Origin: Thermodesulfovibrionales bacterium
Lineage (GTDB): Bacteria; Nitrospirota; Thermodesulfovibrionia; Thermodesulfovibrionales; SM23-35
Length of the DNA: 52,111 bases
Direction of reading: 5' to 3'
NCBI GenBank assembly: GCA_022865525.1
Contig: JALHSV010000264.1
Span: 1-52,111, forward strand
In this document: positions 1 through 52,111 of the stretch, piece by piece
How positions within the stretch are numbered: the stretch's first letter is position 1
How the letters are laid out: each line of letters begins with the position of its first letter
Translations under genes and position numbers: made by a program
Notes under the pieces: generated by a model
Told to the model about the DNA's origin: nothing
Seen by the model: only the letters and a program-made list of their open reading frames with translations
The model's database searches: none

Positions 1-123
1 AGGATATTCTGGTATCTCGCCCGAAAATTGGAATATGGCGTTGTACTAAAAGTAGGGAAACACTTTCATTACACCGAGATTAAAGAATATATGCCGGATA
101 CGATGATTGTATATTTTGGATAG
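1..123 (+). CDS. 3' part of the 47-aa ORF that starts at 51950 (same gene seen twice because of the overlap)
   Basis: In-frame ...IFWYLARKLEYGVVLKVGKHFHYTEIKEYMPDTMIVYFG with stop TAG at 121-123. Duplicate of 51971-52093. Confidence 0.5.
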   Translation, partial: RIFWYLARKLEYGVVLKVGKHFHYTEIKEYMPDTMIVYFG

Positions 124-141
124 GGGAAAGAAATGAATGAA
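1..141. repeat. terminal overlap copy 1 (identical to 51971-52111)
   Basis: First and last 141 nt of the window are base-for-base identical. This is either a circular-assembly overlap or a direct terminal repeat. Unique length is 51970 bp. Confidence 0.95.
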
Positions 142-345
142 GAACTACTCAAAGTATTAGATATGAGCGAGGACGAACAATGGAATTGGTTATATGAAAA
201 TAAACATTTACCAAATATGTCCTTAATGGCGAATACTACAAGAGGCCAGATTCTTGCCGACCTCGCCTTCAGGCTTTCTGGTGGGAAAATAGCAGGCAAA
301 AAACCCATTGAATATATCATCGAAGCTTTAGGAGAAGATAAATGA
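133..345 (+). CDS. hypothetical protein (70 aa)
   Basis: ATG preceded by GGGGAAAGAA. Stop overlaps the next start (ATGA). Confidence 0.6.
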   Translation: MNEELLKVLDMSEDEQWNWLYENKHLPNMSLMANTTRGQILADLAFRLSGGKIAGKKPIEYIIEALGEDK

Positions 346-674
346 ACTGTGACAAGCCCTACTCAAATGAACGAGGAGGTAAGCAATCCGCAATAAAAGG
401 CAAGATGACAGAGGTGCCGCCCCTTGCCCTATTAGAGCTATCTAAGGTGATGGGGCAAGGCTCTGAGACATATCCCAGAGAACCTGACGGCACACCGAAC
501 TGGTATAAGATAGGTTGCTATTCCAATCTTGACCACGGCCTCGAACACGCTATCAACTTTCTAATAGAACATAACAAATCCGAACCCGACCAAGCGTATA
601 TGCTCGAAGAACTGAGCCACTTGGCGGCGAGGTCAATGATGGCATTAGAACAATTTTTAAGGAGAGATTTATGA
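342..674 (+). CDS. dATP/dGTP diphosphohydrolase N-terminal-domain-like protein
   Basis: 110 aa. GGKQSAIKGK..PPLALLELSKVMGQG..NWYK resembles the phage dNTP pyrophosphohydrolase N-domain pattern. Recognised by eye only. Confidence 0.55.
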   Translation: MNCDKPYSNERGGKQSAIKGKMTEVPPLALLELSKVMGQGSETYPREPDGTPNWYKIGCYSNLDHGLEHAINFLIEHNKSEPDQAYMLEELSHLAARSMMALEQFLRRDL

Positions 675-1078
675 ATAGAGGATTATATTATTTTGCACAT
701 CCATACACCTGTGTAGATGCTGACGGGAATTATGTATCCGAAGGTGAGGATGCTAATTTCCGTATCTGTAATTATCGTGCCGGACGGCTTATGTCGATGG
801 GATATAACTTGTATTCGCCAATATCACACACTCATCCGATACACCGGGCATCGCCCATATTCCTTGCAAGACACGAACACGAGGCTTGGTATTATCTTGA
901 TTTGGAGTTTATAGCCCGAACAAACTTTGATGGTATTATCTTGGCACCTGCATGGGAACTGTCCAAAGGATGTCAAATGGAACGAGAAGCCTTTGAAAGA
1001 AAAAATTTACCGGTGTACTTATATACCGATATTATCAATGCTCCAGCCGAGCCGATAGAGGAAGAATGCGAAAGCTGA
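671..1078 (+). CDS. DUF1937 / nucleoside 2-deoxyribosyltransferase-like fold protein
   Basis: 135 aa. YYFAHPYT...GYNLYSPISHTHP matches the YxAxPY...SPI.H pattern of that family. ATGA coupling to the upstream ORF. Confidence 0.5.
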   Translation: MNRGLYYFAHPYTCVDADGNYVSEGEDANFRICNYRAGRLMSMGYNLYSPISHTHPIHRASPIFLARHEHEAWYYLDLEFIARTNFDGIILAPAWELSKGCQMEREAFERKNLPVYLYTDIINAPAEPIEEECES

Positions 1079-1329
1079 AGACCCATACATTCAACGGCAG
1101 GAAGTACAGGATAGACATTAAGGACTATCACATTGACGGTGTGTGTGACCAGTACAAACCTGAGCGGATGATTATGTTATGTGCAGACCTGAAAACCAGA
1201 ACGGGCCTGATAACCGCCATACACGAAGCCCTGCACGCCGAGAACTGGTGCAAGGACGAAGGTACAGTAGATAACGTAAGCAAGGAAATAGGGACGTTTT
1301 TATGGAGACTGGGATACAGGATTAGATGA
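1066..1329 (+). CDS. small protein with HExxH motif (possible Zn-metallopeptidase-like)
   Basis: 87 aa containing AIHEALHAENW. Overlaps neighbouring ORFs by a few nt, consistent with operon packing. Confidence 0.5.
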   Translation: MRKLKTHTFNGRKYRIDIKDYHIDGVCDQYKPERMIMLCADLKTRTGLITAIHEALHAENWCKDEGTVDNVSKEIGTFLWRLGYRIR

Positions 1330-1526
1330 CCTATAAATTCCAATGCACCTGCGGCAAACAAGGGGCGGTAGATGTAGGCACTACCGTCCCAGATGACGAC
1401 AATAGATACCCATGTTGGGACTGCTGGAAGAGGTATCCGTATTATCTAAAACATAAGGAGAGAAATGAAGACATCGGCAGTAGCAAACGACTTCCACTTC
1501 ACGTTCCACGAACCGAAGGCGGTTAG
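1326..1526 (+). CDS. small Cys-rich protein
   Basis: 66 aa with CTCG and CWDCW motifs. ATGA coupling at the start. The 3' end overlaps the next gene by 62 nt, so the extent is uncertain. Confidence 0.4.
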   Translation: MTYKFQCTCGKQGAVDVGTTVPDDDNRYPCWDCWKRYPYYLKHKERNEDIGSSKRLPLHVPRTEGG

Positions 1527-2190
1527 GCTATTTCTGGGCTTTGTGAAGGAACACCAGCCAAGGCAGGTTATTATCAATGGTGACCTCTGTGATTTCTATA
1601 AGATAAGCAAGTTTGATAAAGACCCGAACCGCATTGAGTCCCTACAAATAGAGATAGACGCTGCTTCGGACTTTTTAGGAGAACTAAGGGATGCCGCTAC
1701 TGGGGCTGATGTCATCTTTGATGAGGGCAACCACGAACACAGACTCAGGAAGTACCTATGGCGCAAGGCTGAGGCTCTCGCAAGCCTGAAGTGCCTTGAA
1801 CTGCCAAAGCTGTTAAAGTTAGACAAGTACCACATCAAGCATGTCCCTTACGGTGAGGGCGTTCAGGTAGGCAAGATATTCGTCTATCACGGCACAATAG
1901 TCAGGCAGGACTCCTCTTATACTGCTAAGGCTGAGTTCCTGAAGAATGGCTGCTCAGGGATGTCAGGACACACCCACAGGGACGGTAAGTACGTCAAAAG
2001 GAATAGGGGCGGTCAGTTTGCATGGTGGGAGAATTTTTGCATGTGCAAATTAGACCCCGAATACGTCGATGGCATAGTCAACTGGAGTCAGGGCTTCAGC
2101 CTAATCCACTCAGTAGGCTCAAAGCAATACGTAGAACAAATCCACATTAACAAAGGCTCGTATGTATATGGCGGGCAAATCCATAAATAA
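1465..2190 (+). CDS. calcineurin-like metallophosphoesterase
   Basis: 241 aa. Motifs INGDLCD, DEGNHEHR and GHTHRDG are in canonical order. Strong SD AAGGAGAGAA. Confidence 0.8.
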   Translation: MKTSAVANDFHFTFHEPKAVRLFLGFVKEHQPRQVIINGDLCDFYKISKFDKDPNRIESLQIEIDAASDFLGELRDAATGADVIFDEGNHEHRLRKYLWRKAEALASLKCLELPKLLKLDKYHIKHVPYGEGVQVGKIFVYHGTIVRQDSSYTAKAEFLKNGCSGMSGHTHRDGKYVKRNRGGQFAWWENFCMCKLDPEYVDGIVNWSQGFSLIHSVGSKQYVEQIHINKGSYVYGGQIHK

Positions 2191-2202
2191 AGGAGAACCA
2201 AA

Positions 2203-2721
2203 ATGAAGAAGTACGTTTTAATTGCAGTATTGTTACTAACGTTACTATGCACTGGCTGTATGCCAGCAACGCAGGCCGAGGTAAAGACCCTCACAGGCAA
2301 CGTATCCACCTTATTAGAGGCCGTAGATGCCTTACAGGGTACTACGTCACAGATGGCCGCAGACGGCCTGATTAACAAGGAGAAAGTCGATAAGATAAAT
2401 ACTTCCATCGACAAGGTACAAGAAACAGTCGTAAAGGTAGCTAAGGAGGTCGAGACTGCCCCGGATACAATGACGGCTATAGAAGCGGGATGGGAGGCCA
2501 CAAAGAATATAAATCCGTGGTATGTCTATGGCACTATGGCTATCGGAGTCCTGAAACTACTCCAAAAGAACAAAGAGACTAATAATTCACTCGAAGAAAT
2601 CGTCTTGGGAGTTGCAGACATCGCCAAATCCAATGGAGGATTAACAAAAGAACAGAAGGCGGCATTTAATGCTTCTGAATCTGTCGCAACCCGCAGAAAA
2701 GTAGCAAAGATTCTTGCATAG
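2203..2721 (+). CDS. secreted / lipoprotein-like protein
   Basis: 172 aa. N-terminal MKKYVLIAVLLLTLLCTGC signal/lipobox-like segment. SD AAAGGAGAA. Confidence 0.65.
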   Translation: MKKYVLIAVLLLTLLCTGCMPATQAEVKTLTGNVSTLLEAVDALQGTTSQMAADGLINKEKVDKINTSIDKVQETVVKVAKEVETAPDTMTAIEAGWEATKNINPWYVYGTMAIGVLKLLQKNKETNNSLEEIVLGVADIAKSNGGLTKEQKAAFNASESVATRRKVAKILA

Positions 2722-2753
2722 AAATAACAAACTTATCATTCCTCTCCTCCGAA

Positions 2754-2788
2754 GGGGTGGTGACTTCGCGTCACTGCCCCTTTTTTTT
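2754..2788 (+). terminator. rho-independent terminator ending the early operon
   Basis: 11-bp stem GGGGTGGTGAC/GTCACTGCCCC (two G-U pairs), 5-nt loop, followed by T8. Confidence 0.85.
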
Positions 2789-3026
2789 CGCTTGTAAGTG
2801 TTTGTGGTTACTATACTTGAAAAATACTTGAAAATTCTCTAAAGATTTATCTTCCCAAAGCCGATACATTAGTTATACTTATTAGTGAAGTTACAAGTAA
2901 ATAGAGGACGCAAATGAGACATGCAAAACTATCCAACTTAGAACAACTACCGGAGGCCGGTACGTTCTCCTCCTCAGAAGCGTGTCTCAGCCGGTCTTCG
3001 GTTTTTATCTCTTGAAAGAATATAGA

Positions 3027-3254
3027 ATGAGATACCAATTACATCATCAGCCAAAAGATTACAATCGAAGCGGGGAGACGATATTTATTTCTCAGTCTGA
3101 GGAAATAACTTCCGCTGCCACTTACGACAAATGGCTGGCCGACAACAGGAAAGCCAACCCCCTGCCCGAGGGGTATCAATGGTTAGTATGTAACGAAAAG
3201 TCGGAGTATTTTGAATGTACGTTCAACAATGATAGTTTGGTAGAAAGGAAATAG
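3027..3254 (+). CDS. hypothetical protein (75 aa from first ATG)
   Basis: The track ORF begins at GTG 2982. First ATG is at 3027 with a weak SD, so the start is uncertain. Confidence 0.45.
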   Translation: MRYQLHHQPKDYNRSGETIFISQSEEITSAATYDKWLADNRKANPLPEGYQWLVCNEKSEYFECTFNNDSLVERK

Positions 3255-3256
3255 AG

Positions 3257-3994
3257 ATGGACAATGAACTACAAACAATCGAAAATAGCATAAGGCATTG
3301 GACATTTATGGCCGAGACGGGAACTCGCGATAAGCGTGATTACCCGCCCATAAGCAAAGCCGACATACTTGAAAATTGCTACCTTTGCGAGTATAGTTGC
3401 GAGATAACCGGAGAGGCCGCAGTTCGTCCAGACCATCACAGGTGCCAACCCTGTCCGTATTTCAAAAAGTACGGATTCTGTAACGACACAGGCAAGCCTT
3501 TTAATAAGTGGAGCGAATCTACATCCGATACCGACCGCCAAAAGCACGCAAATGCCTTTGTCGAGCAACTCAAAGCCTTGGTATGGGAAGTGAGCAAAGA
3601 CGAAGTGAGGAAAGAGGCCGCCGAGGCTGAGAAGCCGAAGCTGAAACTGAAAGATTGGGATTACGGGAATAATATCGCAAAATGTCCGTACATTGTTATA
3701 AATGGGAAAATTATGTGGGTGAATGAGGGTGAATTTACTGACAGCTTCAAGCCTACAGACTCGGCATTTACCGATACTTATCTGGGTCATAATCTTGCCA
3801 AAGACCTCAAAGCCCTTGGCAAGCCGCTGGAAACCTTTACAATAGATACGGGCGGAAATAGAGTTAAAGGATACATTGCTAAAAGCGGGAAGATATGTTT
3901 AGCATCCTACGGAGGTTTTATGGACATTGAGGTCGCCGAAGAAATCAGTATGAACCTCCGCCGCTTAATCCACGCGGCCAAGGCCAGGTTGTAG
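3257..3994 (+). CDS. hypothetical protein with Cys-rich N-terminal domain
   Basis: 245 aa with CYLCEYSC...CQPCP...C. SD AAAGGAAA. No family recognised. Confidence 0.65.
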   Translation: MDNELQTIENSIRHWTFMAETGTRDKRDYPPISKADILENCYLCEYSCEITGEAAVRPDHHRCQPCPYFKKYGFCNDTGKPFNKWSESTSDTDRQKHANAFVEQLKALVWEVSKDEVRKEAAEAEKPKLKLKDWDYGNNIAKCPYIVINGKIMWVNEGEFTDSFKPTDSAFTDTYLGHNLAKDLKALGKPLETFTIDTGGNRVKGYIAKSGKICLASYGGFMDIEVAEEISMNLRRLIHAAKARL

Positions 3995-4024
3995 GCAGTA
4001 CCGCTCTTTTACAAATGAATATCG

Positions 4025-4136
4025 GACTGGCGGCGGCGAAGTGGAAGAAAATGTCTGGTAGTAGATGAACAGACGGGGCCATGCAGGTGAACGGTGGGGA
4101 ATCCTGCCCGCCAGTCTTTGAACCACTGGGGCGGGC
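4025..4136 (+). ncRNA. structured non-coding segment with mutually exclusive helices
   Basis: GACTGGCGG (4025-4033) pairs with CCGCCAGTC (4108-4116). Alternatively, GCCCGCCAGT (4106-4115) pairs with ACTGG-gg-CGGGC (4125-4136), followed by a T/C-rich tract. Confidence 0.35.
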
Positions 4137-4180
4137 TTCCTCCTTTCTATAGCTAATTTTTCATAGCCTGCCCCAATTAT

Positions 4181-4264
4181 GGCCGAGTAGCTTAAAGGGC
4201 AAAGCGTGGGGCGGCTGCCAGAAAACTCGACACCAAGTTGCAGGTTCAAATCCTGCCTCGGCCA
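4181..4264 (+). tRNA. tRNA-like element with non-canonical anticodon arm (pseudo-tRNA or tRNA mimic)
   Basis: Three arms are perfect. They are the acceptor stem GGCCGAG/CTCGGCC plus discriminator A, the D arm GCTT-AAAGGGCA-AAGC, and the T arm GCAGG-TTCAAAT-CCTGC. The 33 nt at 4207-4239 do not give a 5-bp stem with a 7-nt loop. The best fold is TGGGG/CACCA (4 of 5 pairs) around a 19-nt loop, so no anticodon can be assigned. Confidence 0.5.
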
Positions 4265-4367
4265 ATGCGATTAACGACGTTAAAAAATGAGGGTAGAGTA
4301 TGCTGGTGTAATCTATCTCTGTCGAATATCGCAGCCAGTCCCGTACGCGGGGTCACAAGGCGCGACA

Positions 4368-4392
4368 GCTCGGAGAGAACGAGCATTTTTTT
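4368..4392 (+). terminator. rho-independent terminator downstream of the tRNA-like element
   Basis: GCTCG-gagagaa-CGAGC hairpin followed by ATTTTTTT. Confidence 0.7.
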
Positions 4393-4432
4393 AACTAAAG
4401 TAGGTAACAGTTTAAGACGAAAGGAGAGTATT

Positions 4433-4711
4433 ATGGCAAAAAAAACATTACCTTCACCTTTGTGTGTAGATATTCGAGAGGCGAAACCCAATAAGCTGTT
4501 TACTGAAGAGCAAAGGGAATTAGTACGTTTTCTTGTTTATAATAAAAAAGTACATTGTCGGCGCTGCAACCGCAAGGTGAAAATAATGTGGACTATGCTC
4601 TGTGAATTTTATGCAATGAATATGGGGCAACATTCAATGGATAAAGGTGAAAAATATATGCCTCTAACGCCGGTTTGTAGTGAACATCCATTAAAGCCGG
4701 GCATTGATTAA
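4433..4711 (+). CDS. hypothetical zinc-ribbon-like protein (92 aa)
   Basis: ATG at 4433 with SD AAGGAGAG. Contains HCRRCNRK and CSEH. The 5' part of track ORF 4238-4711 crosses the tRNA-like element and the terminator, so it is rejected. Confidence 0.6.
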   Translation: MAKKTLPSPLCVDIREAKPNKLFTEEQRELVRFLVYNKKVHCRRCNRKVKIMWTMLCEFYAMNMGQHSMDKGEKYMPLTPVCSEHPLKPGID

Positions 4712-4743
4712 CCCAGCGAGGGGAAAAAGAGAGGAAACGAATT

Positions 4744-5070
4744 ATGAACAATACGAAAAAGACAATCGAGTATGTGAACAAAACAAAGCAGGATGCAATG
4801 AGATTTCTGGCCGAGGCACAGGAAGATGTGGCTCTGTGGACGATGGTAGTCAATGAATGTGATGAGGACATCAGAGATGCCAGTAATCGCAAGCCCATGT
4901 ACGGCAAGGCCAGATTGAAGGTCATGGCTGCGATAGCCCTGATAATCCTGATGGTGGCGTTGTTCGGCTGTCGCTCGACTATCACTGGTTGTGGTATGAT
5001 ATTACAGGGCGGGGCGCATATAGTTAAAGGCACGGGAGATTATCTCGTCGCAGAAGGAACGGAGAAATAG
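4744..5070 (+). CDS. membrane protein (one TM helix)
   Basis: 108 aa with hydrophobic MAAIALIILMVALFGC segment. SD GAGAGGAAA. Confidence 0.6.
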   Translation: MNNTKKTIEYVNKTKQDAMRFLAEAQEDVALWTMVVNECDEDIRDASNRKPMYGKARLKVMAAIALIILMVALFGCRSTITGCGMILQGGAHIVKGTGDYLVAEGTEK

Positions 5071-5072
5071 AA

Positions 5073-5291
5073 ATGGACAGAACAGAACATCTACAGTGGT
5101 GCAAGGACAGAGCGTTAGAATATGTAAAGATGGGCGACATGGCACAAGCAGTAGCTTCTATGACATCAGACCTATCAAAACATCCCGAAACAGCAAGCCA
5201 TCCAGCAATACATCTGGGAACAATGCTACTGTTTGGTGGCCACATGAACAACGCCGCCGAAACAGAAAAATGGATAAAAGGTTTTAATTGA
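5073..5291 (+). CDS. hypothetical protein (72 aa)
   Basis: SD GGAGAAATAGAA before the ATG. Follows directly after the previous stop. Confidence 0.6.
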   Translation: MDRTEHLQWCKDRALEYVKMGDMAQAVASMTSDLSKHPETASHPAIHLGTMLLFGGHMNNAAETEKWIKGFN

Positions 5292-5308
5292 GAAATAGAG
5301 TACGGACG

Positions 5309-5558
5309 GGCGGTGGTCGATAGGCAGGGATAGGCCAAACTGAAGATTAACCTCATCGAAAATGAGACTTTGATTGACGTAAAGTAAACAGTGAATTACG
5401 GATTTCCACCGCCTTTATATAAACAAACGGGCGGGAAGGCATTTATGAAACTATAACCTAAAAGCATCAAGGATGCAGAAAATGCTTACACAATCCCTCG
5501 ATTTTCAGGCAGAGTTAATTGGGGAAGGTTAGAAACGTAAAAACGTGGCTTTCCCGCC
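5309..5558 (+). ncRNA. two-domain structured leader / ncRNA candidate
   Basis: Long-range helix GGCGGTGG (5309-5316) / CCACCGCC (5406-5413). Second helix GGCGGGAAGGC (5430-5440) / GCTTTCCCGCC (5548-5558; 11 bp, one G-U). Lies in a 288-nt ORF-free gap ending at the SD of the 5580 gene. Confidence 0.35.
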
Positions 5559-5579
5559 TATTTATAGGAGAATAAGATT

Positions 5580-5915
5580 ATGAGTACATTTCCAAAATGC
5601 AAACACGGCATTGGTGACGCAAACAACCTCACCGAATGTAAGGAATGTCAATTAGATGACCTGCAAGCCGAACTCGATAAGCTCAAGGCAAGCCACGACA
5701 GGCAAGAGGAAGCATTGCGAAAGATTGATAATTGGGCCAAAGCATATCCGCTCGAAGTATTCCCAGAGCCGGATTTTAAGAAAGTAGCAGAAGTGTTAAA
5801 GGCGGCAGGGATCAGTTTAGACGCTGTTTCTGCAAGCAATATGCGGCATGTTATCAAGGGTGTAAAAGGTATTGCAGAGCAAGCCCTCAAAGAGGCTGAG
5901 AAGATAGGAGAATGA
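5580..5915 (+). CDS. small coiled-coil protein, paralog family member 1
   Basis: 111 aa. Shares the box LDKLKASHDR with the next ORF (near-identical DNA). SD TAGGAGAA. Confidence 0.65.
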   Translation: MSTFPKCKHGIGDANNLTECKECQLDDLQAELDKLKASHDRQEEALRKIDNWAKAYPLEVFPEPDFKKVAEVLKAAGISLDAVSASNMRHVIKGVKGIAEQALKEAEKIGE

Positions 5916-5919
5916 GATT

Positions 5920-6183
5920 ATGGACATGAATGAAGTAATGCAAGTATTAGACAAAGGACTCAGATACGACAAGCTGTGGGCTGCGTATTGTAAGTTGGAA
6001 AGCTCTGAACAAGCACGGTTACAACGAACCGATTACGACAAGCTCAAGGCAAGCCACGACAGGCTGGTGGAAACATTAGGCAGTAAGTTTATCAAGACCT
6101 TCGTACCTTACGACAAAGATTCTGAATGTTACCGAGCATATAACGAACTCAAGCAAGCCCTTGCAGAAGCGGAGAAGATATGA
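5920..6183 (+). CDS. small coiled-coil protein, paralog family member 2
   Basis: 87 aa. YDKLKASHDR box (shared with 5580 ORF) and FIKTFVPYDKDSECYRAYNELKQAL box (shared with 6592 ORF). Confidence 0.65.
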   Translation: MDMNEVMQVLDKGLRYDKLWAAYCKLESSEQARLQRTDYDKLKASHDRLVETLGSKFIKTFVPYDKDSECYRAYNELKQALAEAEKI

Positions 6184-6590
6184 AAACAACAACCAGTGTA
6201 ATAATAGTCGGCTTATTCTATGTTTTGTTGGTGTGGATTTACGGAGGATGGGTCAGGGATGACCACCACGCCTCGATAAAGGCCCCCCAGGCGGCCCAGG
6301 ATGGACGAAGTGCCGTATATAAGGTTACGGCCTATTGCCCCTGTGAGAAGTGCTGTGGGGCGTTTGCGGACGGAATAACGGCCTCTGGCGCACTGGCTAA
6401 AGGAAAACTAATCGCCGCCCCCAAGTCGATACCTTTTGGAACATGGATTGAAATTGAAGGCTACGGATGGGCAGAGGTACTCGACCGGGGCGGCAGTATT
6501 AAGGGAAGGCGACTTGATTTACTGTTCCCGACACATCAGGAAGCCCTGAACTGGGGCGTTAAATATCTGGAAATCAATTTAGGAGACTGA
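6180..6590 (+). CDS. membrane-anchored 3D-domain (MltA/RlpA-like double-psi barrel) protein, candidate murein hydrolase
   Basis: 136 aa. N-terminal TM SVIIVGLFYVLLVWIYGGW. VTAYCPCEKCCG...GITASG...VLDRGGSIKG.RLDL matches the 3D-domain pattern. Confidence 0.7.
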   Translation: MKTTTSVIIVGLFYVLLVWIYGGWVRDDHHASIKAPQAAQDGRSAVYKVTAYCPCEKCCGAFADGITASGALAKGKLIAAPKSIPFGTWIEIEGYGWAEVLDRGGSIKGRRLDLLFPTHQEALNWGVKYLEINLGD

Positions 6591-6591
6591 A

Positions 6592-6873
6592 ATGGAACAT
6601 ACAAAGTTAAAAATTAGAGACGAAATAGAACCTACCAGTTTTTATGCTATTGTTGACGAGGAAACAGATGGAAAGAAGATTTACGAAGAAGTGTCTTCTC
6701 TCTTAATGGCCCTCCGCCTCGTCAAGTGCTGGAACGGCTGGGACGAGCTTGTGGAGGCAGGGAACGAGTTTATCAAGACGTTTACCCCTCACGATATAAG
6801 GTCTGAATGTTTCCGAGCATATACTAAATTATTAAAGCTTCTCGCCGCAGAGAGTAAAGAGGTGAAAGAATGA
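6592..6873 (+). CDS. small protein, paralog family member 3
   Basis: 93 aa. FIKTFTPHDIRSECFRAYTKLLKLL box shared with the 5920 ORF. Confidence 0.65.
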   Translation: MEHTKLKIRDEIEPTSFYAIVDEETDGKKIYEEVSSLLMALRLVKCWNGWDELVEAGNEFIKTFTPHDIRSECFRAYTKLLKLLAAESKEVKE

Positions 6874-7226
6874 TACTTGAACCGGATAAATGTGAGAAAT
6901 GTGATGAGCAGAGCGATACCTTGATTAAATGTCAGGGTTGTGGCACGATGTTCTGCCCGGACTGCGACAAAACAAAGAAATGTGAAATGTGCGGGTTGAG
7001 TTTTTGTAATAAGTGCTACGTAATAGACGTCTGTGCTTCCCCGATATGTCACGGCTGCTTTGACCATCTGTTTGTCATCAAGGCCAATTACGAAAGCCTA
7101 ACGAAACAACTGGCTGATATTACAAATGAGGCCAGTAACGTCGAGGACAGTTCGGTTAGTTATGTAATAATGCTCGGCAGGGTAACGGCAAGATTAGAAT
7201 TTCTAAAGGCTCAATTTGAGTATTGA
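6870..7226 (+). CDS. multi-CxxC zinc-finger protein
   Basis: 118 aa with CEKCD, CQGCG, CPDCD, CEMCG, CNKC and CHGC pairs. ATGA coupling. Confidence 0.65.
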   Translation: MILEPDKCEKCDEQSDTLIKCQGCGTMFCPDCDKTKKCEMCGLSFCNKCYVIDVCASPICHGCFDHLFVIKANYESLTKQLADITNEASNVEDSSVSYVIMLGRVTARLEFLKAQFEY

Positions 7227-7238
7227 AGGAGAAGAATA

Positions 7239-7724
7239 ATGAAGATTGAACAATTACTAATTCAACCGCACGGCACAAAGATAGGCGGCTTTAATCTTTG
7301 CGTTAAGACATTTAAGAAAACGTGGCAGGTCGGCGAGACTCATTGGCAACAGGTTATTTGCATGGACGAAACCGGTGAAATACCTGTAGATGTCAAGTTA
7401 GGCAACAAATACAATCCTTTGCGAGGCCGTACAACAGAATTAGATGTAATCGTAGCCGAAGTCAGAGACGCCGAGTACCTTAATAAGCCCCGCAAGATAC
7501 TTGTAGTTGACCAGTTTACTATACCTACACAGATGATTGCCGATTACTACGCCGAACCTGACCAGGCATACCAGGCCAATATGAAAGAAATCAGGGGCAA
7601 GATAAGGCACGGTCTTATTTGCAGCGACAGAAGTGCGGGGTATAGAGTTACTGGTAAAAAAGAAGTAGAAAATTACCAGTTGGAAATAGCTTTTTGGGCA
7701 GAGTTTATTATGACTGGAGAATGA
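7239..7724 (+). CDS. hypothetical protein (161 aa)
   Basis: Strong SD GAAGGAGAAG. No family recognised. Confidence 0.65.
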   Translation: MKIEQLLIQPHGTKIGGFNLCVKTFKKTWQVGETHWQQVICMDETGEIPVDVKLGNKYNPLRGRTTELDVIVAEVRDAEYLNKPRKILVVDQFTIPTQMIADYYAEPDQAYQANMKEIRGKIRHGLICSDRSAGYRVTGKKEVENYQLEIAFWAEFIMTGE

Positions 7725-7725
7725 G

Positions 7726-7902
7726 ATGAAACTTATTAAAATAGAAAGTGCTAAACATCCGGGGGATATATTTCTCAAAATCGTGGGAACTAAAGCATTT
7801 CTCGGTAAAATATATGCAAGTGAAAACGCTGAACTTTACGCAGATATGATAATAAAAACGATGAAAGAACTTAAACAAGAACAAGAAAGGAAACAAGTAT
7901 GA
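7726..7902 (+). CDS. hypothetical protein (58 aa; not in the ORF track)
   Basis: ATG at 7726, 2 nt after the previous stop. Reads MKLIKIESAKHPGDIFLKIVG...ERKQV. Its stop overlaps the next start. Confidence 0.5.
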   Translation: MKLIKIESAKHPGDIFLKIVGTKAFLGKIYASENAELYADMIIKTMKELKQEQERKQV

Positions 7903-8270
7903 GAAGTTGGGACAAGTACAAAAACACGACGTTTATCCAAAAAAGTGATGTAGAAAGAGGTGCATTAGTAACAATCGACAGAGTTACCGAGGAAAATGTG
8001 GCACCCGATTCTCAACCCGAAGAAATAAAGTATGTAATACACTTCAAAGAGGACTACAAGCCGTGGTCGCCGGGCATTACAACTTTGGATATTATCGGTC
8101 AAATTGCAGGCATTGGTGATGTGGATAAATGGCCGGGAACGAAGCTCGTGCTATATCTTGACCAGAATGTTGCTTATAAGGGCAAAATTACCGGCGGTAT
8201 TCGCTGTCGAGCGCCTAAAGGCCAGCCGGAAGCCGAACCGGAAATAACAGATGACGATATTGGGTTCTAA
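7899..8270 (+). CDS. hypothetical protein (123 aa)
   Basis: Coupled start, coherent + strand packing. Confidence 0.6.
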   Translation: MRSWDKYKNTTFIQKSDVERGALVTIDRVTEENVAPDSQPEEIKYVIHFKEDYKPWSPGITTLDIIGQIAGIGDVDKWPGTKLVLYLDQNVAYKGKITGGIRCRAPKGQPEAEPEITDDDIGF

Positions 8271-8281
8271 GGAGAGAACAA

Positions 8282-8761
8282 ATGCGAAAAATGCCTTTTT
8301 ACACAGCGATTAAAGCCGGAATACTTCGATGGAAAGCCAAGAAGGTATTTGACGCGTGGTGTCTAATGCAGGAGGACGGTGACTACACGATGTGGATGGA
8401 AAAGACAATCTGCCCGAAAACTAACGAGCAACTCGGATACTTTCACGCAGTCATCGTCCCTACTGCATTTAACCAGATTAAGGAATTTGCCGGTGAAGGC
8501 GAATGGGTTGACGGCAAGAAGCGTTTCCCGACCATCGGTTTTATGGTCAAGGATAAATACAAAGAGATTCCGATGACCGAAGAAGTAGTCGTGAGCCTGC
8601 TCAAGCAGGTCTGGGCAACCAATAATGGATGTGAAGTTAAGTCAAAGGCCGATATGAGTATTGAGGAATGCTCAGACCTGATAGAAATATCAAAACAATG
8701 GTGCGAGCGATATTTGGGCTGTAAATTCCCGAAGCTGGAAGAAAAGGAGACTAACCAATGA
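8282..8761 (+). CDS. NinB/Orf-like recombination mediator (weak)
   Basis: 159 aa. TNEQLGYFHAVI... and C-terminal KSKADMSIEECSDLIEISKQW resemble the lambda Orf RSxDQN...STSxM..EF..L pattern. By eye only. Confidence 0.4.
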   Translation: MRKMPFYTAIKAGILRWKAKKVFDAWCLMQEDGDYTMWMEKTICPKTNEQLGYFHAVIVPTAFNQIKEFAGEGEWVDGKKRFPTIGFMVKDKYKEIPMTEEVVVSLLKQVWATNNGCEVKSKADMSIEECSDLIEISKQWCERYLGCKFPKLEEKETNQ

Positions 8762-8928
8762 GCAAGATGGATGATTTAGTACAGCAAATAGCCGACCTCC
8801 AGGCCGAGAATAAGCGGTTGAAAGAAGAAATGAACCAATTAATAGATGTTGCTATGAAAATTCGCAGAGAAGTTATTGCTCAAACGGATAGAATAATTAG
8901 CAGGCCAAACGAGTCTATGTATCGCTAA
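8758..8928 (+). CDS. small coiled-coil protein (56 aa; not in the ORF track)
   Basis: ATGA coupling at 8758. Reads MSKMDDLVQQIADLQAENKRLKEEMNQL... Confidence 0.5.
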   Translation: MSKMDDLVQQIADLQAENKRLKEEMNQLIDVAMKIRREVIAQTDRIISRPNESMYR

Positions 8929-8945
8929 AGTGCTAAAGGAGTTTA

Positions 8946-9260
8946 ATGAACAAATACACCAGCACCGCCGACCTGCTGAGAGACCGGTTAGCCAAGACTA
9001 AAGTGTGTTCCGGCTGCTCACGTCTCCTGCCGAAATCGGACTTCCAGCACGGGCAGAGCCGCTGCAAACTATGCCAGAACAACAGCACTCCGTCCTGCGG
9101 CTGCGGCTGTGGGCGGCATCCAGAGACCTTCTACGAACTATACGTTGTAAGGGTGGACAGCAGGCACGAGGATAGTGGGAGCTACTGGTGCAGTCAGGAG
9201 ATGTTCGACAAAGTCAATGGCATAAAAAGGATTTATAAATATCAAGGAGTAGAAAAATGA
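8946..9260 (+). CDS. Cys-rich protein (104 aa)
   Basis: CSGCS, CKLCQ and CGCGCG motifs. SD AAAGGAG. Confidence 0.6.
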   Translation: MNKYTSTADLLRDRLAKTKVCSGCSRLLPKSDFQHGQSRCKLCQNNSTPSCGCGCGRHPETFYELYVVRVDSRHEDSGSYWCSQEMFDKVNGIKRIYKYQGVEK

Positions 9261-9427
9261 AACGAGAAGTACCTATAAAGTATCAAGGATTGTATGATAG
9301 ACGAGCCAAGAGCCGAAAGGCTGCAATCCGCAGCCAGTGTTTAGAGTGTGTTGGTTACGCTATAATCGAAGTTAAGCTCTGTACGGATATTGGTTGCCCT
9401 TTGTACCGTTATCGCATTACAGGATGA
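9257..9427 (+). CDS. small Cys-rich protein (56 aa; not in the ORF track)
   Basis: ATGA coupling. Reads MKREVPIKYQGLYDRRAKSRKAAIRSQCLECVGY...CTDIGCPLYRYR. Confidence 0.5.
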   Translation: MKREVPIKYQGLYDRRAKSRKAAIRSQCLECVGYAIIEVKLCTDIGCPLYRYRITG

Positions 9428-9462
9428 TTTAGCCCCGATAAAGCGGGGTAAAGGAGTATCTA

Positions 9463-9876
9463 ATGGCTAAGACTGCTAAAAAGACTGCGTGGGAATGGTG
9501 TTCAAAGTATATCAGGCTCAGGGACGCCATTGAATATCAAGAGAAACATCCGGACGTACCATTTGGCTATGTCCAGTGCTGTACCTGTAACCACATTATC
9601 GAGTACAATCGAAATTGCGATGCGGGGCATTATATCTCAAAGGGCAGCGGTGGGGGCAGTGGCGTATATTTCGACGAGAGAAATATCCACGCCCAATGTA
9701 AATCCTGTAATGGCTTTCATCAGGGCAGGCAAGTGGTCTATCACCAGTTTATGCTCGAAAAGTACGGGCAGAAAGTTGTTGACGAGCTTGAATTTCTCGA
9801 CAAAAACCAGTCGTATCACGGTAAGATAGTCGGAATAGGATTGATGTATAAACAGATGTTAGAGGAACTGAAATGA
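9463..9876 (+). CDS. ninG: NinG/Rap-like recombination endonuclease
   Basis: 137 aa. WEWCSKYIRLRDA...CCTC...DAGHYISKG....FDERNIHAQCKSCN matches the lambda NinG family pattern. Confidence 0.7.
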   Translation: MAKTAKKTAWEWCSKYIRLRDAIEYQEKHPDVPFGYVQCCTCNHIIEYNRNCDAGHYISKGSGGGSGVYFDERNIHAQCKSCNGFHQGRQVVYHQFMLEKYGQKVVDELEFLDKNQSYHGKIVGIGLMYKQMLEELK

Positions 9877-10484
9877 AAATTCTGGTGGCGTGCGAATTTT
9901 CTGGAATAGTCCGGGATGCTTTTGCGGCAAGAGGCCACGATGCCTGGAGTTGTGATATACTGCCGACCGAGAGTCCCGGGCAACATATTCAAGGTGATGT
10001 GCTTGAGATACTTGGCGATGGATGGGATATGATGATAGCACACCCGCCTTGTACTTATCTGAGTTACGCAGCCGTAAGAAGTTGGGATGATAAGGGGCGT
10101 GTTTTTAAGCGACTTGAGGCTTTGAAGTTCTTTGCAGATTTATGGGAAGCGCCTATTGAGAAGATATGTATAGAAAATCCAAGAGGTTGCGCAAGTCCTA
10201 CGGTAGCAAAATTCTCACAGATGATACAACCGTACTATTTCGGGGACGATGCAGTTAAGACAACTTGGTTATGGCTAAAAAACTTACCACAGTTAATATC
10301 ATACGAGCAGGATTGTTTATTTGGGAAAAGTAAGAATCGGACACAAAAGCCGACTCCGTCATATTATAAACCTGATGGGACTCCAAGGTATTTCAACGAA
10401 GTGGCAAGTGGGAAAGACAGAGCAAAAACGAGAAGCGTATTCTGGCCTTCAATAGCAAAAGCAATGGCAGAACAATGGGGATAA
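9873..10484 (+). CDS. short DNA (cytosine-5)-methyltransferase-like protein
   Basis: 203 aa. Motif I-like ACEFSG, motif IV PPCTYLS, motif VI-like ENPRG. Too short for a classical TRD. Confidence 0.6.
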   Translation: MKILVACEFSGIVRDAFAARGHDAWSCDILPTESPGQHIQGDVLEILGDGWDMMIAHPPCTYLSYAAVRSWDDKGRVFKRLEALKFFADLWEAPIEKICIENPRGCASPTVAKFSQMIQPYYFGDDAVKTTWLWLKNLPQLISYEQDCLFGKSKNRTQKPTPSYYKPDGTPRYFNEVASGKDRAKTRSVFWPSIAKAMAEQWG

Positions 10485-10499
10485 ACTAAAGGAGTTAAA

Positions 10500-10778
10500 A
10501 TGAATGAAAAATACCTGCCAAAACGGGGCGATAAATTCACGGCCTACGTCACCAGAACTAAGAAAATCAAAGACGAGGACGGCAAGCCCTGCGATATACA
10601 GACAAGGAACGGCCCGTATTGGTGCTGTAAACGGCATACGGTAAACAACGGCAGATTCGTAGTTAGCATTGCCGCCGTTGACAGTGCCGCCGACTACCGG
10701 AAATTCCTGAAAAGCAAAGAGAATAAGGATACAACTTTCACTTTTTCAACTTCAGTGTATAGGTTTGAGCAGATATGA
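10500..10778 (+). CDS. hypothetical protein (92 aa)
   Basis: SD AAAGGAG. Stop overlaps the next start. Confidence 0.6.
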   Translation: MNEKYLPKRGDKFTAYVTRTKKIKDEDGKPCDIQTRNGPYWCCKRHTVNNGRFVVSIAAVDSAADYRKFLKSKENKDTTFTFSTSVYRFEQI

Positions 10779-11932
10779 CAGATAAATGGACAAAATGTTA
10801 CGACGATAGTTGGAAAGACCACATCGTGCCGGAGGCATTCAGTCATCCGGCGAAGATGGCTTACGGCCTATTAAAACGCATCCTCGACCACGTTAAGGGC
10901 AATGGATGGCTGGTGGACGTTATAGTTGACCCGTTCGGGGGAATCGGCTCTACGGGCATTCTGGGTGCTTACGACGGCTTTCAGGTGATATGCGTAGAGC
11001 TTGAGCAGAAATTCGTTGACCTTGCTAAACAGAACTTCGCCCTTCACGCCAACGCTTTCGAGCAGTTCGGATGTCCATATCCCGTAATCATTCAGGGCGA
11101 CAGTCGCCGACTGTCCGAAATCATCGGACGGACGGATTTAATAGTGTCGAGTCCGCCCTATGCAGAATTAGGTGCAAACACAAAAGGTCATGGAATAAAA
11201 GGCGCAAAAGGCTCAATAGGACATGGATGTAAAGCAGATAATGCCGAATATGGTCAGACTCCCGGCCAGTTAGGTTCTATGAAGGCCGGTAAGGTGGATT
11301 TGGTCATAAGCTCGCCGCCGTTTCAGGGGAGCCTAACCGATAAGCCAAGTGATTCAGTTAGGAAAATGCACGGTGCTAATATGGGAAGAAGTGCTTTAGG
11401 TGATGGTTACGGCCATACTCCCGGTAATCTCGGCAATCTCAAGGCCGGGGACGTATCGCTGATAGTGTCGAGTCCGCCGTATGAAGAAGGAATCGGACAC
11501 GGCGGAAAGCCAACGGCCATTGATAAAGAAAAAGCTCTGCATATTGCCAATTCAAAGCGTTATTCAGACGGAGACGAAAACCTGGGAAACCAAAGGGGCG
11601 ACTGCTTTTGGAAAGCGGCTCGTGAGATACTTGAGCAATGCTACCAGATACTAAGGCCGGGCGGTCACGCTATATGGGTCTGCAAGGACTTCGTGCGAAA
11701 AGGCCAGCGAGTGCCGTTCTCGGATGACTGGCTCAAATTATGCGAGGCCGTAGGCTTTAAGCTGACCTGTCGCCACAAGGCGATGCTGGTTAAAGAAGAA
11801 ACAAAAGACGACCTGTTCGGCGGCACGATAACCAAAAAGACAGAGCGTAAATCGTTCTTTAGAAGGCTTGCCGAGGCCAAAGGAAGCCCGGCGATAGACC
11901 ACGAGGACGTAATATGTGTAATAAAGAATTGA
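10775..11932 (+). CDS. amino (N6-A/N4-C type) DNA methyltransferase with triplicated SPP[YF] box
   Basis: 385 aa. AdoMet motif VDPFGGIGSTG, then LIVSSPPY, LVISSPPF and LIVSSPPY. The last two are each preceded by YG.TPG.LG..KAG. Confidence 0.75.
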   Translation: MTDKWTKCYDDSWKDHIVPEAFSHPAKMAYGLLKRILDHVKGNGWLVDVIVDPFGGIGSTGILGAYDGFQVICVELEQKFVDLAKQNFALHANAFEQFGCPYPVIIQGDSRRLSEIIGRTDLIVSSPPYAELGANTKGHGIKGAKGSIGHGCKADNAEYGQTPGQLGSMKAGKVDLVISSPPFQGSLTDKPSDSVRKMHGANMGRSALGDGYGHTPGNLGNLKAGDVSLIVSSPPYEEGIGHGGKPTAIDKEKALHIANSKRYSDGDENLGNQRGDCFWKAAREILEQCYQILRPGGHAIWVCKDFVRKGQRVPFSDDWLKLCEAVGFKLTCRHKAMLVKEETKDDLFGGTITKKTERKSFFRRLAEAKGSPAIDHEDVICVIKN

Positions 11933-11950
11933 AAGGACAGAGTAAAGATG
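11906..11950 (+). repeat. 45-bp junction repeat, copy 1
   Basis: gacgtaatatgtgtaataaagaattgaaaggacagagtaaagatg is identical to 12131-12175 at 43 of 45 positions. Confidence 0.9.
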
Positions 11951-12157
11951 TGGATATGGAAGAAAAAGCCTAAACAACGATACGTATGCCCTTGCTGTTC
12001 GAGGCCATTTTCCGATTGGTTTTGGTGGCCGGGCAAAGGTCTATATTGTTGGCCTTGCCGCAAGACCTATGATGTGATAATTACGTTAGATATGGCAAAG
12101 GCTATGGCAGGAGAAAGAATGACCTTAAATGACGTAATATGTGTAATGAAGAACTGA
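11948..12157 (+). CDS. small Cys/Trp-rich protein (69 aa) bracketed by the 45-bp repeats
   Basis: Contains CPCCSRPF...CWPC. Its C-terminus LNDVICVMKN copies the methyltransferase C-terminus EDVICVIKN. Confidence 0.6.
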   Translation: MWIWKKKPKQRYVCPCCSRPFSDWFWWPGKGLYCWPCRKTYDVIITLDMAKAMAGERMTLNDVICVMKN

Positions 12158-12175
12158 AAGGACAGAGTAAAGATG
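12131..12175 (+). repeat. 45-bp junction repeat, copy 2
   Basis: See 11906-11950. Confidence 0.9.
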
Positions 12176-12289
12176 GAATATAGAATATGGGAAATATTAA
12201 CTGAAAAGATTGACCGTTACGATGAGTATGGCTTTCCGGCCATTGACGGTGAATACGATATTAACGGATGGCCTTTGCCAATATTATGA
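12173..12289 (+). CDS. possible 38-aa ORF
   Basis: The ATG sits in the same SD context (AAAGGACAGAGTAAAGATG) as the 11948 ORF. Overlaps the next gene by 22 nt. Short, so uncertain. Confidence 0.3.
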   Translation: MEYRIWEILTEKIDRYDEYGFPAIDGEYDINGWPLPIL

Positions 12290-12735
12290 ACCTACAGGAC
12301 TTTGACATATTCTGGGAAGCCTATCCTTGCAAGAAGGGTAAATCTGAAGCCGAAAGGCACTGGCTAAGGATTAAACCTGTTTTATCCGAGGTAATGGCCG
12401 CCTTAGAGCTTCAGAAGCAGGAAAAGGTATGGCTCGAACAGCACAAGAAATTTGTCTCTGAATGGCCTCACGGCTCGACGTGGGTAAATCAGAAGCGATG
12501 GCGGGACGGATACAACAAAGACTTTGAGGACTATCTGAAAAACAAACTCTTACAACCGGCCAGAGAACAGAGGGAACGGGAAAAATACGAAATGCGTATT
12601 CGGGATGAACACCAAGAATACCTTGAAGGCAAATCAATCCAAGCCTTGCAGGACTTAAGGAAAGATGGTGGCCATCTCGCTGGTCTTTGCGGGTGGCTGA
12701 TAGACGAAGTAATAGAGGCCAAAACAGGCAAATGA
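12268..12735 (+). CDS. hypothetical protein (155 aa)
   Basis: The F.IFWEAYPCKKGK..AE..W pattern recurs in phage replication-region proteins. Function unknown. Confidence 0.55.
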   Translation: MAFANIMNLQDFDIFWEAYPCKKGKSEAERHWLRIKPVLSEVMAALELQKQEKVWLEQHKKFVSEWPHGSTWVNQKRWRDGYNKDFEDYLKNKLLQPAREQREREKYEMRIRDEHQEYLEGKSIQALQDLRKDGGHLAGLCGWLIDEVIEAKTGK

Positions 12736-12748
12736 AAGGATTGGGATT

Positions 12749-12904
12749 ATGACGGGCGAAAAATGCACATGGAAATTTAACGAGAACGCCTTTTATTGGG
12801 AAACCGCTTGCGGCAACGCTAATCAATTCATGGATGAGGGGCCAAAGGAAAACCATTATATATACTGCCCGTATTGCGGCAAGAAAATCGAGGAGACAAA
12901 ATGA
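12749..12904 (+). CDS. small zinc-ribbon protein (51 aa; not in the ORF track)
   Basis: MTGEKCTWKF...YCPYCGKKIEETK. Ends in the GGAGACAAAATGA junction. Confidence 0.5.
   Translation: MTGEKCTWKFNENAFYWETACGNANQFMDEGPKENHYIYCPYCGKKIEETK
12892..12904 (+). repeat. GGAGACAAAATGA junction, copy 1
   Basis: Identical 13-mer at 13107-13119 and 13310-13322. Each encodes ...ETK, a stop, and the SD and ATG of the next gene. Confidence 0.85.
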
Positions 12905-13119
12905 AAGAAAGAGATGCCAAAAAATTGAAAGTGGGCCAAACAGTCACCCATGACAGGTACGGCGAGTGCAAAGTTAAAGAAGTCATGATGTCTTTCGGTG
13001 TGGTAATCTCACCCACAACAGACGAAGGCAAGGCTATTTTGAAGATAGATTCCAATACTGAGATACTTGATTTCTTAGAAGATTCACCACGTCATTTAAC
13101 TGTTAAGGAGACAAAATGA
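12901..13119 (+). CDS. hypothetical protein (72 aa)
   Basis: ATG at 12901 with SD GGAGA. The track ORF starting at 12874 lacks an SD. Confidence 0.55.
   Translation: MKERDAKKLKVGQTVTHDRYGECKVKEVMMSFGVVISPTTDEGKAILKIDSNTEILDFLEDSPRHLTVKETK
13107..13119 (+). repeat. GGAGACAAAATGA junction, copy 2
   Basis: See 12892-12904. Confidence 0.85.
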
Positions 13120-13322
13120 CAGCAAAGACGCGAATAATTGAATTGCATAGATATTATAGCAAAGGACGATGTAAATTGTCAGGGAAATATTGGGCTACGG
13201 AATTTTGTTGGGATGGCTTTAAGCGGCTCAATCCTGCAATCTGCAAAGGCCTGCGTAAAGGCAAGAAGCGCATGCTCAAGCGTACACAACTTAAAAATGG
13301 ATTCAAACTGGAGACAAAATGA
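13116..13322 (+). CDS. basic small protein (68 aa)
   Basis: ATGA coupling at both ends. Confidence 0.55.
   Translation: MTAKTRIIELHRYYSKGRCKLSGKYWATEFCWDGFKRLNPAICKGLRKGKKRMLKRTQLKNGFKLETK
13310..13322 (+). repeat. GGAGACAAAATGA junction, copy 3
   Basis: See 12892-12904. Confidence 0.85.
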
Positions 13323-13882
13323 CCGAAAAAGAAAAACAGACTAAAGCAGGATTAAATAATGCGTTAAAGGCTCATTATGATAATGACTGGGCGGGAACTT
13401 TCTGGGCTATAAGTAAGGCGATAACCCTGCTCGAAGAGCCTGCCGAGAAGCCGTTTGAGCCAGAGCGCAATGAAGAATTTAAGCGAAAAGAGGGAAAACA
13501 TAAATTGGTTTACGATAAAAAGCTACGAACAATAGTAGGTTACTGTAAAACACACAAGGTATATTATCAACCAAGCGGTAATTGTTATAAGTGTTGTCCT
13601 GAGCCTGCCGAGAAGCCGGAGAGCGAGTCAAACACAGATTTTATAGATGGAGCAAGAGCACTATTACGGCAAGGAGCAGATGACCGACAATGGGCGTTTG
13701 CAACACTTCTTAGAAAAGCCTGCGACCGCCTCGAAGAACTCAAAGACAGAGAAGAACAAATTCTGGCTAAAGCGTCAGCCGCCACCAAGCGGGCAGAGCA
13801 GGCAGAGGCCAAACTCGAAGGGTTATTGAAAGAGAACTCAGAACTGCGTAAAAGGCAACGACAACCTGACCCATATTCCTGA
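13319..13882 (+). CDS. hypothetical coiled-coil protein (187 aa)
   Basis: Last gene of the + strand block before the convergent terminator region. Confidence 0.6.
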   Translation: MTEKEKQTKAGLNNALKAHYDNDWAGTFWAISKAITLLEEPAEKPFEPERNEEFKRKEGKHKLVYDKKLRTIVGYCKTHKVYYQPSGNCYKCCPEPAEKPESESNTDFIDGARALLRQGADDRQWAFATLLRKACDRLEELKDREEQILAKASAATKRAEQAEAKLEGLLKENSELRKRQRQPDPYS

Positions 13883-13936
13883 CATCGGGGAAAAGGTCGA
13901 GCAGCTATTAAGTAGTCCTTAATAACTCAAAATAAA

Positions 13937-13990
13937 GCCCGCCCAACGCTTTTAACCGACGCCAATCGGCAGGAGATACGCGGGGCGGGC
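13937..13990 (-). terminator. hairpin in the convergent gap, terminator-like for the minus-strand cassette
   Basis: GCCCGCCC (13937-13944) pairs with GGGCGGGC (13983-13990). On the minus strand it is followed by CTTTATTTT. The long loop contains an inner CCGA/TCGG hairpin. Confidence 0.45.
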
Positions 13991-13997
13991 AGGAATG

Positions 13998-14015
13998 CTA
14001 TTCTTTATTTTCGGC
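13998..14015 (-). repeat. 3'-end repeat ctattctttattttcggc, copy 1
   Basis: The same 17-18-mer occurs at 14325-14342 and 14521-14538. Confidence 0.85.
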
Positions 14016-14282
14016 CTTTGCAATAGCTTGTAGAATTGGCAAAACGGGGAATGCTTTTCCTTTTACATCCCTGAGTTTTTCTATTGCGTATTTGCACGCT
14101 GCCAAAAGCTCATTGTAGTTATTGATTTTAATGAGCTTATAACTTTCAAGTCGTCTTTCAAGCTCATTGTGGTTCACTCCAGATGTATCGTCTTCACAAA
14201 GCCCTTGCTTATTTGCTCCTGCTTCCAACATCATCTTTAATGTCTTATAGCATACATCAATACATTTTATTGTATGTTCCAT
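13998..14282 (-). CDS. small protein ending AIAKAENKE (paralog A)
   Basis: 94 aa. The C-terminus is shared with the 14521-14838 ORF. Confidence 0.6.
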   Translation of the reverse strand: MEHTIKCIDVCYKTLKMMLEAGANKQGLCEDDTSGVNHNELERRLESYKLIKINNYNELLAACKYAIEKLRDVKGKAFPVLPILQAIAKAENKE

Positions 14283-14324
14283 TTTAATATCCTCACTTTC
14301 AACTCTTATGCCCGTACAGAGCTA

Positions 14325-14342
14325 CTATTCTTTATTTTCGGC
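14325..14342 (-). repeat. 3'-end repeat, copy 2 (here just downstream of the stop codon)
   Basis: ctattctttattttcggc lies immediately 3' of the TGA of the 14345-14497 ORF. Confidence 0.85.
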
Positions 14343-14344
14343 TT

Positions 14345-14497
14345 TCAGGGCAGGTTCTCTTCGGCCTCTTCCAGTGTGTCAAACGGCCCCCAGACCTCTG
14401 TATAGCCGCTATATTCTGGCGTTGCGTCTTGGGCGTTGTCCGATGCGAATGTATCGCTTTTGCCGTTTTCGTCAATTCCTACGTAATACTTATCCAT
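14345..14497 (-). CDS. small acidic protein (50 aa; not in the ORF track)
   Basis: Reverse-strand ATG at 14497 with SD AAGGAGAATAGAA. Reads MDKYYVGIDENGKSDTFASDNAQDATPEYSGYTEVWGPFDTLEEAEENLP. Confidence 0.5.
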   Translation of the reverse strand: MDKYYVGIDENGKSDTFASDNAQDATPEYSGYTEVWGPFDTLEEAEENLP

Positions 14498-14520
14498 TTC
14501 TATTCTCCTTGTTTTACTTG

Positions 14521-14538
14521 TTATTCTTTATTTTCGGC
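14521..14538 (-). repeat. 3'-end repeat, copy 3
   Basis: ttattctttattttcggc encodes the ...KAENKE stop. Confidence 0.85.
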
Positions 14539-14838
14539 TTTGGCGATAGCCTGTTCAAACTTTGGGCCGAGTACCTTGCCCGCACCGCACCAATCAGTCT
14601 TGCTTTTCATGTAATCACTAATTAAAAGGCCATAGGCTTGTTTTACACACACCAAAAGCTCGGGCGCAGCCGCCATCAGCCGGGCGTTAGCCTCGGCTAT
14701 CTGTCTCACATTACCTTCTGGGTAATAGCTTTCAACCATCTCGGCAATAGCATGTTCTTTGTTTTGTACCATGACCTTTGATTCTGTACTATGCACATAT
14801 TTCCAGATTTTCACTTCCCATTTACCTTGTGTAATCAT
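14521..14838 (-). CDS. small protein with ANARLMAAAPELL motif, ending AIAKAENKE (paralog B)
   Basis: 105 aa. SD AAAGGAGA. The NARL.AAAPELL motif is common in small phage proteins of unknown function. Confidence 0.65.
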   Translation of the reverse strand: MITQGKWEVKIWKYVHSTESKVMVQNKEHAIAEMVESYYPEGNVRQIAEANARLMAAAPELLVCVKQAYGLLISDYMKSKTDWCGAGKVLGPKFEQAIAKAENKE

Positions 14839-14913
14839 AATAATCTCCTTTGTTTATATTTGTGCGCCAAAGCTGTATATTATACAGTAAATCTGCACAT
14901 ATTGTTAACGTTT

Positions 14914-15195
14914 CTACAAAATACTCTTTGAAATATGCGAGATTGTTTCATCTATATCATCGGGAGCATTGTAATAATGCTGGCTATAACAAATGCCGTC
15001 ATCTTCACAAAACACTCCAACCCACACATGAGAAGCCCCTTGCTTTTTATCGCCGTTTGCTATCTTGCGCGCTCTTTGAGCGGCGTCGCGGGGCTGGCAG
15101 AACATGGAATCGCAATATACAGAATAATTAAGAGGTTTTGGGCAGTGAACAGCCATACTCCATACTGAATAATTAAGTGATTTGGTCGTTTCCAT
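14914..15195 (-). CDS. Cys-rich small protein (93 aa)
   Basis: Start context AAGGAGAATGAAATG is shared with two other cassette genes. Confidence 0.6.
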   Translation of the reverse strand: METTKSLNYSVWSMAVHCPKPLNYSVYCDSMFCQPRDAAQRARKIANGDKKQGASHVWVGVFCEDDGICYSQHYYNAPDDIDETISHISKSIL

Positions 15196-15286
15196 TTCAT
15201 TCTCCTTTTAATAAATTGTTAATCGTTTCATAAAGCCCTGCCTGCCTTGCGGCGTACGCCAGGTTCACGAGCAGGGCCGGAGGATT

Positions 15287-15532
15287 TTAACTCTCATATT
15301 TGATAATCTCATCCAATAACTCTTGATTGTAAACCTCATCAAATACCATATCCTTGTCAAAACTACGACCGCCGCCGGTACAATTAAAAACAGGATAATC
15401 TTCTTCTGTTAATTCAGGGACGGCCTCTCGTATCATATCCCAGTAAGCGTAACCACTTAGGTCATAAATGGCATCATCTCCATCATTGTTGAGCATATCT
15501 TCAGCATATTCCGCCAAACTCTGTTCGGTCAT
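15287..15532 (-). CDS. highly acidic small protein (81 aa), DNA-mimic-like composition
   Basis: 22 Asp/Glu versus 4 Arg/Lys. Weak SD. The frame stays open for 24 codons upstream, back to an in-frame TAA. Confidence 0.55.
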   Translation of the reverse strand: MTEQSLAEYAEDMLNNDGDDAIYDLSGYAYWDMIREAVPELTEEDYPVFNCTGGGRSFDKDMVFDEVYNQELLDEIIKYES

Positions 15533-15601
15533 TCCTGCTTTTACGGCCTCTGCCCAATTTTCCCTGCAATAATCTTGGGCATAGTCGCCCTCCGGGTCTG
15601 T

Positions 15602-15769
15602 TTACTCTTCATAAGAGGCCCGAGATACGGGTTCTAATACTGTGGCCGTTGCGCCCTTAAAATCCTTCCCGTATGTAAATAGATAATCACAAACATAATA
15701 AGAGTCTCCGATACGTCCGACCAATTGCTTTTTGTCGATTTGTTTCTTTTCTGTAGTCTCAACTTTCAT
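15602..15769 (-). CDS. small protein (55 aa; not in the ORF track), in frame with the 15287-15532 ORF
   Basis: Start context AAGGAGAATGAAATG. Reads MKVETTEKKQIDKKQLVGRIGDSYYVCDYLFTYGKDFKGATATVLEPVSRASYEE, then TAA. Confidence 0.5.
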   Translation of the reverse strand: MKVETTEKKQIDKKQLVGRIGDSYYVCDYLFTYGKDFKGATATVLEPVSRASYEE

Positions 15770-15805
15770 TTCATTCTCCTTTAATTAAGTTATTATTTGG
15801 CGTTT

Positions 15806-15976
15806 TTAATTATTGGCTTTCATCATACATTGTAAGAGGCTATTATATGGCCCCTTTGATTCATATTGGGGCGGCAGGTGCTTAATATCTGCCGCTGTTA
15901 GTTGATAACCGGCCCAGCGTTTTTTGCCTTTTTTGCGTACAATATACCACTGGATTTTATCGTTGGTGGTTTTCAT
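15806..15976 (-). CDS. small basic protein (56 aa; not in the ORF track)
   Basis: Start context AAGGAGAATGAAATG. Reads MKTTNDKIQWYIVRKKGKKRWAGYQLTAADIKHLPPQYESKGPYNSLLQCMMKANN. Confidence 0.5.
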   Translation of the reverse strand: MKTTNDKIQWYIVRKKGKKRWAGYQLTAADIKHLPPQYESKGPYNSLLQCMMKANN

Positions 15977-16020
15977 TTCATTCTCCTTATTAAGTTTTGG
16001 CGTCTTAACTTATATCATAT

Positions 16021-16049
16021 ATATTACAGTATAACTTTAATGTTTACAA
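16021..16049 (-). promoter_or_regulatory. sigma70-like promoter for the minus-strand cassette
   Basis: On the reverse strand: TTGTAA, 17 nt, TAATAT, about 40 nt upstream of the first cassette gene. Lies within an AT-rich divergent gap. Confidence 0.45.
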
Positions 16050-16210
16050 GATAATTATTCCTTTACACAACACGCTCAAAGCATAAATAGTTATAAGTAA
16101 AAGACTTATGAGCGAAAAAAAACTTTATTCTAATAAATAATAAACTTGTAATAATAGTTCAATATGTTAGTTTGTAATTAAATGATAACTTATTATAAGG
16201 AGTTTATGTT

Positions 16211-16657
16211 ATGGAAAAAATGTGTATAAGCTGCAAAAGGAAGCCCATTAAGATTAAGAAGTGGAGACGTTGTTTAGCTTGTTATCAAAAATACAGGAAA
16301 AAAGAGGGAATGAAAAATTGTAGAAGCGCAGAAGAAAGACCTATCGCTTTTCCGTCCGAGATAGAATTTATTAGAAGTTACTTTACACACAGCAACTGGA
16401 TATATCATCCTGCGAATTTCAAAGTCAACGGCAGCAAATATATGCCTGATTTTTATGACGGCGAACGAAACGTATTTATCGAAGTGGCCGGAACAAGACA
16501 GGCCTATTATAATAATCGGGCGAAATATATAACCTTTGCGGCCACTTTCCCGAAACTACAATTTGAAATACGGTATCCGGATGGCGTTTTATTGCCGCTA
16601 AATGAGACATATAAGGAAAAAATCGGACTTTCTGAAAATAAAAATAAATGTGTTTAA
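16211..16657 (+). CDS. zinc-ribbon protein with PD-(D/E)xK-like C-terminal region (possible nuclease)
   Basis: 148 aa. N-terminal CISCK...CLACY. YMPDFYD...VFIEVAG resembles a PD...ExK core, but the Lys position is Ala. Confidence 0.5.
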   Translation: MEKMCISCKRKPIKIKKWRRCLACYQKYRKKEGMKNCRSAEERPIAFPSEIEFIRSYFTHSNWIYHPANFKVNGSKYMPDFYDGERNVFIEVAGTRQAYYNNRAKYITFAATFPKLQFEIRYPDGVLLPLNETYKEKIGLSENKNKCV

Positions 16658-16671
16658 TTGCGAAATTAGAT

Positions 16672-16699
16672 TTGACATTTGCGAGTTTCCAAATATACT
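16672..16699 (+). promoter_or_regulatory. sigma70-like promoter (TTGACA-16-TATACT)
   Basis: The AGATTTGACAT context is shared with the promoter at 50971. Confidence 0.55.
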
Positions 16700-16776
16700 A
16701 ATGATATTAGGCGTGCGCCCGCCTTGAAAATAGGCGTCGAATATAAGCATATTTTGCAGGGATGTATAATATGATG

Positions 16777-16845
16777 GAAAATAGAATAATTCAGCCAGTC
16801 CAATACTCTTGTAACCACAGGATATATAGGGCTGGCTGTTTTTTT
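16777..16845 (+). ncRNA. candidate short terminated transcript (sRNA or tiny peptide RNA)
   Basis: TG-extended -10 (TGTATAATA, 16763-16771), followed about 20 nt later by a 10-bp hairpin (16792-16801 / 16829-16838) and T7. Confidence 0.3.
16792..16845 (+). terminator. terminator-like hairpin plus T7
   Basis: CAGCCAGTCC pairs with GGGCTGGCTG (one G-U), 27-nt loop, then TTTTTTT. Confidence 0.5.
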
Positions 16846-17161
16846 ATATCTAATTCTTAGTCTGGCACGGATAACGGCCTGAGTGAGTGGCAGTGCAAGA
16901 GTATAGTGTGTAAAGTGCTATGCAAATATATCAGTGGTTATAGGTGCGCTTGACTGAAATCCCGGCGCATCGGCTCATAAGAGTTTAGAGAGAGTTTCAC
17001 TGCTACTCGTAGTCCACATATTAAAACTATTATAACAAGGCTGAAACAGTGAAAGAAACGGAAAACCGCAACTCATCGGACTTCAGGTTTTTAAGTTTCT
17101 CCCTTTGGGCTGGGGGGAAACTCTACCAACAATCTATCGTCCTTCAGGAGTTGAAAGTAAT

Positions 17162-17707
17162 ATGAATAGAGACCATAAAACACAGAAAAAAGACAAAGAA
17201 AAGGCAATAACGCTTTATGCTTCAGGTGCTTCGATGCGTCAAATACAAATAGAATGCGGAAAAAACGCTACTGTAGAACGAGTTAAGCGATGGGGCATTG
17301 AAAAGATTAAAGAGCAAGGTTCTTGGAAGCCCACAAAGTTAACTAAAAAAGAGAGAAGAAAAGCATTAAACACTTTCCGGAAGCCAAAAAAGAGAAAAAC
17401 AAAGAAAACCGCTGAAAGTTGGAAGAAACGAGTATTTGCAAGTTGGGCCGATACGCCAGAGCAGGCAGCTTTTAGACGTTCACCGGCCTATCAAGAATGG
17501 CGTATAATAGTATTAGAACGCGATAAGTACACTTGCCAGCATTGTGAACAGACAGGCGGTCGATTAGTGGTACATCATGTAAAGACGTTCAAAATGCACC
17601 TAGAGTTAAGATTAGAGCCTGATAATGGGATAGTATTGTGTAATGACTGCCACGAAAAACTGCATTTAAGCAGGGTTAAACAGCCTAAAATACTAAAGAT
17701 AGCATAA
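17162..17707 (+). CDS. HNH endonuclease (packaging-associated)
   Basis: 181 aa from ATG 17162 (SD AGGAG). CQHCE...VVHHV...NGIVLCNDCHEKLH is an HNH core. Located immediately upstream of TerS. Confidence 0.8.
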   Translation: MNRDHKTQKKDKEKAITLYASGASMRQIQIECGKNATVERVKRWGIEKIKEQGSWKPTKLTKKERRKALNTFRKPKKRKTKKTAESWKKRVFASWADTPEQAAFRRSPAYQEWRIIVLERDKYTCQHCEQTGGRLVVHHVKTFKMHLELRLEPDNGIVLCNDCHEKLHLSRVKQPKILKIA

Positions 17708-17741
17708 ATGACCAATATAAAACGCACCAGGATGACCCAGG

Positions 17742-18209
17742 ATGGACGAACTCGACCAAATGAATACTAAACCACTAACAGATAAACAAAAACGCTTCTG
17801 CGAAGAGTATATACTTGACCTGAATGCTACACAAGCAGCTTTAAGAGCTGGATATTGCGCAAACACAGTAAATCAAACAGGTCCGGCTAACTTGGTAAAA
17901 GTTGGTATAAAGAAAGAGATAGATAGACTAAAGGCCATTAAGAGTAAAGAAATAGGGTTAACGGCTGAATTTATTATCAATAATCTCCGAAGCATAGCCG
18001 TAAACAACGCTGAATCAAGCCCTGCTGTATCTGTAAGGGCCTTCGAGTTATTAGGTAAGGTGAAGGGCATATTCGAGCCTGACAACCGGCAAAAGGCCCC
18101 TCAGACGGCTCAAATAACGTTTATTGACGGTACAAGGACGGCCGAAGAGGTTGAGCTGGCGCTGATACAGCGTAGGAAGCAGCTTGGAAACGCCATTTGT
18201 GAAGGATAA
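17742..18209 (+). CDS. terS: terminase small subunit (Terminase_2/P27-like)
   Basis: LTDKQKRFCEEYILDLNATQAALRAGY is a hallmark N-terminal HTH of this family. Confidence 0.85.
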   Translation: MDELDQMNTKPLTDKQKRFCEEYILDLNATQAALRAGYCANTVNQTGPANLVKVGIKKEIDRLKAIKSKEIGLTAEFIINNLRSIAVNNAESSPAVSVRAFELLGKVKGIFEPDNRQKAPQTAQITFIDGTRTAEEVELALIQRRKQLGNAICEG

Positions 18210-18211
18210 AC

Positions 18212-18463
18212 ATGTATAAGAACGAAGAGAAGCAAAGGGAAGCGAACGCAGAACGGCAAAGGCGTTACAGGGAAAAGGACAAGGCGTTACATGGCAAGCG
18301 TAGAGGCAAGGACATCAAGTGCTTTGCTGACCTGCCGTATGATGTCCGAGCTACCATTGACAGACTGAGTGCAGATGAGCAAGAGCACAACAGGCGGACA
18401 GGCATAGCCATTAGTTATCAGCACACGTTCCCTGATAGGTATTACTCAACTGGATGCTGTTAG
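18212..18463 (+). CDS. basic small protein (83 aa)
   Basis: Arg/Lys-rich N-terminus REANAERQRRYREKDK. Follows directly after TerS. Confidence 0.55.
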   Translation: MYKNEEKQREANAERQRRYREKDKALHGKRRGKDIKCFADLPYDVRATIDRLSADEQEHNRRTGIAISYQHTFPDRYYSTGCC

Positions 18464-18525
18464 TATAATAAGCAAAGACAATGACAATGAGTATATTATA
18501 TAATTATCTAATAAAGTCGAAGGTA

Positions 18526-18551
18526 GGGGGGCGGGGGTTGGGGTGATGGGG
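18526..18551 (+). other. G-quadruplex-type G-tract cluster (candidate cos/pac landmark)
   Basis: GGGGGG-c-GGGGG-tt-GGGG-tgat-GGGG in an ORF-free gap, followed by three GGTAC repeats (18550-18577). Confidence 0.6.
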
Positions 18552-18616
18552 TACTATGGTACCTAAAAGGATGGTACACTCTCTCTCACTGCCCAGGCCT
18601 AATTTTAGGGATTGAT

Positions 18617-18832
18617 ATGTTAAACAACCCATATTACTGGATTTCGTATTATAGTGTTTTGGGTGAATTTGATAAGGTTGAATATTGGACTGGGAAGATT
18701 TCGGAATATAAGGAGTCCTATAATGAGTGGAAGGATATTGAGGACGCTTACATCGAGTCTCAGATAATAAAGAATCGCAAGTGGCACAGTTTTTATTATT
18801 TTCTAAGATACTTAATTACGGGCAGGGACTGA
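18617..18832 (+). CDS. hypothetical protein (71 aa)
   Basis: Trp/Tyr-rich. + strand packing. Confidence 0.5.
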   Translation: MLNNPYYWISYYSVLGEFDKVEYWTGKISEYKESYNEWKDIEDAYIESQIIKNRKWHSFYYFLRYLITGRD

Positions 18833-18833
18833 T

Positions 18834-19025
18834 ATGAATAATGTTACCCAAACCAATACTTCGTCCACTACAGGCGATTCTGAGGCGTCTAAGGGGCACG
18901 TATATACACAGGAAGAGTTACGAAAGATGTATGGATTACCAAAGAGGGGTTGGAACAGTTATTTTGGTCATCCTGAAAAAGAGTTACCTCAACCCAAGTC
19001 TCCCACAGAAGGGCGAGAAGAATGA
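18834..19025 (+). CDS. hypothetical protein (63 aa)
   Basis: Chosen over the overlapping 18841 frame because its stop forms ATGA with the next start. Confidence 0.5.
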   Translation: MNNVTQTNTSSTTGDSEASKGHVYTQEELRKMYGLPKRGWNSYFGHPEKELPQPKSPTEGREE

Positions 19026-19279
19026 TAGCACACATAAATAGAATAAAGACAAGTCAGCCACATAGTCGTTCAGGTTGGTGTGATAGTTGCGATAGAGCGT
19101 CCGTAAGGTATGGTGCGAAATGTCCGGCTTGCGGAAATAAGCAAAAGACAAATAGAGCGAAGAAGCCGAGTCCTATGTTTGAGGGGCATGTATGGCTTCG
19201 TTACAATCCAAGAGACCCCAACAGGTATGGTTCGAGATATATACCGGCTCACATTCCCGTAGAAGGGCAGGAAGAATAA
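19022..19279 (+). CDS. zinc-ribbon protein (85 aa)
   Basis: CDSCD...CPACG. Confidence 0.55.
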   Translation: MIAHINRIKTSQPHSRSGWCDSCDRASVRYGAKCPACGNKQKTNRAKKPSPMFEGHVWLRYNPRDPNRYGSRYIPAHIPVEGQEE

Positions 19280-19282
19280 CTA

Positions 19283-19495
19283 ATGGCGCGTATAACGACT
19301 AAATTTGGATGTGGCGATAATGTAAATTGCAAGGGCATTCCCGGTCAGGTTACCGCCATATTCATTCGTGGTAAGGGCAGGGCTTATGAGTTTAGCTATC
19401 TTAACGGCGAAGGCGAACCAACTTGTGTAAATGCTGAGGAATGCGAACTAAGTAAAGAAAAGCAGCAAAGGATAGGATATAAGCATAATGAGTGA
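19283..19495 (+). CDS. hypothetical protein (70 aa)
   Basis: + strand packing. Confidence 0.55.
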   Translation: MARITTKFGCGDNVNCKGIPGQVTAIFIRGKGRAYEFSYLNGEGEPTCVNAEECELSKEKQQRIGYKHNE

Positions 19496-19658
19496 AAAAG
19501 AAAGACCTATTTGGGAACAATACGGAATTGGCATTGCCGAATATGCTCGTGCGTTTAATAAAGAATTATCGAATGCCGCTGAAAGATTGGGTATTACAAT
19601 GGTAGAAAAGTGCAAAGGTGGCCGCAGAGGTGGTAAAAAAGGTGGTAAGCGTAAATGA
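19488..19658 (+). CDS. small protein with Gly/Lys/Arg-rich tail (56 aa; not in the ORF track)
   Basis: MSEKERPIWEQYGIG...KGGRRGGKKGGKRK. Overlaps both neighbouring ORFs by a few nt. Confidence 0.45.
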   Translation: MSEKERPIWEQYGIGIAEYARAFNKELSNAAERLGITMVEKCKGGRRGGKKGGKRK

Positions 19659-20083
19659 GAGCATTAGTTATATTAATTTTAGCATTACTTACTTTTGTTC
19701 CTACTCCGGTGGTAGTTCCCGGCGACCCGTTTATATTTGACCCTGCTTTATGTCCGAGTCCGGCGATGTTGGCGGTAGTAGTTCCGGTGGGTGGTTCTTA
19801 CGCCGGCAGTCTGGACGTTTACGAGCGAGACGGAGAGGGCGTTGTTGTTACGGCTTCCAAGATAACGGTTGATTCGGTACCGATTACTATTAAGGATTCT
19901 ACTGACCCGTTAGGTTTGGCGGTTATTCATACGTTTAACTGGGGTTGGGCGCCTACTATTGACGATATAGGTCTGCATTATATAAATGTGGTGGTCTCTG
20001 ACCCATTAGGCGCAAAGGATGCAAGGACGTTGGTATTATTGATAAAGGTAAATAGTCCGCCCGTTATAGTGGGGTGTAGATGA
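19655..20083 (+). CDS. secreted protein with Ig/cadherin-like beta-sandwich signature
   Basis: Signal-like MRALVILILALLTFVP. YINVVVSDPLGAKDARTLVLLIKVNSPPVI resembles putative-Ig-domain repeats. Confidence 0.5.
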   Translation: MRALVILILALLTFVPTPVVVPGDPFIFDPALCPSPAMLAVVVPVGGSYAGSLDVYERDGEGVVVTASKITVDSVPITIKDSTDPLGLAVIHTFNWGWAPTIDDIGLHYINVVVSDPLGAKDARTLVLLIKVNSPPVIVGCR

Positions 20084-20115
20084 GGTTTTTGAGAAGGAAG
20101 AAACGGACGCATTAA

Positions 20116-21792
20116 TTGGGGGTTAGTACAAGATTAGGCTGGATAGCCGAAAATCTTAAAATCCAGAACAAGGCTGGCCGGTTAGTTCATTTAGTAGCTA
20201 ACGACGGTCAGATTCTGCTCAACGATACTATGGAGGAGCAGCGGAGGCGTTCTCTGCCTGTCCGGATAGTATTATTGAAGCCCCGCCAGGTGGGTTGGAC
20301 TACGTGGAGCGAGGCCGAGGGTTTTTACGACGCATATTTTCGTCCCAACTGGCAGGTTTTCATAGGTTCATTGGACACCGATTCGACCGACCACGTATTT
20401 TCGATGACGAAGTTATTTTTGAGTGAGATTGCCGACCCTAAACCTACGGACGCTACGAACCGCAAGGAAATTATCTTTTCCGCCCCTCACAGGAGCAAGA
20501 TTATTGCTCAGACGGCCGGTAAAGAGGGTTTTGGCCGAGGTTATACCCCGCATTATTTTCACGCTTCCGAGGTTGCTTTCTGGCCTAACGCCAAGAAGCA
20601 GCTTGCCGGTATTTATCAGGGCATTCCGCAGGGCAGGGACACTACGATTATCCTTGAGAGCACTGCAAACGGTGTCGGTGGCGCGTTTTACGATACATTC
20701 TGGGAGGCTGTCGAGCGAAGGAAGAGGAATCCGAACGATTATTCCGGTTATTTACCGGTCTTTTTCCCGTGGTACAGATTTTCCGAGTATTCCATTGACC
20801 CGCCGAAGGGTTTTCAGATGACTTCGGACGAGCGGGAGGAGTCTGACCAGTACGATTTAAGGCCCGGCCAGATATACTGGCGAAGATTGAAGATAGACGA
20901 GGTAAACGGGGACATATCCATCTTCCGTCAGGAGTATCCGGCTACCGCCTTGGAGGCTTTTCAGGCGTCCGGGAACCCGGTTTTCACTCAGCAGATGATA
21001 AAATCACAGGAATCTCAAGTCTGTCCTCATCCGAGGTACTGCATCATGGCCGGAGAGATTGAAAATGTCGACCGGATATTCAACTGCTGGCAGATAGTTC
21101 GATTACCGCAGATTAATCACGACTATTGTATGGGAATCGATACGATGGAGGGCCGCGTTTCCGATATTAACGACGTTAAGAGTAATCTTGACTGCGACGC
21201 CATCGCCATAATTGACCGTGCCGCCTGTGAGGTAGTGGCGATTTATCACGGCAGGGGCAATCAAGCCGATTTAGGTGAGCAGGCTCTCAGAATGGCCGAA
21301 TTTTACAACGATGCGTGGGTGGCCCCCGAGATTCCGGCCGGAATGGTGGTTTTAGGCAAGTTTAAGGACGCCGGTTACGACAATATCTACAATCGCCAGC
21401 AGCATGACGAGCGGTTAGAGACCTCCGACAGTGAGAATCTCGGCTGGCGTACTACTATGATTACCCGCGACTACATGATAAACCAGTTCATAACCTGCAT
21501 GAGGGACAATTCCCTGACGGTCAATTTCATGCCGGTAGTTGAAGAGATGAAGACTTTCATTCGAGATAAGACGGGCAAGAAGGTCCACATGCCGAGCAAG
21601 CACGACGACCTTCTCTTTGCCGTTATGATTGCTTTGCAGGTTCATTTAAGATGTCCGGTAACACAACCGTACCCCGACTCGCATACTACGAGTTACGTTC
21701 CGGACTACAGGGAAGACAATATAGTTTACGCAGGTGCGGTTGACTGTGAATACGAAAACGAAGAAGACGAAGAACAGATAAGGACAATATGA
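20116..21792 (+). CDS. terL: terminase large subunit
   Basis: 558 aa. P-loop-like LKPRQVGWTT, HASEVAFW, and an Asp-rich C-terminal nuclease half (GIDTMEG, DCDAIAIID, HDDLLFA). TTG start as in the track, so the exact start is uncertain. Confidence 0.85.
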   Translation: MGVSTRLGWIAENLKIQNKAGRLVHLVANDGQILLNDTMEEQRRRSLPVRIVLLKPRQVGWTTWSEAEGFYDAYFRPNWQVFIGSLDTDSTDHVFSMTKLFLSEIADPKPTDATNRKEIIFSAPHRSKIIAQTAGKEGFGRGYTPHYFHASEVAFWPNAKKQLAGIYQGIPQGRDTTIILESTANGVGGAFYDTFWEAVERRKRNPNDYSGYLPVFFPWYRFSEYSIDPPKGFQMTSDEREESDQYDLRPGQIYWRRLKIDEVNGDISIFRQEYPATALEAFQASGNPVFTQQMIKSQESQVCPHPRYCIMAGEIENVDRIFNCWQIVRLPQINHDYCMGIDTMEGRVSDINDVKSNLDCDAIAIIDRAACEVVAIYHGRGNQADLGEQALRMAEFYNDAWVAPEIPAGMVVLGKFKDAGYDNIYNRQQHDERLETSDSENLGWRTTMITRDYMINQFITCMRDNSLTVNFMPVVEEMKTFIRDKTGKKVHMPSKHDDLLFAVMIALQVHLRCPVTQPYPDSHTTSYVPDYREDNIVYAGAVDCEYENEEDEEQIRTI

Positions 21793-22097
21793 AACACGCT
21801 TTTACGCTTATAAACGCTACTATACCCAGACCTAATATAGCAAATCTTGAAATGCAGTTGGAATTATGGGACGACGCCGACCCTACTACCGGTGCGGCCG
21901 AAGATATACGTATATTCAGTAAAGAGACCAAGACTTCCGTTGCCGGAATGACTATAGAACAGCTTCTCGCCCGGATTCAACCTCAGATAAAACTGGAAGT
22001 GCAGGGTTATATAGACGCCTACGAGAAGGGCGAGAACATAGAAAATAACACTTTGGTCTTACAAATGGTATCTAATATAGATGGAGGATTAGTATAG
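21789..22097 (+). CDS. hypothetical virion-module protein (102 aa)
   Basis: ATGA coupling to terL. Confidence 0.6.
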   Translation: MKHAFTLINATIPRPNIANLEMQLELWDDADPTTGAAEDIRIFSKETKTSVAGMTIEQLLARIQPQIKLEVQGYIDAYEKGENIENNTLVLQMVSNIDGGLV

Positions 22098-22741
22098 TGG
22101 CAGCTACGATAACACTGGAACGCACAGTAACAGAACTACAGGCATGGACGGTGCTCGACGATAACGCTTCCGGAACGCCGTTCCTGTTAACTCCGGAGGT
22201 TGATATAAGTTCCGAAGTGGCCTGTCTTCTCAATATATCTATGGCGGCCTGCAATACTAATGCTATTGCTATAGCCGGCGAATGGATAGCTTACGGTAAG
22301 AGCGGAAGCACTGCGGACGACTGGAACGAGTTCGCACGAGGCAATTACGGAACAACGGCAAACGGCAAGATAGATATGTCGGCGGGTATAAATTCCGGTG
22401 AGATTTCTTGTTCGATGGGCGATACGACCGGAATTGCTACAAGGGGCCAGAGGGTATTAATCTACGATACGTCAACTGCGGCGAACTCGATGGTAAATAT
22501 GTTAGTGGATGTCTCCACTGGCGTAGCTTTATACTTTTGCTTTTCATCGAGCAAGGACTTTTCCACTCACTGTGACGTTTTGTGCCCGACCGGGGCTACC
22601 CTCCACGGCGTGAATCAATGGCCTGTAAGAGTTCCGGAAGAATACTGGACGGCAAGAGTGGTGTTTCTTAACGACGACGCCGATGTAAACTATTTGTGCC
22701 GGGTACAATATAACTTTATTACGGACTATACGAGTGTCTAA
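22097..22741 (+). CDS. hypothetical virion-module protein (214 aa)
   Basis: GTG start with SD GGAGGA 7 nt upstream. Confidence 0.6.
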   Translation: MAATITLERTVTELQAWTVLDDNASGTPFLLTPEVDISSEVACLLNISMAACNTNAIAIAGEWIAYGKSGSTADDWNEFARGNYGTTANGKIDMSAGINSGEISCSMGDTTGIATRGQRVLIYDTSTAANSMVNMLVDVSTGVALYFCFSSSKDFSTHCDVLCPTGATLHGVNQWPVRVPEEYWTARVVFLNDDADVNYLCRVQYNFITDYTSV

Positions 22742-23543
22742 TCGAAAACCATTATTAGGTGAATTATTAGATTACGGCGACCCCTTCACCAAGGGTCTCG
22801 TCGGCTGCTGGCTGATGAATGAAGGCTCAGGCAATACCGTTCAGGATTTGAGCGGGAATGGGAATGCGGGGACGTTAGTTGGAAATACCTATTGGGCAGG
22901 AGGTAAATTTGGGCCTGCTTTGGATTTTGATGGTACAACTGATTATGTGACTGTTAGCCCATTCAATAAAGGCCCAGTTACAGCGGGGACATATTCATTC
23001 TGGTTAAATTATCATACAGTCGTTGCGAATGATGGTTTCATTACATCATGGGAAACAGCCGCAAAAGTTGGAAATGGAATACTTATTTTCAACTATGGAG
23101 CAAAATTACGATTCAGTCTTTATAATGATGCACAAACAGAGGTCTATAAAGTATCCCTATTTGACCTCGGAGGGCCCGCATATACTTTGAATACATGGCA
23201 GCACTGGGTATGCACGTTTGACAGCAGTAGTGCTATTGTGTATCTCAACAGTATAGAGGTAGGCAGGGATGACGGCCCTGCTGGAGTTTTAGATATAGCT
23301 CCTCCACAGTTATACTTTGGTTCAGATAGAGAATTTGCAAATCGTGATATTGATGGACAACTTGATGTTATTTCTATTTATAACCGAGCCTTATCAGCAA
23401 GCGAAATACAGCAACAGGACCGAGAGCCGTTCAGATTTATAGGTAGAAAAAGAAGAAGGATAATTTACGACGAAATAGCGGGCGGTGTGCCGACGACATT
23501 CCCGTATTACTATAGAGAAATAGCAAGCAGGAGAATTGCCTGA
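22734..23543 (+). CDS. LamG / concanavalin-A-like lectin domain protein
   Basis: GNGNAGTLVGNTYWAGGKFGPALDFDGTTDYV...WQHWVCTFD...YLNS...GQLDVISIYNRALSASEI is the Laminin_G_3 pattern. Confidence 0.75.
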   Translation: MSNRKPLLGELLDYGDPFTKGLVGCWLMNEGSGNTVQDLSGNGNAGTLVGNTYWAGGKFGPALDFDGTTDYVTVSPFNKGPVTAGTYSFWLNYHTVVANDGFITSWETAAKVGNGILIFNYGAKLRFSLYNDAQTEVYKVSLFDLGGPAYTLNTWQHWVCTFDSSSAIVYLNSIEVGRDDGPAGVLDIAPPQLYFGSDREFANRDIDGQLDVISIYNRALSASEIQQQDREPFRFIGRKRRRIIYDEIAGGVPTTFPYYYREIASRRIA

Positions 23544-23544
23544 T

Positions 23545-25368
23545 ATGGCCATACTCGTTCAACAATCCGAAGCAACGGCGGCGTATAGAAGAATGTACTT
23601 TCACTGCGTTGACGCTACCGACGGCATTACTGCCGAGGCGGGCGAAGTAGGCGGCCAGCCGCAGTGGTCTCTTAACGGCGTCGCCTGGGGCAATACTACC
23701 GGTGTTCTCGTGGCAATGGGCAATGGAAGATATTACGTCGAACTCGTAGCTGCAACTGAAGTCAATAATCTCGGTGTTATCGAGGGCAGGTATAAGAGCG
23801 CGAATACCGCCGAGTCGGTCGGAACGACCTTGCAGGTAGTGCCTTACGACCCCTACGACGGCGTTAGAATGGGTTTGACCGCACTACCCAATGCTATACC
23901 TCAGGCTGCTGGCGGAATCGTAACAAGTACATTAGGCGCCGAGTTTGATTCGAGAACATTGCCTTCGGCTGATTATGTAGTAGTCGGCGATACGATAGCC
24001 GCTGTTACTACCGTAACTACCGTAACGAATGGCCTTACGACAGGTAACGTAAATGTGGCCGCAGGGGTCATCGAAAGTAACGTAATCCAGATTGACGGTA
24101 GTGCTACGAACGGCAATAACGCTACGTTAAACCTGCTTTCACTCAATATTCAAAATAACCTCGGTGACGCGGTGGTAATAGCTGCTACCGGCGCTAACGG
24201 AGACGGCGTTTCGGTACTTGGAAACGGGACTGGTCATGGAATCAAGTCAACTGGCGGTGCTACCAGCGGTAACGGAATATCGCTTGCGGGCGGCGCTCCT
24301 AACGGGCAGGGTTTGTATTCCCAGGGAGTCGGAACTGGTTCCGGCATTCGTGCCGACGGCGGTACGGACGGTTTTTATGGTGCCGGCGCAAGTAACGGTC
24401 ATGGTATGCTGCTTGCCGGTAACGGTACGGGCGATGGCCTTTCTATCACCGGCGGGGCCACCGGTCATGGAATACACTCATCGGGCGGCGCGACGAGCGG
24501 GAATGGAATTACCGCCGAGGCCGCAACCGAAGGCGATGGCATTTACGCCTTAGCTAAAGGAACGGACGAACATGGTATCTACGCGGTAGGCGGAAATACG
24601 ACAGGAGATGGAATTAAAGCTGTAGCTGCAACCGAAGGTATGGGTATCCACGCCTCGGCGATAGGTACGGCCAAGCATGGAATCTATTCGATAGGTGGAA
24701 GTGTTTCCGGAGACGGCATTTACGCTACCGCTGGAACTGATGGCGATGGCATATCCGCTACGGCGACAGGAAATAATAGTGGTATGCTCTTGACTGGGGC
24801 GGGAACCGGAGACGGTCTTTCGGCCGTAGCAGGGGCTACCGGTCATGGAATCGAATGCAGTGCTACTTCCGGGGACGGTATAAAATCGACCGGAGCGACT
24901 AACGGTCACGGAATGGAACTTATAGGAGCAGGAACGGGCGAGGGTATTTTGCTTAACGGTGCCAATACCGGTAAGGGCGGTGCTGTGAACGTGGCCGTTT
25001 ATACTACCGTGGCTGCCGTTACGACTCCGGACACCGTATTTACATTGACGGCCGGTGTTGCTACTAACGATGCCTACGTCAATATGATTTGTGCGATATA
25101 TGACGTTTCCGGCGGATTTTGGGAAGCGAGAAAGATTGACGCTTACGTAGGTGCTACCAGAACGGTTACTGTAGATACCGACTACTCGTTTACTATACAG
25201 GCGGGCGTCGATTTAGTGAGATTATTTTATAGTGCTTATGCCCCTACTGTTGCGGCCGGCGGTGGTGCTACGGCGGCCCAGGTATGGGAATATGACGTTG
25301 ATGCAATAATAACGGCGGGACAGGCCGGAGACTACCAGAAAATGTTCGGGGGCGGACGATATGGCTAA
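23545..25368 (+). CDS. glycine-rich repeat fibre/decoration protein
   Basis: 607 aa from ATG 23545 (SD AGGAGA; the track uses TTG 23536). About two dozen ~11-residue G..G.G[IML] repeats in the central part. Confidence 0.7.
   Translation: MAILVQQSEATAAYRRMYFHCVDATDGITAEAGEVGGQPQWSLNGVAWGNTTGVLVAMGNGRYYVELVAATEVNNLGVIEGRYKSANTAESVGTTLQVVPYDPYDGVRMGLTALPNAIPQAAGGIVTSTLGAEFDSRTLPSADYVVVGDTIAAVTTVTTVTNGLTTGNVNVAAGVIESNVIQIDGSATNGNNATLNLLSLNIQNNLGDAVVIAATGANGDGVSVLGNGTGHGIKSTGGATSGNGISLAGGAPNGQGLYSQGVGTGSGIRADGGTDGFYGAGASNGHGMLLAGNGTGDGLSITGGATGHGIHSSGGATSGNGITAEAATEGDGIYALAKGTDEHGIYAVGGNTTGDGIKAVAATEGMGIHASAIGTAKHGIYSIGGSVSGDGIYATAGTDGDGISATATGNNSGMLLTGAGTGDGLSAVAGATGHGIECSATSGDGIKSTGATNGHGMELIGAGTGEGILLNGANTGKGGAVNVAVYTTVAAVTTPDTVFTLTAGVATNDAYVNMICAIYDVSGGFWEARKIDAYVGATRTVTVDTDYSFTIQAGVDLVRLFYSAYAPTVAAGGGATAAQVWEYDVDAIITAGQAGDYQKMFGGGRYG
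24157..24981 (+). repeat. in-frame degenerate tandem repeat (~33 nt unit) encoding GxxxGxG[IML]xx units
   Basis: Example units are GNGTGHGIKST, GGATSGNGISL, GNGTGDGLSIT, GGATGHGIHSS and GGATSGNGITAE. DNA segments such as ggtcatggaat recur. Confidence 0.8.
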
Positions 25369-25654
25369 ATATACAGTTGAGAAGACTATGAAGAAAAAAT
25401 GGGTAATGTGGTGCGACAGGTGCGGTCACGGTTTTAAGGTGGACGCCGACAATCCCGAAGAGATTACTACTACGAACGAAGTTAAGCCTACGCTTCTGCA
25501 AAGGCTCAAACTTAAAAAAATGGAAACTAAAACTTCAAAAGAGATTATTAAGCCGGAACCTTTGTCATGCCCGGTATGTGGTAAGACGGACGAAGTTACT
25601 GTTATAAAGTTACAGGAGTGTGTCGTTGAATCAATTACACGTAATAGCGATTAG
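25361..25654 (+). CDS. zinc-ribbon protein (97 aa)
   Basis: WCDRCGH...CPVCGK. Confidence 0.55.
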   Translation: MAKYTVEKTMKKKWVMWCDRCGHGFKVDADNPEEITTTNEVKPTLLQRLKLKKMETKTSKEIIKPEPLSCPVCGKTDEVTVIKLQECVVESITRNSD

Positions 25655-25835
25655 TTTTGTTTCCGGATGTTTAGTGACTGCCGTATTCATCCGTTACGGC
25701 ATGTCATTAGGAACTAATATAGTCCGCAGGACACAGGAAGGTCTTCCGGCGTTCGGTAAGGACGAGCCGGTAATGACACAGATAAATACTATCGGCATGA
25801 CGGACGAAGAAGAAGATTACGAGGACCAATTATGA
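25620..25835 (+). CDS. small membrane protein
   Basis: TM segment VIAISFVSGCLVTAVFI and an acidic tail. Start is GTG 25620 or TTG 25626. Confidence 0.5.
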   Translation: MSLNQLHVIAISFVSGCLVTAVFIRYGMSLGTNIVRRTQEGLPAFGKDEPVMTQINTIGMTDEEEDYEDQL

Positions 25836-26098
25836 GAGACAGATACGACGGTTACTTAGAGGCAAGTGCGGACTGGAATCCCGGTGATTTAGCTACGGCT
25901 GATATTACAAGCACTACGGTTACGGTCGGAGGTGCGCAGGTCGGCGACCTTGCAGTAGCAAGTCTTTCTACGGATATTGTAGATTTAATATTAGATGCTC
26001 AGGTTACGGCAGCTAATACCGTTACCTGCATACTACACAACCAGACCGGCGGAAATATAAATATTGGCGCATCCGTTATTAAAGTAAAAGTATTTTAG
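25832..26098 (+). CDS. hypothetical virion-module protein (88 aa)
   Basis: ATGA coupling. Confidence 0.55.
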   Translation: MRDRYDGYLEASADWNPGDLATADITSTTVTVGGAQVGDLAVASLSTDIVDLILDAQVTAANTVTCILHNQTGGNINIGASVIKVKVF

Positions 26099-26109
26099 GA
26101 GAATAAACA

Positions 26110-26613
26110 ATGTTAAACACATATCAGGGCAGTTACGAGCTGTTAGCGGATTATTCTGCTGATGTATCTATATTTGATGGCTCGTCAGATGGCTATACTT
26201 ATAGATGGGACGATTTCAGTAGAAAAGCGTTTCTATCAGAAATTACTCTCGGTACAACCGAAGTAGGTACAGAATGTAACGGTATCGAAATCATAGGCAT
26301 AATCACCGGAACGGCAGAAAACGAAGATGGTGCTATGAAATTGTATGGACGAACTGAGGGTGGCCCCGCAGAGTTGCTTTATGATATATCTATGACGGCA
26401 GGAACAGCACGCGCGAGTGCTGATAATACTACTTCTCTGTATATAGATACTTTTGTTGTCGCTGATACTGCGCATTTCAAGGCCGCTACCGTTAAATCTC
26501 CTGCTGATAATATAGCAAAATTACAGTTCGACTTCGCAGGTTATAAGTACCTGACGGCCGAGTTATACGACGTTTCAGACGGCAAATTTAAGATATATCA
26601 CAGAGTTTACTAA
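26110..26613 (+). CDS. hypothetical virion-module protein (167 aa)
   Basis: SD TAGGAGAA. Stop overlaps the portal start. Confidence 0.6.
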   Translation: MLNTYQGSYELLADYSADVSIFDGSSDGYTYRWDDFSRKAFLSEITLGTTEVGTECNGIEIIGIITGTAENEDGAMKLYGRTEGGPAELLYDISMTAGTARASADNTTSLYIDTFVVADTAHFKAATVKSPADNIAKLQFDFAGYKYLTAELYDVSDGKFKIYHRVY

Positions 26614-28787
26614 TGGAAATATCCCAAAAAGACCTTGAGCTTCTTAAGGACTTAAAGACTAAAGAAGAGAACGGTATGAAGATTACCGAATCATATACCT
26701 CTATGTTTCAGGAGTCTTTGCGTTACTTCTTCAGCGACCAGCTTCACGGCAAGGCTCTTCACAAGGACTGGGACTGGATAATAGTCAATTATATCTGGCC
26801 GTCCGCCATGCAGGAGATAGCCAAATTAGCCAAGAACTATCCGAAGATTCTTGCCCATCCGCAGAGCGACGACGACTCGGACGCCGCCGAAGTATGGCAG
26901 AGTGCCTTACAGTGGATTTGGGAGAAAGGTCTTCATCACGAAGGTATGCGCATGCAGCAGATACGCGCGTGCCTGTGTGGTAAACTGTTCGGGTACAGGG
27001 TCTCTAAAGTGTTCTGGGAAGACCAGCCGGACGGTGCGTGGGACGAGGAAAAACAGGAATGGGTAGGTGATGTAAAACACAGGATATGGCATCCTTCCGA
27101 GTTCTGGGCTTCCGATAAAGAGTACATTCAGGACGGTGACTGCGGTACGGTCAGGTACGTCGATTTGGACTGGGCGGTACAGAGATGGCCGAAGTTCGAG
27201 AAACAACTCAAAGAGCAGGCGGTAAGTTATAAGAGCGCCGCTAAGGGCGGATATACGATAAGGGGCCAGACGGGTAGTACGGCAACGTATCCGCTGGACG
27301 GAACGGGCGATAGTGACCCCGGAATCCAGACTAATCGACCGACCCAGCTACTTACGTTAATACAGGGCGCTGATAAGATGTCCGGTCAGCAGTATCCCGG
27401 CGATGAGGAACGAAAGTTCATTAAACTCTCTGAAACCTATTTTAAGGACAATGAGACTAACCACGAAAAACAGGAAGAGGACGTACCTCCGCAGGAACTG
27501 CTCCAGCAGGGCGTAATCCTTCCCGACAGTATGGGCGGTTTCCTTGACCAGGGCGGCCAGTCGATGCCGTCGGACAAGTGGCCGCGAAGGACTGTAAGGG
27601 AGTGGGACAGGCCGTTATATCCTAACGGAAGATTCGTTATAAGATGTGAAGACATAATACTTAATCCGGACAATCAGGTATATCCGTATAAGAGATGGCC
27701 TTTTGTCGTAACGCCTCATTACATGCTCCCGTTCATGTGGCAGGGCGTTGACTCCGTTCAGATGTATAAGACTTCGCAGGACATGATTAATGTAACCGTA
27801 TCCCATTTAGTCAATGCGATGAAGATGTTCGGCGACCCCCGAATAGCGATAGAACGCGGTGCGATAGACGTTCAGGCTGGAAGGAAAAAGAAATACTTCA
27901 AGATATTCTCCGGTGCCGGTTCTATTATAAGGCTTGCCAAGGGTGCTATCAGTGGGAAGAAATTCCAGATTATACCGCCTCAGAACTTAGGTTCGGCACT
28001 GCCCCTGTACCAGTTATTCGCACAGGAGTACAAGAATATTTCCGGTATGCAGGACGTTGCCCAGGGCCAGAAGAGTCCGGGTGAAATGTCCGCTACCCAG
28101 GCAAACTACCTTGCAATTTCATCCAACGACCGAATCTACTTACAGAGTATCTTCGAGGACCACTGGGTACTCGGAATAGCGCAGTTGGCCGCAGAGATAA
28201 CTCAGAAGAACTATGCGATAGACAGGTTCATCAGGATAGTAGGCGAAGATAAGGTAATCGGCGCACAGCAGATAACCCAGAAATTAAAGACCTTGAAGTA
28301 CGACGTGGATATAGAGCCGGGCCAGACTTTGCCGTTCGACCCTGTCCAGAAGGAAACACGCTACGAGAAGGCTTATGCAATGCTGGCCTCTCCGCAGGTC
28401 AATCCGATGCTGCCTGATATGCTGAGGGTTTATGAGATAACTAACTGGCGGAAGATACTAAAGACTCACGAGTCATGGCAGTTATTCATGCAGTTCAACC
28501 AACTGTATCAGGCCGTCCTTGAAAAGCAGGTAACGCCTGAACAGGCACTGGAGATAATTGTGAATAAGGCCAAAGAGCGTTTCGCCCAGCAGCAACAGTC
28601 TTTGGGCGGAATATCCGCAAGGAATATGGAGAAGGGCGATTTCGATAAGAAACAACTGAATATCGACCGTCAGCAGGGCGACCTCGATATACAGAAAACT
28701 ATATTCAAGATAGAAGTAAATGCCGAGAAGGAACGTGAACAAAGAGCAAAACAAGATAGTGCCAAAGCCAATAAGACAAAGAGCTGA
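26613..28787 (+). CDS. portal protein
   Basis: 724 aa ORF directly upstream of scaffold-like and capsid-like ORFs, with a charged C-terminal tail. Assigned by size and position. Confidence 0.7.
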   Translation: MEISQKDLELLKDLKTKEENGMKITESYTSMFQESLRYFFSDQLHGKALHKDWDWIIVNYIWPSAMQEIAKLAKNYPKILAHPQSDDDSDAAEVWQSALQWIWEKGLHHEGMRMQQIRACLCGKLFGYRVSKVFWEDQPDGAWDEEKQEWVGDVKHRIWHPSEFWASDKEYIQDGDCGTVRYVDLDWAVQRWPKFEKQLKEQAVSYKSAAKGGYTIRGQTGSTATYPLDGTGDSDPGIQTNRPTQLLTLIQGADKMSGQQYPGDEERKFIKLSETYFKDNETNHEKQEEDVPPQELLQQGVILPDSMGGFLDQGGQSMPSDKWPRRTVREWDRPLYPNGRFVIRCEDIILNPDNQVYPYKRWPFVVTPHYMLPFMWQGVDSVQMYKTSQDMINVTVSHLVNAMKMFGDPRIAIERGAIDVQAGRKKKYFKIFSGAGSIIRLAKGAISGKKFQIIPPQNLGSALPLYQLFAQEYKNISGMQDVAQGQKSPGEMSATQANYLAISSNDRIYLQSIFEDHWVLGIAQLAAEITQKNYAIDRFIRIVGEDKVIGAQQITQKLKTLKYDVDIEPGQTLPFDPVQKETRYEKAYAMLASPQVNPMLPDMLRVYEITNWRKILKTHESWQLFMQFNQLYQAVLEKQVTPEQALEIIVNKAKERFAQQQQSLGGISARNMEKGDFDKKQLNIDRQQGDLDIQKTIFKIEVNAEKEREQRAKQDSAKANKTKS

Positions 28788-28864
28788 CAGGAAACAGGCA
28801 TTATATGAAACCTTGTTCGGTAAAAACAGATAAATGCTGAAAAATGAATCGAAGGAGTTAAACA

Positions 28865-29581
28865 ATGGAAACAGTAGTCAAAGAAGTGAAAACAGAAACC
28901 AAACCAGAAGAGGTTCAAGAGAAGTGGGACAAGGAGCGCCAGCGCGCCGACCAGGCCGAGAGCGTGGCCGCAAAAGCACGCACAGAGGCCCAGCAGTACG
29001 CGTCTATGCTGGAAGAATCGAAGACCCAGCTTGCCGCGGCTCAATCGAAGCTTGAGACTTCCCAGAAGGAAACTCAGACTAAGAAAGATGAACTGCTTCA
29101 GATGGACACTGCTCTGGTTGACCAGAACGTAATCACAAACCTTGAAAAGCTCGAAGCAAGGGACAGGGCCAACGCCCAGAAACTCGATGAAATGTCCAGA
29201 AAGCTATCGACTTACGAAGCCGACCGAACGGAGCGTATCCGCCAGGAGAATATAAACAAGGCCCGTGAATCGGTACTGTCTCAATGCGATGAAGAGTTTA
29301 GTCCCAAGTACCGCACCGAAGCTCTTAAGATAGCCGACGAACTCGTTGATACCGGCAAGGAAAAGAGGCCGAACGACAAGTTCGAAGGTTATATCTTGAT
29401 GAAGAAATGCTACCGTCAGGTCTCTGAAAAAGAAACTTCTAAAGAAAAGGCTACCGTCAACATTGATACTGGTAAGGGCGGAGCGCCTGTAGTTAAAAAA
29501 GAAGCCAGAAAATCCGGCTCTATGAAAGAGGTGCTCGCCGATATGAAAATAAACCAGTCATGGCGGAACGAACCGTTATGA
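28865..29581 (+). CDS. scaffolding protein
   Basis: 238 aa, highly charged, coiled-coil composition. Located between the portal and capsid genes. Confidence 0.65.
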   Translation: METVVKEVKTETKPEEVQEKWDKERQRADQAESVAAKARTEAQQYASMLEESKTQLAAAQSKLETSQKETQTKKDELLQMDTALVDQNVITNLEKLEARDRANAQKLDEMSRKLSTYEADRTERIRQENINKARESVLSQCDEEFSPKYRTEALKIADELVDTGKEKRPNDKFEGYILMKKCYRQVSEKETSKEKATVNIDTGKGGAPVVKKEARKSGSMKEVLADMKINQSWRNEPL

Positions 29582-29607
29582 CTATAACATCAAAATAGGA
29601 GTAAGAC

Positions 29608-30645
29608 ATGAGTACATCTGATGTCACTAAAGCGACGAGGGAACTGTTCGACAGGACTCTCGTTGACCAGGTTCACATGCGAACGCCTGTCGTTGAAGCA
29701 CTTATGCGCAACGGTCAGGTCACCAAGAGTTTCAAAGGTGGTAAATATATTGAAAAACTAATTGATACGGACACAATCGAATCACTGGTACAGGAGTACA
29801 CCAACAACAGCGCCTTAACGGACGCCAAGAAGACTACTCTTGAAAAACCGAGGTTTACGTGGAAGTATGCACAACTGCCCCTTAGATACGACCTCGACGA
29901 ATACATTCAGAACGCCGACGCCGGTACCGAAGAGCAGTTACTCGACCTTCCTTCACATCTTGTGAGTAAGGCCCATAAAGACCTGAGATTATGGCAATGC
30001 GCCAAAATCTTTAATTCAGGCTCGACTACGGGCGTAGCTGACGGGGCGACGGCATTTCAGTCGCTGGTATCGGCATTAGACGTTGACGTTACCTACGGCA
30101 CGATTACAAGAACTGCCTCAAGTAACACAGCGGACTACTGGCAGGGTGCAGACCCCGCCGGTTTGTGGAGTGGAATTACAGCCGGTACACAGGCTACAGC
30201 GACCAACTTCACTGTCTCTAACGTGAGAAAGTGGGTCCACGAGTCCGACATCGCCCATCACATGGACGGTGAGGACGACCTGATGGTGTTGTGTTGCCCG
30301 ACGCTGTTCAATAAGATGCGTGCCGAGATGGAGTCTAAGCTCATCTATAAGGCGGGACTCAAGCAGTCTCAGGGCATTAACTCGATGCTGCTTGATGGTG
30401 GAATCGAGTTCGTGAGCGTTCCTTATCTCCAGACGACTTCGACAATGAAGACATGGGTCTTCATTATCAATCTCAGGCACTGGGAATGGCGTATGTCGAG
30501 TAAGAGAAACTTCTCTCAGACCGGCTTTGTGTGGCAGGGCGACCGTTCCAACGGTTATGATATGTGGCTTGCCAGAATAATGATGTGCGGGAACTTCTTC
30601 TGCTGGAAACCAAATAGTTCGATGTGGCTAAGTAACGTATCTTAA
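29608..30645 (+). CDS. major capsid protein
   Basis: 345 aa ORF after the scaffold gene. SD TAGGAGTAAG. The portal-scaffold-capsid order is typical. Confidence 0.7.
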   Translation: MSTSDVTKATRELFDRTLVDQVHMRTPVVEALMRNGQVTKSFKGGKYIEKLIDTDTIESLVQEYTNNSALTDAKKTTLEKPRFTWKYAQLPLRYDLDEYIQNADAGTEEQLLDLPSHLVSKAHKDLRLWQCAKIFNSGSTTGVADGATAFQSLVSALDVDVTYGTITRTASSNTADYWQGADPAGLWSGITAGTQATATNFTVSNVRKWVHESDIAHHMDGEDDLMVLCCPTLFNKMRAEMESKLIYKAGLKQSQGINSMLLDGGIEFVSVPYLQTTSTMKTWVFIINLRHWEWRMSSKRNFSQTGFVWQGDRSNGYDMWLARIMMCGNFFCWKPNSSMWLSNVS

Positions 30646-30683
30646 AAGACTTATGAAAAACAATTTAATTAAGGAGTAAAAAA

Positions 30684-31400
30684 ATGACTTTAATAAACTT
30701 GGGATATATAACCCTTAACGATGGTTTTCCGGGTGGTATCAATCCTAATCGTAGTGTTCCTACTGATGGTTGGGACAATACCGTTGATAATATCACTACA
30801 ACTTCTGCGGACCAGGAACCTCCAGTACCTGTTGGTACGAAGGTAATGGCGTACTCGGATAACCCGCACGCACCCGGATACTACACGATGCAGTATCTGA
30901 TGTTCCACGACTATTCATCTGCCCCGATTAACGCGACAGACTATAGCATAAATGGTGCATGGTGCGCACATTGTGATATTTCCGATGCGGAAAAGTACAC
31001 TACTGATTTCTCAGCAGTTCCCTGGTATGTTGTATCGAAGTGTTATACGGCGGTATCTTCGGATATTACACAGGGTTTTCCTGTTGCGTTGCCTTGCGCT
31101 ACTCTCGATGGCGATGGTTCTGTTGTTTTTGTAACCGGTTACGGCGATACCTACGGTTGGTTCTGGGTTGGTGGTGTTTGTCCATTAGATGATGTGAGTC
31201 ATTTCAGAGGCCAGTCAGATACCTCTCAGGGCTTTGATTTCTCTGTAGATACTTTGATGAGAAACGGCCCGATAATGGCGTGTATGTCAGCGGCATGGAT
31301 GAAGATTGCAAGTGCGGATATGTCCGATGTTGCTGATGCGACAGGAAATATCGGCCTGCCGCCCTATGCTTTCGGTCATGCTTGCACAAGTGCAGCTTAA
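30684..31400 (+). CDS. hypothetical head-associated protein (238 aa)
   Basis: Strong SD AAGGAG. Follows the capsid gene. Confidence 0.6.
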   Translation: MTLINLGYITLNDGFPGGINPNRSVPTDGWDNTVDNITTTSADQEPPVPVGTKVMAYSDNPHAPGYYTMQYLMFHDYSSAPINATDYSINGAWCAHCDISDAEKYTTDFSAVPWYVVSKCYTAVSSDITQGFPVALPCATLDGDGSVVFVTGYGDTYGWFWVGGVCPLDDVSHFRGQSDTSQGFDFSVDTLMRNGPIMACMSAAWMKIASADMSDVADATGNIGLPPYAFGHACTSAA

Positions 31401-31415
31401 TGAAAGGAGCTTAAT

Positions 31416-31706
31416 ATGGCTGGAATAGACTTAGCATCACAGTATGCAGGAACTATACCCGGTGCAGGCCGGACAGAACTTGGCTATTTCGATGTAAGCT
31501 CCGGCTCGTGGACTGTCGAAGTACCAACAAGATTGGTCACCTGTTTTTTCGGACTCGGCATAGCCGATTACGATACCGGTGGCGATAACAATACGCTTAT
31601 ATTTCCGACCGACTGCATAATAACGTCGGGTGCGGTTACGTTTAGGCGTACAGGCCCGTATAACCTCGAAGACGAGCGTTTTCGATATATGTTATGCGGA
31701 TTTTAA
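31416..31706 (+). CDS. hypothetical head-associated protein (96 aa)
   Basis: SD AAAGGAG. Confidence 0.6.
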   Translation: MAGIDLASQYAGTIPGAGRTELGYFDVSSGSWTVEVPTRLVTCFFGLGIADYDTGGDNNTLIFPTDCIITSGAVTFRRTGPYNLEDERFRYMLCGF

Positions 31707-31717
31707 TTTAGTCCTTC

Positions 31718-31754
31718 TCAGGTTGGGTGTGGGGTCACGTGGCCTCACACCTGA
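31718..31754 (+). terminator. imperfect stem-loop after the capsid block
   Basis: TCA..GGTGTG..GG / CC..CACACC..TGA hairpin. There is no T-run, so it may be an attenuator or processing site rather than a terminator. Confidence 0.3.
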
Positions 31755-31768
31755 CTTTAAGGTGAATT

Positions 31769-32464
31769 ATGACAGGCGCAGAACTAACAGATGAAGTTAG
31801 AGAGATAGTAGGCCGGCCGGGTGCTGCGGCTTCGGGTGTTATTACCGATGCCCGCGTGACCAGATGGCTTAATGATGCACAGGCGGCAATAGTAGAGGGG
31901 TGCGTAGGTCTTCATGGAATGTCCTTTAAGAATACGGACTCTCTGGATACTACCGCCGTACTCAAGTATGCGTTAGCCGATATAACCGTAGGCGATGTTT
32001 CCGTCTCGGACGCCGTATGCAGGATATACGACGTATGGTACCTGAACGGTCTTGAGACGAAAAAGCTGAACTTCCTGACTACCGACGAATTTGACGAGTT
32101 GTATCCCGACCCTACCCACAGTGATATTCCATTAACTATACCGTCTGTGTGGACGAGAAGGGGCGCTTATATAGAGATAATGCCGATAGGCGTTACCGCT
32201 TACTATGATAAGGACTTGCGATTCGACGGAGACAGGTACGCGCGTGATTTGACGACTAACGACGCTACCGTTTCGGATATTACCGGGGCCGACGAAGGTC
32301 TGATTGCTTACGGTGCATGGAAGGCGTGGGGTGCTATCGGAGGCCCGAAAGCTACCCTGGAAGAGTTGAAATGGAAGAGAAACTGGGAAGACTGGTTAGA
32401 TGACTTCCGTTCACAGAATGACGACTTGGATGAATGGGATGGTAAAATGTTCGGAGATATTTAG
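31769..32464 (+). CDS. head-tail adaptor / tail-tubular-A-like protein
   Basis: 231 aa. N-terminal LTDEVREIVGR......ITDARVTRWLNDAQAAI resembles head-tail connector families. Position is equivalent to T7 gp11. Confidence 0.4.
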   Translation: MTGAELTDEVREIVGRPGAAASGVITDARVTRWLNDAQAAIVEGCVGLHGMSFKNTDSLDTTAVLKYALADITVGDVSVSDAVCRIYDVWYLNGLETKKLNFLTTDEFDELYPDPTHSDIPLTIPSVWTRRGAYIEIMPIGVTAYYDKDLRFDGDRYARDLTTNDATVSDITGADEGLIAYGAWKAWGAIGGPKATLEELKWKRNWEDWLDDFRSQNDDLDEWDGKMFGDI

Positions 32465-32478
32465 AGAAGGGAAAAACA

Positions 32479-32865
32479 ATGGTCAGTGAGAAGGTCGGGT
32501 CTTTTATAAGTAAAGATGGGTGTAAATATAGTATAGATTGTCCCTTGTTGCCTCGTAATGGCGTTCCATACTGTTGCCGTCATTGTCATAAAAGCCGTAA
32601 GGATTACGTGACAGACTCCAACAGGCATTTATGGACTGATAAGGGCGGCTTTCATTCTCCGGATAACGGGTGCAGACTTCCTCGCGAAGATATGCCCAAA
32701 GAGTGTCTGGACTATGACTGCCGCAATTATTGGTTCTTTCTGGTATCGGCGTATTTTGATGGCAAGTGGATGTCTAATAGCGGCGCTCCGTTAAAAAGTG
32801 AAAATGAAGTTATAACAGTAGTAAAGTCTGTTAATGCAACTTTGTGGATGAATAGAAATGGTTAA
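32479..32865 (+). CDS. Cys/His-rich protein (128 aa), first ORF of the sugar island
   Basis: CKYSIDCP...CCRHCH...C...C..DC. No family recognised. Confidence 0.55.
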   Translation: MVSEKVGSFISKDGCKYSIDCPLLPRNGVPYCCRHCHKSRKDYVTDSNRHLWTDKGGFHSPDNGCRLPREDMPKECLDYDCRNYWFFLVSAYFDGKWMSNSGAPLKSENEVITVVKSVNATLWMNRNG

Positions 32866-33688
32866 AATTATAGCCGAAATGAGTGCTTCTCATCAGCAGT
32901 CTTTTCAAAAGGCTCTTGCGATAGTATGGGCGGCGGCCGAAGCAGGTGCCGACGCCCTTAAGGTACAAATGTTCACACCCGACGACATGACAGTCAATAG
33001 CAACGATAAAATGTATAGGATTGGAACTGGTCAGTGGTCGGGTATGACTTTGTACGAACTCTATCAGAAGGCTTGTATGCCCTACGATTGGATTCCCGCT
33101 ATAAAAGACCATGCGGAATCACGTGGAATGGAATTTATCGCTACGGTCTATCATCCGAGGACCGTGCCGATAGCCGTGGAAATGGGTATAAAGTCTCTGA
33201 AGATTTCGTCTTTTGAAATAAATTTTGAAAAATTATTAATTAGTGTTGACAAAACAAATTTACCCGTTATAGTTTCGACAGGTTCGGCTACTGAAAAGGA
33301 AATAAGTTATGTAGTTAATCTTTTGAGAAGGAACTTAACTTTGCTGAAATGCACATCACAATATCCAGCCCCTGCGGAATCGCTTAATATCAGAACTATT
33401 CCCGACATGTGCGAACGGTGGGGAGTTCCCGTAGGTCTTTCAGACCATTCTTTAGGCATGATAGGTGCTATAAGTGCGGTATCTTCAGGTGCATCTGCAA
33501 TCGAGAAGCACATTACGATTGACGGCAAAGGTCTGGACAAAGACTTTGCTATCCTTCCCGACAGGTTCAATATGATGGTACAGCTTGTTCGCGAGACCGA
33601 AAAGGCTTTAGGTGAAGTGGAGTATGGTGGTAAGAAGACTTATCATCGTGAACTCGTAGGTGGACAAATGCAGAGGACGGTAAAATGA
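32858..33688 (+). CDS. neuB: nonulosonic acid synthase (NeuB/PseI/LegI family), short form
   Basis: IIAEMSASHQQSFQKAL..AAEAGADALKVQMF, LKISS, VIVSTG, LLKCTSQYPAP and GLSDHS match the NeuB TIM-barrel domain. 276 aa, with no room for the C-terminal SAF domain. Confidence 0.85.
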   Translation: MVKIIAEMSASHQQSFQKALAIVWAAAEAGADALKVQMFTPDDMTVNSNDKMYRIGTGQWSGMTLYELYQKACMPYDWIPAIKDHAESRGMEFIATVYHPRTVPIAVEMGIKSLKISSFEINFEKLLISVDKTNLPVIVSTGSATEKEISYVVNLLRRNLTLLKCTSQYPAPAESLNIRTIPDMCERWGVPVGLSDHSLGMIGAISAVSSGASAIEKHITIDGKGLDKDFAILPDRFNMMVQLVRETEKALGEVEYGGKKTYHRELVGGQMQRTVK

Positions 33689-33690
33689 AA
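33648..33690 (+). repeat. junction repeat (..GQMQRTVK stop/ATGA), copy 1
   Basis: The core ggacaaatgcagaggacggtaaaatgaaa is identical to 34061-34089 at 27 of 29 positions. A weaker match extends 14 nt upstream. Confidence 0.85.
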
Positions 33691-33885
33691 TGTTTTCAAT
33701 GTAATAATATTATCGAAGGAATCTACAAAAATAATATGCAGATGCCGTTTGCAGAAAAAGAAGGGGATATGTTTAGGATTCTCGTAATATTTCCGGAAAA
33801 TATTCCGTTATGTACGAAATGTAAATGTGAAATTCTTATTAAAGGTTTCGAGAAAACACTCAGTGAAACGCAGAGAATGTCTTAA
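33685..33885 (+). CDS. small zinc-ribbon protein (66 aa)
   Basis: CFQCNN...CTKCKC. ATGA coupling to neuB. Confidence 0.55.
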   Translation: MKCFQCNNIIEGIYKNNMQMPFAEKEGDMFRILVIFPENIPLCTKCKCEILIKGFEKTLSETQRMS

Positions 33886-33922
33886 ACTATTATGTATATC
33901 ACCTATTGTGCCAAGTGTGTTA

Positions 33923-34087
33923 ATGGCTAAAGAAGTAGTGCCTTTTATAGACCCGCAACCATATTTAATTGATGAGTGGCATTGGCATGGGATAGGTTAT
34001 ATGGTGCCAGAAGATTATACCAAGGGTGGTTTTAGTTGGGTTCAATGTGAACTTGTGAACGGTCAAATGCAGAGAACGGTAAAATGA
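33923..34087 (+). CDS. small protein ending ELVNGQMQRTVK (copy of the NeuB C-terminus)
   Basis: Track ORF 33827-34087. First non-overlapping ATG is at 33923 and the start is uncertain. Confidence 0.45.
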   Translation: MAKEVVPFIDPQPYLIDEWHWHGIGYMVPEDYTKGGFSWVQCELVNGQMQRTVK

Positions 34088-34089
34088 AA
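34047..34089 (+). repeat. junction repeat, copy 2
   Basis: See 33648-33690. Confidence 0.85.
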
Positions 34090-34353
34090 CGAAAGACCGG
34101 AAAATTATATAAATACGTATTTCTATCCGTATTATTTACTTCTGTTTTTGTTTTATCCTGGTATATTATCCTGGTAAGATATTCGACTTGTAACCCGCTA
34201 TTGTTGATGGTAGCTATTCTCTGTGTTCTCATTTTACCCTTATTTATTATAGCGTGTTTATGTTCGTTATATGATTATTTAATATATTTCATTAAGAATT
34301 CCAGCCGTAAGTGTCAAATAGACCGAATAGAAAGTATATTAAAAGGACGGTAA
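34084..34353 (+). CDS. small membrane protein (2 TM)
   Basis: 89 aa with hydrophobic segments VFLSVLFTSVFVLSWYIILV and LLLMVAILCVLILPLFIIACL. Confidence 0.55.
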   Translation: MKRKTGKLYKYVFLSVLFTSVFVLSWYIILVRYSTCNPLLLMVAILCVLILPLFIIACLCSLYDYLIYFIKNSSRKCQIDRIESILKGR

Positions 34354-34359
34354 AATGAA
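34344..34359 (+). repeat. junction repeat, partial copy 3 (aggacggtaaaatgaa)
   Basis: 16-nt identity with the end of copy 1. Confidence 0.7.
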
Positions 34360-34456
34360 TGGATGGATAATGTTAGGAATAGGTTTTGTTTGTGGATTAT
34401 CTACTCGATATGTATGTCGTTTTTATTGGATGCTATTTACCCATAATGTTGAATAA
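34355..34456 (+). CDS. possible 33-aa membrane peptide
   Basis: MNGWIMLGIGFVCGLSTRYVCRFYWMLFTHNVE. Short, so uncertain. Confidence 0.3.
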   Translation: MNGWIMLGIGFVCGLSTRYVCRFYWMLFTHNVE

Positions 34457-35288
34457 CAAGACAATACTTATCTCAGGCGGAAGTGGTTCTTTGGGCCACG
34501 CTCTTGTCGAGAGGATATGCACAGAGTATTCGCCTAAAAAACTATTCATCTTCTCTCGTGACGAATACAAGCAATCTCTTATGCAGAAGCAATACGACTA
34601 CGACTGCCTGAGATATTTTATAGGTGACGTAAGGGACGTAAGAAGGCTCAAGCAGGTATGCCGGGGCGTTGACATAGTAATACACGCCGCAGCACTTAAA
34701 AGGGTAGATACGCTCGAATACAATCCCACAGAGGCCATCAGGACCAACGTGGACGGCACTATGAATGTAATTGAGACTTGTATCGAATGTGACGTAAAGA
34801 GTGCTGTTTTCATATCGACGGACAAGGCTTACGCCCCCGTGAATCTCTATGGCGCTACTAAGTTGGCAGCCGAGAAGATATGGCTGGCGGCAAACTCGTT
34901 CAATAAGACCGTCTTTACATTGGTAAGGTACGGTAACGTCATAAACTCAAGAGGTTCGGTAATCGAGTTATTCCTGAAGTTGAAAGAAAAGGGTATAAAG
35001 GAATTTCCGATAACCGATAAGAATATGAGTCGCTTCTGGATAACTCTGGACGAAGCGGTTGACCTTATAATAGTAGCTCTGGAACATCGAGGCGATTCGG
35101 ATATATATATCCCGAAAGTGCCTTCGATGTTGATAACCGAAGTGGCAAGGGCGATAGACCCCGACTGTACGTTTAATGAAATAGGAATACGTCCGGGCGA
35201 GAAGTTACACGAAACCTTATGTGACGGTTACTCCTCGAATACCAACGAGGACTGGATGACGCCGGAAGAGTTACTGGAGAAATTATGA
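34446..35288 (+). CDS. pseB: UDP-GlcNAc 4,6-dehydratase (PseB/FlaA1/CapD family)
   Basis: KTILISGGSGSLGHAL, FIGDVRD, IHAAALKRV..EYNPTEAIRTNVDGTMNV and ISTDKAYAPVNLYGATKLAAEK. ATG 34446 chosen (the track starts at TTG 34386). Confidence 0.85.
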   Translation: MLNNKTILISGGSGSLGHALVERICTEYSPKKLFIFSRDEYKQSLMQKQYDYDCLRYFIGDVRDVRRLKQVCRGVDIVIHAAALKRVDTLEYNPTEAIRTNVDGTMNVIETCIECDVKSAVFISTDKAYAPVNLYGATKLAAEKIWLAANSFNKTVFTLVRYGNVINSRGSVIELFLKLKEKGIKEFPITDKNMSRFWITLDEAVDLIIVALEHRGDSDIYIPKVPSMLITEVARAIDPDCTFNEIGIRPGEKLHETLCDGYSSNTNEDWMTPEELLEKL

Positions 35289-35494
35289 AAGTTACAATAC
35301 CAACAACAATTATTGAACTTACAGATGACGAAAGGCTCATACTCGAAAAAGCGTTATGTATTGCCGAAGAGTTAGGAAACGATGCAGTGCGGAAAGAATG
35401 CGTGAGTAGCCTTATGATTCGTGCAGGTTTTGATAATGCAAGAGAAGTTGGTAAAATGAGAGATTTAGTTTCTGAATTGAGGGAGAAATTATGA
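35285..35494 (+). CDS. hypothetical protein (69 aa)
   Basis: ATGA coupling at both ends. Confidence 0.55.
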   Translation: MKVTIPTTIIELTDDERLILEKALCIAEELGNDAVRKECVSSLMIRAGFDNAREVGKMRDLVSELREKL

Positions 35495-35634
35495 AACGCG
35501 TACTTGCTCTTATTATTACAAGCCCGGTATGGCTTACGGCGGTAGTTCTGATGAGTTTTGTTTGTATTCCCGTGTGGATTGCTCTTGGTATTGTCCGATT
35601 AATAATGTATGGTTTCAATGGAGAGTGGGAATAA
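35491..35634 (+). CDS. small membrane protein (47 aa; not in the ORF track)
   Basis: MKRVLALIITSPVWLTAVVLMSFVCIPVWIALGIVRLIMYGFNGEWE. Confidence 0.45.
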   Translation: MKRVLALIITSPVWLTAVVLMSFVCIPVWIALGIVRLIMYGFNGEWE

Positions 35635-35639
35635 TTTCG

Positions 35640-36266
35640 ATGATATTTGACAGACTCGCAATAGGCACGGCTAACTGGGGCAGGGAATACAACGGGGCGA
35701 AAGTCTCCGAAGATGACCAGAAGCGTATTCTCGACTACTGTCAATGCTCAGGTATAGACATGATAGATACGGCCACGGCTTATGGTTGGGACTGGACTAA
35801 AGTTAGTTCTTACTTCAATATTATAGTGAAGGTTAAGAGTAATGATAAAGTTGATAATGTAATAAAGATGGCACATAGCCTTGAAGATTACAAAGCCATA
35901 GACCCGGTTTGTAATGGTTGTTCTATATATTCGCCTGAAGAACGCATGTATGTTTACGGTGGTTCTGTGATACAAATACCTTATTCTATATATGACAGAC
36001 GATTTGAACCTTATTTGGAATCAATGCGATATGAATGTAATAATACTATCCACGTCCGTTCTATCTTCTTACGGGGCAAAATCTTAAAGGAATTTTCACC
36101 TCAGCAGTGTATATCCTTTTGCCTGATGAATCCTAATATAGACCGGGTAATTATAGGTGCGGACTCTTACAAACAGTTCAAAGAGAACCTGCGGCCTTTC
36201 CACGATATGAACGTAGCCGAGAAGCACGATATAAACTTATTAGATTGCCGAAAATGGGAGACATAA
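35640..36266 (+). CDS. aldo/keto reductase-like protein (short)
   Basis: LAIGTANWGREY......ILDYCQCSGIDMIDTATAYG is the AKR N-terminal signature. 208 aa from ATG 35640. Confidence 0.55.
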   Translation: MIFDRLAIGTANWGREYNGAKVSEDDQKRILDYCQCSGIDMIDTATAYGWDWTKVSSYFNIIVKVKSNDKVDNVIKMAHSLEDYKAIDPVCNGCSIYSPEERMYVYGGSVIQIPYSIYDRRFEPYLESMRYECNNTIHVRSIFLRGKILKEFSPQQCISFCLMNPNIDRVIIGADSYKQFKENLRPFHDMNVAEKHDINLLDCRKWET

Positions 36267-37531
36267 TGAATTGGCTTAAAACATGCGAGTTAATACCTGA
36301 CGGCGTTCAGACGTTATCCAAGATGCCGGAGAAACACATCAACGGCGTATATCCTAAGTACATCACACACGGAAAGGGTGCTTATGTTTACGGTGACGAT
36401 GGCAAACGGTACATAGATTACCCCTGTGGGCTGGGTGCCATCCTTTTAGGTTACGCAAACGACAGGGTTAATCAGGCCGTTAAGGAACAACTTAACAGGG
36501 GTTCTATTTTTTCACTGCCTAACTATCTGGAAACAGAACTCGCCGAGCGGATAGTTGACCTTATCCCAAGCGCTGAGAGAGTGCGCTTCTTAAAAACTGG
36601 CTCTGAGGCAACGTCCGCTGCGGTAAAGATTGCCCGTGCCTATACCGGTAAGGAAGGAATAATCTGTATAGGTTATCACGGCTGGCACGACTGGTACTGT
36701 TCTACGACCTCTAAGAAGGCCGGAGTACCCGAACAGCCGGTAGTCCAGTGTAAATATAACAGTATCACCGAGATAATCGACGCCTTTGAATTTAATGAGC
36801 AGGAGGACATGACCGGTATTGCGGCGGTAATAATGGAGCCGTACATCCTTGACGAACCCAACTTCGGGTACCTGACGAAGATACGTAAACTTTGTGATAG
36901 GTACAATGCAGTTTTGATATTCGATGAAGTAGTTACGGGATTCAGGACTACCGGTTACTCTGCACAGAAGATGTTCGGGATAATGCCGGATTTGACCTGT
37001 CTGGGTAAGGCGATGGCTAATGGCCTTCCGATTTCAGTAGTATGCGGTAAAAAGGAACTGATGGACGTTCTAAGGGGCGACTGTTTCGTTTCATCTACTT
37101 TCGGCGGCGAACTGCTCTCGATAACAGCGGCACTGGAAGTCTTGAAGATTCTCGATGAAGAGAATATTATCAGCAGGATTTGGGACAACGGCAACCTGTT
37201 CAAGGAAGGGTTCAGGCAGATAGTGGATTCCTGCAAGATGAATGACCATATAGGAATAAGGGGTTATCCGCCGAGGACATTCTTCACGTTCTCATCCGAA
37301 GTACACAAGAGCCTGTTCTGGCAGGAATGCCTTAGTAAGGGCGTCCTGTTCGGTTATGCCCAGTTTATCAGTGCCTCGCACGGCAGGGACGAAATAGACC
37401 AGACCCTGCTTGCGATGAAGCATGGTGTCCAGATGGTATCGAAGTATTTCGATAATCCGCTGGCGGCATTGAGGGGCGAGGTTGCACAGGAAACATTCAG
37501 AACACCGGGATTAGAGAAGGGCAAAAAATGA
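36266..37531 (+). CDS. class-III PLP aminotransferase (glutamate-1-semialdehyde aminomutase-like)
   Basis: GKGAYVYGDDGKRYIDY, FLKTGSEATSAAVKIARAYTG, IMEP, IFDEVVTGFR and LGKAMANGLP (PLP Lys). Start is at 36266 or 36254. Confidence 0.85.
   Translation: MNWLKTCELIPDGVQTLSKMPEKHINGVYPKYITHGKGAYVYGDDGKRYIDYPCGLGAILLGYANDRVNQAVKEQLNRGSIFSLPNYLETELAERIVDLIPSAERVRFLKTGSEATSAAVKIARAYTGKEGIICIGYHGWHDWYCSTTSKKAGVPEQPVVQCKYNSITEIIDAFEFNEQEDMTGIAAVIMEPYILDEPNFGYLTKIRKLCDRYNAVLIFDEVVTGFRTTGYSAQKMFGIMPDLTCLGKAMANGLPISVVCGKKELMDVLRGDCFVSSTFGGELLSITAALEVLKILDEENIISRIWDNGNLFKEGFRQIVDSCKMNDHIGIRGYPPRTFFTFSSEVHKSLFWQECLSKGVLFGYAQFISASHGRDEIDQTLLAMKHGVQMVSKYFDNPLAALRGEVAQETFRTPGLEKGKK
37513..37531 (+). repeat. 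junction repeat agagaagggcaaaaaatga (..EKGKK stop/ATGA), copy 1
   Basis: The same 19-mer occurs at 37683-37701 and 37868-37886. Confidence 0.9.
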
Positions 37532-37701
37532 GCATAAAAGGAGAAAAAAAGAGCGAAGATAAATGTGGTGTTTGCGGTAAAGTTATAGATTGGGATTTAT
37601 GTGACCCAATAATTAGGTGTGGCGAGGGAGATGTAATATTATCTTGTGGCCACATGGGATTGGAAAGCGGAAATGCGGATGAAGAGAAGGGCAAAAAATG
37701 A
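37528..37701 (+). CDS. small zinc-ribbon protein (57 aa; not in the ORF track)
   Basis: MSIKGEKKSEDKCGVCGK...RCGEGDVILSCGH...DEEKGKK. Bracketed by junction repeats. Confidence 0.5.
   Translation: MSIKGEKKSEDKCGVCGKVIDWDLCDPIIRCGEGDVILSCGHMGLESGNADEEKGKK
37683..37701 (+). repeat. junction repeat, copy 2
   Basis: See 37513-37531. Confidence 0.9.
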
Positions 37702-37886
37702 AGCTATTAAAAAAGTCAATCGATAAATATAAATGTAAATGGATTGAGCCTTGGGAAGGCGCACCTTGGGAGTACCAAGAATGTCGTTGTCCCGAGATAT
37801 TTGATGTGTCTTGTGTTCATCAAGCAAACGCAGGCCCAGACATTGGTAAGGATTATACCTGTTTCGAAGAGAAGGGCAAAAAATGA
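37698..37886 (+). CDS. small Cys-rich protein (62 aa) ending EEKGKK
   Basis: Bracketed by junction repeats. Confidence 0.55.
   Translation: MKLLKKSIDKYKCKWIEPWEGAPWEYQECRCPEIFDVSCVHQANAGPDIGKDYTCFEEKGKK
37868..37886 (+). repeat. junction repeat, copy 3
   Basis: See 37513-37531. Confidence 0.9.
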
Positions 37887-38440
37887 AACTTGAAGCACTA
37901 ACTTTAGACCAATGCGAGCAAGTCCGTATCTGGCGTAACGCCGAGATGGAATGCTGGCGAACGCCGTTCATGCTGACTAAACAGATGCAGGATGAGTTCT
38001 ATGAAGGGTGTTGCAACAGGGAATCGCCGCATAGATACTTTGCATTAGTAAGGACGACAGACGACCCAATTCAAGGCGTAGTGCCTGAATCAGGATTTAT
38101 CGGCATGGGTGGCATCACCTATATCCAGTGGGAGAACCGTATAGGCGAGATAACGCTTATCATCAATCCTGTCGAACGCGGGGACGGCTTAGGTGAGAAG
38201 GCGGTTGACCTACTCTTAGACCATGCTTTTAATCACTTGAATTTACAGACGGTATTCGGAGAATGTTATCATTGCAACGATGCTTGGGAGTTTTGGGGAG
38301 ATATAACAGATAAATATGATAGCCCTAATACAATACAAACGCTGTTGCCGAAACGAAAATATTGGAACGGAGACTACTGGGATAGTACGTATTTCTCAAT
38401 AGACAAAGATGACTTCAACAAAATCCATAATAGTAAGTAA
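37883..38440 (+). CDS. GNAT N-acetyltransferase (PseH-like)
   Basis: LTLDQCEQVRIWRNAE at the N-terminus and ...RGDGLGEKAVDLLLDHAF.HLNLQTV in the acetyl-CoA-binding region. Confidence 0.7.
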   Translation: MKLEALTLDQCEQVRIWRNAEMECWRTPFMLTKQMQDEFYEGCCNRESPHRYFALVRTTDDPIQGVVPESGFIGMGGITYIQWENRIGEITLIINPVERGDGLGEKAVDLLLDHAFNHLNLQTVFGECYHCNDAWEFWGDITDKYDSPNTIQTLLPKRKYWNGDYWDSTYFSIDKDDFNKIHNSK

Positions 38441-38957
38441 CCGATTGGTTAATCCCGACGACGAAGCCGATATAACCGGTAAGCTCGACTTTACCGCCGA
38501 AAGGCTGAAGGTCTATGGCAGGCTGGACTATATCTTCGTACCGTTCTGGAGTTGGTACATACCGGCTGATATTTACAAGAAGTGGAACGTAGTAATATTC
38601 CACATGACCGCACTTCCGTTCGGCAGGGGCGGCAGTCCGTTACAGAACTTAATCGTAAGGGGCTTTACGAAGACGAAGATAAGCGCCTTGAAATGCACGA
38701 AAGGCATAGACGCCGGGCCGTTATACTGTCAATCACCGCTCAGTCTCGAAGGTACTGCGGACAACATATATGACCGGGCCGACGATATTATAAGAAAAGC
38801 AATGATACCATTTATCAAGGTGCAGCAGCCCGAACCGAGTCCTCAGAGGGGCAAGGTCGTTTACTTCGATAAGTGGGTATGTACGAAGAAAGACATATTA
38901 AGGTGTATTAACTCAGATTATGAATGGAAAGATACTGACAATATCCGCACATCCTGA
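38409..38957 (+). CDS. formyltransferase-family protein
   Basis: FHMTALPFGRGGSPLQNLIVRG...KCTKGIDAGPL matches the H.SLLP..RG...D.G core of Formyl_trans_N. Confidence 0.6.
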   Translation: MTSTKSIIVSNRLVNPDDEADITGKLDFTAERLKVYGRLDYIFVPFWSWYIPADIYKKWNVVIFHMTALPFGRGGSPLQNLIVRGFTKTKISALKCTKGIDAGPLYCQSPLSLEGTADNIYDRADDIIRKAMIPFIKVQQPEPSPQRGKVVYFDKWVCTKKDILRCINSDYEWKDTDNIRTS

Positions 38958-39492
38958 CGATTGGGAATTGGGCTGTGCAGGAACGATAGAGCGACTGAAG
39001 CGTGAAGGGTGTGAATGTAATCATGCCGTATTAGGCTTAGGGCGTGGCGATGAAACTGATAATAAGTTCGATTCCTTACCTTTGTTGCATTGGGTAGGGC
39101 AGGTTGAACTGCATATAGCAATTCACAGGCCCGACATCATCCTCACTCACTACGCACACGACCTGAACATAGACCATAGGATAACTTATCAGGCCGTTAT
39201 TACGGCGGCACGACCGCTTCCCGACTATTGCGTCAGGGAGATATACTCATTCGAGGTCTTGAGTAGTACCGAGTGGTCGGACATACCGTTTAGGCCGGAT
39301 ATGTTCGTAGCCTTGACTTTGGATGATATGGAAACAAAAGAAAAGATATTGAGAGACGGATATGATAGCGAGATGAGAGACATGCCTCATGCCCGAAGTT
39401 ATCAGGCAGTTGAGTCTCTTGCAATGGTCAGAGGTATGACGGTAGGCGAGAAATACGCCGAAGCGTTTAAGACCGTGAGAAGGATAATATGA
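38920..39492 (+). CDS. PIG-L/LmbE family de-N-acetylase
   Basis: ILTISAHPDDWELGCAGTI and a downstream HxDH (NIDHR). Confidence 0.8.
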   Translation: MNGKILTISAHPDDWELGCAGTIERLKREGCECNHAVLGLGRGDETDNKFDSLPLLHWVGQVELHIAIHRPDIILTHYAHDLNIDHRITYQAVITAARPLPDYCVREIYSFEVLSSTEWSDIPFRPDMFVALTLDDMETKEKILRDGYDSEMRDMPHARSYQAVESLAMVRGMTVGEKYAEAFKTVRRII

Positions 39493-39737
39493 AAGAAGAC
39501 GAAAAACAGTTTCTTCGGATGATTTATGAAAAATGTGTACCTTTTGGTAATAAAAATTATTCTGTTAGAGATGTTATAAATAACCCTAAATGCCCCATAG
39601 TAAGTTACAAGAGAGCTTGGTATGTATTGGGTAAATGGTCAAGTGCTAAAATGGGGTTATATGATTATGGCGTTACTATTGATTTAGGTTGGTTGACTGA
39701 AAAAGGGATAGATTTTGCTAAAAATAATGAAACTTGA
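39489..39737 (+). CDS. hypothetical protein (82 aa)
   Basis: ATGA coupling. Confidence 0.55.
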   Translation: MKEDEKQFLRMIYEKCVPFGNKNYSVRDVINNPKCPIVSYKRAWYVLGKWSSAKMGLYDYGVTIDLGWLTEKGIDFAKNNET

Positions 39738-40506
39738 AGAACTAACAGCCTTATACAGTCCACTGGACATCGAATACGCCCAGGTAATGAGTGGGCCTTA
39801 CGAAGACCTGTCATTCCACGACGGCGATACCAAAGTCGTAGCGGGACTGAAAGACGGCAGGATAAGTGGTTTCTGGCGTCCTGTAGTGGCTGTGGGCGAC
39901 GATAAGGACTTGAAACTACATATTGAGCGTTTGTACGATATATGCCCTAATATCTATTATATGGACTTCCTGATAGACGGCAGGTTATCGGTGATAAGCC
40001 AGTTCTTATTGGAACGGGGCCATAAGGCACGGCCTTATTTCACGCAGATAATAGATTTGACAAAGACCGAAGAAGAATTGCACGCTGATTTGAGGAAGTC
40101 ATATAAGAGTTTAGTGAATAAAGGATTTGGCGGCATTGATACTGCATTAGGTGTTCTTAGAAAATTACACAAGGACACAAGAAGTAATGAAACTTGGCAT
40201 ATACAGTCGAAGATAATCGGAATGCAACAGGCGTTTATCTCAGATGACGAAGGAAAGTCGGCATGTCTTATATATCACAATAGATATACTGCATATTATT
40301 TTAGCGGTGTCTCTGAGGATGGCGTTAATTCTCATCCCTGTTTATGGATGGCCATATTGCAAGCAAAAGCATTAGGCTGTAAGACTTTTGAAATGGGCGA
40401 GCAGGTCTTTGACGGCGACCCCAAGTTAGTAAATATATCCAAATTCAAACGTGGATTTGGAGGAAAAACCGTAACTCGAATAATATTAGAGAAGGATACT
40501 AAATGA
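39727..40506 (+). CDS. FemAB/BioF2-like acyl(aminoacyl)transferase-fold protein
   Basis: IDLTKTEEELHADLRKSYKSLVNKG and the C-terminal ISKFKRGFGG are typical of the FemAB / Acetyltransf_6 family. By eye only. Confidence 0.5.
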   Translation: MKLEELTALYSPLDIEYAQVMSGPYEDLSFHDGDTKVVAGLKDGRISGFWRPVVAVGDDKDLKLHIERLYDICPNIYYMDFLIDGRLSVISQFLLERGHKARPYFTQIIDLTKTEEELHADLRKSYKSLVNKGFGGIDTALGVLRKLHKDTRSNETWHIQSKIIGMQQAFISDDEGKSACLIYHNRYTAYYFSGVSEDGVNSHPCLWMAILQAKALGCKTFEMGEQVFDGDPKLVNISKFKRGFGGKTVTRIILEKDTK

Positions 40507-41852
40507 AGAAAATACTCATCCTGACAGCATCACCCCGCAGAGATTTACTCATTGACGAGCAGATAGCCAAGAAACTCAAAGAGCTGGGTAACGAGACCAA
40601 GATAGCCCCCTGCCTTCGAGAGGGCAGGGATACGGTATTGGAGTACCAGCCTGACGTCGTGGTAGTTCCTCCTGTACGCAATATGTATTCGAGGGACTTC
40701 TGTGAGGACATCAAGCGATTCGGTTGCGGTTTGGTTTCAAGGCATACCGAGCCGTCCTGCGACTGGCCCGACTATAAAGCGATGAACCAGAAGCAGCAGA
40801 GTGAAATATGCGGTCTTATCCAATACTACGTCGATAGTGAACTGGTCTGGTCTGAAGATGAGGCACAAATACTGAATCGCCGAGGTGCAAAGTTCAAAGC
40901 TGTTAGTGTGGGGGCCGTCGGCGTAGATAAGTACCTTAACCCGGAATATAAGAAAAGGTATAAGGACAAGGCTAAATTCAAGAAAAAGTACAAGTTCACT
41001 AATAATAAGACCATTCTTATCCAGTCGCCGTGGGGGTTTGCAGACCATTCACCCGACCTGCGAATAGAGGAGGTTGACGAGTTCGTTAAGGACAACAAAG
41101 GCCGGGACAGGCACTTGGATATGATAGAGGCACTGCACAAGGAATTGCCGGATTATAATATCATCGTAACTACCCATCCGGGCGTAGTTACGAAGCCCTA
41201 CATTCAAAGACTCGGCAAGTTGGGGATACCGCTGGATACGGTATCGACCTCGCTTGAGTTAATGCTGAACTCTGATATTCTTATCCACGCCGGTTCGACA
41301 ATGGCTATCGGGGCGCACTTCCTGAAGATGCCCGCTTTCCAGTTCGGGGACGTTAATCTGAAGGATTCTACGAACTGGTGGCACCAATCGGGCAAGATAA
41401 TGGCAGAGATGTCGTTGAACTGCAAGAACCCAGAGATGCTGGCAAAGCTTATAAAAAAGGCAGAACCGAAGTCCAATATCAATAAGGAAGCCCTGGAGAA
41501 GCTCAGGGAAGGCCGTTACGGAATAATGGACGGTAAGGCCACCGACCGTGCGGCGGAGATAATCAATAAAATCGAAGGCAAGTTCAAGTTCGCCTGGCCG
41601 AGGTCAACTCACGACTATTCTCAGTTAACTATATTACAACACCCATCCAAGGCAATAGCAGATGCTAATTGTGGTATCTGTAAAGAGGCGTTCGGTATAA
41701 TGCGCCCCGAATATAAGGAAATGATTCGAGTAAACGTAGCAAACGTAGTTAAGGAAGCAGAGTTAGTAAATAAGATAATGCTGATATTTGAGCCGGTACG
41801 AGGCACTTACTGCCCGCACTGCGGTTCAAGATTTATGCCGGTAATGCCATGA
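40503..41852 (+). CDS. GT-B-like glycosyltransferase/hydrolase (PseG- or CMP-sugar-transferase-like) with C-terminal zinc ribbon
   Basis: 449 aa. Rossmann-like MKKILILTASP.., IIVTTHPG, and SDILIHAGSTMAIGAHFLKMPAF resembling the GT28/MurG-PseG C-terminal motif. CGICK...CPHCGSRF at the C-terminus. Confidence 0.5.
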   Translation: MKKILILTASPRRDLLIDEQIAKKLKELGNETKIAPCLREGRDTVLEYQPDVVVVPPVRNMYSRDFCEDIKRFGCGLVSRHTEPSCDWPDYKAMNQKQQSEICGLIQYYVDSELVWSEDEAQILNRRGAKFKAVSVGAVGVDKYLNPEYKKRYKDKAKFKKKYKFTNNKTILIQSPWGFADHSPDLRIEEVDEFVKDNKGRDRHLDMIEALHKELPDYNIIVTTHPGVVTKPYIQRLGKLGIPLDTVSTSLELMLNSDILIHAGSTMAIGAHFLKMPAFQFGDVNLKDSTNWWHQSGKIMAEMSLNCKNPEMLAKLIKKAEPKSNINKEALEKLREGRYGIMDGKATDRAAEIINKIEGKFKFAWPRSTHDYSQLTILQHPSKAIADANCGICKEAFGIMRPEYKEMIRVNVANVVKEAELVNKIMLIFEPVRGTYCPHCGSRFMPVMP

Positions 41853-42508
41853 TTTCAGCGATAATTCAAGCAAGGTTAGGTAGTACGAGACTGCCCCGCA
41901 AGGTACTCTTAGAGATACCCAAAGGCAGTGGCGCTACCTGTCTGGACAGAGTTATCGAAGCGGTCAAGAAGAGTATGATAGACCGTATCTCGCTTACCAC
42001 ACCCGATAAGGAACTCTTCGAAATGTTATGGGGAAGGTGGCCCTTAAGGGTGCATCATTACGCCGGTAAAGAGAGGAACGTAATTGCCGAGTTCTTCAGT
42101 ATAGCGATAGAAGGTGATACTATAGTCAGGATAACCGCCGACTGCCCGATGCTGGACTCCGACCAGATAGATAAGTGCATAGACGAGTTTTTAGACGGCG
42201 ATTACGATTTAGTTTACAATACGGACGAGTCTATTACAATGGACGGCGACGGTACCGACGTTGAGGTATTTTCGTACAAGGCCCTGAGAGAGGTTTACTT
42301 GAATGCGACGGGAAACGAGAAAGAGCATGTGACTTTATGGATGAGAAGGAACTTGAAATGTAAATATGTACCTGTGACCTTTAACGGTTGCAGTTTGAAC
42401 AATATCGAAGATTACGAGCGTATTTGCAAGCTCTGGACTGAGAAGGAAGAAAGCGATAAAATATGTCAGTCCACCCAGACGGCTCCGGCACAGGCTGGAC
42501 AAATGTAG
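41849..42508 (+). CDS. acylneuraminate/SpsF-type cytidylyltransferase (CMP-nonulosonate synthetase-like)
   Basis: MISAIIQARLGSTRLPRKVL and RITADCPMLD match CTP_transf_3. Confidence 0.8.
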   Translation: MISAIIQARLGSTRLPRKVLLEIPKGSGATCLDRVIEAVKKSMIDRISLTTPDKELFEMLWGRWPLRVHHYAGKERNVIAEFFSIAIEGDTIVRITADCPMLDSDQIDKCIDEFLDGDYDLVYNTDESITMDGDGTDVEVFSYKALREVYLNATGNEKEHVTLWMRRNLKCKYVPVTFNGCSLNNIEDYERICKLWTEKEESDKICQSTQTAPAQAGQM

Positions 42509-43386
42509 AGGCGGTAGATGTTAATCAGCCGCACGGCAAGGATTACTTATACTGTCAGCACATAGCAAAGGGCGTTCGCAAGCGGATGAACGCCGAACAC
42601 GCGGCATTCGCAGACGCTACGGTAGGAGGGATTCACGTTCCCGGCGGTTGTGCGGTTCTCGGCATCGAGGACGGTACGGCCACTGTCATAGCGGACGGCA
42701 CTCTCGTAGGTCATGGTATCGTATGGGACAATACCGAAGCGTTATGGTGTTGTACCAAAGCCGCTGGCGCTTCGACTACAGGCGACTGGACAATCCTCCA
42801 GATGAATCCCAATACCCAATGGAAGGGCGGCGATGTAACGTGGGCGGGCAATCACCAGTTCGATTCGAGTGTGGACTTCTCAGATGTAGATATAACAGGA
42901 AGTCTATTAGTCGATAGCTCTGCCGACTTCTCTCACGCCTTCTTTGATGGCACAGTAATAGCCACTAATCTTGAAGTTACGGGGGCTGCAATCTTTGATG
43001 GAACCTCCAATTTTTATGATGAAATAGATTTTTCTTCTTTTAATGTTTCTGGATTAGCGGGTATATACGGCAGTTTCAAAACGCAAGATAGTGATGCCGC
43101 AGCTTTAGTTGGTGATGTTACTTATAAAGCATCATCTGATGGATTACTTATAATGTGTACTTCGGGTTCAACAAATAATAAATGGAAATTCAAACAAGCG
43201 TCGGCGGCAAATGTCGTGACAGTTATGGGACAAGGTTATTATGCGGCGGCCGGTACTATAAGAGTAGAAGTAGCAACTTTTCCTATTAAGAAAGATTATT
43301 ATTGGTGCATAAGTTTAGAAGCCGCTACTTTATCTACTTGTTATTGGATTCCTTTTGGTGATGGTTCTTGTGATAAGAATATATAA
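42463..43386 (+). CDS. tail fibre/spike-like structural protein
   Basis: 307 aa, Gly/Thr/Asp-rich with beta-rich composition. Its start lies 46 nt inside the cytidylyltransferase gene and it directly precedes the nozzle-like gene. Confidence 0.4.
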   Translation: MSVHPDGSGTGWTNVEAVDVNQPHGKDYLYCQHIAKGVRKRMNAEHAAFADATVGGIHVPGGCAVLGIEDGTATVIADGTLVGHGIVWDNTEALWCCTKAAGASTTGDWTILQMNPNTQWKGGDVTWAGNHQFDSSVDFSDVDITGSLLVDSSADFSHAFFDGTVIATNLEVTGAAIFDGTSNFYDEIDFSSFNVSGLAGIYGSFKTQDSDAAALVGDVTYKASSDGLLIMCTSGSTNNKWKFKQASAANVVTVMGQGYYAAAGTIRVEVATFPIKKDYYWCISLEAATLSTCYWIPFGDGSCDKNI

Positions 43387-45437
43387 TGGCAGATATACAA
43401 ATAATTAGCCCCGATATGGGATTAAATTCGCTTGTTCCGGCCAATGCCTTGAGTCCTAAAGAGGCGGCTAAGGGCAGCGAGAACTTCACTTACGATTACG
43501 GCCTTCTTTCGACTCCGCAGGGATTTGCTAAATTGGACTTAGCGGCTGCTCTTAACTCCGGCGATACTGTTCTGTCGGTCTTTCAGTGGACGGAATTTGA
43601 TGGTGAGACCCATTTAACGGCTGTTACTACCAAGAAGATATATGAAAACGACAGGGTAAATGCAATGTGGTCTGATAAAACTCAAAGCGGCGTTACAATG
43701 TCTTCTGATATTGTTAATCCCGTATCTTGGGCGGAAGTAGGCCATAACGATACGGCCATTTATATAGACGACGACGCTACTAAGGTGAAGGCATACCATC
43801 ATCTTATAGTCTGTGACGGCGGTCTGTCGAATATCCAGAGATGGGCCGGCAAGTGGGAAGTTGACTTCGCAGACCTCGTAGGGGCGGGCGGTTATCACGA
43901 CGGTACTCAGCACAGGGCGTTACAGGTAAGTCTATCGAAACAGAACCGCCTAATCCTTCTGAGTGCAAAGGAATACTCTACCGCTACTAAGTCATGGATA
44001 GAAAACAACCAAAGGGTTAGATGGCCGACGATAGCCAAAATAGAGACTTGGACGGGTACGGGTTCCGGATTCGCTGACCTGCTCGATACGGGCGGGTTAA
44101 ACGTATGGTCGGCCCCTCTTGGCTCTGACCACATTATATACCAGACCCGCGGAATCTGGTCATTAAATTATGTAGGCGGTACGACCGTGTTCAGTCCCGT
44201 ACCTGTCATTCCCGACCTTGGCCTTTTATCGTATCATCTGCTCACAAGTTATAATAACGTCCACTATTTCTTAGGGACGGACTACAACATTCACGCCTAT
44301 TACGGCGGTTCGGTCAAGGAGACTATCGGCGATAAGATACACAAGTATTTACAGGACGACCTTGACCCTCAGTATAAGTATAAATGCTGGATGCAAATGG
44401 GGCCGAACGGTAAGTTCTTATGGGTATTAATCGTTCCGCAAGGTGCTACGGCCATAACAAAAGCCTATCGTATGAATATACAGACTAAGGCATGGATGGT
44501 CAGGGACTACTCGTCCAAATACACTTCGGGCGGAATAACGGCGGTAACTTTGGCGGGTGCAACTTCGTATATTATAGGCGATACTTATGCTACCGCCCTG
44601 AATACAACCAGTGCTTACGACGTTTCTAATGCCGGTGATATTACTGTAAGATACGGAGACTACCTCATCGATACGAGCAGGACATTAACGAAAGACTATT
44701 CTTCCGGCGTTTGGAGTGCCGGGGGCGTTGACTACTCGTTGGCGGCGGAGGCGTTTACAGCGGACTTTACGAACAATGATATTCTAATGGTAATTGACGG
44801 CTCTAACGGTACTAATACCAGATACGGAACTCATTACTATACGGCCTATGACGTTTCCGCCAACGGGTTCTCGATTCACTGGACGGAAGATAAAACGACT
44901 AACCAATGGCACGGTGTTGCGGACACTTCCATTAGCGTTCCCGCCGATATGTCTATCGGTGGTACGGACTTTCTGCGTGCCTATTCGGCATGCTCATCCG
45001 ACCTTCCCGGCGCTACTTATAACCAGAGCCTTGAGAACGTGCAGGTAAGCGATAGAATGATAATTGCCGACGCCGCAGGCTTTGTTTATAAGGTTGACGC
45101 TACTTATAGCGACGATGACGGCAATGCTATCGTTCAGAGGCACTTAACGCCGGTGATAGACGCTGGTACTCCGGGCCAGAATAAGAGATGGCCGGGTGCG
45201 GAACTGACGGCCAAGGGTACGGCACTGACCGTTTCGTACAGGACGGCCAGCTTCGATACCTCCGATACCGGCTGGACGGATTACACCCAAGCCCTAACAA
45301 GTGAATATATAAACTATGATTTCTTTATAAACGATACGTCTAAGAAGATTCAGTGGATGATAAGTGATTTTTCAGGTGCGGGTATGCAGATAAGTGATTT
45401 CGTACTTAAAGAGCCTTTAATGCTGGAGAGCAGATGA
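43386..45437 (+). CDS. tail tubular protein B / nozzle-like protein
   Basis: 683 aa. The N-terminus ...SPDMGLNSLVPANALSPKEAAKGSENFTYDYGLLSTPQGF resembles the T7 gp12-type start. Also assigned by position. Confidence 0.45.
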   Translation: MADIQIISPDMGLNSLVPANALSPKEAAKGSENFTYDYGLLSTPQGFAKLDLAAALNSGDTVLSVFQWTEFDGETHLTAVTTKKIYENDRVNAMWSDKTQSGVTMSSDIVNPVSWAEVGHNDTAIYIDDDATKVKAYHHLIVCDGGLSNIQRWAGKWEVDFADLVGAGGYHDGTQHRALQVSLSKQNRLILLSAKEYSTATKSWIENNQRVRWPTIAKIETWTGTGSGFADLLDTGGLNVWSAPLGSDHIIYQTRGIWSLNYVGGTTVFSPVPVIPDLGLLSYHLLTSYNNVHYFLGTDYNIHAYYGGSVKETIGDKIHKYLQDDLDPQYKYKCWMQMGPNGKFLWVLIVPQGATAITKAYRMNIQTKAWMVRDYSSKYTSGGITAVTLAGATSYIIGDTYATALNTTSAYDVSNAGDITVRYGDYLIDTSRTLTKDYSSGVWSAGGVDYSLAAEAFTADFTNNDILMVIDGSNGTNTRYGTHYYTAYDVSANGFSIHWTEDKTTNQWHGVADTSISVPADMSIGGTDFLRAYSACSSDLPGATYNQSLENVQVSDRMIIADAAGFVYKVDATYSDDDGNAIVQRHLTPVIDAGTPGQNKRWPGAELTAKGTALTVSYRTASFDTSDTGWTDYTQALTSEYINYDFFINDTSKKIQWMISDFSGAGMQISDFVLKEPLMLESR

Positions 45438-45829
45438 GTTTAATAACCCAACAGATACCATCTATGCCAAAAGGTCTTCGGCCTGAAGACATCGAGCGGA
45501 TACTTCGTTCCATGCACGAAGATATAAAGCAACTAACTTTCGGTGTAAAGGGCGTTATTGTTAATACGAAGGATATTTCTTCGGCTTATACGGTATCCGA
45601 AAGCGATGATATTCTTATGTGCTGGGGCGATACTACCATATCTCTCGGATTAGCAAGTGATATTACAGGAAAGATGTATTGGATTAAAGATATAAGCACG
45701 TCTCAGGTTACTATAGATGCGAGCGTTCAGGTAGATGATGTTACAAGAGTTAATATCGATGCTTCTCAGTCTTTGTGTATTGTCAGTAACGGCAGTGAAT
45801 GGCGTATTGTTTCCGGGTACCAGATATGA
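45434..45829 (+). CDS. hypothetical tail-module protein (131 aa)
   Basis: ATGA coupling. Confidence 0.55.
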   Translation: MSLITQQIPSMPKGLRPEDIERILRSMHEDIKQLTFGVKGVIVNTKDISSAYTVSESDDILMCWGDTTISLGLASDITGKMYWIKDISTSQVTIDASVQVDDVTRVNIDASQSLCIVSNGSEWRIVSGYQI

Positions 45830-46071
45830 AAGTGGAAGTCCTTAATAAAATTAAGAAGTCGGGTGATAAGTGGGAATACCTGGGCCGCTTTCAGTTCAAG
45901 CAGCAGTGGATTCCCGTAACGGGCAAGATAAGCGATATGAAGACCGAATCACAGATAAAGAAGGCCATCTTAAAGAGGATAAAATCTCAGGCCGATACTT
46001 TTAAGGCGGAGTCGGAGATACCGCAGGAAAAGACTTTATCGCCGGACGCTGTATTTAAGGATATATTATGA
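45826..46071 (+). CDS. hypothetical protein (81 aa)
   Basis: The ATGA-coupled ATG at 45826 is preferred over track start 45799. Confidence 0.5.
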   Translation: MKVEVLNKIKKSGDKWEYLGRFQFKQQWIPVTGKISDMKTESQIKKAILKRIKSQADTFKAESEIPQEKTLSPDAVFKDIL

Positions 46072-46466
46072 GGTTCTTGAAAGCAGATAATCCCAATGTG
46101 GCTATGAGCCTGGTACCGTGGTTCGTACCGACCAATCAGAATCCAATCCGGATGGGATGGGAACTGCACGAAAGGCTGGCAAATAAACCCGAAGATACGT
46201 TCTGCCTGATAGCTTTGAAGGGACGTATTATACAGGCCATCCTCATAGCGTATAAGAGGAAGAGGGACGTCTGGTTATGGCAGGCTCACGGGCGCAAGGA
46301 TTTTGGATATTCAAAACTCTGCTTTGAGGGATTAAAGCACTGGGCGAGGTTTGTAGGTAGAAGTAAATTGAGAATGGGAACAGATAAAAGATATAGAGCA
46401 TACCAGCGAAAATGGGGTTTTAAGAAGTGTCGCTGGAACATCAATACGATGGAGATATTATTATGA
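46068..46466 (+). CDS. GNAT-fold-like small protein (weak)
   Basis: 132 aa. ..AHGRKDFGYSKLCFEGLKHWARFVG...YRAYQRKWGFKK resembles the GNAT beta4-alpha3 and C-terminal Y..GF motifs. Confidence 0.35.
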   Translation: MRFLKADNPNVAMSLVPWFVPTNQNPIRMGWELHERLANKPEDTFCLIALKGRIIQAILIAYKRKRDVWLWQAHGRKDFGYSKLCFEGLKHWARFVGRSKLRMGTDKRYRAYQRKWGFKKCRWNINTMEILL

Positions 46467-47287
46467 GTGCAAGCGGCGGTCAAACCGAATCAAAAGAGTC
46501 TTCAGTAGCAAAAACTCCTGAACAAACAAAATGGCTGACTCAGGCCCTTGATATTTACGGTCCAACTCTCGGTAAGGGTCAGCAGTCGTTTCCTGGCGAC
46601 CGGGTAGCGCCCTTAACGGAGACCCAGACACAGGCGACTGACGTTCAGGGCTTTCTGGACAAGTTTTCTCCCTACAGGGATATGCCCATGTTCGGGGAGA
46701 CGGGTCAGGCGTTGGGGGGGTTACTGTCCGGAACCACAGGTGCTTCGCCGATAACACCCGGTCAGGCGGATGAGTATTTTACGAAGACGGTTGCTCAACC
46801 AGCGGGCGCTCAGTGGGAAAAATTTACTAAGCCCGGCATTCAGGAAGAGTTTGCAGGTCCGGGCTACTGGGGCGGAGCAAGGGCTAATGCCGTTACTCAG
46901 GCCGGTACGGAGTTATCCAACTGGCTCGGAACGGAAAGGGCGAACCTTAACTGGGACGTTCTTCAGGCCAATCAGGGTATCGAAGAGGCCAAGGCGGGCC
47001 GTGCGTTATCTGCAATAGGTCCGGGTATGCAATACGCCCAGTTACCTACTCAGGAGGCACAGCAGAAACTACAGGGCCGTCAGGACATATTCAATCTTGC
47101 CTCTGCCCCGCAGCAGCAGCAGCAGGCCGAAATCAATGCGGCAATGCAGGCATTTGCCGAGGCCAACGCAATTACAGACCCATCAGACCTTCAAACATTA
47201 ATGACACTACTCGGCCTTAACTTCAGTACGGCGTCAGGCAGCAGCAGCGGCTGGAACGCCGGTATAGGCTTACCATCGACAGCATAG
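46463..47287 (+). CDS. internal virion (ejection) protein-like, Gln/Gly-rich
   Basis: 274 aa from the ATGA-coupled ATG at 46463. Contains a QQQQQ tract. Position is equivalent to T7 gp14. Confidence 0.4.
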   Translation: MSASGGQTESKESSVAKTPEQTKWLTQALDIYGPTLGKGQQSFPGDRVAPLTETQTQATDVQGFLDKFSPYRDMPMFGETGQALGGLLSGTTGASPITPGQADEYFTKTVAQPAGAQWEKFTKPGIQEEFAGPGYWGGARANAVTQAGTELSNWLGTERANLNWDVLQANQGIEEAKAGRALSAIGPGMQYAQLPTQEAQQKLQGRQDIFNLASAPQQQQQAEINAAMQAFAEANAITDPSDLQTLMTLLGLNFSTASGSSSGWNAGIGLPSTA

Positions 47288-47296
47288 GAGTAAATT

Positions 47297-48631
47297 ATGG
47301 CGAAAAAGAAAAACTTATTCGATTATTTTGGTGATGTAATTAAGGCTCCTATCCGACTTGCCGGTGATATATCCAATGAATACTACTACGGCGGTACCGA
47401 GGAAAAGAACCGAAGGCGTGGCATTGAAGAGCGAATGGCCGAACGGACGATGTCTTTGAAAGAACAACAGTATGGACTCGAACAGGGTCAGTTTGGTCTG
47501 GAGGGAATGAAAGCCGATGAGGTCCAGAGACAGAATCGTGCATCCAATATTGTTAAGGCCTTAGAAGATACTACACCACCGGAATTCGGAGGGAGGCCGG
47601 TAGAAGAAAATTACAAGTTACGTCAGGAATTAAATGGTATCATCAAGGCGCAAAGACAATATCAAGAGCAACAGTCAAAACAGATGACCGGCGGTTGGTC
47701 TGGTGCTATGGCTCCTCAACAGGGTTCTGTAGGAACCGGTGGGGCATTAAGTAATATGGCAGAACCCTTACCGGAAGGTACGGAAGAGCGAAGACAAATA
47801 CTCCGGGAACCGGACAGGGAACTTTCCGAACTGGAAACGAAGAGACTTGGATTGCGAACTTCCGGGGCCGATTTCAGCAAGGGGTATAAACAGTTTCAAT
47901 ACGAATCAACGGCAGGCAAAGACCGTTGGGGCGTTGTCGAAAAGAAGAGTGCGGACGGGAATGTAATCCAAAAGCCATACCAATACGGTACACCTATCGA
48001 ACCGGGTTTCAATATAGTCAAGGAAGCGGCGTCCCAATTTACTGTTAATACCGGAGATATGGGACAAACCACAAAAAACAAGGTAGAAGAAGAGTTCAAG
48101 GAGGGTGCAAAGTCTATTGGGGAGATGAAGAATGTCCTAAAGAGTTACAGGCCGGAATTTTCCCAATGGCAATTCAGAGGTAAAGACTGGCTTGGCGATG
48201 TGGCGGAGAAGGCGGGCATGAAACGGCCCGACCAGGAAACGGCACTTAGAACTTCCAAAGAACAATCGGCGGCCTATACGCAATGGTATCAACCTGCTGA
48301 AGCGTCCTTCTTATCATTCAGGAAGTGGGCTACGGGTGTTGCGGGCGGCGAAAAGGAAATGACTCAGATGCGGCAGGCATTTCCAGAACCGAGAGATATG
48401 TCACCGACGGATTTCGTTGCGGCTATGGAAAAAGCAATACAGTACAAAGAGATGTATCAGGATATTCTAAGAGGGTATTTAGAGTCAGGTACGCTTATCG
48501 ATAAGAATGTCCAGAGCGAGATAGCGATGAAGGTGCTTACTGAGATAGAAGGAAAGAAACAAAAGGCACCAGCCAAGAGCGTCAAGGATATGTCTTTGGA
48601 AGAACTTACGCGAATAGCAGAGGGTAAATAA
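47297..48631 (+). CDS. internal virion (ejection) protein-like
   Basis: 444 aa, charged and coiled-coil rich. Position is equivalent to T7 gp15. Confidence 0.4.
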   Translation: MAKKKNLFDYFGDVIKAPIRLAGDISNEYYYGGTEEKNRRRGIEERMAERTMSLKEQQYGLEQGQFGLEGMKADEVQRQNRASNIVKALEDTTPPEFGGRPVEENYKLRQELNGIIKAQRQYQEQQSKQMTGGWSGAMAPQQGSVGTGGALSNMAEPLPEGTEERRQILREPDRELSELETKRLGLRTSGADFSKGYKQFQYESTAGKDRWGVVEKKSADGNVIQKPYQYGTPIEPGFNIVKEAASQFTVNTGDMGQTTKNKVEEEFKEGAKSIGEMKNVLKSYRPEFSQWQFRGKDWLGDVAEKAGMKRPDQETALRTSKEQSAAYTQWYQPAEASFLSFRKWATGVAGGEKEMTQMRQAFPEPRDMSPTDFVAAMEKAIQYKEMYQDILRGYLESGTLIDKNVQSEIAMKVLTEIEGKKQKAPAKSVKDMSLEELTRIAEGK

Positions 48632-50731
48632 ATGACAATTACCACTGAACAAGCTCGTAAAGAAATAACTCGCCGCGAAGCTATGGCCGAAATAGAAAGG
48701 CGAAAGGGTTTAGAATCTAAACCGGAAGGTATAGTGGCGGAACCCGTAGATTGGAAGGGAGATTTCTATCCCGACTTAGACCTTACCAGACCGGCGGACA
48801 GAAAGATTCTTGAATACCGCAGGATAAATGAAGAAGGTCTGGCCGAGCAAGATAGAATAGCCAAACTTGACTGGAGGCTAAAGGGTGTTGAAGCCAGAAT
48901 GAGGGCCAAGCGGATTGAAAGCAGTCTCGAACAGGCTTCTCCTTATGACTTTGGGCCGGGGGCATATAAACCCGTAGCTGGCAAGATTTCTGCTATGGGA
49001 AACATACCCTCTGAAACTCGACGGCAGGCAGTACAGGACGTAGGCGGTATGTTAGGCGGTATGGCTACGGGCAAACCTCCGGTACCCGGCGCCGCACCAA
49101 CTCCTTATTCTAAAATAGGCGCGGGCTTAGGTGGTGCAATAGGGGAAGCCGGTTATCAGATAGGCCAACAGCTTACGGGTTCGCCCGAAAGACCGCAAGA
49201 CTGGAAAGAGGCAGGGAAAAGAATATTAAAAGCCGGAGGCAGACAATTTGCAGAAGAGGGAATTAGTAATGTCGCGTCCGGTCTAATATCTCCCGGCGGA
49301 AAGATTCCTAAAGAAAGACAGGCGACAATAAAATGGATGAGAGAAAGGGGCATTAATCCTACGCTGGGTCAGGCGACAGGTTCCAAGGGGGCTATAGGAA
49401 TTTTAGAAAATATTGTAGAGTCCTCATTTACCGGCGGACCTGGCATGGCTGCTCATCATGCAGTAAACGAAAAACTATTGAGCAGTTACGGCGATGATAT
49501 AGTTAAGTCTCTTGGCGGCATGTCCAAGATAGACGCCGGACGGGTAATACAACAAGTAATAACGGATAAAGCTACTGCTCGCAAAGCTATTGCCAAACCT
49601 ATTTATGAAGAGGCTAAACGTATATCTCGTAATAAACTTATTAAAGCCAATCCCCTCAAATCCGCATTACTTAAAATACAAAAAGAAGTGCTTGTGGAGG
49701 GTATGCCATCACTGAATCCCACTGGCTTGGGCAGGATAGTAGAACAAGGGCTTGAACTTGGCGATAATATTACTTATGAAGAGTACAATAAGATAGTAAA
49801 AGCATTGGGCGACCTTGCATACCCCCAATCCGAGGCGGGAAAGATATTTGGTACGAATGCTTCGAGGGTATTAAAGGAGGCCCATCATGAAATAAAGGGT
49901 GCATTACTAAATCCTCAAAACGGTTTACCTCAAATGGCAATCGACCTTACGAAAAAAGGCGACTTCTTAACTTCGGACGCTCATGCAGTCTGGGACACAG
50001 ACCTTATTAAGAAGATAGTGAAAAAGTATCCGGAGCATGTGACTAATACGATATTCAAAAAATCGGGTGGAGAAATATCACAGGTCGGCGAAATTGTGAG
50101 GGCGGGCAGGTTATTTGAAAGTATGCCTTCCGGTACCAAAAAAGCCCTGCAGGGTGCTTTTGTTCAGGACCTGATAACTAACGAGGGGTTGTCGAAGATG
50201 GCTGGCGAACAGGTATTGGATGGTACTAAGATATTAGATATTGTCAATAACAAACAAGGCCGGGAAGTATTGGAACAGTTTATGCCCGCAAAGAACATAG
50301 ACGAGATAATAGATTTTGCCGATGCTTTGCGCGTTCATAGAGAAAAACCCATTGCTTTGGGTGGCGGTATGACAATAAAGATTCTTCAGGCCGGTGCGCT
50401 ATTGGGCCTGTTTCAGGCGGCCATTCCCGGTGACAGTTCAGCCACAGACAAAGCCATAGGCGGTGGGGCGGGTATGGTGCTCTTGGGGCCAAAGGCTATT
50501 GAAGTCTTATTTACAAACGATGTTTTAGTAAGACAGTTCACTAATACGCTTTTGCAGGAGGGTGGCCCGAAACAAGTCACTCGGCTATTGACGAGACTAT
50601 TATCTAATAAGGCATTAAAGAAGGCTATCGGCGAAGATAGACAAGACAGGGAGCGTGCGGCGAAGGCAGAACAGGAACGGTACAAAACCAATCCAAGAGA
50701 ACTTGGAGGTTCGGGTGGTCGAGGGTATTAA
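48632..50731 (+). CDS. large internal virion (ejection) protein-like
   Basis: 699 aa. Last large ORF of the late operon, at a position equivalent to T7 gp16. No lysozyme motif seen. Confidence 0.4.
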   Translation: MTITTEQARKEITRREAMAEIERRKGLESKPEGIVAEPVDWKGDFYPDLDLTRPADRKILEYRRINEEGLAEQDRIAKLDWRLKGVEARMRAKRIESSLEQASPYDFGPGAYKPVAGKISAMGNIPSETRRQAVQDVGGMLGGMATGKPPVPGAAPTPYSKIGAGLGGAIGEAGYQIGQQLTGSPERPQDWKEAGKRILKAGGRQFAEEGISNVASGLISPGGKIPKERQATIKWMRERGINPTLGQATGSKGAIGILENIVESSFTGGPGMAAHHAVNEKLLSSYGDDIVKSLGGMSKIDAGRVIQQVITDKATARKAIAKPIYEEAKRISRNKLIKANPLKSALLKIQKEVLVEGMPSLNPTGLGRIVEQGLELGDNITYEEYNKIVKALGDLAYPQSEAGKIFGTNASRVLKEAHHEIKGALLNPQNGLPQMAIDLTKKGDFLTSDAHAVWDTDLIKKIVKKYPEHVTNTIFKKSGGEISQVGEIVRAGRLFESMPSGTKKALQGAFVQDLITNEGLSKMAGEQVLDGTKILDIVNNKQGREVLEQFMPAKNIDEIIDFADALRVHREKPIALGGGMTIKILQAGALLGLFQAAIPGDSSATDKAIGGGAGMVLLGPKAIEVLFTNDVLVRQFTNTLLQEGGPKQVTRLLTRLLSNKALKKAIGEDRQDRERAAKAEQERYKTNPRELGGSGGRGY

Positions 50732-50752
50732 TAAATAGAGGAAAAAGCAACT

Positions 50753-50968
50753 ATGCCAAACAAACTGAACGGTAACGCCAAGTGGATAGGCTTGGGAATA
50801 CTCATTATTACAAACGTAGCGGCGATAGCCTACAACGTGGGCGTAACGAATACGAGGATAGCCCACCTGACCGAAGAGGTTGTCCTTATGCGGGCGGACA
50901 TAAAAGACCTCCGCAATATGATAGGTATAATACCTGCCGCAAAAATATTTGCAGAAACTCCAAAATAG
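50753..50968 (+). CDS. small single-TM protein (holin-like candidate)
   Basis: 71 aa with WIGLGILIITNVAAIAYNVGV TM segment and a charged C-terminus. Last gene before the early promoter. Confidence 0.45.
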   Translation: MPNKLNGNAKWIGLGILIITNVAAIAYNVGVTNTRIAHLTEEVVLMRADIKDLRNMIGIIPAAKIFAETPK

Positions 50969-50970
50969 AT

Positions 50971-50999
50971 TTGACATATCGCCTATGATGGCTTATCTT
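50971..50999 (+). promoter_or_regulatory. sigma70-like early promoter (TTGACA-17-TATCTT)
   Basis: Lies in the 54-nt gap before the early genes. The AGATTTGACAT context is shared with 16672. Confidence 0.55.
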
Positions 51000-51022
51000 G
51001 CAGTTTATTTAGGAGATGAGAA

Positions 51023-51331
51023 ATGAATAAGAAGGAATTATTAAGAGACTTTGGATGGGCGGGGGGGCTATATTTAAGGCAATGTCAAGTCTGTAAGAGA
51101 TTACACGCCGCCGACAAGCGAGCTATTGCTTGTGAGTCTTGTGCAACAGGTGCGGCTTTTGAACACCTCGAATCAGAGAACGCCCGCCTGACCACTAAAG
51201 TCAAACTCCTGAATAACGACAGGACTAATCTCGTAAAGATGTTAAAGGAACGAGACTTATTCCCACCTGACGCGGGGTGTGCGAGCCTTGCGTGGGTAGT
51301 AGAGTGGGCATTAAAGGAGAATGAGAAATGA
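51023..51331 (+). CDS. early protein with CxxC...CxxC (102 aa)
   Basis: SD TAGGAGATGAG. Contains CQVCKR...CESC. Confidence 0.6.
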   Translation: MNKKELLRDFGWAGGLYLRQCQVCKRLHAADKRAIACESCATGAAFEHLESENARLTTKVKLLNNDRTNLVKMLKERDLFPPDAGCASLAWVVEWALKENEK

Positions 51332-51561
51332 ATGAACAAGCCCGCATAAAAGATAAACAGACAGATGAGATTGCCGGTGTTATCAGTACAATATCTTTCG
51401 TGTGCGGTATATTTTCAGCGATATTTGGCAATTACGGACTTGCGATATTTTGTGCTATCATATTCGCTGCTATGGTAGTAGGTCTGGAATTAAGTGCTAT
51501 TAAAAAGGCCATCTGGGATGAAGAAGCTAACCAAAAAAGAACTAATCGACGAGAGGCATGA
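51328..51561 (+). CDS. early membrane protein (77 aa, 2 TM)
   Basis: ISTISFVCGIFSAIFG and LAIFCAIIFAAMVVGL segments. ATGA coupling. Confidence 0.6.
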   Translation: MNEQARIKDKQTDEIAGVISTISFVCGIFSAIFGNYGLAIFCAIIFAAMVVGLELSAIKKAIWDEEANQKRTNRREA

Positions 51562-51688
51562 GATATACCTGAAACTGATAAAGGGTATGGGTGATGGTAT
51601 TGATATGAGTACGGCGGAGTACGCCAAGCTCAACGACAGGTATCACTGGTTAAATGACAGAATAATTAAGGTACAAAAAAAGAAATGA
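51518..51688 (+). CDS. early small protein (56 aa; start uncertain)
   Basis: Track ORF 51494-51688. The ATG at 51518 reduces overlap with the upstream gene. Confidence 0.4.
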   Translation: MKKLTKKELIDERHEIYLKLIKGMGDGIDMSTAEYAKLNDRYHWLNDRIIKVQKKK

Positions 51689-51939
51689 TATTATTAGAAG
51701 GATACGTATTAGGTCAAGACCGTAATGATATGAATGTGGTTACTCACATATACAAAGGTGATTTTAATGACCCCGGTCTGCCAATGTGTGCAAGGGGGTG
51801 GAATCGGGCAAATGGTAAGGAGTATTCAATATTCAGGGGCAATGTAGGCAATGTCGATGTGTGCAGGGTATGTATAAGACGTATGTGTGCCGGTAAACCC
51901 GGAATTAAATCAAGAAAGCGAAAGACTAAGTGGTTATAA
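51685..51939 (+). CDS. early Cys-rich protein (84 aa)
   Basis: ATGA coupling. Contains CARGW...CRVCIRRMC. Confidence 0.6.
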   Translation: MILLEGYVLGQDRNDMNVVTHIYKGDFNDPGLPMCARGWNRANGKEYSIFRGNVGNVDVCRVCIRRMCAGKPGIKSRKRKTKWL

Positions 51940-51949
51940 GGGGAAAGAA

Positions 51950-52093
51950 ATGAAACACAAAATAATGCAGAGGATATTCTGGTATCTCGCCCGAAAATTG
52001 GAATATGGCGTTGTACTAAAAGTAGGGAAACACTTTCATTACACCGAGATTAAAGAATATATGCCGGATACGATGATTGTATATTTTGGATAG
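51950..52093 (+). CDS. early small protein (47 aa)
   Basis: ATG at 51950 preceded by AAGGGGAAAGAA. The same GGGGAAAGAAATGAA context recurs at 123-137. Confidence 0.55.
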   Translation: MKHKIMQRIFWYLARKLEYGVVLKVGKHFHYTEIKEYMPDTMIVYFG

Positions 52094-52111
52094 GGGAAAG
52101 AAATGAATGAA
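51971..52111. repeat. terminal overlap copy 2 (identical to 1-141)
   Basis: Direct comparison with bases 1-141. Confidence 0.95.

Follow-up and report, generated by a model that had tools for sequence, protein, structure and literature searches.

A phage GT-B protein with a C-terminal zinc ribbon most likely transfers the sialic-acid-like sugar made by its neighbours

A GT-B gene within a sugar island and a phage structural module

The window, by which we mean the whole 52,111-nucleotide stretch of DNA analysed here, carries a sugar-biosynthesis island flanked on both sides by genes for phage structural proteins (Table 1). The only GT-B protein of the island is the 449-residue product of an open reading frame that starts with ATG and stops with TGA. 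The reverse strand across this frame is rich in stop codons, a GAAGGA ribosome-binding site lies 8 nt 5' of the start, and database searches at E<=1e-3 returned 177 homologues from a set of 5.8 billion proteins and 596 from a 1.84-billion representative set clustered at 50%, of which 67 had E<=1e-30. An alignment of 45 homologues contains 59 invariant columns. The open reading frame is a genuine gene and not a chance one.

Both ends of the gene overlap its neighbours by an ATGA sequence, the start with the stop codon of the FemAB-like gene and the stop with the start codon of the cytidylyltransferase gene; therefore these three genes are probably translationally coupled. The FemAB-like gene always lies immediately 5' of the transferase gene in related loci, and the cytidylyltransferase gene follows it directly in most of those that reach that far, a 210-aa open reading frame intervening in loci L001 and L002. 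Promoter and terminator scans around the island performed no better than on shuffled sequence.

Table 1. Features of the transferase gene, the island and its structural flanks in the window
Feature	Coordinates	Strand	Basis
GT-B-type putative glycosyltransferase with C-terminal zinc ribbon, 449 aa	40503..41852	+	Open reading frame, NCBIfam profiles, AF2 model, PDB GT-B matches
N-terminal Rossmann-type domain, about residues 1-165	40503..40997	+	Model secondary structure, invariant columns
C-terminal Rossmann-type (predicted nucleotide-donor) domain, about residues 166-360	40998..41582	+	Model, alignment
Predicted Cys4 zinc ribbon, residues 385-449, C390-x2-C393 ... C437-P-x-C440	41655..41849	+	Invariant Cys, model
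CMP-nonulosonic acid synthetase (cytidylyltransferase)	41849..42508	+	Pfam CTP_transf_3, E=1.6e-15; presumed donor maker
FemAB-like acyl/aminoacyl transferase	39715..40506	+	TIGR04421, E=3.8e-10; synteny; ATGA overlap
NeuB/PseI-type nonulosonic acid synthase	32858..33688	+	Pfam NeuB, E=3.8e-65
PseB-type UDP-GlcNAc 4,6-dehydratase	34386..35288	+	Polysacc_synt_2, E=7.9e-87; TIGR03589 PseB, 380 bits
Tailoring enzymes: short AKR-like protein, class-III aminotransferase, GNAT, formyltransferase-like protein, PIG-L deacetylase	35529..39492	+	
128-aa cysteine-rich protein, 8 invariant Cys	32479..32865	+	Alignment
Upstream structural flank: major head protein (29608-30645), two small proteins, SU10-type adaptor (31769-32464)	29608..32464	+	phrog_9953, PF24175
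Downstream structural flank: 307-aa fibre-like protein and 683-aa virion structural protein	42463..45437	+	phrog_3287, conserved synteny

The synthase of the island scores 267 bits against the PseI model TIGR03586 and 189 bits against the NeuB model, and the island product is probably a CMP-activated sugar of the pseudaminic type. For the formyltransferase-like and PIG-L proteins, homologues turned up in just 4 of the related loci. The 128-aa cysteine-rich protein matched no family or fold and its model was poor (pLDDT 67.5); in loci L009, L012 and L015 the transferase carries this protein and a P-loop kinase as N-terminal fusion partners. The proteins encoded in the upstream and downstream structural flanks, including the two small ones of 238 and 96 aa, are candidate acceptors for the sugar, as is a LamG protein encoded at 22734-23543.

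Fold, family and the zinc ribbon

The AlphaFold (AF2) model of the protein has a pLDDT of 88.5 and consists of two Rossmann-type alpha/beta domains in a GT-B arrangement followed by a C-terminal Cys4 zinc ribbon. The structure prediction and Foldseek search proposed in the preliminary description returned GT-B proteins from the PDB, and its reading of a Rossmann-like N-terminus and a GT-B-like fold was borne out. The best matches were UDP-GlcNAc 2-epimerases (E=1.7e-9), and TagF, TarL and TagF-like capsule polymerases were among the top PDB fold matches (3l7m, E=3.8e-8). A fold search of BFVD yielded generic GT-B proteins and nothing more specific. All of the motifs quoted in that description were found, namely IIVTTHPG (residues 219-226), SDILIHAGSTM (257-267), MPAF (276-279), CGIC (390-393) and CPHCG (437-441).

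In the N-terminal domain, S10-P11, R13-D14, R39, R42, R59, R80-H81-T82-E83, W116 and E120 are invariant among the 45 homologues. R13/D14, E83 of the RHTE motif and W116 are shared with the bacterial TIGR04396 proteins (annotated as "surface carbohydrate biosynthesis protein"), as are the HP and (H)xGST motifs. The C-terminal domain contains W177-G-F, the HP motif H225-P226 (41175-41180), H262-A-G-S-T266 (41286-41300) and G337-R..G..D343-G344. H225 is invariant and P226 at least 90% conserved among the 45 homologues, and in the wider clade the HP histidine is not invariant. The motifs of bacterial sialyltransferases are given as D/E-D/E-G and HP (Freiberger et al. 2007, as cited in PMC5420450). 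The phage protein has S-E-D119-E120-A after the strand at 112-115, with the glycine of the former motif replaced; E120 is invariant and D119 at least 90% conserved among the 45 homologues, and the bacterial TIGR04396 consensus does not retain the motif.

The preliminary description had noted no clear small-molecule enzyme signature. A lack of family matches held for Pfam and PHROGs, in which nothing scored above threshold, but not for NCBIfam, in which two models matched. NF046086, the BFO_1060 family, gave 94.4 bits (E=7.5e-27) with residues 4-357 aligned to positions 2-363 of the 365-position profile, so that the GT-B body is homologous end to end even though the score is under the curated cut-off of 200 bits. 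TIGR04396 gave 72.4 bits (E=4.1e-20; 70.3 bits on DNA) against a cut-off of 125 bits. Both models were matched by all 45 aligned homologues, the best of them with E=1e-27 against NF046086, and hhalign against nine bacterial TIGR04396 proteins aligned residues 2-380 over 360 columns with a probability of 99.3% and E=2.9e-20. Because the scores fall under both NCBIfam cut-offs, the protein belongs to a distant branch and may not share the specificity of the named families.

More weakly, the protein resembles the CDP-glycerol and CDP-ribitol phosphotransferases TagF, TagB and TarL (PF04464; PDB 3l7i and 8va1), which have a GT-B-like fold (Foldseek E about 1e-8). The Pfam Glyphos_transf model PF04464 gave 13.5 bits (E=0.035), below its gathering threshold of 22.1 bits, and NCBIfam gave a weak TarB match; precomputed PF04464 matches exist for some homologues, and the distant relative P0313 is above threshold at 44 bits. 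A single-sequence phmmer search of the PDB returned only noise, and TagF was the sole PDB protein matched at sequence level by the transferase profile (E=0.0078). In this alignment the C-domain of TagF lies on the predicted donor domain, the histidine at TagF chain index 584, which we take to be the conserved donor-domain histidine, lies on the HP histidine, and the C-terminal D-G-x-A...R helix is shared. TagF differs in that it transfers a polyol phosphate and not a sugar, is a membrane-associated polymerase and has no zinc ribbon.

The likenesses to capsule (KpsS/KpsC-type) transferases and to GT28/PseG C-domains that the preliminary description had drawn from short motifs did not hold up. 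Capsule_synth-type families gave no match at E<=10 in Pfam or NCBIfam and were not among the best 50 structural matches. Neither did the PseG model TIGR03590 match the protein at E<=10, none of the 45 homologues matched the PseG or NeuC models (TIGR03590, TIGR03568, PF02350), and a generic C-domain echo of PseG at 10-16 bits was seen in three relatives. Judged from the profile matches, the protein is a divergent member of the TIGR04396/BFO_1060 superfamily, which is related to TagB/TagF. In the tree, the phage proteins form one clade apart from the bacterial proteins (support 100/99); its deep forks do not show whether the lone-enzyme or the island context is ancestral.

The C-terminal zinc ribbon claimed in the preliminary description was confirmed as a predicted metal site formed by four invariant cysteines in two CxxC knuckles on modelled beta-hairpins. 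The model places the hairpins at residues 385-400, with strands 385-389 and 396-400, and separates the knuckles by a two-helix insert, with both helices within residues 402-429. C390, C393, C437 and C440 are among the invariant columns of the 45-member alignment and were kept in all of a further 26 more distant homologues. The knuckles are spaced as CxxC-x14-17-CPxC in other phage groups and by x16-48 in the group of the window's phage. Whereas the cysteines are present in 37 of 37 distinct phage copies, none of the nine bacterial relatives has them; by this comparison the Cys4 ribbon appears diagnostic of the phage branch among the phage and bacterial proteins compared. The phage-only enzyme branch with a zinc ribbon is previously undescribed.

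Contexts of the gene in phages and bacteria

Megablast of the island gave no match in 50,697 phage records. The homologues fall into phage groups that differ in the sugar genes nearby. The first comprises the window's contig and 18 related phage records with a Pse-type island, and no PseG or NeuC homologue was found in any of these 19. Other island proteins were considered as the missing UDP-sugar hydrolase and rejected: the AKR-like protein is short and belongs to a genuinely AKR-related oxidoreductase family, and the PIG-L and formyltransferase-like proteins were detected in a minority of relatives only. No other enzyme of the island could be assigned to this step.

In a second group, 15 sister-phage records with portal, capsid, adaptor and tail genes in common carry a lone transferase gene between the capsid and adaptor genes. 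NeuB and CTP_transf_3 are absent from all 15, and neither an SDR epimerase nor an NTP_transferase was found in the five of them that were searched, one being a complete genome of 64,283 bp. Judging from these phages, a nonulosonic donor of phage origin is no strict requirement for the clade. In a third group, the transferase homologue is accompanied by NeuB and a NeuC-type Epimerase_2 in 4 of the 10 records searched. The gene lies just 3' of the major head protein gene, within the structural module, in both the Pse-island and the lone-enzyme groups, and it does so as well in L072, the only annotated locus of the third group.

The bacterial members of the family have PseG or NeuC at a distance of 2-11 kb, and a NeuB homologue lies no more than 10 kb from the TIGR04396 gene in 6 of 8 bacterial loci. 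A scan of GTDB genomes added two phage contigs with a transferase homologue that are binned as Planctomycetota, which are therefore possible hosts; L024 and L025 from the same scan were rejected as spurious, their N-terminal matches covering 33-38 residues and belonging to unrelated open reading frames of about 180 aa.

Proposed function, acceptor and alternatives

The preliminary description had left two options, a PseG step or the missing CMP-sugar transferase. Since lone copies occur without a pathway, other copies occur together with a NeuC-type enzyme, and PseG or NeuC lies beside bacterial relatives, the contexts disfavour a biosynthetic hydrolase; together with the family matches they support the transferase option. 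Therefore, the gene most likely encodes a transferase for the sialic-acid-like sugar made by its neighbours, and we lean, if only slightly, towards the full reading of a GT-B CMP-nonulosonic acid transferase that is fed by the island and has a virion acceptor.

We infer that the enzyme works as a soluble protein in the cytoplasm and is a GT-B glycosyltransferase of the TagB/TagF-related TIGR04396/BFO_1060 superfamily. The island enzymes would make a nine-carbon sugar of the pseudaminic acid type, which the cytidylyltransferase encoded downstream would convert to the CMP-sugar. The C-terminal Rossmann domain would bind this donor through its HP and HAGST motifs, while the N-terminal domain, highly conserved and rich in Arg and His, would hold the acceptor that receives the sugar. 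The acceptor would most likely be a virion protein or its glycan, a product of the same late head-tail operon, for which the position in the structural module is circumstantial evidence. For the Cys4 ribbon, which is confined to the phage branch, we propose a docking role that would bring the enzyme to its macromolecular acceptor or to a partner. As a tentative extension, to which we would not yet commit, the whole GT-B and zinc-ribbon clade may consist of phage virion-protein glycosyltransferases that coat capsids or tail fibres with a self-made pseudaminic-acid-type sugar, with the zinc ribbon recognising the assembling structural protein.

To our knowledge, few transferases are known for pseudaminic and legionaminic acids, and the BFO_1060/TIGR04396 type has neither a structure nor an in vitro assay. 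The same reaction as proposed here, transfer of a CMP-activated nonulosonic acid, is carried out by the Maf flagellin O-glycosyltransferases and the pseudaminyltransferase KpsS1, but these are of unrelated families and matched in none of our searches. Maf transfers the sugar in the cytoplasm directly onto Ser/Thr of a structural protein.

The Tannerella forsythia members of the superfamily are validated genetically, and no member has been assayed in vitro (PMC5420450). The nonulosonic acid transferases Tanf_01245, TFUB4_00887 and BFO_1060 of T. forsythia belong to NF046086 (Tomek et al. 2017, PMC5420450). They resemble the phage protein over the whole GT-B body, in size, in having an HP motif and no membrane segment, and in adjoining a CMP-Pse/Leg biosynthesis locus. 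They differ in that the locus is a bacterial O-glycosylation locus and not a phage structural module, and the phage protein falls well below the family cut-off. The zinc ribbon further sets the phage proteins apart from the nine bacterial TIGR04396 relatives compared. The T. forsythia acceptor is ManNAcA on a lipid- or protein-linked glycan, whereas those of the phage are candidates only. The glycosyltransferases of mycobacteriophage capsids and tails and of phage DNA are likewise phage-encoded with a phage macromolecule as target, and phage enzymes that install Kdo provide a precedent for the use of CMP-ulosonic donors (10.1101/2023.12.21.572611). These enzymes are of other GT families, and none is known to come with a nonulosonic pathway or a zinc ribbon.

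A CMP-nonulosonic acid transferase might also act at the cytoplasmic face on a lipid-linked surface glycan of the host. The phage would then alter the exterior of its host instead of its own particle, perhaps as a barrier to superinfection or to stop progeny from adhering to debris. This acceptor would fit the T. forsythia relatives, which add the sugar to an oligosaccharide and not directly to protein (PMC5420450), and the TagF-type relatives, whose substrates are lipid-linked polymers; the distant relative P0382 also contains TPR, methyltransferase and polysaccharide-deacetylase domains in one fused polypeptide, a set typical of glycan assembly. We nevertheless regard it as unlikely, given that the gene is embedded in the head-tail operon and not among early or moron genes in the Pse-island and lone-enzyme groups and in the annotated third-group locus, and that it comes without a flippase, polymerase or membrane protein. 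Besides the zinc ribbon, structural-gene neighbours are the only features common to every phage group.

An improbable alternative is that the protein is a TagB/TagF-like transferase whose donor has another CMP leaving group, either CDP-glycerol or CDP-ribitol, in which case it would be a phosphotransferase, or CMP-Kdo. The TagF, Glyphos_transf and TarB matches and the relative P0313 speak for it, but the match to the nonulosonic acid transferase family is more than 20 orders of magnitude stronger than that to TagB/TagF. The lone-enzyme phages require a host-made donor, which would suit this reading, and Kdo-installing phage glycosyltransferases are known (10.1101/2023.12.21.572611). In the clade of the window's phage, however, a CMP-sugar synthetase and a nonulosonic island accompany the gene at every sufficiently flanked locus, and NeuB is near most of the bacterial TIGR04396 genes.

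Decidedly improbable is a role in place of PseG, in which the protein would act as a GT-B "transferase to water", hydrolysing the UDP-linked 6-deoxy-hexosamine intermediate for the NeuB-type synthase. PseG (GT28-like) and the hydrolysing 2-epimerases NeuC/LegG share the GT-B-type fold, the latter are the top structural matches, and no PseG (TIGR03590) or Epimerase_2 was found in the window's contig and the 18 island-bearing records, in an island with no other GT-B protein. In T. forsythia, knock-outs of Tanf_01245 and TFUB4_00887 lose the terminal Pse/Leg sugar and still accumulate the CMP-sugar, which means that these relatives act after activation (PMC5420450). Moreover, a biosynthetic hydrolase would be purposeless in the phages with lone homologues, whose records have neither NeuB nor a cytidylyltransferase nor, in the five searched, a sugar dehydratase, and redundant-looking neighbours are seen in the four third-group records with a NeuC-type enzyme and in the bacteria with PseG or NeuC. 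A zinc ribbon and kinase fusions are unexpected in a small-molecule hydrolase, and the PseG and NeuC models matched no member.

Zinc ribbons are frequent nucleic-acid binders. Glycosylation of phage DNA is scarcely credible, although the ribbon could in that case contact nucleic acid while a hydroxymethylated base received the sugar, as with T4 beta-glucosyltransferase and recently described glycosyltransferases of phage DNA: phage GT-B enzymes do glycosylate DNA, even with the ulosonic acid Kdo (10.1101/2023.12.21.572611), and some relatives carry a fused P-loop kinase, but the gene lies in the structural and not the replication module, neither the window's contig nor two complete relatives yielded an enzyme of the thymidylate-synthase family or of the TET/JBP type (the TET search having no positive control), an N6/N4 methylase was the only DNA-modification gene seen, and T4 beta-glucosyltransferase was not among the best 50 structural matches.

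A CMP-nonulosonic acid transferase with a virion acceptor would mean that these phages carry on their particles a sugar familiar chiefly from the flagella, capsules and S-layers of bacteria. Adsorption, particle stability and the way in which hosts or grazers recognise the particle would be affected, and such a virion would be the first bacteriophage particle bearing a sialic-acid-like sugar. The comparison defines a large phage-only branch of the superfamily by its zinc ribbon and its fixed position in the head-tail module, with or without a sugar-synthesis island of its own. As a soluble and compact enzyme, the protein would lend itself to structural studies and to nonulosonic acid glyco-engineering. 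The occurrence of the enzyme alone, with a Pse-type island or with a NeuC-containing island provides a natural experiment for finding the acceptor.

The late region and the sugar island

The window carries an exact 141-bp direct repeat at both ends (bases 1-141 = 51971-52111), so the contig is a complete phage genome, circular or terminally redundant, of about 51,970 unique bases, with almost all genes on the + strand. The gene of the 449-aa protein is third from last in a tightly packed sugar island within the late structural operon, shares an ATGA start/stop overlap with each neighbour and is probably translationally coupled to the cytidylyltransferase gene. Most related loci with sufficient flanking sequence, at identities as low as 42%, preserve the order FemAB-like protein, 449-aa protein, cytidylyltransferase, 307-aa protein, 683-aa protein, and a few have an extra ORF or a PIG-L gene inserted within it; many of the related records are fragments. 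Upstream in the late region, the Laminin_G_3 protein may be a carbohydrate-binding virion component.

Features of the phage late region, the sugar island and a related island
Feature	Position	Strand	Remarks
Large terminase	20116		late region, first in order
Laminin_G_3 (concanavalin-like lectin) domain protein	22734-23543		between terminase and portal; adjoins 610-aa protein without matches
Portal	26613		after terminase
Major head protein	29608		after portal
SU10-type adaptor	31769		after head protein
Sugar island	roughly 10 kb		between SU10-type adaptor and 307-aa protein
128-aa protein	32479-32865		head of island; eight invariant cysteines
PseI-type synthase			in island
PseB-type dehydratase			in island
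Class-III aminotransferase			in island; like glutamate-1-semialdehyde aminomutase
GNAT			in island
Short AKR-like protein			in island
Formyltransferase-like protein, PIG-L deacetylase	38409-39492		in island
FemAB-like protein			in island
449-aa protein (predicted transferase)	40503-41852	+	ATG start; GAAGGA ribosome-binding site
Cytidylyltransferase			in island
307-aa fibre-like protein	42463		downstream of island
683-aa virion structural protein	43386		after 307-aa protein
Third-group island	L072:9992-19424		in a related phage; two radical-SAM proteins, small GT-like protein, PseB-like protein, NeuB, NeuC-type epimerase; virion structural protein closes island

PseG, NeuC and a DegT-type PseC were found neither in the window island (32858-42508) nor in 18 related phage records with the same island. 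The class-III aminotransferase is present where the DegT-type PseC is missing, and the host may supply the UDP-release and PseC-type steps. Since formyltransferase-like and PIG-L homologues were detected together in just four of the related loci L001-L021 (L001, L002, L003 and L019; PIG-L located after the cytidylyltransferase in L001 and L002), the sugar decorations probably differ between lineages.

The cysteines of the 128-aa protein follow the pattern C-x5-CP...CC-x2-C...GC-x-L-x-R..P-x-EC..Y-D/N-C, and the protein may resemble the YkgJ/CxxCxxCC family; searches gave no family or fold match for this protein and its structure model was poor. In three related loci (L009:7317-9599, L012:8981-11314 and L015:407-2617), this protein and an AAA_33 P-loop kinase are fused to the N-terminus of the transferase homologue. 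The early region contains two pairs of direct repeats of 45-49 nt, at 11906-11950 / 12131-12175 and 5668-5716 / 6029-6077 (96% and 84% identity, respectively); the first pair terminates in a ribosome-binding site and ATG, a sequence arrangement that suggests duplicated gene starts.

Fold, family and zinc ribbon of the 449-aa protein

The preliminary description had proposed a GT-B-like fold, and structure prediction bore this out. The AlphaFold model, built with 45 homologues as input, is confident (pLDDT 88.5, pTM 0.81); in it, a small C-terminal module made up of hairpins and two helices comes after two Rossmann-type domains. Foldseek against the PDB returned only GT-B-type proteins, namely UDP-GlcNAc 2-epimerases (1.7e-9), TarL, TagF, TagF-like capsule polymerases and MurG. 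The TM-scores were moderate (0.46-0.51), in keeping with two domains joined by a hinge and the additional module. All motifs quoted in that description were located (residues 219-226, 257-267, 276-279, 390-393 and 437-441), but the family and fold searches did not recover the likeness to KpsS/KpsC and GT28 that had been read from them.

No Pfam or PHROGs family matched the protein above threshold. In NCBIfam it matches NF046086 'BFO_1060 family glycosyltransferase' with E=7.5e-27, its residues 4-357 aligning to positions 2-363 of the 365-position profile, and, near full length, TIGR04396 'surface carbohydrate biosynthesis protein' (E=4.1e-20), each with a score well under the curated cut-off. 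Both models are matched by 45/45 aligned homologues, and none of the 45 matches a PseG or NeuC model. When the family profile was searched against the PDB, TagF was the sole sequence-level match (E=0.0078); the alignment spans the donor domain and places the HP histidine of the family on a TagF histidine. When nine TIGR04396 proteins from bacterial genomes were compared with the family profile to profile, the probability was 99.3% over residues 2-380. Taken together, these profile and model-based results identify the protein as a divergent member of a TagB/TagF-related GT-B superfamily, the only characterised members of which are nonulosonic acid transferases.

The C-terminal zinc ribbon noted earlier holds in all phage homologues examined: C390, C393, C437 and C440 are invariant in the 45 homologues and in 26 more distant ones (25-35% identity). 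The CxxC...CPxC pair occurs in 37/37 distinct phage copies versus 0/9 bacterial relatives. Most members of the window's own clade have a helical insert of 33-48 residues separating the two knuckles; L019 and the members of the other phage groups have a compact ribbon, with 14-17 residues between knuckles. In the tree the phage proteins form one clade separate from the bacterial proteins (support 100/99), within which the tree does not settle the deepest splits between the three context groups. We therefore take the ribbon predicted from these cysteines to be genuine and to be diagnostic of the phage branch.

Sugar transfer versus nucleotide release

Two roles had been suggested, the PseG step of the pathway and the missing CMP-sugar transferase, of which the latter is favoured. 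A PseG-type hydrolase releasing the nucleotide from a UDP-sugar is a serious rival, as PseG and NeuC are missing from the island and the top structural matches are UDP-GlcNAc 2-epimerases, but three independent kinds of genomic context and the genetics of the T. forsythia transferases make it very improbable. Firstly, in 6/8 loci NeuB is found near the bona fide bacterial TIGR04396 gene, and a PseG or NeuC gene lies 2-11 kb away in 3/5 genomes checked.

Secondly, when IMG/VR was searched using the more distant homologues with a zinc ribbon, 15 records of sister phages (among L052-L076) were recovered. They have homologues of the window's terminase, portal, head, adaptor, 307-aa and 683-aa proteins and carry the enzyme alone between head protein and adaptor. 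NeuB and a CTP_transf_3 cytidylyltransferase are absent from all 15, and no SDR epimerase/dehydratase or sugar nucleotidyltransferase gene was found in the five searched, which include a complete genome of 64,283 bp (L057). A biosynthetic hydrolase would lack a role there, whereas a transferase with a host-made donor would have one. These phages, which have no sugar-synthesis genes, must use such a donor, for which CMP-Kdo is a speculative candidate. One IMG/VR record with a lone transferase, L073, is classed as a provirus.

Thirdly, in a third group of phages (L072, L047, L049 and L051 among them) the gene lies after that of the head protein and is the first of a different sugar island, one with a PseB-like enzyme, NeuB and radical-SAM proteins. 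A genuine Epimerase_2 (NeuC-type) gene directly follows NeuB in 4/10 records, where the nucleotide-releasing step is thus already covered.

T. forsythia Tanf_01245 and TFUB4_00887 correspond to BFO_1060 of strain 92A2, and their knock-outs lose the terminal pseudaminic/legionaminic acid of the O-glycan and still accumulate the CMP-activated sugar, indicating that these genes act at the transfer step; this evidence is genetic and no in-vitro assay exists (PMC5420450). These transferases and the uncharacterised TIGR04396 family are the closest known proteins to the phage transferase, which scores below both cut-offs, is encoded in the structural module and carries a zinc ribbon that the nine bacterial TIGR04396 relatives lack. 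Because its scores are too low for membership of the curated families, we regard it as a phage-specific variant of this kind defined by the ribbon and the location.

Candidate acceptors, precedents and relatives

In the mechanism we propose, the C-domain would bind a CMP-activated pseudaminic-type sugar via HP, HAGST and the C-terminal G-R..G..D-G helix and pass it to an acceptor held by the N-domain, and the zinc ribbon may dock the enzyme onto the acceptor or a partner. The N-domain shows the highest conservation in the protein, with many invariant Arg/His residues (R13, R39, R42, R59, R80, H81). The model contains no signal peptide or membrane segment, from which the acceptor would have to be cytoplasmic. 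We tentatively favour a virion protein, because a location within the structural module is, besides the zinc ribbon, the only thing found to be common to every group. A host lipid-linked glycan ranks second, and DNA is a remote third since hydroxymethylase and TET genes were not found in the window or in two complete relatives.

No description of a phage-encoded pseudaminic-acid pathway or transferase was found in the literature searched. Mycobacteriophage virion glycosylation is among the nearest precedents. Phage DNA glycosyltransferases that install Kdo are another (10.1101/2023.12.21.572611).

The sole relatives in the genome collection are encoded on GTDB MAG contigs of 34 kb and 67 kb (L022 and L023) in Planctomycetota bins, one of them Pirellulales, a weak host hint. 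In the Pirellulales bin, a different contig carries a PseG-like gene (128 bits). The window's own assembly (G000) comprises 683 contigs, is about 1 Mb above the 1.8-2.1 Mb of same-genus genomes and holds several separate phage contigs, which makes assignment of the phage to that organism doubtful. A distant relative, P0382 (1645 aa), is a fusion in which the GT-B domain is joined by TPR repeats, several methyltransferase domains (FkbM-type among them) and a polysaccharide deacetylase domain.
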